Assembly (NCBI RefSeq): GCF_964194025.1 | Contig: NC_134470.1 | Span: 52,452,001 to 52,516,000, forward strand | Reading direction: 5' to 3' | DNA from: Convolutriloba macropyga | Taxonomy: Eukaryota | DNA: 64,000 nucleotides | Part shown: positions 1 through 64,000 of the stretch, one piece after another | Position numbering within the stretch: the first letter of the stretch is position 1 | Layout of the letters: each line of letters starts with the position of its first letter | Made by a program: the position numbers and the translations under genes | Notes under the pieces: generated by a model | Told to the model about the DNA's origin: nothing | Databases searched by the model: none | The model's input: the letters and a program-made list of their open reading frames with translations, nothing else

Positions 1-313
1 ACACATAGACACACAAACACATACACAGACACATAAACACACACACACACACACAACAAAAACACAAGCACACACGCAAAGCACAAACAAACACACACAG
101 ACACACACGCACACATAGACACACAAACACATACACAGACACATAAACACACACACAACAAAAACACAAGCACACACGCAAAGCACAAACACACACACAG
201 ACACACACGCACACATAGACACACAAACTCATACACCGACACATAAACACACACACAACAAAAAAAAACACACGCACACACGTAAAGCACAAACACACAC
301 ACACACACACTCA

Positions 314-354
<41 letters not shown>

Positions 355-390
355 ACAGACGCACAAATACACACACAACACATAAACACA
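1..390. repeat. Compound CA-rich microsatellite/minisatellite
   Basis: (CA)n runs interleaved with a repeated ~100-bp unit (acacatagacacacaaacacatacacagacacataaac). Confidence 0.95.
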
Positions 391-870
391 TGCTAATTTG
401 TAAAACTTTGTAGAAAAAAATATTGTCTATCAGTGAGTAGTAAATAAATACTCAAAAAGAATTCATGCAAAAATGTTGTTGAATTTCAAAGTTTTAAAAG
501 GGACATAGACTGACTGACTTACAGCGTACATTAAAGAAAAGGAAAGCACAATTTAGATAACTTTTCAAACTTACCATAGCACGTTTTGGGGGCTCTTTTA
601 TTGCTGGATTTGAAACGTAGTCAAACTCGGCCACGTATCTAAAAGCAATTTATAAACTAGGAAATATAAAATTAAAAAACTGGAAAAAGGTGCTTTTGAA
701 GGTGTTTTATAGATACATTTTTGAGAAAAAAATTTTCCAGAAAATTTTTTAACTTCAATTTAACTACAACAATTTTTCAGTATTTTAATAATTTTAATAC
801 AATTTTTGAAAGGCTTTAAAACAGAATTGACGAACTTCGAACAAATTGCAAAATACAGACGGAGAAAATT

Positions 871-1579
871 CCCGGGTTGAGATTTGGTCGAAAAATAATG
901 TAAGAATTGCGGTGAATAGCGGTGAAAAAAAAATAATTTTCACCGCAAAAAGCCCAAATATTTTGCGATGAATGCGGTGAAAGCGGTGAATTTTTGTAAG
1001 ATTTGCGGTTTTCAGCATTGAATTTTTGTAAAAATTGCAATTTTTAGCGGTGAATTTTTCTTATTTTCACCGCATTCACCGGATTTCTTGCAAAAAAGAA
1101 ACATCCTTACACGCGTTCGAACTTCTCATCTCCTACTTGTCAACAACTTCCTATTCCACTGCGCCATCTGTAACATACTTTCTTGATATTTCTTGTGAAC
1201 TTTAATCAGATTTAATAAACGTAATGAAAAACAAATGCGTTGAAATTTTGAAAGATTTGCGGTTTTTAGCAGTGAATTTTTTGTTTTCGCCGCTTAAGCG
1301 GTGAACAAAAATAATTCACCGCTACCAGCGGGAAGCGGTAAAATAAAAAATTCACCGCTAAAAACAGCAAATCTTACAAAAAATTACCGCAACAAAAATA
1401 TACAGTGATTTTTAGCGGTGAATTATCGTAAGATTTGCGATTCGTAGAGTTGAAATACTTTTTTTCATCGCATTCATTGCATTCAACGCTATAAATCGCA
1501 ATTCTTACATCTTTTCATCACATTCACCGCAAATCTTACATTCTTTTAGCGATTTTTAGCGTTGACACCTCGACCCGGG
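871..1579. mobile_element. Non-autonomous DNA transposon (MITE-like) with CCC...GGG termini
   Basis: Inverted termini CCCGGGTTGAG (871) and CTCGACCCGGG (to 1579), each flanked by TT. Interior is built from GCGGTGAA/TTCACCGC subrepeats in both orientations; no coding capacity. Confidence 0.65.
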
Positions 1580-3465
1580 TTTAAAAAAAATCAGCGGGGA
1601 TAACCCGTGGCACCTCAAATTATTTCTTGGCGCTATAAAACTGATTTTATGAAAATTATCAACATGCAAGAAAAAACAGCTCTATTTTCCTTTGACGGCA
1701 ATCAGAAACACATAATTTTTTTATCGGATAATCAGGCTATAAACATAAACTGACTTGCGACGGTTTTTGAAACATTTTAGCAGCAAGATCAGCATCCGTG
1801 CTCCATAGGTCATCATATCCACGTGCTGAAACATAAGTAGTCACATTGCCTCGGTGAATTATCATGAACAAACGATGAAATAAAAAATGGAAGCTTTTCT
1901 AAATATCGTAATTTTTTTCTCGGTGCATAGCAACTTAACTGGGAGTTTAAATATGCATCACGTGCCGATTGTGTTCGGGAGAAGATATTTTATAATTGAA
2001 AAACATTTATTCAAGAGATTTCAGGTTATTTTTTATGAAAACAAAAAGTGGATTGCCTTGAAACTCTAATTTAAACTAACGGGTCAATTTTGATGAAGGT
2101 AACATTTTAATGTACAATTCATCAGTGTATGAATAATTGTAATGGTGCCACCTTTTTTTTCAAAATACCGTTCCCATTGTGATCGGAAGTTTACTAACCG
2201 TCCAAGTTTTTCGTCTTTTTTGCTTGAATTCTTCTGTGCCCATCGATGCATAGCTCTGAAACGAACCAACAATAATCTAAAGTTTTGAGAGAAAACAATC
2301 TCGGCAACAGCTGCCATTGCAATTTTCCGGCCCTTGCAAACTATTGACATTTTAATATTAAAGCATGTTGAGTCAAGTCAGTTCATGTTTTTAATTGAAT
2401 GCTGTGGTCTAATTTATTGCTTCATGAAATTACATTTGAGCTTTTTTTCAAGCAAAATTCACATACTCTTTGTTCTCGTATCGTTTAACTATTTTCGTCA
2501 ATTGTTTTTGTGAAAAACTGATTAACGCTTGTTTTATTCCGTTAATTAGCAAAATTGTCTCACACAAATTAAAACCATCTATCATCTATAGCCACGCAAT
2601 CAAAGTATTCATAAAAATTACACAGAAGAAAATACAGCCCTAAATTGTGTCAATGTCCTCAAAATGCTCATGATTAGTAAATGCAAATCTATGTAAAACA
2701 GCAAATGGCTTACATAATGCTCCAACACGCCAAAACAATTTTAAAATTTCAGAACTTGATTATCACAGATGCAGTTCTTCAGTTGATTGAAGTAATTTGT
2801 TACACTTCTGATTGAACTTATTGAACTAGCGTGTTTTTTCCGATTAATGAAAATTCTTATTTTCAAAGGCCAGAACAATACCACATTTCTATGCTCACAA
2901 TAAAAACTGGAAACTAGAGTTTGGAAAGTTGTTGTAAGGATTTTTTTTGTTTATTAATAAAAAATATTCCCGTTTGTCATATTCTGCCTTCAAATTTGAC
3001 TACTGGTAGCTCATTGCAAGATTTTGATTCATTAAACAGGTCTACATTTATGAAGCATGGTCGTTTTGTTTTTATTTCCAAGTGAACACCATCATTTTTG
3101 TACATTTTTGTTTATTTGTACAGTGAACAGCTATACAATAGGGCACACTTTTTAACTGGAGCTGATGCATTTGTTTGTATGGAACCTTTAAACTCTAATA
3201 ATGCAATTCTCCTTACTTTTTTAGTACAAAACTATAATCTATATTATTTGAACACCGCTAGTCGTGGATAAAAGAAAAAAATGGCTTTTATCTATACCGC
3301 TACTCGTGGATAAAAGAGAAAAAAATTCAATAAAGATATCGGCTTTTTAAACTCTCGCATTCAAATTAAACTAACCTACAGTGGTTTTATTTCAACTGCT
3401 AAAACAATCCCGTGAGATACGGTAGAAATGGGAGTGGGACAGAACAGTGTTGTTTTTAAGCAGTT

Positions 3466-3973
3466 CCCAGACTGAGGTGTGCGCTCGAAATAGTCCCGAT
3501 CAGACCGTCCCATCCTGAAAGCGCCTTTGATCAGACTCAAACGCGCTCAAAATTTTTTGTGCGCTCGAAAATACCTGCTTTCCTGATCAGACCCATCTTC
3601 GCTCGAATGTACTTCTGATCAGACCCACTTGCGTTCGAAATCTTTTCTGATCAAACTCAGTTGCGCTCGAAATGTTCTCTGTTCTAAAGGCTTCAAGCGC
3701 ACGATTATAAACTATCTTGCGCTACCACTGTTTATGATCAGACGCAGTTGCGCTTGAACCGTTTATGATCAGACCAGCTGCACTTTGTGATCAGATTCAA
3801 GCTCGCTCAAAACTGGTTCTGACCAGACTCAAGCGCGCTCTAATCCGCCTCTGATCAAACTTAAGTGCGTTGCTGCCCTCGAATGCCCTGTAATTTCGAG
3901 CGTAAAACGGTCAAGTGTGCGCTCGAGCAGCTGGTCTGATCGAGATATTTTCGAGCGCACACCTCAGCCTGGG
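3466..3973. mobile_element. MITE with ~25-bp TIRs, possibly CMC/EnSpm-type
   Basis: CCCAGACTGAGGTGTGCGCTCGAAA ... TTTCGAGCGCACACCTCAGCCTGGG, flanked by TT on both sides. Interior has ~29-bp subrepeats containing TGATCAGAC and GCGCTCGAA. Confidence 0.8.
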
Positions 3974-5320
3974 TTGTGTTCAACGTCCGTCCTGACTCTT
4001 GGAAAAACCAAAGAATTGAAAATTTTCATAAAAGTTTCACATATAATGTCAACCTATCCTCATTTTCAAAAACGACGCAAATTCAAATTTAGATTCTTCT
4101 TCCATAAAGCATGTTTGCTAAAATAAAAAAAAACAGAGCACTTATCAAATTATTTAAATCAATTTTTGTTATTGTTGTGTGCTGCCAAAACTATTGTTTT
4201 CGAACTAAATGCTCATTACAATAGGTTAAAGATTCCATTTTGTTTTAAGAGAAAATTTCAAGTGCATAAATTTTTTTTGACCTAACTGAGATATGTATAG
4301 AATCATTTTAATAATATATGAAGAGTGAAATGTCAGAGACAGAACAGTTTTTCCTCTTTTTTCAATAATTTTTTCACGAAAAGTGAATACCTAGTTTTTA
4401 TTTTAGAGAAAAAAATGACAAAGTCTCGTTAAGACTCTATTTACTTTTTCGAGTTTTATAACGTTGCTGCTCTTTTATCTCTCCGTAAAAGATATCGATC
4501 AGCCAAAATTGAACAAAAAGCAAGGCGCCCATAATTATTCTAACCAACAACTAAAATTGAAGGTTTAGAACAATCACCCGATGTTCTTGAATGTTTCAAG
4601 AATAGAGACCCTATTTCAATTCAGTTGATCTTAACAAGATAATGCTCAGTTGTCTTTTAGTTTATCTTCAAATATCTTTTATTTTAGTTTTTGCCAATGT
4701 ATCATACATGTATATGAATAAAGATTCAATATTGGAAAAACATGAGCTCTCGAAAGGGGTTACCGCCCCCATCTTAGTGGGGCCAGAACCTGATGCCACC
4801 AATTCCAGGGGTTATAATTTCATCAGTACAATTTTCTTTTTCTTTTTTTTTGGGTGGAAGGGTGGCATAATGAAAAAGAGCCTAAGAGGGAGGCTGCTGG
4901 TCACAATAGGCATTCTTACCATGATTTGTTGGTACCTCTCTGAGCCGACAGCTATCTCAAAGTGACTTCTGTTCACGTTACTCATCTCTATCAGCTCTTT
5001 GTACCTCTCAGCTATCAACTCCTCCACCGTTTGTTCTGGTTAACATATAAATTAGCGGTAAAATAGATTTCGGAAAATAATCTGGTTTTGCTATCAATGA
5101 CTCCTGGTCAAAATTGAACACTCGGTTGCTTATTTCCAGGAATCAAGGAATGGATCATATAGTTTTAAGGGAACTTTGATAAGTTTCATGAAATGCATAA
5201 TCTTGTTGTGAGCACTATACCTCATTTGTCAGTGATCCCTAGAGACACGAGGTATATTGACGTATATATTTTGTATATAACAGTCCACTTCTCAAACGGA
5301 CTTCTAAGCTTTGTACGAAG

Positions 5321-5800
5321 CGTGTCCGGACAAAACAGTCCCAGACAAAAAGAGTTCAATAAAAGCAGAGAAAATAGTCCCAGACAAAATAGTCCCGAAT
5401 ACTTATCGAAACAATTGTTAATGTAAACTATTAACAATTAACAAACATAATCTAAGCGTTATGCTTCTTAACTCATTGTTTTTAAGTGATATGAACTAGG
5501 AATAATCCGAAAAAGTTTTTTGCCAAATAATGTTTCAAATTACATTATTTGGCAAAAACTATGTAATCAGCTGAATATTTGTTCTATAAAATTCAATCAT
5601 TTTAATAACTTAAGGGGTTTCTTTGTTAAATGGGCTGCATATGTTTAACTCTATAATTAGTTCGGACTATTTTAACTGGGACTGTTTTGTCTGCTTTCTT
5701 GGGACTATTTTGTCCGGGGCCGTTTTGTCTGGGAATATTTTGCTAATCGGAACCTTTTCGTCCGGGACTGTTTTGTCCGGGACTGTTTTGTCTGTTCAAC
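5321..5800. mobile_element. MITE with inverted subterminal repeat arrays
   Basis: GACAAAA(C/T)AGTCCC repeats at the left end are mirrored by GGGACT(G/A)TTTTGTC repeats at the right end. Boundaries approximate. Confidence 0.65.
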
Positions 5801-8800
5801 GTTCGAGGATGTCAAAAGTTTGAGGATAATGATTGTTTGGTTACCGGTAATATGATGCATATAAATTCATTATTTTTTGACGTTCTTTGAGTGTCACTGT
5901 GCGTTTCATTCGTAATTTTGAAAATTTTTTCAAGAAAACGTTAAAAATTCTCGTTAACGTTTCGCAAAAACTCGAAACCTGAACCTGCTTTGAAAGATTA
6001 TATTTGTATAATGTAGTCAACTTTGTCTTATTTTTCCGAATGAAAACTCTGAGGAAGACTATGAGTTTAACTGCTTAGTATAAGAAGAAGAAAGCTTGAA
6101 AATCAGAAATTTTTTTACAATGCAATGTCATTTTTATTACGAATTAAATCACTTTAAAAACAAGACACAAAGTTAATCATCAGTCGAAACTAAATTCATT
6201 AGTTACTCGTCTATTATTAAATAATATTTTGTCAACAAACAAAACTGTGAAAACTTTTGACGGACATTTTTATGTAGAAACGGGTACCGCCGTTCAATGA
6301 TTCTTTACAAATGTGATTATGTCTAAACTTATCCTTTACCAAAGTGCTCAAAAACAACCATTAATTGCTCAAAAATGGCCGCTCAAAAGTGATCAAATAA
6401 AACAACAACTTCTAATCGATACGTACCACTGAAAAACGTGATTCTCTCAAAATTTTTTATCATTCTCTTTAGGTCAAGAAGCACTAACTCTATTCACGTT
6501 GATAGAAGAAATCGATTTTATTAAAATTCTCATGTTTTCATTATGCTGCAAAATGTTTTCTTTATTAAACTTTTTCCAAAAATTAATAAAATACAACGAA
6601 TAAAATAGTTCAGAAGTTTTGATAGTTTTTTTCACTTTCTTCAAAATGGAACAGTTAAAATATTTGTCAAATACACCTCTTTATTTATATTGGTTTTCTG
6701 TGCTAAGTTTTGCAGGTGACGTATAACTTGACTACAGTACTTACGAACATAACAAAATTTAAATCACTGAAAAAATGATCTCTACTCTGGAAAAGCCACT
6801 AAGTTGTGTTTAAATTAATAACAATATGCAATGAATATTTTAGGACCACAAAGCGATCAGATTAGCACATGAATGGAATTAATTTGTGACCTAAAAAGTT
6901 GATCTAAAATTCAGTGTCCCATTACTTTAACATTTTTGACAAAAACTGAAAAAAGTTTAAATTTGCAGAAATAACAATCCTCAAACAAGACTGGTCAGAT
7001 TTCCTTTGCCAAGCCAAAGAAGGGTGAAATAGAAACATAAAATTGATATTAAAAGTCACCCAACCCAACTGCTACTGCTTTTGGCTATTTCTCGCCAAAT
7101 TGTTTGTTCGCCAGTTTGTTTCAATTATCTCCAAACAGTTTCTAAAACCAAATAGTTCTGAGAGCATATTTTTTCCAGAAAAATTGTTCAGTAATTGGTA
7201 ATCCGGTAATTGATATTCCTCTCAAAAATTATAACTTGTTTCTTAAATCTTTTCTTTTTTTCTAAAATATTCTGAAATGTCTTTTTGAGTTTTCTTTCTT
7301 AATGCAATTAATTTCAAAAAACAAAAAATCAGCACTTTCTTGTTTGTTTCTGCTTATTATGCATAGTTTAATGAAGATTACAAATAAAAAAATGTTAAGT
7401 TCTTTTCATGAGTCTTTCAAAGCAGAAAAATCTTTTTACAGTCATAACTAAAAAATTTACAGAATTTACAGGTAGCTATGCTACTTGCTTCAATAGCTGG
7501 CAGCGTTTCTAATGTGAAGCCAACTGTGAAAAGCAATGCAATTGTTGAAACAATTGCTCAGAAATTTTGTTTTCCTTCAAATTATTAAGAACAGTTTTTG
7601 CCATTAGTTGTAGTGTTTATTACAGATGGCAGGAGCTTAGCAATTAATTAAGTTACCTGATCTTTACTTCTCATTGGAGACTAAATCGTTTAATATTCGA
7701 TTGTACCCCTCAGTAGCCGGTTCGGGTTTTTTTCAGTTGTTTTTCCAAGTTCGTGCAATTTTGCACACAATTTATTATTTTTCACTGTGTATCTAGATAA
7801 TGACTAGATTTCTAATATATTCATGTTTCTTATCAAACCAACCCAAGTCGAATTTTACGTATTATTTGACCGTTTTGACATGAATGTTTACGGAATGACC
7901 ACTTTCGATCCTTTTTGCAAACTTAAGAGATGACTGGTTTTCAAGGGCATAAGAACAGACCAGTCAAAATAAAACACTCTGGAAAAATCAGTGATTGACA
8001 TTGTTGCGTCATAATCATTTTGTCTAAAAAAAAATTAGATGTCATTGCTCCTGTTGTCATTTATTAAGGGAAAAAAACCTTTCTTAAGACCCTTCGAATT
8101 TTTTTGGGTGAACAAATCTCGGATTTACCTAAATTCAGAATCAGCCGGATTTTTATTTTGAGAAACAGAGACAAAATTGACTTAACACCTAGAACAACTC
8201 AATCTTGTCAATGAGATGTCACCTCTTAACCTACGATTAGACATCGAACTATAAGACTAGGTCGTGCTGGTTTGGTTTTTGTTGACGAAAATCACACCGT
8301 CGATGTTCCTACTAAAAGTCGAGCAAAAGTCTTTTTATGCGCAATTTGGCAATTTGTCAAGCATGGTCTTTTTTATGGGAATTTTAGTTCGAGAATGATA
8401 TTTTCCTGGGTCGAGGTTTGTATAAAACTGGGAAATGAAACATTATAAACATTCAAAACAACCAAAAAAGAACGGTGTGGCTAAATTGCCTATGATTTCG
8501 TTCCAAAGCTCCCATATCGCGAAGATTAATTGAGAGATACCTGATAAGGTTTTCTTTGTTTCCTTTTCAAATTCGACCTTCTCGACACTCTCTCTCCAAA
8601 TGGCAGGAGTGGCCCTTTTGTCAACTGTGTGGAGAAACGTGTCAGCCGCCATATCTCAATCACCCACTCATTCAAAACAGTCTCTAAACAAACATTACTG
8701 AAGATAACGAGTAAGCTCGACGGCGAATTGAAAACTTGTTAATTAAAAATTATTACAATGCAAGAATGATTAATCTGGGCTTGCAAACACAATTAAATTC

Positions 8801-10499
8801 AAGGCGTTAATGCCAGATTTGATCGGAATGATTGCTTGCAATTCGACGACCGCAATTATAGGAATTAGAAAGAAATAATACAAGAAATGTTTGGACCCAG
8901 ACAAAAAGTTTGCAATACGCAAACACGCTTGTGCAAGTTTTAAAATGTCAGATCACTGCCGTGTCAAATTCAGTAGTGCCAGATTCAATTCTTTCAAGTT
9001 TGTGCTTCAAGCAAGGTTACGCGACTCTTGCTAAAATAACTTACAAATTCTGATTACCACATCGCCCGAATCTTGCAATACAATACAACGCCTTTCAAGA
9101 ATTTCTGACAAAATGTTGCAATATCTTGCAATCAAACCTATTTTTTTGCAATCTCATGGCCGATAACCACCGGTAATGCTAGAATCTTGCGAGGTAATCA
9201 TTTGCAAAGAAATTTCTGGTCCTGTTCCTGGAGACCTAGACTTTGAGATAAAACGCTAAAATGGGCGCAATGTTTGATTCTACAAATATTTTCCCCTACA
9301 TAACTCTCAGGCAAATTCAGTACTGAGTCAGAGTTTAAGTCAGGTCACATTTTCCACTGAATGCGTCTGATTCAGAGCTAGTTCAGTGGTTCCTTCTGAA
9401 TTATCTTATGATTCAGAAGAATACTGAATATTTTCTCTGAATTTTGATCTGATTAAGAGAAGTTCAGAAATCACTTAACAAATATTTCTGAAATCTTTCT
9501 GAATTGGTACAAAAACTTGAAACGTCTCTGAAAATGTTCTTAATCAGTACTGATTGTCACTGAGACTTAAGTATGGGCTAGGCATCGACAAAACAACGAA
9601 AGGTGAAATACAAAAAATAACATCATTAAAGTATTAAGCTACATCAAAACCTGAACAACAAAAACTGATGTCTGACCCCCAAAAACTGATAAAGCGAAAA
9701 GGAAGATCCAAATCGGCTCTTGAGTCCCAGTGTATTACTAAGGTTATTGGATATTAAGACATTAGAAATTTTTGCTCGAAATGATTGATTATAAATTTTT
9801 ACGAAAAACACCAAACTTAACCGCCTTGCCTATAGCACTTAAAGAGTATTTGACAGTCGTAATTCTGTTACATGTGCGATGCTTTGAACTCTGAAATATA
9901 TGGTTCAAATAGATGTCCAAAAGATTACAGTATCAAAAAGTGGCAGCTCAAGGAAAATCACCAAAGAGTTTTTCTTTCTTTTTCGTATTTTCTTTCCAAT
10001 TTGAGCTGCAAAATTAACCGGATTCAAAAGTAAAATGTTTAAAAATGCATCGCCTCCTAGCAATAGTTTTTTTTCAATTTCCCAATCGGTCGTTTCAGCA
10101 AAAGAGAACAAGACAAAAAAGCAAATGAGAACAACTTTTTAAGAAAGCAGATAATCAGTTATTAATTTCATAAGTATGTAAGCTGTTGAGTTTTCCCTCT
10201 AAATCATTCTCTCAATTTTTCATTGAAACATTAGCTCTCAATCCGTTTTGTTTTCTGAAGCTATGTTGATAAGAACACAGATATCCTTTCGTTTCTTCTT
10301 TTTGCCACTTATGTTGTAAAAAAACATAAGTTAGAACCCGGACCCTAACGCCATAGTAAATCGGTGCTGAAAAATTGCATACCAATTGTATGTAGTCAGC
10401 CCAATACTGTATCTGTGTATCCTAAGAGTATGTTGATACCTCATTATGTGCAATCTGTTCCCATAGATACATTTTTTTTCTGAAATTAGACTGTACATC

Positions 10500-13400
10500 C
10501 TTGGTTTTGATTCCCATGATGTTCATAGCAAAATCATGGATAATTGTGAAAATTTCAACAAAAAATTTAAACTTTGGGCGATGGACATGATGATGATTGT
10601 AATCTTAAAACCCTGCAAGTAACGTATTAAGATTAACAAAAAACACGCCAAAACCAGAAAAAAAACACGCCGGGAACCTGGAAACTGAAAAATTTGAGCC
10701 GAAATTGCAGATTTTTATAGTTTTTATTTCAGATTGTAAAGGAAATTTGCATAATTGTCTTGGTTTCAGTTTCGAAAACAGATGCAGTTATGGGCCGACG
10801 AATTATAAATGGAATACAAAATTTCAGGACTGATATGCTATGGGCAGGGAAATTAATCATATTTAAACAGTCATTATATGTTAAATGCCGAATTATATAG
10901 CTGGTAATTAGCTGTTCCTGGTTATTGACGATATACGAGTAGTTCTCTTAGTTTGAACCGCCATACTAGTGGTACTCGGGGGATCCCCTTTAATTTTATG
11001 GAGTGTCGATAAAAAGCTAAGTTGCTCGCGTTCAGATCCAGTGTACTGTTATTAGCCATAATGTGCTGAGGATGATAGAGGTTGGGGGAGGGATGACTGA
11101 TAGAGGGGAATCAACTGGGTAGGTCAGAGGGGTCAATTGGGTGGATCAGGTACTTGTACAAGTTCCTGCACATGCACTTGCCTTTGCACANNNNNNNNNN
11201 NNNNNNNNNNNNNNNNNNNNNNNNNNNNNNNNNNNNNNNNNNNNNNNNNNNNNNNNNNNNNNNNNNNNNNNNNNNNNNNNNNNNNNNNNNNNNNNNNNNN
11301 NNNNNNNNNNNNNNNNNNNNNNNNNNNNNNNNNNNNNNNNNNNNNNNNNNNNNNNNNNNNNNNNNNNNNNNNNNNNNNNNNNNNNNNNNNNNNNNNNNNN
11401 NNNNNNNNNNNNNNNNNNNNNNNNNNNNNNNNNNNNNNNNNNNNNNNNNNNNNNNNNNNNNNNNNNNNNNNNNNNNNNNNNNNNNNNNNNNNNNNNNNNN
11501 NNNNNNNNNNNNNNNNNNNNNNNNNNNNNNNTTTTTATTTTTCTTAAGCAAAAACTTTTTTTCTGTGAGATTTGTTTCATGATTCCCATAATGTTTGTAG
11601 CAAAATCATGGATAATTGTGAAAATTTTGAAAAAAAAAATGAAATTTTAGGCGATATACATGACGATGCCTTCATTTTAAAACGTTGAAAGTAACGTATT
11701 AAGATACACCAAAAACCCGCCAAACCAGTAAATACACACCGAAACCAGAAAAAAACGCGCCGGGAACCTGTAAACTGACAAATCTGGACCGAAATTGCAA
11801 ATTGCAGATTTTTTTGGTTTTTATTTCAGATTGTAATGGAATTTTGCATAAATGTCTTAGTTTTTATCTCCGAAAACAGATACAGTTCTGGGCCGTCGAT
11901 ATAAAAATGGAATACAGTGTTTCAGGACAGATATGCTATGGGACAGGGGAATAAATCATTTTTGAACAGAATGTTAAAAGCCGAATTAACCATCTTGTAA
12001 TTAGATGCTCCTGGTTAAAAGTATGCTAACACAAAAAACTCCATTAGATCATGTTCCAGCAGACAACAAGGAGGCTCGGCAATGTGCGTTTGCACATAAT
12101 GTTGCGACCCCACTCATTGTTGATTCATAGTCTTAATTTATGCCGATATACTAGTAGTACTCAGGGGGGGGGGGGGAGTGGCGATATACTAGAATTACTC
12201 TTAGTTTATGCCGATATAAAAGTGGAACCGGGGAAGGGGGACCCCCTTTACTATTATGGGGTGTCGATAAAAAGCTAAGTCGCTCGCATCCAGACATAGT
12301 GTACTGTTGTTAGCCATAATTTGCTGGCGATGATAGAGGAGAGTGAATGATAGAGGGGGTGTCATCTGGGTGGGTCAGAGGGGTGGGTCTGGGTCGAATA
12401 CTTGTAGATTTTTGTATATATGTAGATGCGTTTGCACGTGTNNNNNNNNNNNNNNNNNNNNNNNNNNNNNNNNNNNNNNNNNNNNNNNNNNNNNNNNNNN
12501 NNNNNNNNNNNNNNNNNNNNNNNNNNNNNNNNNNNNNNNNNNNNNNNNNNNNNNNNNNNNNNNNNNNNNNNNNNNNNNNNNNNNNNNNNNNNNNNNNNNN
12601 NNNNNNNNNNNNNNNNNNNNNNNNNNNNNNNNNNNNNNNNNNNNNNNNNNNNNNNNNNNNNNNNNNNNNNNNNNNNNNNNNNNNNNNNNNNNNNNNNNNN
12701 NNNNNNNNNNNNNNNNNNNTTTTTTTGAATTTTTTAAGCAAAACTTTTTTCTGTGTGAGATTTGTTTCATGATTCCCATAATGTTTGTAGCAAAATTATG
12801 GATAATTTTGAAAATTTTGAAAAAAAATGAAATTTTAGGCGATGTACATGACGATGACTTCATTTTAAAATGTTGCAAGTAACGTATTAAGATACACCAA
12901 AAACCCGCCAAACCCGTAAATACACTCTGAAACCAGAAGAAACACGCCGGGAACCTGTAAACTGACAAATTTGGACCGAAATTGCAAATTGCAGATTTTT
13001 TTGGTTTTTATTACAGATTGTAATGGAATTTTGCATAAATGTCTTAGTTTTTATCTCCGAAAACAGATACAGTTCTGGGCCGTCGATATAAAAATGGAAT
13101 ACAGTGTTTCAGGACAGATATGCTATGGGACAGGGGAATAAATCATTTTTGAACAGTCATTAAATGTTAAAAGCCGAATTAACCATCTTGTAATTAGATG
13201 TTCCTGGTTAAAAGTATGCTAACACCAAAAACTCCATTAGATCATGTTCCAAAAGACAACAAGGCTGCAAGGATGCTCGGCAATGTGCGTTTGCACATAA
13301 TGTTGCGACCCCACTCATACTTGATTCATAGTCTTAATTTATGCCGATATACTAGTAGTACTCAGGGGAGGGGGGCAGTGGCGATATACTAGAATTACTC

Positions 13401-13501
13401 TTAGTTTATGCCGATATAAAAGTAGAACCGGGGAAATGGGGACCCCCTTTACTATTATGGGGTGTCGATAAAAAGCTAAGTCGTTCGCATCCAGACCTAG
13501 T
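10500..13501. repeat. Tandem array of a ~1.1-1.2 kb unit (3 copies), each running into an assembly gap
   Basis: Marker gattccca(t)..tgtt..tagcaaaa at ~10509, 11581 and 12771. Copies 2 and 3 are near-identical; N runs at 11191-11531, 12442-12719 and 13502-13701. Confidence 0.85.
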
Positions 13502-14690
13502 NNNNNNNNNNNNNNNNNNNNNNNNNNNNNNNNNNNNNNNNNNNNNNNNNNNNNNNNNNNNNNNNNNNNNNNNNNNNNNNNNNNNNNNNNNNNNNNNNNN
13601 NNNNNNNNNNNNNNNNNNNNNNNNNNNNNNNNNNNNNNNNNNNNNNNNNNNNNNNNNNNNNNNNNNNNNNNNNNNNNNNNNNNNNNNNNNNNNNNNNNNN
13701 NACTCCAAATTTTATCATGAAATGGCTAATAAGCGCCATGATGAGAACTCTGGTCATGGGAAAAATCATTATGAAATTTTCATGATTCAGTTCTGAATTA
13801 TTATGACACTCAGATCCGGGAAAACACCTTAATTTTGGTGAAGATTCTTTGAGTGTTCTTTTTCACAATGCTCTTGATCAATTTCTTTGGTTCACTGTGA
13901 GCTAATATTGTGTTTGTATTGTATTTTTTACAAGAATCTTGCAAGATAAGCATTTTTTGCAAGATTATGGCAGAATTTTGTAGTATCCATTTGGCCTCGA
14001 CTAAGGTTAGCTTTTTATGGGTTTTTGCCACTGAAAGCTCGACTTAGTCTCAGTTGCACAAAATCAGTTCGCTCCGATTCAAAAGAGCAGATTTTAATTT
14101 TTTTTGCCTGTTTGTTGAATCCGAGGAATTGTTTTTCCGATTTAGCACAGAGACAATTCTTTAAATGATTGGTTCATTTGAAAAGCAACTGGTTCCAATT
14201 AATAGAGCAGGCAAAATTAAAGACTAAGTTTGGTGTGAAGGCGATTTAACCCAATACCAAAATACTCAATGTTCGAGATGGCCAATTCCAAAATACCAAT
14301 TTCCAACTTTCTCTATCCAATTCCAGTTTTTTGTTAAACAGGAAAACTATCGGAGATGAAACTGACACGCCAAACAAAGACTCTAAAGTCAATCGAAAGG
14401 TTATAATTTTGTGCTATTTGCATTATTTGAAGGCCACCAAAAGCCTATAAAGAACCAAATCTGAGTAAAAGTACAAAAAACTCAAGAAGGTAAAATCTAG
14501 TTTTTTCACAATACAGCTCACGAGTAAACAGATAACTACACTTTTATGTGATAATTTAATAATTGATAATTTTATATGAGGGTTACAAAATGAAAGGCAT
14601 GTCCATAAACACTCTTAGGTACCCGCGTAGACAAGAGTGAATTCATTCAATAACATTTAGACGTTCTATGATCTAAACTTGGGCTTGTTC

Positions 14691-14807
14691 AGCAGTGGAT
14701 AAAACAAGGCTTCCAGCCACCAGCCAACTTGGTCCATTTTTCCTCCTCAAAACTCGGGAAATGAATCAAGTCGTCTGCTGACTAGAAGCCTTATTTTATC
14801 CACTACT
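14691..14807 (+). repeat. Left TIR of the Polinton (self-complementary hairpin)
   Basis: About 106/117 identical to the reverse complement of 27339-27455. Begins AGCAGTGGATAAAACAAGGCTTC and ends GAAGCCTTATTTTATCCACTACT. Confidence 0.95.
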
Positions 14808-15319
14808 ACAAAAACGAAAATCGGCCAAAAATAAGCCAAACCCTCATGTTTACACATACCATTAAAATAAAAAATGGCCAAAAATAAGGCAAACCCGCAT
14901 ACTCGCGCATACCATGCGCACCCGCATTGTTGCGCATAGTCTCCCTACTCAGAATAATGCGCAAGCATGCGAATATGCGCTTATCACTTAATTTTTTCGA
15001 GAATTTTATTATAATTATATTTTTGGCGTATAATTCTTTTAAAAATAGGGCTAGACATAAGGCTAGGGATAAGGATATGGATTAGGCTATAGATAAGGCT
15101 ATAGATAAAGCTAGAGATAAGGTTTGAGCTAAGACTTGAAATAAGGCTATGGATACAGCTAGAGATAAGGCTAGAGATAATACTATAGATAAGGCTATAG
15201 ATAAAGCTACTCTTCTATTAATTTATCTATATCTACACCTTTGGCTGTTAATTTTCAATATAATAGATAATATTTATAATACTCTGATTCTTCTTTTGGA
15301 TGAATACCCTTAGCTAGAT

Positions 15320-15952
15320 CTATATTCTTCTGAGATTTTGTATATGACTCCTTAACCCGCTAAAGCTGATAATCGAAGGACAATATTCGCACTTAACTTT
15401 AGTTGAATTGCGTTCTTTACATATTGACGTCTTTTTAACAAAACATGTTATTTGTTTTATAATTCCACATCTATTACAAATTTTATTTGTTATATCAAAT
15501 TCGACATTGGGACTCTCGCCATTGGCCCTACAATTGCTTTGCATATTAGAATCAGTGAAACTGCTTCGCAGATTAGAATTAGAATTAGAATCAGTGAAAC
15601 TGCTTTGCAGATTGAAATCAGAGTCAGAATTGGAAATAGAATTAGAATTAAACCCAGAATTAGAATAAGAATTAGGATCAGAATCAAAATTAGAAATAGA
15701 ACCAGAATCAGTGAAACTGCTTCGCAGATTAGAAAAAGAGCTAGAGCTGGATTTAAAGATAGAGCTAGAGCTAGATCACTTTGAAGCAGTACTTCTTATC
15801 TTAGAAGAAATTTCTGCCACAAAATTACCTCTTATTGATTGATTTCCACATGTACACTTAATAACTTTATCTTTATGTTCTATTTTATAATGAAAAGGTA
15901 AATTGTGTGGGGTGCCACATCCATAATTACAATCTAAGCATTTCATGTGCAT
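15320..15952 (-). pseudogene. Polinton zinc-finger protein with Ser/Asn-rich linker (one internal stop)
   Basis: ATG 15952 reads MHMKCLDCNYGCGTPHNLPFHYKIEH...KCTCG. After a TGA at 15778-15776 the same frame continues through an S/N/D-rich tract into ORF 15320-15544 (CNRC, CEYC...H). Confidence 0.6.
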
Positions 15953-16140
15953 TATTTATAAGGATTTAGATTATAATATATTAATAAACTCAAACATCTA
16001 ATCAAACTTATATATTTAAATTTATAATTATTTATTTTTCTATATTTATAATTATACTTATATTTATATTAAAAATTATTAATTTTTTTTTTATTTATAA
16101 TTATACTTATATTTATATTTAAAATTATTTATTTTTACAA

Positions 16141-17694
16141 TCAATTATAACTAGCCAGAATTCCAGTTAAACTTCTAGCATGATCTTTAGAGAAGGCAAA
16201 CTGAGCAAATATATCCATACCCAACTTATTAAGTGTATTATATTTATATCTTTTATCTATAATCTTTTCATTGCTGAATTCAGTTTCATCACTAATAAAA
16301 TTTATAATTCCTTCTCTAAATTTTTGATTCCTTTTATACAGATTATTTAAATTATCTCTACCCCTTTTGTTTAGAGCTTCAGTATCTTCATCTGTGTATT
16401 CATCTAGTTGGATTGATTTACTAGATAAACTATATTGTTCGATCTCTTGAAATGAAGGTGGTGATCCAAATCCATAGTTCAATAATGTACCTGCTCTATT
16501 TATCATATGACTTGCATGTGCTGACACATGTGCCGCAGTTCTTACTGCTGGATCGGATTTAATATAATTATACATCATGAAAAATTAAGCTATAATTCCA
16601 CTTAAGGCTGATATTGACTTCATACCATCCGCTTTAACTGTTCTTTAGTTAGAACATCATTCTGAATTTTAATATCCCTTGAAGCAAGAAATTTATTAAA
16701 ATAGAACGGATAGTTATCTGCATTAATAGTATTTCTATCTCTGGCATTAATCATAAGTGGTTTCGTATATGCTATAAGTTTATCTATCTCATCACTTTCT
16801 AATTTATCTTTTAAACTAAAAGCTTTCAATTCCATATGACCAACTCTCGATTCATATATCAAAGTATTATTTTCACCAATAATTTTAAAAGGTTTTTTTT
16901 TAATATTATACTTAACTATACCATAACGAAGTTCATTGGCCATTCCATCTGGGCAATTATAATAACTATTTTTTAACTCATGACTTATTTCATAAAATTC
17001 ATGTTCACAATTAAATGTTGCAATAAAATTTTTAAATAGATGTGCCCCATTATAAGTTGTTATATAAATAGAATCACAATTCATTCTGGACATATTATCT
17101 ATCTGAGCTGGTTTATGACACATCACAATCATTTGAATTTTATTATGTCTTCCTTCTGTAAAATAATATTTTATATTGGTACCAAACTCACTACCCACAT
17201 CATCAAGAAGAATTATACTAATTTGAAATTTTTGTATGTTGTTAATTGTAATCATATTTATATCACCCAATTCAAATTCATCATAGGGAACACCAGTCTC
17301 GGGATTTATCCAATCCCTTTCATCTTTACGTACTGTTATAATGTTTTGGTAATCTTGTTTCTGACCATGTTCTTGACCTTGATCTATATTGTTTTTGTCA
17401 ACGTGACCTTGCTCTATATTGTTTTTATCAACTTGATGGGTCCTCTCCTTTAACTCACCATTTAAGATTGACTTCAAATATTGTCTAACAAAATAAGTCT
17501 TCCCGGTACCAAAACCACCATAAATAATAGTATGTAATGGCGACTTTTCAAATTCAAATCTAAGTACTCTTCTATGTATAAATCCGCCAAAACTTTCTTC
17601 TATTTTTGCATATTTACTTGGTATTGAATCATATATTATATAACCAAAACACAATTATTAAATTAAATAAAAAAATTGCACTGACCGTCTCCAT
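16141..17694 (-). pseudogene. Second A32/FtsK-HerA-like P-loop ATPase with hydrophobic N-terminus and C-terminal extension (frameshifted)
   Basis: ORF 16620-17654 has Walker A GGFGTGKT, Walker B IILLDD and the EGRH motif followed by IQMIVMCH. ATG 17694 (METVSAIFLF) joins by a frameshift. A further frameshift and stop link it to ORF 16141-16578. Confidence 0.75.
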
Positions 17695-17710
17695 TTTTTA
17701 TAAAATAAAA

Positions 17711-18148
17711 ATGCTTATTCTAACTTTTGAAGAATTTAATAATGAATTTGGTATTAATAATGAACCAATGAGTAATATCAGAATAAAAGATATAGGAAAA
17801 GATATAAGTCTAACTCCAATTGAGATAGTAATGAGAGATGAGAAACCAGAAATGATTAATGAGAATAGCTTCAAAATTGTTGTAAATCTACATCCAACTG
17901 ATGGTACTCATTGGGTTTTAGTTATAAAAAGAGAAGATGACACCATCTATTACTTTGACAGTTTTGTTGTTGAGACCCCGCCATTATTCTTAAAAGAATA
18001 TAATGATCTGGGTTCCAATGAAAGAATACAAGAATACGATGAATCTTATTGTGGGGTTTATTGTTTATATATGATCTATCTTATTGATAATGGTTTTATA
18101 ATAAAGAGAGCTTTGGATATTCTAGTTAATCAAGTTAAATGTCCTTAA
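17711..18148 (+). CDS. Adenain/Ulp1-like cysteine (maturation) protease of the Polinton
   Basis: VVNL...GTHWV, YYFDSF and IQ...SYCGVYC give the His/Asp/Gln/Cys catalytic set; ATG 17711 preceded by TAAAATAAAA. Confidence 0.9.
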   Translation: MLILTFEEFNNEFGINNEPMSNIRIKDIGKDISLTPIEIVMRDEKPEMINENSFKIVVNLHPTDGTHWVLVIKREDDTIYYFDSFVVETPPLFLKEYNDLGSNERIQEYDESYCGVYCLYMIYLIDNGFIIKRALDILVNQVKCP

Positions 18149-18732
18149 GGATATAAAAAGTGTCTGTGTTTGAGTTGTAAAGTTAAAAGTAAACTTGAAG
18201 TTAATCAGGAACATGTTTCACAGATGATAATGATAATGCTAATGATAATCAGGGAATCTGCTTCGCAGATGTTAATGGTAATGGTAATGGTAATTATAGC
18301 GATAATGATAGTTATAATGATAATGGTAATGATAATTGTAACTATAATGGTAATCAGGGAACGCGCTTCGCAGATGATATTGATAATGATAACTATAATA
18401 ATAATTATAATGATAATGTTAATGGCAAACAAGAATTCCCTTTATCATCAGATGACGTAGCAACGGCGAAGCCGTTTCACGGATGGTCAGAGACCAATCA
18501 GCGAAGCTGGTTCACAGATCAGGGAACCTGCTTGGCTAGCCACTAGCAGAGCTCGTTCGCAGATGATAATGATAAATTATTTACTAGAACCAAACAAAGA
18601 GATAAAGCTTGTTCACAATGTGGATGTGATAATAGCTATGGAATTGTTGGTATGAGAAAGTCAGTGAACCATACTCAAAGAAGTAGTGTAAACAAATTAT
18701 TAATCGATGTTAATAGAAGTCTATAATCATGA

Positions 18733-19332
18733 TTAACTGACAGTAATATAACAGTCTATGCCCCATTCCCAGAAAATCTCAGATGTATAATATCTGGTCC
18801 TAGTGAATGTGGAAAGACAGTCTTATAAAAGAATCTATTCATACCCGGCGTACATTTTGATAGGTTACATATCATTGGTCCTACTGGCAGCCGATATAAT
18901 GATATCAGGGAAGCCGCAAAGGAGATCGTATTTATTGAAGACATAAAAGAATTACGCCTACCTGATAAACTACCGAAAGATATAAAGAAACTCATGATAT
19001 TTGATGATATTATAGCTAAGGAACCAATTTTTAATGAATACTTTTGTAGAGCTAGACATGAAAATTGTGATATGATATATCTTAAACAAAATATATTCTC
19101 AGCAGATAGACAGAATGTTAGAGAGAACTGTATTTTCTTTGAACAAACGGGCAAAGCCGTTACTGCTATATATTATGATCATTTTACTGGATCTCAACTT
19201 AGTTATAATGATTTTCGTAATATATGTGAAAAAGTATGGTCTAGTCCTTATAATTACATTGTCATTGATAAATCTAAAAATAGATTTGATTGCGGCAAAC
19301 TAAGAATTAATTGGGATTGGAGAGTTTTATAA
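18733..19332 (+). pseudogene. A32-like DNA packaging ATPase (internal stop)
   Basis: One frame reads PFPENLRCIISGPSECGKTVL*...LMIFDD...FCRARHENCDMIYLKQ...RENC...PYNYIVID: Walker A, Walker B, Arg finger and conserved Q. Confidence 0.88.
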
Positions 19333-19565
19333 TTAAGTATAAGTATTATTATGAGTATAAGTACGAGTCTAAATCTAAGTCTAAGTATAAATCTAAGTCT
19401 AAGTCTAATTATAAGTATAAGTCTAAGTATAAGTATAAGTCTTTATTTATGACTAAGTATAAGAGTAAGTCTATAACTAAGTATGAGTCTGAGTATAAGA
19501 GTAAGTCTAAGTCTAAGTTTAAGCCTATGAGTAAGTCTAAGTCTAAGTCTATGACTAAATCTATA
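19330..19565. repeat. Hexamer-period tract (AAGTCT/AAGTAT)n between convergent genes
   Basis: Direct inspection; explains the spurious KSKSKYK ORF. Confidence 0.85.
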
Positions 19566-20088
19566 TCAGATGCAAAGTAAAACTCAATGCATTCCCATTG
19601 AAGTCTATAGGTCTTCCATGCTCATCTTTAATATGAAATTCAATATACTCTATTCTATCCTTTGTTACATTTTGATATGAGATATTAGTTGGTATAATAT
19701 TTATCAGGTAACCTGGAAGTTCTGTTAGAGTAAAAGTATATAGTATGTGTGTGCAAAAAGCTGTAGGTATAGAATAAGGTAATCCTATACCTGTTAATGC
19801 AACTGATGTTGATGTAGCAGTTGTTGCTATAGATGATAATACTATTTCTGTTATCACAGCTACGGTAATATAATTCTTATATCTACTTGACTTCTTATTA
19901 TAATTATTAGTTTTAGTTTCATAATAATTTTTAATATCTTTTATAATGTTAATGTTGTTATTAAAAATATTTTTAGCTTGAGTCTTTACATTTATCTGTT
20001 TCTCAGCCGCTTCGCGGATCAATCTTTCTGATACAGATGATAGATCTGGATATAATAATCTCACACTCGGTGCTGTTGGTTGACTCAT
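19561..20088 (-). CDS. Chimeric ORF: N-terminal Polinton membrane protein (PTAP, LYPDL) fused to a minor capsid (penton) C-terminus
   Basis: MSQPTAPSVRLLYPDL, a basic helical region and a hydrophobic segment, then ILYTF...PGYLI...P.NI.Y...IEYIEFHIKDEHGRPIDFNG..LSFTLHL, which matches my recollection of Polinton penton C-termini. Confidence 0.65.
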   Translation of the reverse strand: MSQPTAPSVRLLYPDLSSVSERLIREAAEKQINVKTQAKNIFNNNINIIKDIKNYYETKTNNYNKKSSRYKNYITVAVITEIVLSSIATTATSTSVALTGIGLPYSIPTAFCTHILYTFTLTELPGYLINIIPTNISYQNVTKDRIEYIEFHIKDEHGRPIDFNGNALSFTLHLI

Positions 20089-20836
20089 TTTCAGTAGTAA
20101 AATAACTCTCAATATCCTTCATTATATCTTCTTGATTAAAATCATAATGCATCTCTAGTCTTGCTTGTTCTTTGTTTTCTAGTAGCTTACTTTCTAGTAA
20201 TATAGCTATTATATATTTTATAACTATCTTCATTAATAATATATGGTTTTGTTTTAAATCTCTCCATCTATCAACACATGCATCGCCCAATTGAATATTA
20301 GTATTTGACTGATTAAACTTATTGTTATCGAACTCCATTTTTAATTCATTATATTTAGAAATGGTATCAGCGGAAACTTTGTTGCCAAAATGAACAATTT
20401 TAGTTTCAATTTCAGTCAACTTATTGGCTAATGTGGATATATTAGATGAGTTAAGAGAAACTAGTTCAACTGTATCACCATCAATCCACACACTATCTCC
20501 ATTGGTTGTGGATGATGGCAAACCAATAATGTTTGCATTTAATTGATCGGTTGTAACTTCTTCAAATTCACCTTTTCTTAATTCACTTATATTTTCACTT
20601 AAATTATTTAATTTATTATTAGATGATAATAGGTTATTATCAAAACACTCTTTATTAACCACATCTTTTTGATCTATGGGAGTGTGTACATTTGTAATTT
20701 TATAAGTATCTTTCATGTCAATATTATCATTATCTTCTAGGAATAAACAATGAGCCTTAATTAGTGTTAAGTTGTTCATTGATGTTGATGTTGATGTTGA
20801 TTGATGCTTAGCCTGATTGAATCTATTTCTTGTCAT
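20003..20836 (-). CDS. Polinton hypothetical protein, possibly fibre-like
   Basis: 277-aa ORF. KITNVHTPIDQKDVVNKECFD resembles the ITNLxxPxxxxDAATKxYVD motif of phage/viral fibre proteins; heptad-rich segments follow. Confidence 0.5.
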   Translation of the reverse strand: MTRNRFNQAKHQSTSTSTSMNNLTLIKAHCLFLEDNDNIDMKDTYKITNVHTPIDQKDVVNKECFDNNLLSSNNKLNNLSENISELRKGEFEEVTTDQLNANIIGLPSSTTNGDSVWIDGDTVELVSLNSSNISTLANKLTEIETKIVHFGNKVSADTISKYNELKMEFDNNKFNQSNTNIQLGDACVDRWRDLKQNHILLMKIVIKYIIAILLESKLLENKEQARLEMHYDFNQEDIMKDIESYFTTENESTNSTECEIIISRSIICIRKIDPRSG

Positions 20837-21706
20837 CTTTGTATTTGTTTACAGTAAGAATTATACCTAATGTTTCCAAAACCTTATTATTAGATTCAAA
20901 ATCAAACTCGGATTTTAATATTTCATGTTCATAATATTTACCTTCTATTATCTCTCCATTGACGTCTTCTATTCTGTATGTTGGTGGTTGTGTTTTTAAA
21001 ACTTCATTAACTTTAAACAGTTCTCTATTCCAATTACAAGTGTATCCTTTAGAGAAAATGTTACGTTTATCTGCATTTCTAACATAATCACCAACTTTAA
21101 GTTTAGGTTTAATATTCTTAAAATTGAATGAGTATTTAAGTTATCGGGAATATTAGAAACATCAGCGGGTGTCATATCAATAGTAGAGTGAATGTTATTG
21201 TTATAAGTTATTACTGCATCATTTAATATATTTATACAATTACCATCACCATTGATGAACAGTGGTTTATTGATTATGTGTAGTAGCGTTCTAATAAATC
21301 TCTGTTTAAATACAGCCTTTAAATCACTATAAGTAGAATATAATTCAGTTTCATATTCTTTAAGTGAAGATTTAAATGTTTTATTGTAAAACTAACTACC
21401 TCGATCTACCCATAACTTTTCTGGTTTTCGTCCTTCTGATAGGATTGTTTTAGAGCCATTAGTTATAGATAAACCAGATTTTTTCTTCAATGGAATAACC
21501 CATGCATAATTTGTGAATATATCTATAACTGTTAATTTAAATTTATAAGTATTATTGTATTTACTTAGAGATGATTTGTCTATCAAATCAGCTGACCATG
21601 TTTCATCTTTATATAATGGTATTATTCTTTCTCTTCTAAACTTTGTGATTTGGGGACTAAATACTTCTTTAGCTAGTAGTTGTTGTTGTTGTTGTTTTTC
21701 CACCAA
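20823..21706 (-). pseudogene. Retroviral-like (c-int) integrase of the Polinton, disrupted
   Basis: TWSADLID, LTVIDIFTNYAW.IPLK, LWVDRGS*FYN, YNNNIHSTIDMTP, KVGDYVR, FSKGYT.NW..E.F. Contains a stop and a frameshift, and the third catalytic position reads Q (KAVFKQRF). Confidence 0.92.
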
Positions 21707-21709
21707 TAA

Positions 21710-22580
21710 CTACTTACCATAATTAAAAACAAAATTGTCGAGTTGTTCTTGATTAATAATATTCATAGATAATAGTTGTTTAGATATATTTAACATTTCA
21801 TCATATAATCCATCATAACCAGCTTTTGTTTCTAGTATAGGTAATTCTAGTCTTTCTACTAAATTATTTGGGTCTGTTTTGTAGCTATGATTGTCATGAT
21901 TGTTGAGTTTATCTTTAAATAAACCATTACCATATACACCATCTTTTCCCATTAGTATGCGTTTTTTTGTTCTTTATCTACTACTTTTCTTATCACCTTT
22001 TCTAAAATCATATCTCATATCTAGTAAACACCTTTTAATTTTGTTTTCTTTGATATCACCATCAAATAATGCATGTGGGTTAGTAAGAAAGTTAGTAAAT
22101 CTGTCTGAAAACTCATATATATTATCCTTTACTAAAAATGCACCCTGCTCTAGAGTTATATTAACACCATTCATTTAATATCTCCTAGTAGGTAAATCTA
22201 CGAGTTCTAATTTTAATTGAGGAATAGTTTGCGCCCCCATTTTATGAAGAATCTTGGTTATCCCTGTATCAACACAAACTGGTGCTATTTCTTGAGTTTT
22301 CTCTATGGTTTCCTTTGACAAATCGGGCTTCATTAATGTCTCGTTTCTAGTTTGCTCTATCATCTTAGTTTGTTTAGCTAACTCTTGATTTTGCCAAGCT
22401 ATTGCTTTAAATGTTCGTTCACCTAATGCTAGATTCTGTTCATTAATTGCATTTAGTGTTTTAGTTAGAGGATCAAATAACTCCATAATATTCTTGTTGT
22501 CTTTATTTTTCTTTTAATCTATTTCTTATGTTTAGTTTTTCTAGTTTATTTAATTCTACGAATTTATCTAGCTCAGTCAT
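21710..22580 (-). pseudogene. Conserved Polinton protein upstream of the integrase (fragmented)
   Basis: ATG 22580; fragments 22175-22486, 21974-22174 and 21710-21952 are collinear. The C-terminal DPNNLVERLEL...KAG...EMLNI..LL...II resembles a motif I recall from Polinton ORFs adjacent to the integrase. Confidence 0.6.
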
Positions 22581-22697
22581 TTTTTATTTATAAAGAAAAA
22601 ATAATTATTTTTTAACGATAATCATACTAACTGCTAAGTAGTTTTGTATTCATAGTCATATTCATGTTTATATTTATATTCATATTTTTATTTAAAT

Positions 22698-25600
22698 TCA
22701 CAGATCATTATATAATCTAATACTGGCTTCAATTAGCTTTCTATCATCATTAGTGGGTAGTTCTAGAATATTATCTATCAGCGCCTCTTTACTTACATCT
22801 AACCCTAATTTTATTAATAGCTCTAAAGTAGTATTATTAGTCTTATTTACTAAATCTCTTTTGTATAGATATAGATATTCATCATGAGGATAGCTTTTAA
22901 AATTATTTACATAGAATCTTTTATCATCAAATGTGTTTAGACAAATCTTTCTGGTTTTTGTTGTTGTCATGTTATCACTAGCTTTTTGTATTCTACTTTC
23001 TTGTACAACCCTTTCTTTATTATACATTACTGCGTTATAATACTCCTCATGTTTAGCATTGTTACAATTCTTTATTCTTTTTTCTTCAGTTTTATTTTGG
23101 GAATCTCTGAAGCTACATGACTTTAGTGATAGGGCTATAAACTCTTCTATTATTCTACTTCCCAAATCATGTTTGAGTTTGCCGGGGACTTTATTATTAG
23201 TTTTGATTGGTTTTTCGAGATTTCTTAAATCCATATGCTCATTGTCAACATTACCATCGCCAAAACTTAATACAAAGCTGTCAGTATCCATATAATGGAG
23301 TTGTAGATATTTGAGGGATGGTTGACGAATTTTATAGAATACATCATACAAGTGTAAATTACTTAATTCTAATATAGTAACACCTACATATACTGGAGAA
23401 TCATATTCTTTTTTTTCTTGATATATTCAATTTGGCTATGATCCTTATATCTAGTTATATTCTTAAATGTTGGTTTACTTATACTTTTCATTATCTTTTC
23501 TTCATTGTGTAAGAACTTACTTTGAAGGAAGTGTAGAGGATTCATGCACATTCTTCCATATAGCGAGTTGTTCAATAAATTCCTTATATCCTTTTCCGCT
23601 TCATTTTTAGCTGCTGCTCTTTTATTAGAATTGTTTTGAATATAGTCTCTACATATGTAATCTGGTTTAAATTAAATTACTCTATGAATTTTAATTACTG
23701 ATACACCCATCTAAACATAGAACTTTAACATCCTATAATGAACCATATATTCTGTTTTGTTGTTTTGATCTAAGATTAATTTCTCTGATCCTGCTCTACC
23801 TGTCTCTCTTTCTCTGTAGCCTTAATCATTATCATTTATCTTTCTTTTATTTGGCATTAATGCCAGTTGTTCTATTCTATCTTTACAACTATTAGTATAA
23901 TTAATATCACAAACTATACTGTAAACATTATCACTATCAACTGGAGTATTTAGTATAGAGACTAGAGATGTGTCACAGTACTTGAAATCTTCATCAGATA
24001 ACTTTTGCATCATTGCATAACCAAATAGGTTGTTTGCGTCTCTGTACCATATCTGCGAAGCAGGTTCCCTGATGGTCCTGTTTTTACTATTAGCATTAGC
24101 ATTAGCATTAACATCAGCATTAGCATTAACATTATCATTAGCATTAAAATTAGCATTAGTATTTATATATCTATCACCCATTATGCCACATATACCACCT
24201 CTCTTTGCTCCAACAAAATCATCTAAGATTTGTTTATCTTGTATTGTATCTAATGTAACACCACTTGACATTAACCAACAATCAAAACTATAACCCGGTA
24301 GACTAACGTAATGTAGTGGGTTGAGTTCGTATTCTTTCATACTTAATTTGACATTCATTCATGCAGTAGTCTGATATTTCCACATCTTTCGGTAAATACT
24401 CTATAGTTAGATCTTTACCAGTTTTATGACTGTTGTCTTTATTAAAGATATCAACTTCTTCTTGTGTTGGTAGTTTATTAGATAGTGAGGATTTGAAGTC
24501 TTCTATGTTTAGATAACCTATAAGATTAATATAGGAGTCTAAACCAAAGGATTCATATGGATATAAAGTATTAGTTTTACAATATAACTTTGCCATTCGA
24601 TCTAGAGACATAGCTAAGAAGTTATAGCTATCTAAGAATTTAAAACAATCAAAACTAAACATCTTAGACTTACCAGCAGCTAGTGGTACGTTATCCACTT
24701 TTTTATCATTATTCTGTTTAAAAATTCACTATACAGTAGATTGAAATCATAACCGGAGCCATAATGGACTATTACAGGAATGAAGTTTTGTTGTTTGTAC
24801 CTTAGATTACACATTCCACATACTGGTCCTCTATATCTACCAGTTTCATGACAGTGATCTCTTACTTTATTAATACAAGGTTTATTACAAAAATGACAAG
24901 TGTTATTGGTTTCATGATACAATTCATTTTCTTTATTAAATATCATCTTTTCATTATGTTTAAAGTTATTCTCTGTTTCTATTTCTAATAGATCAGTAGC
25001 AAATCTTTTGATGCAGTCAAAACCAACGTAGTGCTTGAAGTTACTTTGCCAGATTTAACCCACAGATATTGGAATATGTTCAGCTATTACATATTTGCAG
25101 TAATTAGATTAGACGTTAACAATGCAACATTCTATATCCGCAGTTATATTTTTTATATTCTGACGCTTATGTTCATTTATAAAAGTAATCTTTTTTTCTT
25201 AGGACAAATAATCTCTGGTTTGAAAGAGTGGCTACATATCTGATTGTCATAATTAATTTGAGAGTTAGACCAATATGTACATCTATCACAATAATAATAT
25301 TTATTGTTATTTTTATTCGGACGATCTAACAGGGTTTCTATGTTTTTAATTAGAGCACAGTGTTCCACTCCGGCTTTTTCACAAATTAATAATCTATCAT
25401 CTTTTCTATCTTTATCAAAGTCATCTGCTGGTTTAAGTAATTCTACTTTACCATCACCACAGGGCGTGTATATCCAAATAATAATATTCTACAATTTTTG
25501 TGTTCTTAATATATAGCCGAAGTCATCTTCATGTTGTTGTCTTGGTACAATTAGTTTATTCACATATTTACTTTCACGTGTTGCATGGTCCATGGCGGAA

Positions 25601-26495
25601 TGTAGCCAAGCAGTATTAGTTAGTTGTAAGCAATTGTATTTGGAATTGCGTATATTTAATATTGATTTAGAATTTTGAGATCGGGGGTAAATCTATATAA
25701 CTACCAATAGATGCTTTGGTTGGTTCAATACTTATCTGAATACTTCATAAACCAAGAAACTCAAGGTCATAGCCATAGCCTTCATATAATTCTTTTTCAA
25801 AGTTAAGTCACTGCTTGAAGTGACCATATTCATATATTGCGTTATTATTGATATAGTCGGTGATGAAGAATATTTTAGTAGTTTTAACTTCATCTTTGGT
25901 TCTCTTCATATAATCACACTCGGCTGTGATCTTATATTCAAAACTCTTAACTCTTCTAAACTGGTAACAGCTTTTAATTTCATCTAAAGAATTATTAACA
26001 GCTTCATCTATATCTTCGATGTAATTTCCTGCTTTATCAGTATTATAAAATTCTTTCATGTTCTGGCTAGAGTTTATATCGAAGTGTTCTGTGTTTTCTA
26101 GATACTTGCGATTATGGCTATATGAGTGAGTAGTTAGGGTGATTTTTTATTGAAATTCTTCATGACATTCTTTACATTCATACTTAATTCTAAGGTAGAT
26201 GCTGTCTTCGGTTTTAGTTATAGGCTTAGTTGCAGGATTAGCTTTACGTTTAATAGTATCTTTGATGTTATCTTTAGGTTTACTCTCAGTTTTAGGTATA
26301 CTCTCAGTTTGGGGCTTAGGTCTGAGATAATACAATTCTTCCTCTGAGTCATACACTCTCTCTGGCTTCATCTTCCATTTCCTTTCTCGCTCTGTTTAAG
26401 TGCTCATCACTTAAATTGTGTTTGATAAATTGTTTCCTTGCTTCATAGACCAAATCACAAATATAACAAAAGTTTACGCTTTCTACTTTAGACAT
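22698..26495 (-). pseudogene. Protein-primed family B DNA polymerase (pPolB) with N-terminal zinc fingers and EndoVII/HNH-like module; many stops and frameshifts
   Basis: Collinear fragments: CYIC..H, CKEC..H, ILNIRN..YNC, YYCDRC, ADIEC (ExoI), CHFC..VRDHCHETGRYRGPVCGMCN, HYGSGYDF (ExoII), FLDSYNFL, YPYE, RGGIC, DANNLFGYAM (motif A), NNSLYG (B), YMDTDSF (C), FDDKR. Confidence 0.95.
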
Positions 26496-26544
26496 CTTTA
26501 TTTTTAGGGACAGAAATTCATTTTTGAAAATATACAAAATAAAA

Positions 26545-26865
26545 ATGTCTAAATCAGTAAAATGTGATAATTGTAAAGATAAATCTTGGAGAGGGTGTTG
26601 TAATAAATGTTTAAATAGTTCATTTGAGTGTTATATCTGTAAAGGTTACTTTAAGAATAGAGATTATATTAATCATATGAATATACATAATAATGATCCA
26701 AATCTATATATAACTTGTATCATGTGTAATGTATATCAACATATCAGCGGATTTAGATTTAAAAATTTTAAGTGTAGATTATGTATTTATCTACATAGAT
26801 ATAGAAATAAACAAACCAGAGATAGATTCAGGGAAAATATCGAAAAATTTAACATAAAGGTTTAG
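26545..26865 (+). CDS. Small Cys-rich/zinc-finger protein of the Polinton
   Basis: MSKSVKCDNC..CCNKC..CYICKGYFKNRDYINHMNIH (C2H2)..CIMC..CRLC; ATG preceded by AAAATAAAA; divergent from pPolB. Confidence 0.65.
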   Translation: MSKSVKCDNCKDKSWRGCCNKCLNSSFECYICKGYFKNRDYINHMNIHNNDPNLYITCIMCNVYQHISGFRFKNFKCRLCIYLHRYRNKQTRDRFRENIEKFNIKV

Positions 26866-27338
26866 AGTTAAGCTGGTTTTTTGTGCAGATTATCCATGAA
26901 GTGGCTTCATCAATTTTCGCAAGTTGGTTTTACGTGCTTGTTACACGAACTCAATAGTTATACTGAAAAACACTAATCACTGTGTTTCCACGAATCTCAG
27001 TGTTTTTGATTGTATACCCATCACAGTGTGTCCATATACAGTCTCACAGCAGGGATCATCCTTTTAAGAACTTTGAATTTGTTTTTTTTTATCTCACCTA
27101 GTTTCATAGTAGTTCATCAAATTCGGGGGACCTTCACTGGAGTCAGTGAGGAAGGAACCCCAAACCTTCCGTTTGCTAAAGCAACTTAACTAGACTCGAT
27201 GATTTAACCACTACGCCAAGTGAGACATGAAATGATTTATTTTAATTGTATAAGAATGGGAATATAGTGGTCAAAACAAAATGGAAATAAAGTAATGTGT
27301 ATACAGCCACCTAATTTTCATTTTTTAATTATACTTTT

Positions 27339-27455
27339 AGTAGTGGATAAAACAAGGCTTCTAGTGACCAGACGACTTGGTTCATTTCCCAAGTTTTTAC
27401 GAGGGAAAATAGACCAGGTTGGCTGGTGGCTGGAAGCCTTGTTTTATCCACTACT
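27339..27455 (-). repeat. Right TIR of the Polinton (self-complementary hairpin)
   Basis: AGTAGTGGATAAAACAAGGCTTC ... GAAGCCTTGTTTTATCCACTACT (perfect 23-bp outer stem), followed by the TSD TTGTTC. Confidence 0.95.
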
Positions 27456-28979
27456 TTGTTCATCTTTAGAAATGCAGAAATTAAGCACCACTCATTATCC
27501 AGACTTTCAAGATCTCATTTAGGTGCAAAGATTGATGTCTAGTTTTCCGGCAAACATCTGGAAATATATACGCGAATAGCAAAATTTTTCAAAAACTGAC
27601 TCTAATTGTTACACTTAGGTTCACTTGATTAGTCAAAATTTATGAAAGTGCATTTTCTGACAAATAAATTTTTGTGGTCTTCTGATTTCTTTTTGTGGTT
27701 CTAAGACACAAGAGCAGAAACTAAAACCCCATGTGAAAGTTCAATCAAACTGTTTTAGATAATTTTCTTAGTAATAGATTTTTAAATGATGTACTCAGCG
27801 TATTTTCAACGTATTTAATGCGCGCATGTAAACGTAATCGTACGTTTTAAATTTTAAAGAAGACATCGACCTGGATTGATGTTTTAACACCGCTAACCAG
27901 TGTGCCCATAGAGGGAAGGACTCCAATTTAGACTAATTTTATTATAAATATTTAGGAATTATGTTGACGTGAAAACTTAAAATTGTAAAGACAAACGATA
28001 GGGAAAGGCTAATTTTTTAAAAGCTGAAAATTGTAAAGACAAACGATATATGGATTTTCTATCTGGGATGAAGCTCCGCTCAAAATGAGCCAGACTGATG
28101 ATTTTTCTTCCCAATTTCAAACGAATAGTTTTTCTCTTACCTGTATATATGAATCAAAAGATTCTTGTTCTTCACAATTCACCAAATAAGAAGTGACGCA
28201 AATACTTTGCAACTGATCGAATAAAAAGCACACCACTGGTCACTGTACTCGATTTAAAAATTAGCATGCATGCACAAAGAGCTTTTACAGTTTTCAAATC
28301 TCGTAAGAGCTTCACTTTCATATCAGCTTAGAAAGCTTTACAAATTCTCTTCAAAACTTAACTGCGGCTAATTAAGATTCACGCACAATGGTAGCTCTCC
28401 AATTTCAGATTTACATGAGAATTCATGTGCTGATGTTCTTCTGTACAATGGTCAACCGTGGTGGCATTTTCCAAAATTTAATAGTATTTTAATGAACTTA
28501 ATTTAATCAGCACAAGACACAGAGGTCAATTAGAGGGAACAATTAGGAAGCAGAAATTGCAATGAGTCTGAGCCACTATTTTGATTTGACATCAGTTACT
28601 CCCAATTTTTAAGGCTTCATTTCGGCAAGAAAAGCACAACCTGACATATTAGATTCTACATAAAACTAATAACTCCTTTGACGTTGAATTCTCTCCCGTG
28701 GGTGCGTTGCTTCGGACTCTATTACAAAACAAATTGCATCCGTTTTTACAGTTTGGAAGCCGGGAAAAAGCATAAGCATAAGCAATCATTAAGCTCTAAA
28801 GTTTTCATTGGATTTAGACGATTTGGGAGTAGTTGTGCAACAAGTTGCTTCTATTCTTATAAATATTTATCACGGCAATAAGATCTGTTAAGAGGTCCAT
28901 CTCTGTAAAGAGACCTCTGCAAAGATAACAGTATTAGTTGTCTAGACATATGTACATTAGATTATCCTGTTACATAAAC

Positions 28980-31030
28980 ATTCGGTCAAAAATTGTCGTC
29001 TTTCAACATTTTGACAAAAAATGGTTATCTTGCAAGATTTTATCAAGAAATGGTTATCATACAAAATAACTATTCGAAGTCGACTGTGATTGACAGAGTT
29101 ATTTTCGTATCTTTATGCGTCAACGCACATTAACTGGGAATTTCTTGTCGTAACAATTAGATACAGCTCATAACCTTTTTCCAGACATACTGCAGACACT
29201 GAAATTGTCCTTATTATGACAGACCGATAACATCATAGGACAACTTACAGAAGCAAGCACTAGTTAAACAAAGATCCAATGTGACCCATTTTGCCAGATC
29301 AATACCCAATCGCGGCTTAATAGTCGGCAATCTCTCAAATTCAAGCAAAAATATTGATAGCTGCATGTTATGAGCTCAAAAACGAGATCTTTTAAGATTA
29401 TCTCAGAAAATACTTTTCTTTCCAGATTGTCAGAAAAAGCTTATCTTTCCATATTCTGTCAAGATTCTGTCAATAAAAATATTTATCATGCAACGACCTG
29501 TCAAAATGGTGTTATGATTGACGATTCGGTCAAAAATCGTCGTCTTTCAACACTTTGTTAAAAAATGGTTATCTTGCAAGATTTTGTCAAAAAATTGTTA
29601 TCTTTCAACAATTTGTCAAAAAATCGTCTTCTTTCAACATTTTGTCAAAAAAAAGGTTATCTTGCAAGCTTTTGCCAAGAAATATTTATCTTGCAAGATA
29701 AATATTCGCAGTCGGCTGGAATTGACAGATCTAATTTCTTATCTTTATGCGTCAACGCACGTTAACGGAGAATTTCTTGTAATAATTAGATACAGCTCAC
29801 AACATTTGTGCAGACATACTGCAGACATTGAAAATTTCCTTACTATGACAGATCGATAACATCATAGGACAACTTACAGAAGCAAGCAGGAGTTAAACAA
29901 AGATCCATTGTGACCCTTTTTGCCAGATCAATACCCAATCGCGGCTTAATAGTCGGCTATCTCTCAAATTCAAGCAAAAATATTGATGGCTGCGTGTTAT
30001 GAGCTCAAAAACGAGATCTTTCAAGATTCTCTCAGAAAAGGCATTTCTTTCCAGATTGTCAAAAAATGTTTATCTTTCCATATTATGTCAAAAAATTGCT
30101 TATTTTTCAAAATTCTGTCAGAAAAAGGTTATCTTGCAAGCTTCTGTCAAAAAGTTTTTTTCTTGCAAAGTCCTGTCAGAAAAGGGGTTATGTTTGACGA
30201 TTCCGTCAAAATTCGTCGTCTTTCAATATTTTGTTAAAAAATGGTTATCTTGCAATAATTTGTCAAAAAATTATCATCCTTCAACATTTTGTAAAAAAAA
30301 TCGTCATCTTTCAACATTTTGTCAAAAAAAGGTTATCTTGCAAGCTTTTGTCAAGAAATATTTATCTTGCAAGATAACTAATCGCAGTCGGCTGGGATTG
30401 ACAGATCTATTTTCGTATCTTTATGCGTCTCAACGCACATTAACCGGGATTTTTTGGCGTAACAATCAGATACAGCTAATGTCCACTGTGCAGACACTGA
30501 AATTATCCTTATTATGATAGACCGATAACATCATAGGACAACTTACAGAAGTAAACAGGAGTTAAACAAAGATCCACTGTGACGCATTTGGCCAGACCAA
30601 TACCCAATCGCGACTAAAATGTCAGCAATGTCCCATATTCAAGCAAAAATATTGATAGCTGCGTGTTATGATCTCATAAGCGGTACAAAAACGAGATCTT
30701 TTAAGATTCTCAAAGAAAATGCTTTTCTTTCCAGATTGTCAGAAAATGCTTATCTTTCCATATTCTGTCAACAAAAATATTTATCATGCAAGGTCCTGTC
30801 AAAAAGGGGTTAGCCTTCAAAATTCGGCCAAAAATGGTCATCTTTCAACATTTTGTCAAAAAATGGTCATCTTTAACATTTTGTCAAAAAATGGTCATAT
30901 TTAAACATTTTGTCAAGAATGGCTATCTGGCAAGATGAAGTCGACTGGGATTGACAGAGTTATTTTGGTATCTTTATGCGTCAACGCATATAAACCGGGA
31001 CTTTTTTGTCGTAACAATCAGATACAGCTA
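28980..31030. repeat. Tandem array of ~630-680 bp units (~3.3 copies) with ~30-bp internal subrepeats
   Basis: Marker aaaaacgagatct at ~29377, 30007 and 30687; subrepeats tcttgcaaga/ttttgtcaaaaa. Confidence 0.9.
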
Positions 31031-31380
31031 TTAACCTCTGTTTCTCAAAATGAAAAAGCATTTAAACGAACTGTAAAATTTCCAAAAAAAAACAGAAAAT
31101 TGCACTCGATGAACAATATCAACTCAGGCTAAGCACATCATCAAAACTACAACTTCATTAACCACGCTCATTGATAATTCTAACAGAAGCACCGTCTAAT
31201 GTGCTCTCATTTGTTTCCACTTATCATAAACTACGTCTAATGAACGCAGGAGCTACACGCTATCAGATCATATCTACATAAAATCAGCAAAGATTTAAAA
31301 AGTCAGTTCAAATGGTTCAGTTGGCTTTCTGAAATTAAACAGTAACTTCGAACAATTGACACAAAAATTCACAGTGAAGT

Positions 31381-31683
31381 TCAAAAACAGGTTCCACCGG
31401 TCTGCTCACTGAAAACCTCAATTAGGTCATCTTCTTGAAGGTCAAGGTCAGCTGGGGTCATATCGTCTTCAATCCTTTGACCTTCAAACATGAATCTGAC
31501 TGCTGCTCGTGAAAGTCCTTGTCGTTCACAGAAGTTGTTCTTCAGTTTTGACATTTTAGTTGTCATTTTGACCCTAAAGTGGACCTCTCCAGTGCCCTCC
31601 TGCTTGACCTTGAGTGTTACGTAATCATTTGATTTCTGTTGAGCGTTGTCACCAGCTCCAGCCATGGCGTCAGTGTTAGTCAT
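31381..31683 (-). CDS. SUMO: Small ubiquitin-like modifier (SUMO), intronless, 100 aa
   Basis: YVTLKVKQEGTGEVHFRVKMTTKMSKLK..FCERQG....VRFMFEGQRI...TPADLDLQEDDLIEVFSEQTGG plus a TCF propeptide; first ATG at 31683. Confidence 0.95.
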   Translation of the reverse strand: MTNTDAMAGAGDNAQQKSNDYVTLKVKQEGTGEVHFRVKMTTKMSKLKNNFCERQGLSRAAVRFMFEGQRIEDDMTPADLDLQEDDLIEVFSEQTGGTCF

Positions 31684-32702
31684 TGTTGCCAAGAAATTTG
31701 ATTGCGAATGTTATGCTGTGCAGATATGGCGTAAATACCGTAGTTTCGAAGGGCCCAACTTATCTGAAGTCAAGTTAACAGTAAAATAGTTCGAATCATT
31801 TTAAAAAAATTTTGAAACCCATTTACTATGCTGAATAGAAAGCTTACCAAATAGAAAAATAGCGAAAATTTAAAAAACTGCTGTTCGTCCTCCATTTTAA
31901 GCTTTCGAAACTTCTAATCTTAACTAATGAAAGCATCCGGTTGCATGGCACTTTACCCAACGGCATAATGCCCAAAGACTATTCCCAATTAATTCCCGTT
32001 TGATCTTGAAGTTCAAAAGACCGAATATAAATTAACGATTTTTATTGCAAGAGGGTTCGTACTTCATCATCATAATTATTATCATAATTTTTATCTGAAG
32101 TTTAGTGGAACATATAATCTCGATTAGGTATACTTGGGGGCCATTCAAATGGACGCAAATCAAATAGACATCGGTATTTTGCTTCAAATGGACAATTGCA
32201 TGCAGTCCTTGTTATTGCTGTTAAATCATTGTTGTTTATTGCTATACTCCCAATGTAGTCACGTATATACATAATAACTAGACTAGGCTATAATTAAGCG
32301 GATCTTGAGTATGTGAGCGAGTGGCCGCTGTCCACGCCCATTGTGGAATGTAACCGGAATAAACTAGCCGTTTATCGCGCGAAGCACGTCAACTAAGACG
32401 TGCACGTCAACTAAGACTATATTATCGGGAGTGTTGCGATTTTATATGTTTTAAAATAAATTCGTCCGTTTGATACGTCGTCCTGATGAAACGTACGGTA
32501 TAATTATTCTAAATAGTTTCTAATAATTTTAACTACGAGGCGAAATATTAGATCGATTTGGTCATTTTGGCACTGGCTATTTGTTCTGACATCCCAAATG
32601 CCCATAATTTCCAATCGATTAGCTGCCAACAGGCAGACTATTGCAAGACATTTGTTTACCTAAAAAATTTTTGATGGCTATTTTAGCCAAAAAAATACAA
32701 AC

Positions 32703-33236
32703 ATAACCTACTAACGTCGGGCGAATTGCTTTAAAACGACTGGCGAGCGGTTGACCTCGTCAGTAGCTAGTTAAGGTTAAGCGAAGCTAGCCTGAGCTTA
32801 ATTAAAGTGGGCGCGGGATAAGCGCAGCGGGGGGGGGGGTACGGGTGAACGATGTGCTATGGGTGGGGATCTAAGAACCGCCCATCGCACCAAGAATATA
32901 ATTTATGGGATCTATTCTGTTTTGTCCCCCAAGCTTAGTGGGCTTATATTTTTACGCCCCTAGGCGCACCTGCCATTTTGTTACATAGTAACGTTCTAAA
33001 AACACTGGGGGCCGAAATAGAATAGATCCAATTTGTGTCTCCAAAACATTTTCAATGAACCACATACTTAAAGTATTTTAAGCCGAGAAGCTTCAACAGA
33101 ACTTAATGCCCCAAGCGTTTCCTCTTTATCCCGTTTTCGAGTAAGGAGTCAGGCAAAAAATCGTTCAATCGAGAAATCGCAAAGACCGCAGGACTAATTA
33201 CAATAATTGCCACAAACTACGTTTGAGAGCAACTAA
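32703..33236 (-). mobile_element. Helentron-associated (DINE-1/HINE-like) non-autonomous element, copy A
   Basis: Degenerate short palindrome (CCtACTAACGTCGG) next to sub-TIR AATTGCTTTAAAACG; inverted sub-TIR CGTTTGAGAGCAA within a stem-loop at the other end. Confidence 0.55.
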
Positions 33237-33574
33237 ATTCTTTCACCAGTTTGATTTATTAGTTACAGAACGAAATCATTGCCGCACGTAAAAAAAACTC
33301 TCTCAAAAATCAAAAAATCTTTCCAACACCAATTTCTCACTCCACCGTAAAGGTAATTTTAAAAAATCACTCTTCAAACGTCGCTTATTAACTCCTTTTA
33401 CTACTCCAGCGTGCTTAAAATCACCGACTTAAAATTGACTTCTCATTGACCTGAAAAAGTCAAGAAAAGTGTGAAGAGATATTAAAAAAGCACCAGTACA
33501 ATCCAAATCCTTTAGATTGTAAAAAGGAGCTTTTATATAATAACCTTTTGAGAGGCTGACAGCGGCTATTAAAC

Positions 33575-34004
33575 GTAACGGCTAAGTTGAACGAATTGCT
33601 CTCAAACAGCCAGCGACCGATTGGCTTCGGAAGCAGCCAGCTGGAGCTTTGTGGACAAGGGGAGGGGTTGGGAGGGGGTCAACCCTCCATCCAGGTGGAG
33701 GGTGGGAGTGGTGAGATGGCTGTGAGTGGGGGGGGGGGGGGTGATTAATGGGGGTTCAAACTGTTTAAAATTAAGAACCATCCTTGACACCACGAACTTA
33801 TGTCTCCTTAAGTTTCGGTGAATCACACTCTTAGAGACTCGTAAGGCACTAAGACAGCTGCTCAGCCACTTAATGCTCTCCGGGCTTTACCTGTTTTTGA
33901 GCCCGAAAAGTTAAAAGCGTCAGACAAAAAATCGTTCACAAAGAAATACGCACAAAAATTAACACAGGACTAATATAATTAATACTTCGTTTGAGAATGC
34001 TTAA
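33575..34004 (-). mobile_element. Same HINE-like family, copy B
   Basis: GAATTGCTCTCAAAC at ~33593, G-rich interior, GGACTAATATAATT..TTCGTTTGAGA end. Confidence 0.5.
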
Positions 34005-34609
34005 AAACTTCCACCGAAGTTGCCTGATGGCTGTGCATTGTGAGCAATTTTGATATAACCTCCATTCTGCCTCAAAGTTTACGCAAAATATTTCTGTAGC
34101 GGGAAAAAATTTTGATTTTTTCCTTCGCGAAAGTTACGCAATTGTCCCTAGGTAGATTTTAGAACTAAATTAGGTCAAACTAAAAACTGAATCAGAGAAA
34201 ACTGTTGCTGCTGTTTGAGTGAGAAGAGAAGTTCACTGAATTTTAAACTAAACCAAGCTGGTCTATACTATGATAGAAAAGAGGACGATAATTGCAGTCC
34301 AAATATGCTTTGATAAAATATTGAAATGAGAAGAGCTGTCAGCAAAAGAGGAGGAATACACCACAACAAACAATAATAACGACTATTTAAACTACACAAG
34401 CATAATAGCAATTCAAAACTAAATGAAGAGTACACTACTACATACACGACTGTCCAATTTGCATTCAATTTCAAGTATAAATCTGCATAAAATAGCACTT
34501 CTAAAAATAGTAAATTCTTGATCTTTCACAAGGGATCCACATTGCAAATGTTACCACTGACGAGGTACTTTTGTTTACATTTGCATGCTTCATAGCAAGA
34601 CCGAGACAA

Positions 34610-34683
34610 GTTTCCATAGCTCAGTTGGTTTGAGCATCGTGCTAATAACACGAGGGTCGAGAGTTCGAGCCTCTCTGGAACCA
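34610..34683 (+). tRNA. tRNA-Ile (anticodon AAT), possibly a pseudogene
   Basis: Cloverleaf: acceptor GTTTCCA/TGGAACC (one mismatch), D stem GCTC/GAGC, anticodon arm TCGTG-CTAATAA-CACGA, T arm GAGAG-TTCGAGC-CTCTC. Confidence 0.88.
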
Positions 34684-34897
34684 CTTTATCCTCCGACTTG
34701 AAATCTATCGAAAATTTCTCTCGTTTTTCATTTTAGAACCCATCACCGGGAACAATTTTCATCTCAGTTTCAATCTCGAGCAAAAATTCATTGAAAAATC
34801 AAGGAACGAAATATCATAACAATATCTGTATATAAGGCAGCTTTTGCACATTGTAACACAAATATTATTAACATCCAAAATACGTCAAGCAATCTTT

Positions 34898-37672
34898 CTA
34901 GTCAGCCTGGGAAGATGCGTGAACTAATTTATACACTACAACTGCGCCATTTTGCGACACGAAGCCGATCAGATTCTTGCACGGGTGAAACTCGACATGT
35001 TGCACATCCTGCAATTGGGGCTTACTGCCGGACAAAAAGGACGAATAGCTTTGAGGCTGGATTTTGAAAGTAGACAAAACTTGTCCAGTATCAAGTCTCG
35101 CGATATCTGCGAAATAGACGTTATTTTTGAGGTATGTGGTCGCAAAAACGGATGACAAATGAGATAGCGCCACCTGCTCATGGTTCTCGGGCAGTCTGTA
35201 CGTTGCAATCGAATGTGGCTTTCTTAGATCCCAAAGCTTAACACTTTCAGCATAGCTCATCATATTGTGGTCCTTGTAGTTTGTGAGGTAGGCAATTGGT
35301 TTGTTATGTTCACGGTACAAAATTCTATTCTTCTCTGACTGTCGCATATCGATTGTTTGGATAGATCCGTTATGAAGCCCAAAGTAGTGGACGAATGGGT
35401 TCGTTTCAGGAGCCCTCTCGAAGTAGTCCAGGTGCTGCATACATCGAGTGACGGGTACAAAAACTGTCACTTCATGCTCACATTTCTGAGTTTCCAAATC
35501 CCAAACTCTGACAATGTTTTTGGCTTTTGCGTTCAAATTTAAATCAAAAGTCTGGTCAGTTGCAGCTGCTAGCAACTTACCAGCCCAACAATTCCAGGAG
35601 GTAACTAGTCGCTGTAGAGGCTGATTAGGCGCGACTCTGAAACCACGAAATGAGCAAAGAACTCCTGGTTTTTCTTCCACAGGCAACGAGTTCAAGGTGT
35701 CGGATCTTTGATCGCGCGCGGAAACTTCATTTACTTTAGTAATCGACTCATTACAGTTGAGAAATTTGAAGCAACCTAACGAATTGCCCACAAGTCCCAA
35801 GACCTTTTCATGCGAATTCACAATGTCAAAACTTAGAAACTTTTGGTCGCAAGTTTTCGGCGAAGATACTGGTTGTAAGTTTGCATTCTCGTCATAATAA
35901 AGTTGCTGTTTCTTTGAGTCCAAGTCTAAACTAACGAGTGAATTTGTCGACAGGGCCAAAATTGAATTCTTGTATGGCTCAAATTGGAAAGATACGAGCT
36001 GGTTTTTGACGGAAGATCCGGTACTAAAAGTAAACTGCTCTTGAGAGTCCAAAACATGGCCAAGCTCAGAATTGACTGAGAAATCGAGCTTGCGTTTGCT
36101 AGCTTTAATTCTCCACCGAGCATTATTGCGAAACTTTTTCAACTTTTCCATATTGTAATAAGACTCCTTCTCTGTAGGTGATAGCGTAGCACTTGCGGGA
36201 AGCTGCACATTAGCTTTGGCAAATGGCCATTTATGGAAGGGTTCCAACATCAATTGAGAGTATTCTTCAACAAACCCTGTGCAAAAATACCCTGCTGGAT
36301 TTTCCTTATGGTAATAATATGTTTCGTCTTGACGTTGGTTAAAAGTGACTGTATGTTTGCCGTGATTGGCCGGGGGTTCTTCATCAACGTCTACAAGTTG
36401 AACTCTGGATGAACTTGATGTCGGGTCATCGCAGGAATTCCCTTTCTTTCTTTGTCCACTACTGTGAGGGATGAGTGAGTTCGTAGGTGGCGCTGTACAA
36501 CTATCGCTTCTCAGAATTCCTCTCGGGGGATGCGAATTCTCTTTGTCGTCTGAAGCGTGACCTCCTTTATTAGCTTCAGAAATCCGCTTCAGCACCTGCT
36601 TTGCTATATCACTCACAGATCCACTCGGGTCATTTACCAGACTTATCAAAGTATCCCAGAGGTCTTTAAACTCTGTGGTTTCACTCGTTCCCCCCGCTAT
36701 CATAGGCATACTTGGGTTTTTCCTCAATGTCGTAGGGGTTCCACCGGCTGTAGCTGGACTACCAGGCCTGTCGCCTTTTCTGTTTTCCAATCCTGGGGTT
36801 CCAGTTCTTAAACCCGCTAAGGATGCTTTCTTAACTCTGGACGAACCTCCTGGTGGAGTACCAACGTGGAACGCACCAGCATCGTCGACACCCATCGCAT
36901 CCATAGACACAGTCATGTCATTTTCACGATGACTTTGAGATCTTTTGACATACATAACATGACTATCACAGTCGTTGCCATTCACTATACAAAAGGATTC
37001 ACTACCCTTGCGATAAAATGGACTCATGTTACCCGTCATTGCAATAGAGTCTTCTGAAAAGTTGATCACAAGCTGTTTCCATTTAGCCTGGAATACTTTC
37101 TCGTTCTCTAAAATAAAATGAGCAAGCGATACTGCGAGCTCTTTTCGCACCATTTCGCTGATATCAAATTTGCACCTTATAATTTGATAGGCAATTTTTT
37201 GATCAGTATCATCCATTTGAGCATCGCTTTTCATAACTGATTTAACAGAAGCTTCTTTGCCATGTTCGGACGAAATACTGCTGTAACTCCTCGTGTAGTT
37301 AGCGCTGTTTTCTTTAACCAAATTGCTGTTCTGGATAAAGGTCCCAAGCGCACATAACGTCGCCGTTCTCAGCTCCTCGTGCGGACTTCGTAACATATCA
37401 AAAAGCTGGTCCAGTACAGTAGTCCGAAGAGCAGCTCGTCTGGCTACGTCACAACTTTTCCACAGACTTCCCAAACAGATTACAATCCAGAGGTGGAAGA
37501 GAGGGTATTCAGTTTCAATTAGTTGTTGTTCACACATCGGGATGAAGTTGAGTTTGTCTTCTGCACAGATGGCTCTCACTTCTGGCAAGTGGTTCAGCAG
37601 CCGAGAAATGACGTAGGCAGCCAGGGTTTTGTGAATTATGCTGAAGGGCGGGGATGAACTGCACATTATTTC
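34898..37672 (-). CDS. RPTOR: Raptor last coding exon (HEAT end, linker, WD40 propeller)
   Basis: Acceptor ttttttcag|GAA; [52 protein letters not shown]. Confidence 0.92.
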   Translation of the reverse strand, partial: EIMCSSSPPFSIIHKTLAAYVISRLLNHLPEVRAICAEDKLNFIPMCEQQLIETEYPLFHLWIVICLGSLWKSCDVARRAALRTTVLDQLFDMLRSPHEELRTATLCALGTFIQNSNLVKENSANYTRSYSSISSEHGKEASVKSVMKSDAQMDDTDQKIAYQIIRCKFDISEMVRKELAVSLAHFILENEKVFQAKWKQLVINFSEDSIAMTGNMSPFYRKGSESFCIVNGNDCDSHVMYVKRSQSHRENDMTVSMDAMGVDDAGAFHVGTPPGGSSRVKKASLAGLRTGTPGLENRKGDRPGSPATAGGTPTTLRKNPSMPMIAGGTSETTEFKDLWDTLISLVNDPSGSVSDIAKQVLKRISEANKGGHASDDKENSHPPRGILRSDSCTAPPTNSLIPHSSGQRKKGNSCDDPTSSSSRVQLVDVDEEPPANHGKHTVTFNQRQDETYYYHKENPAGYFCTGFVEEYSQLMLEPFHKWPFAKANVQLPASATLSPTEKESYYNMEKLKKFRNNARWRIKASKRKLDFSVNSELGHVLDSQEQFTFSTGSSVKNQLVSFQFEPYKNSILALSTNSLVSLDLDSKKQQLYYDENANLQPVSSPKTCDQKFLSFDIVNSHEKVLGLVGNSLGCFKFLNCNESITKVNEVSARDQRSDTLNSLPVEEKPGVLCSFRGFRVAPNQPLQRLVTSWNCWAGKLLAAATDQTFDLNLNAKAKNIVRVWDLETQKCEHEVTVFVPVTRCMQHLDYFERAPETNPFVHYFGLHNGSIQTIDMRQSEKNRILYREHNKPIAYLTNYKDHNMMSYAESVKLWDLRKPHSIATYRLPENHEQVALSHLSSVFATTYLKNNVYFADIARLDTGQVLSTFKIQPQSYSSFLSGSKPQLQDVQHVEFHPCKNLIGFVSQNGAVVVYKLVHASSQAD

Positions 37673-40600
37673 CTGAAAAAAACTTATTCTTCCTTGACCA
37701 ACCAAGATGTTATATTTTTTAAATTTTTGCTAGCATATGTCCTTAACGGTCAGCAAACAACAGGAAGAAAACAATGCTCCGCTCATTTTTTAAACACAGA
37801 TGACAACATTAACACCGTGAGGGTGGGGGTACGTTGAAGGGGTGAGCTGCGACCAAGCAGCAAAATACGGACTTAACACTGCAAATCATGCGTTCATTAA
37901 ATTCTGCGCTTCGTGTTTGCCAATAATATACAGCCATCAAGTTTGAAAGTGAAGGAGAGAAGCAGAAAGAAACGGAAGTAATCCGGATTCTAAAAAGTGA
38001 GATTGAAAAATGACTAACTTTAAAGCTGGAGATGTAGACCTCTTTGGTCATCTCAAGTGAGGAGAAAAAGGAGGGATCCAGAGCAATTATCTTGGCGTAT
38101 ATACAGAGAAGAGGGGGCAGAGTGTCCGGAGTAGCAGTGGAGGGGGTTGAGAGTAGTCTGGCGATGTAGGGAAACACGCCCACACTCATTGCCGACATAA
38201 CTGCACGAACATCCACGTCCAAAAACTGTTTGAGGAGTTCCAGTGCACGAGGTCTGTGGTTCTGGGCTAGAAGCACCTGAAACGCATCCAGGCTACATTT
38301 GATTTAGAGTTAATTAATTCTTCAGAATAATATATCTACAGACCTTAATAACAGATGATATATTTCTAGCGCTAAATAGTTTGTAAAAAGTTTCAGACAA
38401 ACAACTGCATGATTATTCACGTAATTCAAGATTTTGCGTAGTTATATTTTCAAAATTAGGAGGGCACATTTTAATTGAAATTCCTAACATCGGCACTATT
38501 AACAAATTTACGAATGCCTTCTGCTGTGTGTCGATTATAGCATCTACGGACAATTGTTTATAAAAAGGACTTGACTTCAAAGAAGGACAATAAAAGTTAA
38601 ACAAATTTGCTCGAGAGAACTTTTACTATTTAACTTCAAATTCAATTTAACATTAAAATTTTGTCCACCAATAGGTAAGAAGTTAAAATTTAAGCTTAGT
38701 ATTCTGAGAAAAAGAAACTGATTGAAATCATTCTTACAGGGACCAACTAAGAGACCCACTAATTGAATTAGTCTTGCTTAGGAGCACGCGACATATTTAA
38801 GTCGGACAAATAGGTTTGACAAACTCTACAAACAGTGTCAAAATTATTGTTTAATTATCAGCCACAATGGCACAGTAAAACAAATCCGGCAGATTGCCGG
38901 ATAAGAGCCGCCGTTGATTCCCATAACCACAATTGGGATTGAAAGAAAAGAAAATAATAAAAAAGAACATGAATTTTGTAGAAAAACGAAGAGCGAACTA
39001 TTTTGAAGTCATTTTGTAGTCGCACATTCTCCTGTTTCATAGTGAGACGATACTGGAGCTAGTATCAATACCAATAATCATTAGAGATGGTAACTAAGAC
39101 TTATAAGAACCAAGTTCGAATAACGGGCATCTAAAACTGGGCTCTACGGGTTTATTCCGCTTCTATTTCTGATTTCGGTTCTTGATACCGACTCTGTTTA
39201 TTTTGAATTGCTTTGCTGAGCAACTGCTGTCTAAAAGCATTTTAAGCAGAATGAGAGAAGAGTGACACTAGCCTAGAGAAGTCAAAAAGATTTCACGCAA
39301 AATGTTGAACAAGCTCTTAACAAAGGTAAAGCAAAAAATTTTTACTCGACGAAGTAAAAAAACACAGCACCACAAGTCCTGAAATACGTTTAGAGAATTG
39401 TACTAATTTATCACCCGACAATCATTCACTCCGCTTTAAAAGGCAAATGAGAGGTGTTATTAATGAGACTAAGCAATAAAACAACAAAAACAAGCAAGAA
39501 TAAATATTCAACTTTTATTTTTTGAAAAGACAGAATCAAATTCAAAAACTGCTATTATCTCAAACTGCTAACTACATTCCTCTATTTCTCATTAGCAAAT
39601 TGTCATTATGTCGATGAATCCTTTCACAAATAATATTAAATGATAAGACAAAAAATAACCAAAAATCGCAATAAAACTCGCTTAATTTTTTTTAAAAACA
39701 ATTAGTATAATTCGCAGAACCCAACAGCTACTGAACGCTACAATTATATCAATTAATTAGGTCCCAAACAATCACCGTTGAGACCTGTCATCAATGAGAC
39801 TAAGTGGTAAGACAGCAATAAGTACAACAAATACTAGCAAAACTAAAAAAAAAACTAAGATTTTTTTAAAACGAACAAACGTATAGGTCACAAAAGCTAT
39901 GAAACGAAAGACTGGCTTCAATTTAGGCTTTTTTAGCAACAATGAGACCTGGTAATAATGAGACTAAGAGTTAAGACGACAAAGTTGAAAGAAAATCTAG
40001 CAAAACTCAAAAACTTCGATAAGAACTATTGAAAACAGTGCCAAAGTCATAGAAAGCGCTAGATTTGAGCAAAAACGATCGAATCGATAAACTTAACCCT
40101 TATTAGCAGCAACAGTGACCTACCCCGATGAGAACAAATGATAAGACGCCAAAAAGTACAAAAATACTTGCAGATCTAAAAAAATGAATCAAAATTTTTG
40201 AGAAAAAGTAGTGTCAAAGTCATGAAAACCACTAGCTATCAACTGGAGCCAATCATTAGGTTCTTTTATGTCTCATTAGCAACCAATAAGACCTGTCATT
40301 GATGATAATAAGTGATAATACAACCGATAATTTTGAAAAAAGGAGCAAAATCTAAAATTCACTAATATTTTATGATAACCAATAGCGGCAAAGTCAAAAA
40401 ATTTTTAGATGCCTCTTAATGAATTCAAGGAATGTCAAACAGGCACAATTAAAGCACAAATGTGCCGTCTTAAAAGCACTGAAGAAGAGGAAACTCTTAA
40501 AACAGAAGTCAAATTGACGTACCTGAAAAAACAATATCAACACAGCCAAATTCTTCAAACACCAGTTTCTCACTCCACTTTAAAGGTACTTTGAAAAAAG

Positions 40601-43600
40601 TAACGCGTCAAACATACTCAATTTTTTGCTCCCTTTACTATTTCAGTGTGATCAAAATCACCTCTCTAATTCTAATTTGACTTCTCAGTGACGTGAAAAG
40701 GCCGAAAAAAGCGTGAAAAATCTTAAAGCATAGCCGGAGGATTTCCGGAAGCAAGTCGAAGCGTCAAAACTTCACAAAAAAACCGTAATTGCAACTGAAG
40801 TCATTACCTTTTGTACTAAACCATACACTCATTAGCTCCTCAGGTCCGATCTAAAAATTGATGAAGTCCGATATAACTAGAATGGTCAAAACACTGATAG
40901 GCTAAAAAAACTGACAGGGCTATCAATTGCCCTAAAATAATTCATGATTCTAATCTCAAAAAGATCGCCAAAGCAAACGGCAGATAATAATCTGAGAATC
41001 TAAGCTGAACTTCTCAAAAAAGAAATCTCAAATTTAAGAATCAGAAAATCAATACAATTCGATTTCTAATTACTGCACTTCTATTTACTGTCAAAAACAA
41101 CATATACTTCTCCCTTGTAGTTTATATGCTGTCAACATGATTTATTACTAATTCAAAAATTAAATTAATCATTGAAAAGACATAAGCAACATAATAATAT
41201 TCAAAGGCAAAAAATCAATTAAAACCAATACCAATGCCGGTAAAAATGGCAATAAATAGTAATAAGTGGAGAATTTGGAAAAAGCTTTGTAGCACACTCT
41301 CAGTACTGGCTTATGTTGAATGAAAACAATTGCATACAAAAGAAATGACGAAAATCTAACAAAAAGATGAAATCGTTCAATTTTATAACAACTGAATCAC
41401 AAGAAGGAATATAAATGTAGGTGCCAGGAAAAAACTAGAATGATACAAACTAGAACTTGAAGAATTTGGACACATTTTAAGGGACGCCGTAATAAACAGA
41501 CAATAATTCATGATTTTTTAAAGTTAGAAATCAAATTTCAAAAAATCAAAAAAACCGAATACATTTAATTGTTCAGCATTCGCGACATAGAATAAACAAC
41601 TTGTCATCTGAGACGAAGATTGATTCTTCTGAACACAAAAAATCAAAGAAAAAAAGCAGAATTCAAGCATACAAAATGAAAAATTTTGCAAAAAAACTTT
41701 TAAGACTGCATTTATAAAAAAATTTAATTGTTTTTCAAAAACTTCAAGACAAAAAATGGTTGATTTTCGATTGAAACGAAATTAAAGTCTCTCATAGTGC
41801 ACAAAAGACTCTTTCTAGTAATTAAAACCAAAATATAAACAAGAAAACTGAAAAAAATTGGAAAAAAACTACCAAAATCGGATTAGCATATGTAAATTTA
41901 AAAAAAAATTACATCGAGGTAGAAAGAGGCGTTCAGAAATGATTTTTGTCAAAAAGACGGCTGAAAGATCCAAAAATAAAAAAATTAATAGAAAAAAAGC
42001 CAAAAACTAACTAAAAAATCAAAAAATATGTGCCAATTTTGAACCTGAAATGCAATTTCCGGCTCTCTAAAATTTCAACATAGCATCGAATAAAAACAAT
42101 TTACAAATATCCAAATTACCAGCAAAAAAAATTGGGGCACTTACACAAAAAAACGGCTTAATACGGATATCTATATGTGCCATAAAGTCAAAAACTTCTT
42201 TTCAAAGTCCAAAAGTCAATAATTAAACACAGCCTATGATCAAAAAACTTCTTTTGCTCAGAAAAAAATTTGTTCACACGGCAATTTTAATCACTATCGC
42301 TTTTAGGTCAAAACAGCGTTTGAGCGAATAGTACTTCCGGTAAAAAAAACATAGCCGGAAGAATTCGGGAAGCGACTCGAAGCGTCAAAATTTCTTAAAA
42401 AACCGCAATTAGAGCTGAAGCAACTACCTTTCGTGTTAAACCAATAACTCATTGCCTCTCCAGGTCTGAGCTAAAAATTGGTGAAACTTAAACTACTCAC
42501 CAAGAAAAAATGCAGCCAAATTCTATATTATTGAAAACCACTGATAACAATGAAAAAATCCGAAATAATTAGGATGGTCAAAATACTGAAAGTCTGAAAA
42601 AGCTGACAGAGCTATCGAGTGCGCTCAAATAATTCATGATTCTAATGTCAAAAAGGTCGCAAAAGCAAACCGCAGATAAATCCAAGTTAAATTTTTCCAA
42701 AAAGAATGCTGAAAATTAAAAATCAGAAAACCACAATTAGAATCCTAATCTCTGCAATTAAGACAAAACCAACACGAACTTCAGCCTTGACGTATATTTT
42801 CTAGACAACATGACTTCATAATAATTCAAAAACTAAATAAATCATAGAAAAAGACATAAACAACAGAATTATAATCAAAGGCAAAAAATCGTTTAGAAAC
42901 AATACCAACGCCAAGGAAAACGTGCAATAAATAGTGATAAGTGAAAATTTTGGGAAAAGTTTTCTAGCAAGCTCTCAGTACTGCCTTGTGGAATGAAATC
43001 AATCACAAACCGAAGAGATGACAAAATCTAAGAAAAAGCTGAATTCTTTCAATTTTTTAACAAATACAAAAAACAAATTTAACGAATTTAAAAGTAGGTG
43101 CCAGGACATCGCAGGAGTGATACAAACTAGAATGTGAAGAATATCGACACAAACTAAGGAACACCGTAACAAAGATTAATTTTTGAAAGTTGAAAATTAA
43201 ATTGAAAAAAAAAACAAAAGGATAACATTTTATTGTTCAGCAATCGAGACATAGATTCATCCTCACGAACGGAACAAAAAAGAAAGCAGAATTCAAATAT
43301 ACGAAACATTTGGCAAAAAATGTTCAATAATTTTTTCAGACTACATTTATGAAAAAAAGTTTTAACTGTTTTTCAAAAACCTAACACCAAAAAGATTGAT
43401 TTTTTTGAGACGAAATTAAAGTCCCTCCTGTTGCACAAGAAGACTATTTCTAGTAATTAAAACTGCAACAAGAACAAAAAATTGAGAAAAATTGGAAAAA
43501 ACTACCAAAATCGCATTAGCATATGTACAATTTTATTTAAAAAAATACATCGAGGTAGAAAGAGGCGTTGAGTATATCAATTATCAAAAGAAGGTTGCTA

Positions 43601-46600
43601 TATTAACTGATTTTTGACAAAAAGACGGTTGAAAGATCCAAAAATGAAGAAATTACTAGAAAAAAGCCAAAAGTTAACTAAAAAATCTATTAATATGTGC
43701 TAATTTTGAACTTCAAACGCATTTTCAGGTCCTGCAAAACACTGTGGTATCCATTTCCGAGGCTTAAATTTCAATATAGCATCGAATAAAACTATTTCTA
43801 CAAAAACCAAAACATACCCGGCAGATTGCCGGAAAATAGCCGCCTTTGATTCCAATAAGCATGATTGGGATTGAAAGAATAGAAGATATTGAAAAAAAAA
43901 GATTTTTGTACAAAATATTTTCTAAGTCCGATTTATTTTGCTGGCATTTCGTAGTTGAACATACTTCTGCTTCTTAGAGAGAGGCTACAGGGGCTACCAT
44001 CAATACCAAAAAGCATTCGAGATGGTGACTAAGACTTATAGGAACGACGTTCAAATAGCGGGCATCTAAAATTGGGCTTTATGGGTTTATTCCGTTTCTA
44101 TTTGACTTCAATTTTTTATACTGACTCTGTTCAATTTGAATTGCTCTGCTGAGCAACTGATTTTCAAAATCACTTTTAGCAGAATGAGAGAAGAGAGAAA
44201 CTAGCCTAGGGAAGTCAAAAAGATTTCACGCAAAATGTTGAAAAAGCGGCAAAATGAGGTAAAGCAAAACATTTTTTTTGTTCGACGAAGTAAAAAAAAT
44301 TAGGAGCGCTATAATAGCCGGCTGAGAAGATGAGGGCGGCTATTAATTACAAAAAAAAATGGGCCACTTGAACGAAAAAACGGCTAAAAACGGTTATCTA
44401 TATGTGACTTCAAAGTCAAAAAGTCATTCACTAAACGCAGCGCATGATCAAAAAACTTCTCTCGCTCAGAAAAAAATAGTTCACACGAGAATTTTACTCA
44501 CTTTTGCTTTTAGGTCAAAACATTATCTGAACGAATAGTACTTCCGGTAAAAAAACCTTAAGAAAACAATACTCCTCTTCGAGTCGTAAAAACCTTAAGA
44601 AAACCAATACTCCTCTTCGAGTCGTAAAAAAGACAGCGCACTAACAATTGAAATCCTTTGAATTGTAAAAAATAGGAGCTCTATAATAGCCGGCCGAGAA
44701 GCTGAGGCGGCTATTAATAATACAATGACATGATCACAGTTGTTTAAAAATCATCGATTCGGCAACTTTTCAAGAATTAAAAGTAGAGCCGCAACATCTG
44801 TAGCGACATTGGTACAACACAGGCATGAATTGAGAATACTTTTCTTTCTCTCAAATTAGCCTCTCCGAAAACGGTAGTGGCTAACCGTTGAGTGCTCAAT
44901 AACCTGAAACAGACTTCGCAATTTTTAGGCAACAGTTATTTTAATTTCCATCCTGTTGGATCATATTTCACAAAAACGTGAACATGGCGAGATTCCCGTT
45001 ATAGTTACGAAATCATTTTTACTGCACGTTAGTTATACAGATGGCAACGTAAATACCTAATTGAATTCAGAAACTAATCGCAACACCTTCAGAAATTTGA
45101 AAAATACAAATTCCTTTGCTGCTTCACTCGTGACATTCGAAAAGATTCCTTAACGAGCGACATTCCTCCTTTATAATGGTTCTTTATTCACCTTGAAGCT
45201 GAATAGGTGATTAATTGAATTCAGGGGATTGAACAAAAGTTTGATTAGGCGAAATTAATTTTTGACATCAGACCAAAAATTTCAGTTCAAATTTCGTAGA
45301 TAGTAGTACATGATACCGTTATGTAGTAGGGGATGGGGGTGCATATTTCAAGTGTCCCCTAAAATGATTATTATTGCTAAAGAATATCGTAATACATCTG
45401 TCCCCCATTCATGCGTCCTGTTTTTACTACTATAAAGCATCATGTACTACAGTGGATGATAGGCGAAATCAAATTAAACCATTCGAAGCCGGTACATGAA
45501 GTTCCACTTGTCAATATAACTTGGTCAAAAGCTCTCCTATACCACGCAATGAATTAAAAAAGCGCGCTACGTTAAAACTTGAGTAACATTTGAATTACGC
45601 TATCAATTTCATTCATTCTCTTCACTGTTTAACGCTCGGGCACCCATCCTCCAGAAAAAAAACAATAGATTTATTGCACAAATAGCTGCAACTGCTTCGT
45701 AGATGAGTAGCCTAAAAAACCAACGTAGACGAGGTGATAACAACAGACTGAATAAAAGTAAGTTTTTTTAAATCGATTGCTCTTACCTTGATTTAAAAGA
45801 ATTTGTCTAACTTAGGAAGTTCCTTGCAGCTACCTTCAACTAACCACCTACAATCATCCTCAAATGATCTAAACACCCCATATTAAAGAAAGCAATAGCT
45901 ATTTTGAGAGAGGCAAGTCATGTGCCACCAAAAGAACTATTTGACGCAAAACAAATCTTCCAGATCTTGAAATTTTTTATAATGGATTCAATAGTTTCTT
46001 TCATTATCAGGTAAAAACCATTTTAGCTCTGTTTATATCAGCCATGTTTCGTTTTGTAATTGTGCAGACTACTGCCGGAAGAATTTATCTCAGACGACTG
46101 TCGAACGGAGAAGAATGGAAAAAGGGCCCCTGCGTTAGGGGCTGAGGGTTCCAGCGGAATATGAGTCTCACTTTGGGCCAAGCGTGGAGTGGGGGTGTTT
46201 GGAGTGGAGTGAGAGAGGGGGTCTAACTCGCTAAAAGGCTCCCTTAGACCATGATTTGGTCTTCTCATGAGCTTCGAGACTCGTAAAGCTCTAACAGAAC
46301 TGCTTAATGTCACAAATTTTGTCTGAGAGAATTTGAACATCTGGCTAGCTGGGGCTTAGGGAGGCTGGCTTAAGTTGAACTGAGAGAAGGGGAAGATTAG
46401 TAGAAAAAGGGATGCATTGTGGGGTAGAGCTGCGCGGGAGGGTCATGGGATGAGCGCATTAGAGGTCTCAATGGGAGTAACCGCACGCTGTTAGGGGTAG
46501 ATTGAGGTGGGGTGGATTGCGGAGATCTAAACCGCCTCACATCATAATTTTATATCTTCTCAGCAGTTCCAGTGATTTGTACACTTGGAGACCACAAAAG

Positions 46601-49600
46601 CTCTAGAGAACTGAGTGACCTAGTGCCCTCCAGATTTCACCTCTTTATCCAGTTTTTGTCACAAACAGTCATGGTCAGACGAAAAATAAACTATCAGGCA
46701 AAAACTTGGTAGTACGCAAAATCGCATAAGATCAACAAGACTAATATAATTGCTCCAAACTTCGTTTGAGAACAATTAATTGCCAAATGCATTTAGATTT
46801 CAAACGGATTACGTCCCAAAAATAGATGACAGAATAAAATGAGCTTCCCTGTGGCTAATTTTGAATTGGGCCATAACACAAGACATAGGAAAAGGTTCTC
46901 AACACACCTGTAGCACAATTGGAAGAAGTATCGGCTTCTGGTAGCCGGTAGTTCTGATCTGGGTCAGGAAAGTCTCAAACGCCTTCAGTTGTTCACTAAA
47001 GAAAGAGCTGAAGACGTATTCGCGTCTCTCCTTTCCAGCACCCGGGGCACCAGCTGCGGATGTGGGGTCCTGAGGTGTGGGAGCGGAAGAAGGGTTCTGC
47101 TGCTGTCCATTGGTCTGAGATGAGGTTGATGACAAAATGTAGGGTAGCTGCTTCACACAATAGTCGCACACCATGTCCCACGCTTTCCACATCGGGTGAT
47201 TGGCAGTGTCTAAAAAATCATGAATTAATAAAACTAAGGTTTCCTCATTTATCATTTTTAACTTGAGTCAAGCAGATAACTCAAACCCGGCCCAACGGGA
47301 AACTAATGCGTATCTCTTGCACTGATAACAGTTGGCACAACGTAATAAGAGGTAGAACTGGCCGCTACAATAGGTATCTGCCATTTAAAAGTTGTAAGTT
47401 GTTGATATGCGATGCTTATCTTTCTGTACCAATGCAATTGTTAGTTTTAATTTGACAAATGATCGATGGTTATATACTCATATAAAGTTGTGCTAACATT
47501 AATCATTGATTGTCAGGTCTGCTTAGGAAAATAGCTTTTATTTTTTCCTTATTGACTCGGTGAAACATGACAGGTATGCAATTATTCTGATTTTCAAGAT
47601 CAATTGTTGGCCAATTTTCGACGGACAAAAATTTGCATTCGCTCTAGTACATCACGCATACGCAAAGATATCCTTAGATTAACACTTTCCACTTTTAGGA
47701 TCAACAAAATTCCAATAACCTTCAGGGAAATCGGGTTCAGAACAAGGTGTGCAGTTGTATGATTTAAGGATTCTGACAGCAAGTAAGAAATTTCTGGAGA
47801 GTCCAGCTATGAGATTGTCCTGACGGAAAAGCCTTTGAAACATGGCCACTGGAAGCAGCGACCACCCAATTGTATCTGTCACTGCAGTGAAGATCCAGTT
47901 CAGCTCACCTGCAATTAGTATTGGTAACTTAGACTACATTCTAAAAAATCACAGTTAGAACTTAACCGTTCTAATCATTCCAAATAACGTTTTATAACTT
48001 TAAAACGTTTCCCGTATAACTTTCCCATGAACAAATAATTGATAAGTAGGAACCGAAGATCATTTATTACAGCAGTTTTGTAATGAAACACTCCAGAAAC
48101 ACTAACCCAGCGGTGTTCGCCTGTCCGTAGTTTTTCCTGGAATGTTATCTGTACTTTCTGCTGTAATACCAGGAGGCAAACAGTCAGGATTCTGCATACA
48201 GTACCACCTGAGTGCTATTTTGATTGGAGTTGTGAGACAGCTGGTAAAAAGATCAGCTGGCAGTTCTGGGTTCATCGGTAAAATATCATCCCGACCACAT
48301 GCACCAAAACAAATTACGTCAAGACTCGGATCTGCTTGAAGACAGATATTCTTGAACGTGTCCACAATCAGTCCGGCATTTGAGCAGTCGAAAACATACA
48401 TTGTTGGTCCTTGCAACCATTTATTGACATCCAAAACGCACATTGGTATATACTGGGTGAAATCGCGATTGAAAACCCAAATTTCTCCATTAGCTGTTGG
48501 TTTTGGGACCCCATGGCCATTGTAGTGGAGAAGTACTCGGTCATCTTTTGCATTTTTCCTGAGCTGTACGCAAGCTTTAGATACAGTTTCACTAATTGGG
48601 TCTGTTAGAATTTTGTATCGAGCTCTTTGCTGCATTCTCTCGTACTGCTGGTGCAAAGCATTTCCTTAAACAGATTTTACAAAATAATTCTCCCCACCGC
48701 TGAATGAATAGGTTCACATATAGCATCCATCATTGATTGGATAGCCGAATGAGACTGGCTTCACAGAGAAGTTCAAAAATCAGTAGCAGTAATTGAGGCT
48801 TTTCCGGACGCGTTCCTAGGGGCATTTTACAATTTATGTACAACCATTCGGTTAAAGAAGTTTAATACACATTAAGAAAGAGTTTCAGTTTTAAAAAAAT
48901 AACGTAAGAAAACAGTTCTTGTTAAGACTGAGTTTTGGATCTCATTGTATTAATAAAACACTTCTTTTTCCACAGGCGCACTCAGCCATTCCATGTACCA
49001 TGGAGGACTTCTACTGGCTGATCTTGACATATCCAAATGATAGCGGCTCGGTTACTAGGCTAAACTTGTAGGAGATGGTGTGAAAGGCAAGTTTCATATT
49101 CTTAAGGCAGGTATCATGCATTTTAAAAGATTAAAACAAAATAAAAAGTGACGCCTTCCGAGGGGTATTTACACACGTATTAAGACCTGGTATCAAAATT
49201 CTTCAATTCTATTTCAAGGCGTCACTTGACTAGGATCCTTTAAAGCCTATTGATGACCCTTCTGATCTGACTGTTGTTTGTGCTGAATTAATAACATGTT
49301 CTTAGATTCTGAAAATCTACTTTTAAAATTATTAACTCGCCTGGATTTCTGATTTCTAATTGAATAGTTTATAGGTCTTCAGCAATTGTTACAGTATATT
49401 AATTTGCATTCTCTAGGCAAATATGTTGTCGTAGCTGAATTTTCGCGTGACGTAACACGAGTAGTTTGCTGATTGTCAATTTATTTCTTCTCCGTGTTTA
49501 CAATTATTACTACGAACTATTTTTTTGTATTCTTTAAATTGAAAATACTGTTTTTGAACAATTCGATTCCCTCCACTAAAAAGTAGTAGGTTAACTAGGG

Positions 49601-52600
49601 CGCGGAATGTCAACTGTTATGCATACGTCTACATCAAAAAGTATATTGTAGTCAGCATCAAAACTCATCATATGCGGAGCAAAAACAAGATTTGAAAGTT
49701 ATAAAAATTGACAGCAAACACATTATGAATTGAGATTTGGACAGAAAATATAAGATGATTAAACACAATAACAATCAATCTTCAATCATGATTCCACTTG
49801 CTTGAAGAACGAGACACCGGCTCCTTGAGCTTGCGACGCAGAGACAGAAAAAAGACCTACGAAAAAGCGCAAGTAAAGGTTTCTCCTGATATACGTAATA
49901 ACGTAGGAACAATATTCCATTTTCTCAGTCTTAACATGAATGGCTTTCGCCCGATAAGGACCACCTCCTCCAGTACAGACAAAAAAAGGATAGAGCTTTG
50001 TCTTCTCGACTCAAATGAATCACAGATGCATTTATATAAAAGAATTTCAATCAAGATAAAAGAATTTCAATCAAGCGACAACAGCCAAAAGACCCCTAGC
50101 TGTAATATTTAATTGACGTCAAAGGTTATGATAAATCTATGAGTGAAGTATTCCCCTATCAAAGTCTGAAAACAGGGCTCAACTTCAACATCGCCGCAAA
50201 CTTCCTTGAGTACGTTGGCATATGAGCCGTGGATATTATGCACGAAGACGGGTAGTTTGTTTCACAAAATAGAGCCTGGTCATCATTGAACTTGTCTCGC
50301 GTGCGCAGGTGGAGTAATTTTACAGCTCACCCACTGTGAAATTCTTTCCTAAACTCCGCAGTGCTTAAACTAAACATGGATCGTTTAATGGGGAAAGAAC
50401 GTTTAGCCTACATAATGTCATCGCTCTCTTTGGAAGATCTAGAGAATGCTTTTCACATTGATCAAATCTCTATAGCTAACTTTTTTACAGTCCTGCATCT
50501 CCTTCTATTTTCAAATTTTTGCGAGAATATGCTGAAGCATGTAAGCTGACTTCTTGACGTTAGACTTATACAATCGCTCACAAAGTTGCGTAGATACTAA
50601 AATATTAGGACAATCTTTGTTAATTAAAAAGAACATCATTCTTAAACATTTTGAGCAGATAAATTGAACATCAGTGGCAATGTAGCAGAAAATAGCCGCA
50701 ATAGCTTTGTAGATCTGCAGGCTCAAAAAGAAAGTAAAAGAAACACCAAAGAAACTTTTTTAAAATTAAATGCCGAGATGTTATATTCTGATAAAGAATC
50801 TGTTCAACTTAATTGCTGCATCTATTAGCTGCCATCAAATACCCTTCAATTAGAATGCCACGAACTCACTTGACGTCAACTCTTTGAACTAAGAAAAAAA
50901 AAGTCAATTTGAGAGTGATGAGGTCATTTTTGAGAGGTAAGCTGTGTGACCAAAAATAAATCACGGGAATGAACAAAAACACTAGCTCCACATACAGTGA
51001 AAATGACGTTCCGCACGCAATTCAGTTGCAATTGTATTAAAGAAACAACAAAAAGCAGATTGGAAGTGATAGTGACGTCGTATGGTCGTAACAAAAATCA
51101 CGACGACGAAACAAAAAAAATATCGCCGGAAGACTCAGGAATCGACTCGTAGAAAAAAACATAGCAAGCAGATTGCCGAAAAACAGCCACCTTTGACGGG
51201 CTAGACGAACATCGGGATTGAAAAAGATAAAGAAAAAAGGAGATAAAAATTGACAAAATTTTTATCAAAAATTGTTCTAATTCAGTGTTGGGTTTCAGTT
51301 AGATTTTAAGCCTATACTTACTTCAGCTTCTAAACTGAAGGGTATATAGCTTAATACTAATATCAGTTAGCCATCGCTCTAATGAACTTTGATAACCTAA
51401 TGCACTATGAATTAATGACCGGACTTTATCGATTTATCCCGTTTCTTTTGATTTTGCTCTTCTGACATTGACCGTATTCACTACATAGCGTAATCCAATG
51501 CGTTGAAGCATTGAGCCAGGTTAGTCAGAAGTCAAATGTGAAAATCGTGACTTAAGTTAAACGAAAAACGTGATCAAAAGGTGAAGCGAATTTTAAAAAG
51601 GAGAGCGCCTAAATAATAGCCGTGAGAGGCTGATGGTGGCTATTAAACGAAGATAAAAACAAAATCTTGGCAAAATTTCATGAGTCCAAAAACAATATTC
51701 CAAAACAGAATGTGTAATGTACTCAATTTCTGTTCATTAAAACAGGTTTGTTATGTTCGAAAACCATTAAAACAGCATATGTTCGAAAACAAACCGAGAT
51801 CATTGCTGGAAAACAGCTGCCCGTGATTCCTATACACGCGATTCGGATTGAAAGGACGAAAATGACGTAAAAGATTTTTGTGCGAAAAAAATTTAAAGTA
51901 TTAATTATGTTGATGTTTTCCATAATTAAGAAATTCTGTTTTTAATGAGGGGATACAGAAGCAAGTATCAACACGAATAAGCATTATAGATGGTAACTGA
52001 GATTTCTAAGATCAAAGTTCAAGTACCGGGCATCTAAAACGGGGTTTCACGGATTTAAACCGTTTCTATTTTTGATTTGGATTTTGCTAAAAACTCAGCT
52101 TATTCTAGATTGTTTTTCAGGCCAACTGCTGCTTAAAATCACTGAACAGAATGATATAGCCTACAGAAGTCAAAAAGATTAACACAAAATTTTGAACAGG
52201 CTGTGAACTAATGTAAAGCGAATCAAATTATTCGATGAGGTGATGGAGATACAGTCCTGCATCTCCATCCATTCTCAAATTTTTGCGAGAATACGCTGAA
52301 GCATGAAAGCTGACTTCTTGACGTTAGACTTATACAATCGCTCAAAAAGTTGCATAGATATTAAAAGATTAGGAAAATCTTTTTTAAAATAAAAAGAACA
52401 TCTTTCTTAAGCATTTTGAGCAGATAATTTGAACATCAGTGGCAATGTAGCAGAAAATAGCCGCAATAGCTTTGTAGATCTGCAGGCTCGAAAAGAAAGT
52501 AAAAAACACAGCTCACCTCTTAAAATGACCTCATCACTCTCAAATTGACTTTTTGTCTCTTAGTTCAAAGAGTTAAGGTCAAGTGAGTTCGTAGCATTCT

Positions 52601-55600
52601 AATTGAAGGGTATTTGATGGCAGCTAATAGATGCAGCAATTAAGTTGAACATATTCTTAATCAGAATATAACATTTCGGCATTTAATAAAAAAAGTTTTT
52701 TTGGTGTTAAATGCCGAGCTGTTATATTCTGATTAAGAATCTGTTCAACTTAATTGCTGCATCTATTAGCTGCCATCAAATACCCTTCAATTAGAATACC
52801 ACGAACTCATTTGACCTCAACTCTTTGAACTAAGAGAAAAAAAGTTAATTTGAGAGTGATGAGGTCATTTTTGAGAGGTAAGCTGTGTGACCAAAAATAA
52901 ATCACGGGAATGAACAAAAACACTAGCTCCACATAGAGTGAAAATGACGTTCCGCACGCAATTCAGTTGCAATTGTATTAAAGAAACAACAAAAAGCAGA
53001 TTGGAAGTGATAGTGACGTCGTATGGTCGTAACAAAAATCACGACGACGAAATAAAAAAATATGGCCGGAAGACTCAGGAATCGACTCGTAGAAAAAAAC
53101 ATAGCAAGCAGATTGCCGAAAAACAGCCACCTTTGACGGGCTAGACGAACATCGGGATTGAAAAAGATAAAGAAAAAAGGAGATAAAAATTGACAAAATT
53201 TTTATCAAAAATTGTTCTAATTCAGTCTTGGGATTCAGTTAGATTCTAAACCTATACTTACTTCAGCTTCTAAACTGAGGGGTACATATAAACTTAATAC
53301 TAATATCAGCTAGCAATCGCTCTAAAGAACTTTGATAACCTAATGCACTATGACTTAATGACCGGACTTTATCGGTTTATCCCGTTTCTTTTAATTTTGC
53401 TCTTCTGACATTGAGCGTATTCACTATATTGCGTAATCCAATGAGTTGAAACAGTGAGCTAGGTTAGTCAGAAGTCAAATGTGAAAATGGTGATTTATTT
53501 AAAACGAAAAACGTGATCAAAAGTTAAAGCGAATTTAAAAACGGAGAGCGCCTAAATAATAGCCGTGAGAGGCTGACGGCGGCTATTAAACAAAGATAAA
53601 ACAAAATTTTGGCAAAATTTTATGAGTCCAAAAACAATATTCCAAAACAGACTGTGTAATGTACTCAATTTCTGTTCATTAAAACAGGTTTGTTATGTTC
53701 GAAAACAAACCGGGCAAATTGCTGGAAAATAGCTGCCCGTGATTCCCATACACGCGATTCGGATTGAAAGGACGAAAATGACGTAGATTTTTGTGCGAAA
53801 AAAATTTAAAGTATTAATTATGTTGATGTTTTCCGTAATTAGAAATTCTGTTTTTAATGAGGAGATACAGAAGCAAGTATCAACACGAATAAGCATTATA
53901 GATAGTAACTGAGATTTCTAAGATCAAAGTTCAAGTAGCGGGCATCTAAAACGGGGTTCCATGGATTTAAACCGTTTCTATTTTTGATTTTGATTTTGCT
54001 AAAAACAGCTTAATCTAGATTGTTTTTCTGGCCAACTGCTGCTTAAAATCACTTTGAACAGAATGATATAGCCCACAGAAGTCAAAATTATTACAAAATT
54101 TTGAACAAGCTGTGAACTAATATCAAAATTATCAAATTATTAGATGAGGTGAAAACAGGGCCGCAATGATAGCAAAACTGTAAAGATGAGGGAAGACAGT
54201 ACTTACAAAAACAGATGACAAACGCAACATTTCAAAAGAAAAACCGAGCAAAAGACTGACAAAATCTAAGAAACCTGTAACATTCTTAATGTTCTCTAAA
54301 AATGGTAGACTCTCAATAGATGTCTTCAACACACATTAGGCAGTTCCTCCTTATTCGTTGAGCAACCACACGACACACGAGCGCACTGGAAAACAATTAA
54401 AACATGAAAAAGAAGTGAGAACTACAAAACTGCAGAATGTAAATCTTTTATAAATCAAATGCCATCAAACCTTGAAATGTTTTCACGTAATAACAAAAAA
54501 CCTACAGCCAACTCTAACTATTTGAATATGGAAAATACTCGGAATCTCAGAAAAAAATACCAATTAGTCTGAAACTTCTTTGAAAAACATTGTTAAAATT
54601 CGACTGTTTTCTACTAAATCAGACTTCAAGGGAGAATAAAATTAATAGGTCAAGAAATTCAACTTCATCAATCAGAACTGAATTCAATAAAAAAAAACAC
54701 CCCGGACACAACAAATTGGAAAAAAAGTTTAAAAATCTCTAAAAAGCGTCCAAAAAGGCGAAATCGCAGAGGCAGATCAAAATTCTAAATAACTCTTATA
54801 TATGATTGAGATTTATATTGAAAATTATTTGTTCATGTGGTTTAGAGCAACAATTTTAACCGAAATACAAAGAGAAAACTTTAAAACATAACCGACTAAC
54901 TTCGGGCGAATTGCTTTCAAAAGACCGGCGAAGGGTTGGCGTCGTCAGTAGCTAGCCACCGTTTAGTGAGGCTAGCTTTAGCTTAATTGAAGGAGCGTGA
55001 GCGCAGCGGGGGGGGGGGGGGTGCACCCGGAACTGATGGGGGTGGGTCGAGACAGTGGGGGGAGGGCGGCTTTTGGCTGCACGGGGCCCTTACGGCCTGA
55101 ATGATGTACAGGGGCTGGGTGAAGTAAAAGGGGGAACAACTTCAAAGAACCGCCCTTCACACCAAAGTATAAATCTCCAAAATAGTTTCTGTGAATCGCA
55201 TACTTGGAGACCGTTGAGCTGAAAGGCTCAAAGAGCTTAATGCTCCCTGGCGGCTACCTATTTATTGTGTTTTAGAGGAGGAAAAGTCAAATGGATTAGG
55301 CGAAAAATTGGTCAAGCGAAAAATTGCATTAAAAATGCCAAACGGACTAATATAATTGCTATAAACTTCGTTTGAGAGCAATTAAAAACTGCTTCTAAAA
55401 AGCTGCACGTGATCAAAATATTTCGCTGGCTTAGCAAAAAATTTNNNNNNNNNNNNNNNNNNNNNNNNNNNNNNNNNNNNNNNNNNNNNNNNNNNNNNNN
55501 NNNNNNNNNNNNNNNNNNNNNNNNNNNNNNNNNNNNNNNNNNNNNNNNNNNNNNNNNNNNNNNNNNNNNNNNNNNNNNNNNNNNNNNNNNNNNNNNNNNN

Positions 55601-57152
55601 NNNNTTCAAGTCGTTCAGCCGTTACACCTAATTCGTTCAGCCGTATTGACTTTTACGTCCTGTTTTAAATACACTCCAAAATTTTATCGATCAAAAAAGA
55701 CGCTCCACCTTTGAGTAGTAAAAGAAAGAAGGCCAAAAATAACCTCAGCTACCGCTTTGCGGCTATTAATGAAACTTATTAGAGCACCTATAAGATACCA
55801 TGAGACCCTTAAGATACCATATCTACAAGAACCATTCAGTTTTAGTATTTTCTTGTCTACATTTGAAATTTTTTGTCATGATATACATTAGCAAACTGTT
55901 TTTTTTTTCGACCAGAAATGCCAATTGATGTTTCAATCCATTTGCGAAAACCAATCTTAGGAAATACTACACGGAAGACATTTTTGAATCAAAAGGCACT
56001 TCGATCCTCATTTAGCCGTTCTAGTTACACTTTCAGTGATTCGATGGTTCCATTTATGGATGACATTCTAATAACGGAGTAGATCTATCAGTTGAATAGT
56101 CACTGCTATCCGGACACCCTGTATTGTAAGTATTACCATGTAAGGTTTGATCGCCTTTTCCTCAATGAGTTTTTAACTTTTGTTAGAGTTTTTAACTTTT
56201 GCATAATGACGGGCAAAACTTTGTAATATTCAAGGCAAGATTTCTGTTTAAAAATGTAGAGAGCATTTATGGCATCGATGAGGAGAAATGCTTCTGTAAG
56301 ATCATAGATGAAGCAACGATAAAGCCCGTAAATAGTCAGCTAAAAGCTACTAGTTTCTACTAGACATTTACATCGTAATTTTTGTGGAATATTATACTAC
56401 AAAATTAACTCATTGAATTAAGTTTTCTGCTAACCTCAACTATCAATTTTTACTTGTCCTCTTCTACTGAGTTGCTTGTTTTTGTTGTTTCATTTTCAAT
56501 TGAATGTATTGGGAACTGAACATTGAGTGATACAAAGCCTGTGTACGAAAGTTTGTTGCACTGACTTTCACATGTATATACAGCATCTACTGAAAATGAG
56601 TCATTACAAAAGGAGTCTTTCCCGTCAATAGCTTTCAAAAAGCGGAGATCACTTTAATTTACTCTTTTAGCAGCTTCGGTACAGAAATTCAATTTGGTAC
56701 CAAGAGAATCAGGTTAGAAAAAAATATAATGATACTTCTCTCGTAAATTACACTGCGCTGACATTTTAATGCTAATCGATCGGAACAATCTGAAAATTCT
56801 CTGGCAATAATAAAGAATTATACTAACCGATTACTTCGGCTGGTTTAGGCTGTGCTATCTGAAGTGGATTTTGCCAACACTCCATTCTTGCACAAGGACT
56901 TGGCCTGATGATATCAGGGGGGTCAACGCCTACGTGTAGACACATTACAAGCGCAACGTAAACAGTCTTTTTCTTTTCGAGTGGCTTCCACCAGCTGGTC
57001 TCGTATGGCAACTGAGATGACAGCTGTCGTTTGTACAGGTGAGTGAGGTAAATTGGAGCTGTCCAGCTGTAATTCTCTTCCTTTTCTTCTGCTGCATCTG
57101 GCTGGATGATGAAATAATTTGTGTCATCGTGCTGGTACCTGAGGGATGACAT
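34898..57152 (-). CDS. RPTOR: Regulatory-associated protein of TOR (Raptor/KOG1). Six coding exons: join 57152-56828, 48664-48107, 47908-47720, 47209-46908, 38276-38019, 37672-34898; 4407 nt, 1468 aa
   Basis: RNC motifs [81 protein letters not shown]; HEAT/ARM region; C-terminal WD40. All GT-AG junctions keep phase. Confidence 0.93.
38019..38276 (-). CDS. RPTOR: Raptor coding exon 5
   Basis: tttcag|[20 protein letters not shown]...[12 protein letters not shown]...YAKIIALD; donor GTTAGT at 38018. Confidence 0.88.
39440..40380. repeat. Degenerate tandem repeat (~170-180 bp units)
   Basis: Recurring aatgagactaag..taagac..caa at ~39463, 39793, 39957, 40128 and 40300. Confidence 0.6.
40720..43790. 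repeat. Diverged tandem duplication (~1.6 kb unit) in a Raptor intron
   Basis: catagccgga..a.ttc.ggaagc.a.tcgaagcgtcaaaa at ~40729 and 42350, with collinear similarity afterwards. Confidence 0.85.
45303..45450. mobile_element. Small MITE-like palindromic element
   Basis: GTAGTACATGAT ... ATCATGTACTAC 12-bp perfect inverted repeat with further imperfect internal symmetry. Confidence 0.45.
46340..46778 (-). mobile_element. HINE-like family, copy D (partial)
   Basis: Ends in GACTAATATAATTGCTCCAAACTTCGTTTGAGAACAATT like the other copies; left boundary uncertain. Confidence 0.45.
46908..47209 (-). CDS. RPTOR: Raptor coding exon 4
   Basis: tttttag|..[11 protein letters not shown]...[13 protein letters not shown]...LPIVLQ|gtgtgt. 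Confidence 0.92.
47720..47908 (-). CDS. RPTOR: Raptor coding exon 3
   Basis: ttgcag|..[48 protein letters not shown]; donor GTTATT. Confidence 0.92.
48107..48664 (-). CDS. RPTOR: Raptor coding exon 2 (RNC caspase-like domain)
   Basis: tttaag|..[17 protein letters not shown]...HYNGHGVP...DCSNAG...DRRTPL; donor GTTAGT. Confidence 0.95.
50488..54150. repeat. Recent tandem duplication (~1.76 kb unit) in Raptor intron 1; second copy carries an inverted insertion
   Basis: cagtcctgcatctcc at 50488 and 52252, followed by near-identical sequence. Confidence 0.92.
54887..55385 (-). mobile_element. HINE-like family, copy C (best preserved)
   Basis: CCGACTAACTTCGG near-palindrome plus AATTGCTTTCAAAAG at one end; AATTGCTATAAAC-TTC-GTTTGAGAGCAATT stem-loop followed by AA at the other. 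Confidence 0.6.
55950..56720 (-). pseudogene. Highly decayed reverse transcriptase fragment (CRE/R2-like non-LTR element)
   Basis: Shifted frames read [11 protein letters not shown] / [16 protein letters not shown] / TIQGVRIA / [12 protein letters not shown], resembling the LLxDAxNAFN..LNR..AL.NI...CP and TTQGDP RT blocks. Confidence 0.4.
56828..57152 (-). CDS. RPTOR: Raptor coding exon 1
   Basis: MSSLRY...[43 protein letters not shown]; donor GTTAGT at 56827; in-frame stop shortly upstream of the ATG. Confidence 0.9.
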
Positions 57153-58506
57153 CTCTTCTGATATATTTATCTCACTCCATTGTCACTTAAAAAAAGTCAC
57201 TACATTGTCTTTTAAAACATAAACCGACTAACGTCGGACAAATTGCTCTCGAAGGACAACTCTCAGTCCCTTGTCATTTGGGATCTTTTCCGTTTGTGGC
57301 CCCCAGTTTAGTGGGTGCATATTATTTGCACCCCCAGACGAACGTGCCATATTTTTACATAATGAATTACTATGTGATGACACGTGCTGTAAAGGGGGGG
57401 TACATAACGTACTGGGGGGAGGGCACAAACGGAAATCCGTCATTTGCTATGCTCCAATCATTTTTACTTTAGCAACAAACTTTACCTTTACTTCGGAGTG
57501 AGAGAACACTATAATATTGTATAGTGATAGTTGTCGGTAAATATACAATAAGTGTACATGATTTTTGCAGAAACACAAATACTTTTTATTTAAGTTCAAC
57601 GGGTCAGTGGTCATTTGAAACGGAAATAACGCCATGTGCTAGCTTGTTGGAGAGGAAGTGCTGTTGACTCGGCAATCAAAAACGTTTTCAATCAACTTTT
57701 GAATACCTGTAAATTTACACTCGTATCTCCCAGGTACAAGCGTAGTGAGTTCCACTTCAATGATACAAGATTAAAGAATGATTTAGAAGAGGATAAAACA
57801 GATGGAATATTTCCTACAAAAATTTATTGGTTAGTGAGCTTGTTATTCCTATAGCTTGCCGTAGGTAATTAAAGTTGTTGTTGAAAGGCTCTCTTTATAT
57901 TTCTAACTAGCAGGCCCGCAATGGCAACCTTTGATGTAGAAACGTTGATCCGTTTGGCTCATCTAAAGGCAGATAAAAAACGTTTTTCTATTCAGCGGCC
58001 AGTCATCTCAACTCCCAAAATTAGTAAAAACTATCGAAGCCTTCATATAGTAAAACATTCGTTAAAAAATTCCTTATGGGACAAAATTATTGCACGTTTA
58101 TGGGGCCTCTCGAAGCGTTTGTTTAAGAGCCACATAGAGCAGCATGGTAAAGCGAACAAATCCAGAAAGGTCATTGTCCTAAAATGGTCAAAGTAGATTG
58201 GTCAGAACCGAACGTGGGACAAAAGACTGTTAGTCAGGTGGTTATTACGAGGCTATGATGGCTTGAACGTATTCCTGCCAGAGGGAGGATTTACTGTCCT
58301 GGGTTCTGTTACCATTATCCATAAAATTGCTTTGACACTAAAATTTGGCCATTGCGATGAATAACTTTTGAAATCTGCCAAGAACTCTAAAGTCATGAGA
58401 GCTAAAAAAAGGAATTCTCGGTGAGTTTCGAACGACATAGGTTCGAACTACTTGGAAAGATTTGCGGATCAAAATGGTAATGGTGATACGCTAGCGCCGT
58501 TTGTTG

Positions 58507-58574
<68 letters not shown>
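58507..58574 (-). repeat. (TAA)n microsatellite 3' tail of the LINE
   Basis: ~22 ATT units starting ~54 bp beyond the ORF2 stop. Confidence 0.9.
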
Positions 58575-58627
58575 GGCTTCCACAAACGTGAGGGACTGCT
58601 CCCGCAAAAATTATATAAATAGATGAA

Positions 58628-61522
58628 TCATACCAGTTTAAGTTTGTTTGTTAAGTTTATTTCGTTTGAGGACCGACATTTTTCGCAGAGACAGATAAAT
58701 GTTATGGAACACCAATTTTCGATGCTGAAATAAATATTATAGTACTTCCACATCAAGTTTAAGATTCGATTTTTGAGTCCAACTGGTTGAAAGAAATTAA
58801 CATTTGAATCAATGATATTTGCTCTATATGTGGTTCGATAGAAGAAATTTGACCGCTGAAATTCTTTTTTGATTTCAGGCAACACAAACCGAAAAATTGA
58901 CCGTCTTTGCACAATATTAATATGCTCGCTGATGTTGAACGCATAATAATTGTTCACCAATTTCGATAGCAAGAGAAGATCTGTTAGCACAATGTAATAG
59001 TTGAGAGGTAATAAGTTCAGGGATCTCAGTCGTTCGCAATAATCAAGGTTCGGTAGGATCCATTTCGAAACTTTTTCTTGAGATTTTTCAAGGAGTCGCA
59101 TGTCAGATTTTGAAGGCATATAACAGTTAGATCCATAGATTAAGATTGGAATAAGCGTACTCTTATAAAGATTTAGTTTTGCAGTAACCGTCAGGAGATA
59201 TGATGTGTTTCTTTTAATTTGGTTGAAGAATTTGTTGGCTTTACGAGTCCGCAATTCTACATGTTCCTTCCAAGTGAGGCTTTCGTTCATAGTGATACCA
59301 AGGTCCTCCACAGTTCTCGATTGTTCCAGCGACCATTGACCCAAAACTGGACTTAATCTCGACTTGATATTGAAATTTATGTACTGACATTTCGACAAAT
59401 TGAAGCTGATGTTATTTTCGTAACTCCAACGCAATATTGAATCTAGATCTTGTTTGATTCCATTTGCGTTTCCAAGATTTTCATTATATAATAAATTGAT
59501 TTCGTCAGCAAAAAGAAAGACTTTGGATTTGAAAACAGTTTCAGGTAAGTCATTAATGAAAATAAGAAAAAGTAGGGGCCCAAGTATTGAGCCCTGAGGT
59601 ACACCCGAGGTGACCGGCGAATTCTTCGAATTTAGATTTCCAATTTTCACGTATTGCAGTCTGTCGCTCAGGTAACTCTTTAAAATCTCGAACAGCTTGC
59701 CACCTATTCCAATGCAATTGATCTTACGTAAAAGTATTCCATGATCAATTTGGTCGAAAGCTTTGGAAAAGGCAAAGAGAAGAGAGCTATTTTCTCGATT
59801 GTTCTCAGAACAGAAATTGTATATCTTATCTAAGTAGGTTATCTTTTGAAGAATAACTGATCTTCTTTCACGAAAACCGTACTGTGAGTCAGTTATGAGT
59901 CCTTTGAAAAAATTTACAATTGAGCCATACAACAATCTTTCTAGAACTTTCGAGACAATGCATAATAGTGTTACAGGACGATAATTTACAACATCTGCTT
60001 TCGATTCTTTTTTCTTGAAAATTGGGCTAACTGCTCCTATTTTCCATGCACTAGGATAGGTTCCAAGGCGCCTAAAATTTCTGAATAACTCAAAGATGGA
60101 TTTCGTAAGTTCTTTTGCGCAGTTCCTGAGGACAACTGCAGGCAAGTTATCAGGCCCACATGACTTTGATACGTCTAATGACCCAAGAATTTCAACTATT
60201 GCTTCTTCCGTCACAGTAAAACTGTTCAAAATTCTATTTTCATTCAAAGTGCTTTTGAAGACCGATGACACGGTGAAAACTGAACAGAAGTATTTATTAA
60301 AGAGAGAGGCTTTTTCAGCATCACAGTTTGCTAAGTCTTTGTTCCATTTAACCTGTGGCGGAACGGACGCTCCTTTTTGTAAGCTTTTAAAATACTTGTA
60401 CATGGCTTGAGAATTTCGTGAGTTGAAAAGCTTTGATTCGTAATTTTTCTGGTCTAGGTCTACCGCTTCTGCTAGACTGGTTCTCGACGTTTCTATCCTG
60501 AGTCTCAACGAATCATTGTTGGCTAGTGAATTCTGTTTTCTCTGTAGCGTGTTAAGCTTTTTCATTAGATGTGATGTCGCAGGCGTGGTCCAGGGTGGCA
60601 AATTGGATCTATGCGTACTCCGTCTTGGTGTGAATTTAGTGATCGCCTCGAATAACCAATGATACCACTCGCTGAGCATCCGATCGCAGTTGCTATAACA
60701 AATAGGATTAAAAGGGTTAAGACTTAGATTTTCCTTCAGACCAACGTAATCGCATTTACAGAAGCTCAAAATTTTGTGCAAATCGGTTTTCTCGTTCTTA
60801 GCAGGACTCAGGTCAAGATCTAATAATATAGGTATGTGATCAGATAAACTAAAAGTTTTGAGCAAAGAGTCGTCGCAATTGACGTCGATAACTATGCTGT
60901 CATCATTAACGAAAATTTGATCGAGTATGTTTTTACCACAAGTGGGAAAGAAAACAACGGGAATAAAATTTAGGCAATCAAATAGATCGACCAATTGTTT
61001 CTCATATAAGTCGGCTGACTCTAGTGTTTTCCAATTGACAGAAGGAAGATTAAAATCTCCTACTACTATGACTTTTATCTCTCTCCACTCATCGTTGTCT
61101 AGAACGCAGAAGAAAGAGTTGAATTCGTCAATTGTGACTCGGTATTTGCTGTTACTAGGAGGGTTATACAAACACAAAATTAGTACCTTTTCGTTATTAA
61201 CAGTTATGAGCGAACCTGCAAACGCAGACGCTAATTTGTCATTCAGATTCTTAACATCAATTGGGAAAGAAGTAATGTTGTTCCGCACGTCAATCATTAC
61301 ACCTCCATGTTTGCTCTTCAGATTTGCATTTCTTTCACTTCTGTAGAGCTGATAATTTTGCAGGAAAAGTTCACTATCGCTGATGTCAGCTGTCAACCAA
61401 GTTTCAGTTAAAGCGATGATGTCATATGCAGAGGTTTCAGCCGCGACAGCAAACTTCCTTCGACGCTCTAAATTTAGGAGGCTTCTTGTATTGAAAACTA
61501 AGCAGCTAAGAGAATTTTGTAG
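58628..61522 (-). CDS. LINE ORF2: apurinic endonuclease plus reverse transcriptase (no ATG start; RT catalytic residues altered)
   Basis: FNTRSL, IIALTETWL, GGV, YNPP, GDFN, SDH (APE); GPDN, NYRPVTLL, QYGFR, FSKAFD, SGVPQGSILGPLLFLIFINDL, FADE (RT). Open from 61522 to 58628. Confidence 0.95.
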   Translation of the reverse strand, partial: LQNSLSCLVFNTRSLLNLERRRKFAVAAETSAYDIIALTETWLTADISDSELFLQNYQLYRSERNANLKSKHGGVMIDVRNNITSFPIDVKNLNDKLASAFAGSLITVNNEKVLILCLYNPPSNSKYRVTIDEFNSFFCVLDNDEWREIKVIVVGDFNLPSVNWKTLESADLYEKQLVDLFDCLNFIPVVFFPTCGKNILDQIFVNDDSIVIDVNCDDSLLKTFSLSDHIPILLDLDLSPAKNEKTDLHKILSFCKCDYVGLKENLSLNPFNPICYSNCDRMLSEWYHWLFEAITKFTPRRSTHRSNLPPWTTPATSHLMKKLNTLQRKQNSLANNDSLRLRIETSRTSLAEAVDLDQKNYESKLFNSRNSQAMYKYFKSLQKGASVPPQVKWNKDLANCDAEKASLFNKYFCSVFTVSSVFKSTLNENRILNSFTVTEEAIVEILGSLDVSKSCGPDNLPAVVLRNCAKELTKSIFELFRNFRRLGTYPSAWKIGAVSPIFKKKESKADVVNYRPVTLLCIVSKVLERLLYGSIVNFFKGLITDSQYGFRERRSVILQKITYLDKIYNFCSENNRENSSLLFAFSKAFDQIDHGILLRKINCIGIGGKLFEILKSYLSDRLQYVKIGNLNSKNSPVTSGVPQGSILGPLLFLIFINDLPETVFKSKVFLFADEINLLYNENLGNANGIKQDLDSILRWSYENNISFNLSKCQYINFNIKSRLSPVLGQWSLEQSRTVEDLGITMNESLTWKEHVELRTRKANKFFNQIKRNTSYLLTVTAKLNLYKSTLIPILIYGSNCYMPSKSDMRLLEKSQEKVSKWILPNLDYCERLRSLNLLPLNYYIVLTDLLLLSKLVNNYYAFNISEHINIVQRRSIFRFVLPEIKKEFQRSNFFYRTTYRANIIDSNVNFFQPVGLKNRILNLMWKYYNIYFSIENWCSITFICLCEKCRSSNEINLTNKLKLV

Positions 61523-62374
61523 TCAATTTTGATTACGCGACAGTTTCAAAACATTTTCTTCTTCGCTCGTTAAAATCAGGTCCTTTACTTTTTGACCCTT
61601 AAAGTATAGCTGTTGGTTTTTAATACAAATGTCTAGTTTCGAAGCTCCACAGGCTATTAGGGCACGCCTTTTGAGTAGCATTGATTTCTCGACTTGAATT
61701 TCTTCTTGCTTCAGAGCTCTTGACAGGAAGACAGGAAAGTCATAATCGACCAGCTTCCGTCATTTTGCGAGAAGCTTTCTCACTTCCCACGGACTGCTTA
61801 CAGTTACCAGCATGGTTCTTGGCTGCTTCCGATTTGGATTCTGCTTCCCTAACCTCCTGATGTTCTGCACATTTGTTTGTTCACCAAGGAAATGAATTAA
61901 ATTATCAACTTGATTGTGCTCCGCGTTGAGCAGTTCTTCAATTGAATTGACTTTGGCTTCAGGAATACCATTGATGCGAATTTGGTTTAAAATGACCTGA
62001 TCTGGCGCACTCCTGGTAAAGCTCCGTTTTTCGAGCGCACATGGATTCTCTGTATAAACTTCCTTAACGCCTTCAGATACAAATTTTTTCAGTTGCTCAT
62101 TCATTTTGGAGCAATTAGCTAAGTTTTCCTTGACTACCTCATTTACGGTTTCCTTAAAGTCATCAATGTTTGGCAGTTCGTTGACTAGCTTACGTGTGGT
62201 TTTGTGTTGGGCTAATAAATCGCGGAAGAGAGAAATGACCCAATCTTTTTGCATTTTATGTAGATGTTTACTGACAGTGCTCACATCTTCTTCAATCAAT
62301 TCATCAATCGTCGGATAATAGTCCTTCGATTGTGATTCGAGTCTTTTTCTCGCAGCGTGGTCTACGTTTGACAT
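61523..62374 (-). CDS. LINE ORF1 (coiled coil plus RRM-like), with an in-frame TGA at 61762-61760
   Basis: Helical N-terminus, IRINGIPE...IRRLGK....PRTMLV motif. After the TGA the frame continues VFLSRAL...KRRAL...IKNQQLYFKG to the TGA at 61525-61523. Confidence 0.82.
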
Positions 62375-62550
62375 ATTGATTTTCCTTACAAGAAAGCACG
62401 TGAGTATTCCGGTTAACTACAGGGATTTCTCAACAATTGTTGCAAGCTTGTTGAACGTTATCTCTTGATATGAATTAGAACGATGGAGCTAAATCTATTT
62501 TATGCGAGAAAACACTCGGAAGGCGGGTAAAGGAAGTTGTTTTTCGCCAG

Positions 62551-62662
62551 CACCTACGAGACAACAAAGTATCTACTTTAGGCGCGGTGAAAAACAAACA
62601 AAATAAAAACTGTAAACTTTCCTCAGACACCTACGAGACAACAAAGTATCTACCCTAGGCGC
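62551..62662 (-). repeat. Pair of 35-bp direct repeats upstream of ORF1
   Basis: CACCTACGAGACAACAAAGTATCTAC(TT/CC)TAGGCGC at 62551-62585 and 62628-62662. Confidence 0.9.
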
Positions 62663-62697
62663 TTCAGAAGGAAACAGTTTTTTTAATAAAACTAACG

Positions 62698-63318
62698 TTA
62701 TTCGCTCTCGTCGAGTTTCTCTTTACTCAGTTTTTGTCGCCTTCTCTGTCTGCTGCCCTTCTTATTCTTCTTCGATCTCTTTCGCTGAATGAGCTTCCGT
62801 AAGTTGTCACGGTGTTCGTGCACTATATTGAACAGATGCGACTCCAAGTCCACTTGTGGATGTACTTGTTTGAGCTGGTGAAGAATAAGCTTATTGTTCT
62901 TCTTCCTATAAGAGAGGAGATTTCTTGCGTCAATAGTTAGAATCTTTGTGTTTTTCAGGAGATGAAACAAATTTGGTGCTCCCTCTCTTTGTAGGTAAAT
63001 AAAGGCAGCAATTTTATCTTTGAACTGCTCAATCAAGTTGATCAACTGGCTAGAACTGCAGGCCGTATTGTTGTTGCTTTTATGCTTACTGACAGAATTG
63101 CTAATCACGTCGTGCCAGAGAATAATGTCTCGCTTAAAACCAATTGATCCTCGTCTAAATAAATAATTCAAATCTTTCAGCTTGTTTGTTGTGGCTGGGT
63201 TAATGCTAAGTCCTCGAGCAGCAAACGCAGATTTACGATCGCTAAGAACTTGTCGCAAAGAGAAGGTTGAATGCTTTCGAATATTGTCCAGGCAACTTGC
63301 ACCAATATAGAATACCAT
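62698..63318 (-). CDS. SGNH-hydrolase/esterase-like protein with basic C-terminal tail (probable extra LINE ORF)
   Basis: 206-aa intact ORF from ATG 63318. YIGAS, RGLS, ILWHDVISNS and QVHP fall in SGNH block I/II/III/V order; K/R-rich C-terminus. Confidence 0.55.
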   Translation of the reverse strand: MVFYIGASCLDNIRKHSTFSLRQVLSDRKSAFAARGLSINPATTNKLKDLNYLFRRGSIGFKRDIILWHDVISNSVSKHKSNNNTACSSSQLINLIEQFKDKIAAFIYLQREGAPNLFHLLKNTKILTIDARNLLSYRKKNNKLILHQLKQVHPQVDLESHLFNIVHEHRDNLRKLIQRKRSKKNKKGSRQRRRQKLSKEKLDESE

Positions 63319-64000
63319 ATCAGTACCGGTCTCTAAAAACCGTTCAAGAGAACGGACAACCAAGATACCCGGATTTTCATAGTAAGCTGAAACTATTTAA
63401 TAAGTTTATCTGAGCAAATTTTGGGAAAATATGAGATTTTACGAATGCCAGACAATGCTATTCGAAGTTCGTTCAACAAGTCAGAAAATAGGTGCAACCT
63501 ATACAACTGTTATTTTTGTTTTGGCTGCTACTAGTGGCCGTTTCTGTCTTGAGACCACAAAGCCGGAAGGAAAATAATTTTGCTCTAGATTTTTGGTGCA
63601 AATAGGCAACTAATTGGCCTGTGAAACTTGACATTCGAACCACGCTTATGGAATCGGATGAAAAGCACGAATCGGGGCGAAGATTCTTGACACTCTATGA
63701 GAATTAGATCTTAACCCAGTGCAATAATATAAAAGACGTTGTTTACTGACGCTGGGGAGCAGCAACCTTTCGAGTGCGAAATTGTCTCTTGCGTTTATTT
63801 TGATTCATATTTACTGAAGCTCTTTGACTGATAATTTGAATGTGATAAATTTTGGAAATCGTTAAAGCACTATTTGTAATGAAATTTTTTTTTCTGCTGA
63901 AACTTTCATAAAATAAAACTGTTGAAATATTTCTGCTGATAAGGTTACGCAAATCAAAATTTCTCATGCTGTGGATAAATTATTTCAGTGCCTTCTCACC

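Follow-up and report, generated by a model that had tools for sequence, protein, structure and literature searches.

The terminal inverted repeats (TIRs) of the Polinton found in the window, the 64,000-nt stretch of DNA analysed here, are themselves fold-back hairpins, and this observation, first made in an earlier note on the sequence, is real and family-wide. The hairpins are imperfect, conserved and held in one orientation, and we tentatively favour a reading, to which we give slightly less than an even chance, in which they serve protein-primed replication as duplex origins formed by the end itself and do not act as primers. This reading draws on a design common to three subfamilies, on TIRs that are short relative to those of a hairpin-free fourth, on the fixed orientation and on the terminal protein (TP) and OTU folds of the polymerase.

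The element in the window

The element is a decayed Polinton that has lost its capsid gene and is flanked by the target-site duplication (TSD) TTGTTC (Table 1). Its proposed identity is borne out by a protein-primed polymerase B (pPolB), an RVE integrase, an A32 ATPase and a protease, together with the AG...CT termini and 6-bp TSD by which Polintons/Mavericks are recognized. The double-jelly-roll capsid of the group is present in the family, as the stretch deleted from the window copy encodes a double-jelly-roll protein in the sister copy L063 (PF21738 E 1.3e-18). The A32 ATPase is clearer in sister copy L065 (E 2.4e-8), and L111 has a natural frame of 1304 aa that also matches PF03175 (E 1.1e-17). 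Pfam gave no match to the broken integrase pieces alone, their assignment being made through the rve protein of L226. Among 21 frames of the window and 11 further proteins, no Rep/HUH nickase was matched in Pfam, several of the ORFs having no family.

Table 1. Features of the element and its flanks, in window coordinates
Feature	Position	Strand	Remarks
Left TSD, TTGTTC	14685..14690	+	identical to 27456-27461
Left TIR, 117-nt imperfect fold-back	14691..14807	.	3' end on - strand
Left TIR arms	outer ~14691-14739; inner ~14759-14807
A32-like packaging ATPase	16620..17654	-	PF04665 E 7.5e-5, at curated cut-off
Ulp1/adenain-like maturation protease	17582..18148	+	PF02902 E 0.008, below cut-off; position agrees with sister copies
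Internal deletion junction, ~3 kb lost including capsid-gene region	19746..19756	.	window skips from L063 4930 to 7967
RVE integrase, split over three frames	20823..21709	-	pieces match L226 rve: E 7e-17, 2e-10, 7e-19
Protein-primed polymerase B, broken	22698..26630	-	PF03175, PF02945 matches; terminal-protein, vOTU, endonuclease VII/HNH regions
Right TIR, 117-nt imperfect fold-back	27339..27455	.	3' end on + strand
Right TSD, TTGTTC	27456..27461	+	equals left TSD

The stems are as they had been described: the right one is perfect over 23 bp, pair 24 being the first mismatch, and the left one is paired at 21 of 23 positions, its terminus reading AGCAGT instead of AGTAGT through a private change. 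Identity between the two TIRs ends just past the inner ACTACT. Folded as single-stranded DNA, the right TIR reaches -41.9 kcal/mol on the + strand and -33.6 on the - strand, and the left TIR -34.9 on the - strand and -22.0 on the + strand; z-scores run from -4.9 to -12.7, with 0 of 200 shuffles folding equally well for each of the four strands. The differences between the arms are common to both window ends and to subfamily A, and when read on the strand bearing the 3' end they are G-T, G-G or G-A.

Hairpin ends across the family

Hairpins of 117, 124 and 74 nt terminate the copies of subfamilies A, B and D (at least 40, 717 and 46 ends, respectively), which differ in both hairpin sequence and interior, and fold z-scores across them range from -4.9 to -14.7. 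The units pair up 12.8-23 kb apart, flanking Polinton genes, and in 31 of 34 pairs the TSDs differ by at most one mismatch, 27 being exact. The TIRs measure 121-154 bp in 14 of 14 A/B/D pairs, whereas subfamily C has ordinary TIRs of about 570 bp that do not fold back (569-572 bp and no inner ACTACT in all three C pairs measured) and spreads nonetheless (24 ends). Contigs from four public runs of two studies carry the TIR with many different flanks. The viral and metagenome contigs scanned yielded no close relatives; a scan for distant ones gave 31 IMG/VR loci, three of which have TIRs of ~277-1086 bp at contig ends that do not fold back at the terminus (z -0.6, +1.3 and -0.55), although these ends may be incomplete and absence is not implied. 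The ends of subfamily D bear extra inner ACTACT blocks that resemble relics of repeated end rewriting.

Other family copies retain the inner arm, and none of 110 units examined stands alone with its own TSD, which speaks against the alternative that the unit is an independent MITE; nor did these 110 units support the suggestion that the inner site serves as an integration end. A single orientation was read by eye in 93 of 93 untargeted A/B ends and found in 30 of 30 D ends. A genome-wide search for inverted ends, using a pattern with a sensitivity of 48/55, returned 19 matches of which one, at an end of L099, was truly inverted. A single inverted end among at least 717 subfamily-B ends, all in integrated copies, does not support flip/flop of the parvovirus or poxvirus style.

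Compensatory changes, which the note had proposed to look for, are seen in the genomic copies, where the hairpin is a conserved family trait. Shared variants within the terminal 23 bp have a matching change on the other arm, while private variants and variants farther into the stem are unmatched, among them a pair 34 variant present in 10 of 40 rows. Changes on both sides are confined to pairs 7, 17 and 20-23; no more than six pairs vary, inherited changes enter the covariation cells many times over, and 52 of 500 shuffles reached as many two-sided pairs. Private changes remain uncompensated (35:1 in A, 24:1 in B), which implies that template switching after integration is rare. Two of 28 elements have a left and a right end of different type, each matched to itself. 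In most elements all four arms are of one type, and in L033 and L034 an identical unmatched stem sits at the left and the right end; exchange between the ends therefore takes place as well, and not every round calls for a perfect stem. Arm conversions, of which L089 offers an example, run in both directions (one exact match each way), and conversion to perfect pairing is seen at four ends, in L040 and in one further case, yet interior mismatches persist.

As anticipated, the strand with the 3' end makes a flush fold, and it is the better-folding strand at 134 of 136 ends (104/106 A/B and 30/30 D), a bias that may reflect a C-rich binding motif together with shared ancestry. L098 has a 385-bp inverted copy of its body beyond the hairpin (93.6% identity). 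The mirror image of this is found in L005, where ~180 bp of flank unlike the element is copied inward, so that chromosomal strand-switching accounts for such relics too. L098 was considered as a replication-dimer junction and set aside as specific evidence, since the copy stops after 385 bp and L005 mirrors it.

The protein-primed polymerase

Domain limits in pPolB were taken from a structure model of an unbroken subfamily B sister copy, in which residues 50-165 match LF/PAD and residues 176-293 match OTU, with Z under 8 for both: the putative TP fold aligns to 4IR1 with Z 6.8 (rmsd 3.1, 91 aligned) and the OTU fold to 4BOP with Z 7.5 (rmsd 3.5, 103 aligned). At E<=0.001 Foldseek returned nothing, the rows seen being weak Y-family and OTU ones. 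A TP-primed pPolB (PMC11161782) is characterized by an LF/PAD-like TP in which a Ser or Tyr separates helix 2 from the last strand, and by a vOTU with Cys and His; in the model Tyr148 falls between H132-145 and E150-164, and the linker position holds a hydroxyl residue in 77 of 79 aligned rows. Natural copies have the linker Tyr in 29 of 31 cases, the Cys in 28 of 31 and the His in 27 of 30, and all three persist in the window copy. The modelled pPolB thus appears to retain TP and vOTU domains with a linker Tyr and catalytic Cys and His; in most distant relatives the linking residue is Ser, whereas here it is predicted to be Tyr. With these domains apparently intact, the suggestion that self-priming had replaced protein priming finds no support, and together with the fixed orientation and the lack of solo units among the 110 they argue against pure self-priming. 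The polymerase also contains an HNH domain (PF02945 E 6.6e-8; structural match to Hpy99I, Z 4.6). This endonuclease VII domain was rejected as the cause of the hairpin ends because non-hairpin subfamily C carries it too.

Possible roles of the hairpins: origins, primers or signals

If the hairpin is a duplex origin, as we favour, the retained domains suggest that TP-fused pPolB would start at the outer AGTAGT end and displace one full strand, whose 3' 74-124 nt are predicted to fold back so that the last 18-27 bp become a perfect duplex with the exact sequence of a normal end. A new TP-pPolB could start on this local origin and read across the hairpin, so that the end would be fully extended, keep its orientation and need no nick, and the integrase would insert the extended form with the 6-bp TSD that is observed. 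The hairpin would stand in for a long left-right panhandle, the TIR being reduced, as seen, to barely more than the hairpin; selection and occasional arm-to-arm copying could explain why the terminal stem alone stays matched, and any extension from the flush 3'-OH would be incidental. Counting against this reading, the evidence comes from integrated copies, with no replication intermediate or free end seen, the flush 3'-OH is an ideal DNA primer too, and the inverted copy in L098, the modest fold Z-scores, left-right exchange, the shuffle result, the other possible sources of the strand bias and the number of C pairs measured, three, all weigh on the same side.

A rather unlikely alternative, to our minds, is that TP primes the first strand and the 3' hairpin of the displaced strand primes the second, leaving a closed end or dimer bridge that is reopened one-sidedly, perhaps by the pPolB HNH or the integrase, with one orientation surviving. 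It gains from the flush 3'-OH lying on the better-folding strand, from the HNH domain within pPolB and from the likeness of L098 to a fold-back extension, and the left end of MVM is resolved one-sidedly. For protist virophages and PLVs an equivalent model has been put forward (bioRxiv 10.64898/2026.07.28.741278), but ordinary terminal resolution, as described in PMC11575299, yields flip and flop independently, as opposed to 1 in ~700 here; the HNH also occurs in subfamily C and in distant Polintons, and strand-switching as in L005 explains L098 too. The fuller cycle, in which the one-sided cut of the palindromic bridge falls to the polymerase HNH/endonuclease VII, is less probable again; we know of no virus in which it has been demonstrated, and if true it would make these elements a living bridge from adenovirus-type ends to those of parvovirus/poxvirus type. 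It is improbable that the hairpin works as a structural signal unrelated to priming, acting in packaging or virion maturation, 3'-end protection or integrase loading: interior mismatches do endure despite conversions to perfect pairing, and those of vaccinia telomeres act in maturation and not in DNA synthesis according to PMC8956199, but such a role by itself leaves unexplained both TIR shrinkage in A, B and D against the 570 bp of C and perfect pairing over exactly the terminal 18-27 bp. Least probable in our estimate is a functionless by-product, an old terminal fold-back duplication kept matched by quasi-palindrome template switching. The two-way arm conversions, the extra ACTACT blocks of D and the hairpin-free spread of C agree with this, but template switching ought to erode interior mismatches and is rare after integration, and it predicts neither the one orientation and flush boundary nor the separate perfect stem of D with its own terminal sequence.

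Polintons/Mavericks (Polintoviricetes) as covered in PMC11161782 and bioRxiv 10.1101/2023.08.22.554363 share with the present family a pPolB with TP, vOTU and HNH-type insert, as well as the RVE integrase, A32 ATPase, protease, double-jelly-roll capsid (in sister copies), AG...CT ends and 6-bp TSD; the difference is a TIR that is here barely more than one self-complementary unit, and the Polinton passages of those two sources do not mention terminal hairpins. Endogenous virophages and PLVs of Halocafeteria seosinensis, for which terminal palindromes and hairpin priming have been described (bioRxiv 10.64898/2026.07.28.741278), are alike in having the palindrome at the TIR extremity adjoining the TSD and an RVE integrase. 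As far as that account goes, however, their palindromes (52 nt in the example) are borne on TIRs with mean lengths of 485-808 bp and accompany mostly non-pPolB replication genes, whereas here palindromes of 74-124 nt occupy almost all of the TIR beside a TP-vOTU pPolB that appears intact; its section 7 reports neither covariation nor fixed orientation. The novelty claimed earlier is accordingly reduced to the pPolB-bearing variant, which is new. AAV/parvovirus ITRs and poxvirus telomeres, as treated in parts of PMC11575299 and PMC8956199, resemble these ends in their ~120-nt imperfect terminal fold-back with conserved mismatches, but the present family has no flip/flop mixture, no Rep/HUH gene among the scanned ORFs, an inner arm flush with the TIR edge and, it seems, protein-priming domains. 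In the PRD1/adenovirus panhandle, as outlined in PMC11886824, the displaced strand is likewise proposed to regenerate a duplex origin on which TP can prime, restoring end homology, but there two genome ends pair, whereas here a partner for each 3' end is available in the end itself, within ~60 nt.

To our knowledge, nobody has yet demonstrated how Polintons copy their second strand and maintain their ends. In this genome, hundreds of hairpin-ended copies coexist with a close relative that has long, ordinary TIRs and shares the polymerase architecture, so that the choice between panhandle and fold-back becomes testable with short natural ends. The family is also relevant to the way in which protein-primed ends could have become the hairpin ends of other DNA viruses.

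Hairpin ends of the window element and its relatives

Folded as single-stranded DNA, each of the four TIR strands of the window Polinton forms a single long hairpin (z -4.9 to -12.7) that none of 200 shuffles equals. The fold-back TIRs described in the earlier note are confirmed, as are its stem counts (23/23 on the right, 21/23 on the left), while its interpretation of them is only partly supported. AGCAGT at the left end is a private change. Left-right identity stops just past the inner ACTACT, making the TIR essentially the 117-nt unit. The element encodes an A32 ATPase, a broken protein-primed polymerase B (pPolB) carrying an endonuclease VII domain, and an integrase in three pieces, each matching an rve protein; the protease match is weak. 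It spans only 12.8 kb because about 3 kb including capsid genes was deleted near 19750, whereas sister copies are mostly 15-18 kb. A sister of the second ATPase-like frame shows a weak helicase match.

Features of the window and of related loci (L-numbers: retrieved host copies or ends; L226: viral contig)
Feature	Position	Strand	Remarks
Polinton	14691-27455		bounded by TTGTTC on either side (TSD)
Second ATPase-like Polinton frame	18829-19332	+	no Pfam match at E 0.01
Predicted priming residue	~25700	-
Three inverted arms	50758-52871		173 nt, 93-94%; two just 4 nt apart; unrelated to Polinton
Diverged copy of outer arm and loop	L027, 1430-1617		70 nt; directly precedes full hairpin
Inverted duplication	L098, G000:C1612:34398-35289		outward copy of 385 bp of element body, from exact hairpin edge
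Element with one normal, one inverted end	L115/L099, G000:C3689:32547-49993		flanked by CATGCA TSD
Internal imperfect hairpin	L226 (IMGVR_UViG_3300020002_000020), 4657-4840		184 nt, z -15

Copies were searched in the 1.18-Gb host genome. The window type, subfamily A, gave 355 first-look candidates, and all 40 places scored match over 114-117 nt. A stem-pattern search (38 sites) revealed subfamily B, which has a different interior, a 124-nt hairpin unit and 717 exact matches to its arm (none in the control). A 51%-identical polymerase, used as query, revealed subfamilies C and D. Subfamily D (at least 46 ends) carries a 74-nt hairpin whose stem is particular to it and which folds at z -5.4 to -10.3. 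Subfamily C (at least 24 ends) is young, with unbroken polymerases and TIRs of 569-572 bp; its terminal folding is weak (z only -0.8 to -2.5), and the inner ACTACT is absent from 600 bp in all three pairs measured. TIRs of A, B and D measure 121-154 bp (14 pairs).

A TSD with at most one mismatch joins 31 of 34 A/B pairs tested, and none of 110 hairpin units stands solo with a TSD of its own; the unit is therefore not a MITE, and integration through the inner site is undetected, contrary to the suggestion that the inner AGTAGT could serve as an alternative integration end. Subfamily D is mixed, its polymerase being C-like (79-82%) and its inner flank B-like. Its ends (L175-L204) continue past the 74-nt hairpin with another two or three ACTACT blocks and with B-type inner-arm and flank pieces, as if ends had been serially replaced.

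Arm covariation and orientation

Covariation was scored in 99 of the 110 units, excluding four targeted-search finds, one duplicate and six set aside for their partner status or for ends that were damaged or shifted. Within the first 24 bp, rare changes are mostly uncompensated (uncompensated to compensated, 35:1 in A and 24:1 in B) and shared variants mostly matched on both arms (matched to unmatched, 7:2 and 92:16). Compensated cells in B number 93, against a permutation mean of 28.6 and a maximum of 48 in 2000. A second test took 52 gap-free B ends, 40 of them distinct: the share of paired cells is 97.0%, slid controls reaching 49.8% at most, and 54 cells are changed on both sides against 18.2 +/- 3.0 expected, cell counts that relatedness inflates. 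Only six pairs vary in B (7, 17, 20-23), and 52 of 500 shuffles attain that many pairs with changes on both sides; the pair at position 7 is found on three different backgrounds. Deeper stem variants are uncompensated (pair 34, 10/40; pair 46, 5/40). Among 28 elements compared end to end, two have ends of different type, each self-matched, one has an identical unmatched stem at both ends, and one (L118) is a mosaic.

The 3'-end strand is the better fold in 104/106 A/B ends and 30/30 D ends, although these 134 ends are not independent tests because they share ancestry. Stem mismatches have C on the 5' strand, so that on the 3' strand they read G-T, as the earlier note had it, or else G-G or G-A. 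Each of the 93 untargeted A/B ends, inspected by eye, has the same arm outermost, and so do 30 D ends. Inverted ends were sought across the genome, with 19 matches: 13 ordinary ends, four converted inner arms, one inverted duplication (L098) and one true inverted end (L099) with intact TSD. Since the pattern detects 48/55 B ends and only 9/29 A ends, the resulting limit, about 1 in 600-700, applies to B. A mixture of flip and flop orientations, which the earlier note proposed to test for, is not seen among these integrated copies; AAV rolling-hairpin replication, by contrast, yields the two independently (PMC11575299). The L099 end could pre-date integration or reflect later inversion between arms. 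At another locus, L005, about 180 bp of outside flank is copied inward from the exact hairpin edge; L145/L146, which lack a TSD and share an inverted outside flank, are probably an inverted segmental duplication.

Protein priming, precedents and replication

Residues 105-600 of a natural unbroken B polymerase were modelled with AlphaFold (82-row alignment, pLDDT 84, pTM 0.55), and the model gave middling matches to LF/PAD domains (50-165; 4IR1, Z 6.8), OTU proteases (176-293; 4BOP, Z 7.5) and Hpy99I (429-485; Z 4.6). Krupovic et al. (PMC11161782, in part) define the terminal protein (TP) and vOTU domains by the first two folds. The linker column is Ser, Tyr or Thr in 77/79 rows, the predicted priming residue being Tyr throughout the clade (13 rows) and Ser in 62 distant relatives. 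Among natural copies, the window included (31 matched of 41 stretches), Tyr is kept in 29/31, Cys in 28/31 and His in 27/30. With these residues and the modelled folds retained, protein priming shows no visible loss, which speaks against its replacement by hairpin self-priming.

The full-text literature searched yielded one direct precedent, bioRxiv 10.64898/2026.07.28.741278, where Halocafeteria virophages and one PLV subtype have terminal palindromes beside TSDs and a hairpin-priming model; earlier notice in animal Polintons, for instance in Repbase or Dfam, may exist. Those elements are mostly non-pPolB, whereas pPolB with TP/vOTU folds is found here. Internal palindromes also occur within the TIRs of some casposons (PMC4046053), and the term-matched text of Krupovic 2024 (PMC11161782), Jeong 2023 (bioRxiv 10.1101/2023.08.22.554363), PMC11296320 and PMC12747079 makes no mention of a Polinton terminal hairpin. 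None was found among 31 IMG/VR viral loci, whose contig ends may be incomplete. In L226, a distant Polinton, the internal hairpin has the integrase side on one flank and the start of pPolB on the other, and its edges carry ACTACT and AGTAGT in the reverse of the order in the window's unit. This hairpin could represent either an inserted element or a junction of ends, with no further copies beyond its own contig.

Any model must account for ends that are extended and face one way, for short TIRs in which only the outermost 18-27 bp form a perfect stem, and for retention of the TP. Snap-back priming, the reading closest to the Halocafeteria model, would require a one-sided nick to escape flip/flop, and we consider it unlikely. 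A TP-bound polymerase disfavours DNA primers, as work on phi29 indicates. That the hairpin is a packaging or protective signal, by comparison with vaccinia (PMC8956199, in part), seems more doubtful still, and a functionless by-product is the least probable of these readings. From the architecture, conservation, covariation pattern, orientation, TSDs and domains observed, we infer each replication step of a further model: the displaced strand would fold back locally and rebuild a duplex origin, with no nick. This would be a local form of the panhandle proposed, without direct evidence, for PRD1 and adenovirus (passages of PMC11886824). Fold-back rebuilding of the origin would account for all the features listed above and is our tentative preference, at slightly under an even chance, for how these Polintons may replicate.

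Follow-up and report, generated by a model that had tools for sequence, protein, structure and literature searches.

An in-frame UGA-CUA junction between ORF1 and ORF2 of a LINE family in Convolutriloba macropyga as a candidate readthrough signal

Analysis of a 64,000-nucleotide stretch of the Convolutriloba macropyga genome (contig NC_134470.1, positions 52,452,001 to 52,516,000, hereafter the window) showed that a LINE on its minus strand carries ORF1 and ORF2 in a single frame, separated by one stop codon in the context TGA-CTA. The hexamer and the frame were fixed in the family of this element, in distant families and in many other families of the host genome, and ORF2 had no start codon before its catalytic residues. 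These results are likely to reflect programmed readthrough of UGA-CUA that yields a rare ORF1p-ORF2p fusion. The readthrough itself, its rate and the fusion as the active form are inferred, and no RNA, ribosome-profiling, peptide or reporter data support them directly.

Anatomy of the element

The window element was one copy of an APE-type LINE of approximately 4.9 kb with three ORFs, which encode an esterase-like ORF0, an L1-type ORF1p and an endonuclease/reverse transcriptase ORF2. It met the criteria for an APE-type LINE: an endonuclease followed by a reverse transcriptase, an RNA-binding ORF1p-like protein, dispersed copies of which many lack the 5' part, a simple-repeat tail and no LTRs. 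At least 43 matches of the element were found on many chromosomes and several of them began inside the element. All features below are on the minus strand. The 5' end of the full-length element and a short 5' UTR (63364..63410) were placed from where most long copies begin matching, at about window position 63410 (approximately position 491 of the minus-strand query 62375-63900).

ORF0 (62698..63363, 221 codons) was taken from the ORF listing and is part of the element since copies of 76-98% identity include it. A Pfam search of window ORF0 itself gave no significant match, while the counterpart in a relative, L069, showed weak GDSL-lipase matches (E 0.0016) below the Pfam cut-off. The spacer between ORF0 and ORF1 (62375..62697) was read directly and holds two direct repeats of about 35 nt (~62662-62627 and ~62585-62551). 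ORF1 (61523..62374, 283 codons) begins with an ATG at 62374 and encodes an L1-type ORF1p with a coiled coil, an RRM and a short C-terminal part, but is broken in the window copy. A profile built from three ORF1s matched the LINE-1 ORF1p structures 2w7a (E 1.1e-4) and 2yko (E 5.7e-4), with RRM and coiled coil, and window ORF1 gave a weak Pfam match to the Transposase_22 RRM. ORF2 (58628..61522) has 964 open codons in the frame of ORF1 and a stop codon (58630-58628) that reads TGA-TTC. Its APE endonuclease (~61495-60836) was identified with Pfam from Exo_endo_phos at residues 10-229 of the post-stop frame (E 2.2e-6) and from Exo_endo_phos_2 (E 4.2e-10), and its reverse transcriptase (~60004-59291) from RVT_1 at residues 507-744 (E 2.6e-29). 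The 3' end (58507..58627), also read directly, consists of a 3' UTR of about 55 nt and an (ATA)n microsatellite tail (~58574-58507). Membership of the CR1/L2 group is possible, suggested only by resemblance in the microsatellite tail, the L1-type ORF1 and the esterase ORF (PMC4120745), without a reverse transcriptase phylogeny against named reference elements. Protein atlas clusters consulted for a clade name were labelled only 'RVT_1/Exo_endo_phos'.

Copy comparison showed that ORF1 of the window copy is interrupted by a TGA followed by CGG (61760..61762 for the TGA), for which a reading from sequence alone had offered two options, a second tuning stop or just a mutation. The codon at 61762-61760 in 37 other copies was GGA in 29, AGA in four, and GGT, TTA, CGA and TGA in one each; the single other TGA belonged to an old copy with 16 stops. 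The TGA-CGG was not fixed, the tuning stop was rejected on the prevalence of GGA, and the second option held: TGA-CGG is a nonsense mutation of the window copy. As a consequence, the window copy cannot make full ORF1p.

The ORF1-ORF2 junction and its conservation within the family

The spacings between positions 62374, 61762, 61525 and 61396 were all multiples of 3, which places them in one shared frame. The ORF1 stop TGA (61525-61523) is followed by CTA CAA AAT with the frame unchanged, and the junction hexamer TGA-CTA (61520..61525), made of the ORF1 stop and the first ORF2 codon, is a candidate type II readthrough signal. An endonuclease alignment identified the invariant Asn at codon 11 (in VFNTRS) and the invariant Glu at codon 40 (in LTETW); the first in-frame ATG past the stop was codon 76, behind both catalytic residues. 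No in-frame ATG or near-cognate start was present in the linker from the CTA codon to the first endonuclease motif (61495..61519), and the 10 codons from the stop to the catalytic Asn contained neither an ATG nor any one-base neighbour of ATG. ORF2 is hence a long in-frame coding region after a stop without its own start before the catalytic residues. The pattern TGACTA-N(12-42)-FNxRS occurred once in the window and in 0 of 100 shuffles, which exceeds chance expectation. An NPGP motif was absent at the junction. The initial observation of an in-frame TGA-CTA junction with no ATG before the first endonuclease motifs was thus confirmed. The missing ATG alone proves little because human L1 ORF2 starts without an AUG (PMC5972666).

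Among 37 other copies of the family (76-98% identity), the junction stop was TGA in 29 and the next codon was CTA in 34, and the linker was free of indels in nearly all. Sense codons were found at the junction as CGA in three old clustered copies and AGA in two, which were counted as four events among the 37 copies, a frequency expected from decay.

These copies bear on the explanation that the element is simply dead, i.e. that its coding region was formerly one ORF, or two ordinary ones, and was inactivated by the TGA, a mutation that came to be copied by chance. In its favour are the one clear nonsense mutation of the window copy at 61762-61760 and the CGA or AGA codons at the junction; CGA commonly mutates to TGA at CpG sites. 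Against it, TGA was found at the junction in copies whose identity ranges from 81% to 98% and must have lasted through successive copying rounds, the sense variants amounted to so few events, and the same hexamer occupies the same place in 20 or more unrelated families of the host genome and in families of other samples, with no genome-wide excess of CGACTA (both below). This explanation is all but excluded.

The junction in other LINE families

The host genome was searched with a pattern of hexamer + N(12-42) + FNxRS motif, with the reversed pattern as control. TGACTA was counted 246 times compared to 42 for the control. No enrichment over background ahead of the endonuclease motif was found for TAACTA (52 vs 187), TGATTA (61 vs 52), CGACTA (25 vs 38) or TGACTG (42 vs 39). 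Frame tallies were made from listed coordinates, which for TGACTA covered 100 of the 246 matches: 86 of these 100 were in frame, compared to 20/52 for TAACTA and 21/61 for TGATTA. At one fixed spacing TGA was in excess (155 vs 81 for the control) and TAA/TAG was not (242 vs 334), and approximately 42 of 100 listed TGA matches at this spacing read TGACTA. Overall, at least 20 distinct other LINE families of the host genome carry the TGACTA junction; these were found by pattern only and their ORF1 was not read. Most other families with the junction likewise lacked an ATG or near-cognate codon ahead of the catalytic Asn. Two further candidates were rejected in this survey. Families with a single ORF, i.e. 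with a sense codon at the junction, were not supported by the CGACTA count, and in the only CGACTA family that recurs, a TAA follows within a few codons. The other candidate, general use of CTG instead of CTA in the host genome, showed no overall excess; the exceptions were a small clustered family and copies in decay.

In a set of 5.8 billion proteins, the closest relatives of the window ORF2 were 32-38% identical to it. Relatives from other samples, at 27-38% ORF2 identity, had in-frame TGA-CTA or TGA-CTG junctions with unrelated flanks. ORF1-TGA-CTA-ORF2 was in frame in contigs L069 and L070 and in metagenome loci L071, L075, L077 and L105, and TGA-CTG was in frame in L127 and L096; L076 (TGA-CAA) and L108 (TGA-AGC) had in-frame junctions without CTA or CTG. 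The stop was TGA at all 10 of the 10 metagenome or ENA loci whose upstream ORF is in frame. Flanking codons and linker lengths were unrelated among these relatives, the linker length stayed a multiple of 3 across families, and the seventh base after UGA-CUA was C, T, G or A depending on the family. In out-of-frame families, ORF1 mostly ended with TAA or TAG and overlapped or abutted ORF2. Other LINE families of the same data had ATGA overlaps or a stop followed by 8 nt and an ATG (L074, L072). For P0002 and L070, gene callers had begun ORF2 at an internal Met or a non-ATG codon, with loss of catalytic residues.

In the phylogenetic tree, the window family formed a supported clade with L069, L070 and L077, and three other in-frame TGA-CTR families were placed among out-of-frame families. 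A topology with all in-frame TGA-CTR families in one clade was rejected (p-AU 1.6e-4). The in-frame TGA-CTR junction is kept beyond the window family and is a trait of its clade too. The expectation that TGA-CTA would be fixed across copies and related families held, both on the copy counts above and in distant families, and neither of the two outcomes that would have spoken against it, a sense codon in other copies or a variable frame or context, was seen beyond the level expected from decay.

The main rival to readthrough is termination-reinitiation, in which the ribosome ends ORF1 at the UGA, the 40S subunit initiates again within a few codons, without an AUG, and ORF2p is made as a free protein. 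Reinitiation is the accepted route in the LINEs studied so far (PMC5972666, PMC2881922, PMC5009743), and the ATGA overlaps and closely spaced ATGs of L074 and L072 show that suitable arrangements do occur in the same data. In addition, an in-frame linker ATG just ahead of the endonuclease start was found in L069 and in roughly one in four of the remaining TGACTA families, which could reinitiate as well. However, reinitiation gives no reason for TGA as the stop in every case and leaves the use of CTA over commoner Leu codons unexplained, with TGATTA and TGACTG at background. It requires no shared frame, yet 86 of the 100 listed TGACTA junctions were in frame compared to about a third for controls. 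A usable start near the stop was lacking in the window family, and an ATG was present only in a minority of other families. Reinitiation is considered unlikely.

Proposed translation of ORF2 and comparison with known systems

UGACUA is one of two type II readthrough hexamers, with high basal readthrough and a need for downstream structure that is only conditional (PMC13517186). Folding of the 150 nt past the stop in 7 families, a check that the sequence-only reading had proposed, produced nothing significant or shared: no common stem was found and no fold was unusually stable (z -1.5 to +1.0). This result also bears on other ways of decoding or removing the UGA, namely selenocysteine insertion, A-to-I editing of UGA to UGG, a host code with UGA as sense, or ribosome hopping. 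These would equally keep the frame and none is directly excluded by RNA data. Among the sequencing runs located there was no RNA run, and four runs compared with the element consisted of short DNA-like unitigs of the repeat family, uninformative on expression and editing. However, no conserved RNA structure suitable as a SECIS element or for editing was found near the stop, and the specific need for CTA matches the known readthrough context. UGA is a stop in the host because TGA terminates ORF2 and no further in-frame TGA is present in either ORF1 or ORF2 when intact. Such explanations are regarded as very unlikely.

In the readthrough model, the family design is one frame for ORF1 and ORF2 with a single UGA in a UGA-CUA context between them. 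Most ribosomes would stop at the UGA and release ORF1p, while a small share would decode it via a near-cognate tRNA and carry on. The predicted product is an ORF1p-linker-endonuclease-RT fusion as the sole or main source of ORF2 activity, and rare readthrough would set a low ORF2:ORF1 ratio. The coiled coil may also hold the enzyme on the ORF1p/RNA particle, in the manner of Gag-Pol. The original inference that ORF2 is made by programmed readthrough similar to gag-pol was supported by the comparative evidence but remains an inference, with no product measured. A bolder reading is that in a large and widespread set of animal LINEs the endonuclease/RT is produced exclusively as a fusion by programmed UGA-CUA readthrough, a strategy that arose or was retained on several independent occasions within this set; the balance of evidence tips slightly towards it.

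How ORF2 is translated from the two-cistron RNA of a LINE has long been an open question, usually answered by reinitiation (L1, SART1) or 2A skipping, and no description of readthrough in LINEs was found in the literature searched. If true, readthrough would add a Gag-Pol-like route as the third, account for how the ORF2:ORF1 ratio is set and for the association of ORF2p with its own RNA, and predict a fusion protein that nobody looks for. For annotation, internal-Met or non-ATG starts called for such ORF2s cut off catalytic residues.

Human LINE-1 and silkworm SART1 likewise carry a second ORF on one mRNA that is needed at a low level, with ORF1 and ORF2 of human L1 as separate cistrons. They differ in the use of termination-reinitiation: in SART1 the stop and start codons overlap as UAAUG, and in L1 the ORFs are separated by a 63-nt spacer and ORF2 starts independently of an AUG. 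Neither element has a conserved UGA-CUA. The LINEs with 2A 'StopGo' sequences (L1Tc, Ingi, sea-urchin and other CR1/L2/Rex1-type elements) also rely on translational recoding to obtain several products from one frame (PMC3708506, PMC3894237). However, 2A splits the products without a stop codon and in equal amounts, whereas the junction described here is a stop and would give unequal amounts and a fusion. Cellular UGA-CUAG genes (OPRL1, MDH1 and others) show that the UGA-CUA core suffices for percent-level readthrough in animal cells without structure (PMC13517186). In these genes the seventh base is G and only short C-terminal extensions are made, whereas the seventh base of the LINE families varies.

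The gag-pol of gammaretroviruses and LTR retrotransposons similarly joins a nucleic-acid-binding structural protein and RT in one frame across one leaky stop, at a low fixed ratio and with a fusion able to join the particle; LTR retrotransposons use readthrough or frameshift. MoMLV has a type III UAG-GGA with an obligatory pseudoknot, in contrast to the type II UGA-CUA of the LINE without detected structure, and the LTR and retroviral elements contrast with a non-LTR LINE that is copied by target-primed reverse transcription. The opal readthrough of alphaviruses between nsP3 and nsP4 (Sindbis, O'nyong-nyong; the type II motif of Beier and Grimm) shares the UGA-CUA hexamer with the LINE, and there too a leaky stop separates an upstream product that is abundant from a polymerase required only at low levels. 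An extended stem-loop follows the stop in several alphaviruses, whereas none was found in the LINE families, and the polyprotein of these RNA viruses is cut by a protease, whereas the LINE has none and its fusion would stay whole. In Chikungunya virus, CGA (Arg) stands for UGA before the same CUA, which parallels the three old LINE copies with CGA-CTA (PMC13517186).

Organisation of the LINE copy

ORF1 of the LINE copy on the minus strand starts with an ATG at 62374 and ends with a TGA (61525-61523) followed directly by CTA CAA AAT, and a further in-frame TGA, followed by CGG, lies inside it (61762-61760). ORF2 comprises 964 open codons in the frame of ORF1 up to its own TGA stop (58630-58628); Pfam assigns residues 10-229 of the ORF2 frame to an APE endonuclease and residues 507-744 to a reverse transcriptase. 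The first in-frame ATG past the junction stop is codon 76, which the endonuclease alignment placed downstream of the invariant Asn (codon 11) and Glu (codon 40), and none of the ten codons preceding Asn11 is an ATG or a one-base neighbour of ATG. The sequence-only reading had described the in-frame TGA-CTA junction, the absence of a prior ATG and the upstream TGA-CGG, and this observation was correct in every detail.

The 5' end of the element was placed near 63410, where copies in the genome start matching. The full-length element, about 4.9 kb and all on the minus strand, opens with a short 5' UTR and ORF0, which a 323-nt spacer separates from ORF1; the junction and ORF2 follow, and the element closes with about 55 nt of 3' UTR and an (ATA)n tail. 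The esterase-like ORF0 (63363-62698, minus strand) itself gave no significant domain match; weak GDSL-lipase matches were found for its counterpart (2248-2841, 197 codons) at the equivalent position of L069, a contig carrying one of the nearest ORF2 relatives. Because copies of 76-98% identity begin about 50 nt 5' of ORF0, it is part of the element, and together with the positional counterpart in L069 this indicates a three-ORF LINE group in which the esterase forms a first cistron of its own. The ORF0-ORF1 spacer carries two direct repeats, near-identical and each about 35 nt long, that lie 77 nt apart (approximately 62662-62627 and 62585-62551, minus strand) and could conceivably serve as an internal start or as a promoter element.

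A profile of three ORF1s matched the LINE-1 ORF1p coiled coil and RRM (2w7a, E 1.1e-4; 2yko, E 5.7e-4), and the element is an APE-type LINE with an L1-type ORF1. It resembles, in features only and without clade assignment, the CR1/L2 group described in PMC4120745. Four public, DNA-like runs from this organism showed a summed contig depth over 58450-63450 that climbed from about 800-1300 in the 5' part to about 3000-5000 in the 3' part. This trend would be expected were the 5' end missing from many copies; the depth itself is not a copy number.

The two stops among family copies

The junction region had at least 43 matches in the genome (1.18 Gb), and 37 other copies with 76-98% identity were aligned. 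At the upstream TGA-CGG codon these showed GGA (29/37), AGA (4/37), GGT, TTA and CGA (one each) and TGA in a single old copy bearing 16 stops. The upstream TGA thus arose as a nonsense mutation in the window copy, from which full ORF1p cannot be made; of the two options left by the sequence-only reading, a second tuning stop or just a mutation, the latter held.

The junction stop was TGA in 29 of the 37 copies and the next codon was CTA in 34, CTG in two and CGA in one, with a linker nearly free of indels. An in-frame TGA-CTA is therefore ancestral in the family and has lasted many copying rounds. Of the eight exceptions, three old, clustered copies had CGA, two neighbours on a single chromosome had AGA, and TGT, TGC and TAA were each seen in one copy. 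These trace to five separate events, four of which produced sense codons, as expected from decay following insertion. The CGA copies (L034-L036, G000:C8:1747551-1754968), 78-80% identical to the window copy, lie within 7 kb and have a CGA-CTA or CGA-CGA junction; the AGA copies (L009 and L010, G000:C12:1519233-1567314) are 47 kb apart. Each set looks more like local duplication of one mutated copy than a single-ORF subfamily.

In-frame TGA junctions in distant relatives and other families of the genome

The closest ORF2 proteins in a 5.8-billion protein set were just 32% and 38% identical. In the contigs that encode them (L069 and L070), an ORF1 homologue (27-29% identity) also ends in TGA-CTA with ORF2 in frame, and 6 and 12 codons, respectively, lie before the first endonuclease motif, amid unrelated flanking codons. 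L071, a relative of 28% identity from a JGI metagenome, shares this junction. The usual LINE layouts were found in L072-L074: a stop, 8 nt and an out-of-frame ATG; a 59-nt overlap; and an ATGA overlap. Automatic calls for L070:4001-5998 (P0002) and L071:1717 begin ORF2 close to or past the catalytic Asn, at an internal Met or a non-ATG codon, so that database entries for proteins of this LINE group are N-terminally truncated.

Scanning of metagenome contigs with the endonuclease alignment produced 80 loci, each walked upstream in frame. The separating stop was TGA at every locus with a long in-frame open stretch before ORF2, and the next codon was CTA in L069, L070, L071, L075, L077 and L105, CTG in L127 and L096, CAA in L076 and AGC in L108. 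ORF1 type varied among these loci, that of L077 having a PHD finger. Families with an out-of-frame ORF1 mostly ended it with TAA or TAG. In the ORF2 tree, the window family, L069 and L070 formed one clade (support 100) with L077 as sister (98), and L127, L071 and L096 fell elsewhere, among families not in frame. A single clade of all in-frame TGA-CTR families was rejected (p-AU 1.6e-4), so the trait was gained or kept several times.

Protein search showed that related LINE endonuclease starts number thousands in the genome. The whole genome was searched for a hexamer followed by N(12-42) and the FN(T/V/A)RS motif, with the reversed pattern as control. TGACTA was observed 246 times (control 42), TAACTA 52 (187), TGATTA 61 (52), CGACTA 25 (38) and TGACTG 42 (39). 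From listed coordinates, the spacer was a multiple of three in 86 of 100 listed TGACTA matches, 20 of 52 for TAACTA and 21 of 61 for TGATTA. In an unbiased check at a single fixed spacing, TGA was in excess (155 vs 81 in the control), about 42 of 100 listed matches being TGACTA, and TAA/TAG showed no excess (242 vs 334). Together, these results indicate that TGA is required, that CTA is not replaceable by a synonymous Leu codon and that the stop has to lie in the frame of ORF2. The TGACTA spacers comprised at least 20 unrelated sequences and hence at least 20 LINE families, found by pattern with ORF1 unread; about a quarter had an in-frame ATG in the spacer and the remainder had none.

A dead element, in which the stop would be an inactivating mutation that was copied along, is contradicted by conservation across many families. 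A variant genetic code, in which TGA would be sense, is unlikely since ORF2's own stop is TGA and intact ORFs contain no other TGA.

Two further arrangements were observed. In one LINE family, the codon after TGA is CGA, CAA or CAG rather than CTA, and an in-frame ATG stands four codons on (G000 C1:47669538-47669578, C3:55078020-55078060, C7:21304862-21304902 and C7:26288928-26288968); this family may rely on reinitiation or a different leaky context. Another abundant repeat has a conserved TAG-ATG-TAATGG just before an FN-like motif (e.g., G000 C1:1553767-1553807 and C2:29215245-29215285), whose stop and start codons overlap in a way that recalls the UAAUG coupling of SART1; should this prove to be a LINE junction, the genome hosts both strategies.

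Readthrough and reinitiation

The main competing explanation is AUG-independent reinitiation, which has been proposed for human L1 and silkworm SART1 (PMC5009743, PMC5972666, PMC2881922). It leaves the fixed TGA, the fixed CTA and the shared frame unexplained. Ruling it out would need translation data, and in families having an ATG it may operate alongside readthrough. In reviews of LINE translation and of recoding, the mechanisms named are reinitiation and 2A skipping rather than readthrough, and no description of LINE readthrough was found in the full text searched; most subscription journals and Repbase notes were outside this search and an earlier mention is not ruled out.

Readthrough, as the sequence-only reading had proposed, is the best explanation, and a probable one: a small share of ribosomes would read through the ORF1 stop and produce an ORF1p-ORF2p fusion. 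The occurrence and rate of readthrough, like the activity of the fusion, are inferred, with no RNA or translation data, the reads examined being DNA unitigs. In seven families the 150 nt past the stop showed no common or unusually stable RNA structure, which would leave the hexamer to act alone. UGACUA is one of two type II readthrough hexamers, with high basal activity and a downstream structure needed only conditionally; it is used by Sindbis virus, O'nyong-nyong virus and a dicistrovirus, and overlaps the UGA-CUAG of cellular readthrough genes (PMC13517186). In Chikungunya virus, CGA replaces UGA ahead of the identical CUA (PMC13517186), which parallels the CGA-CTA copies of the window family.
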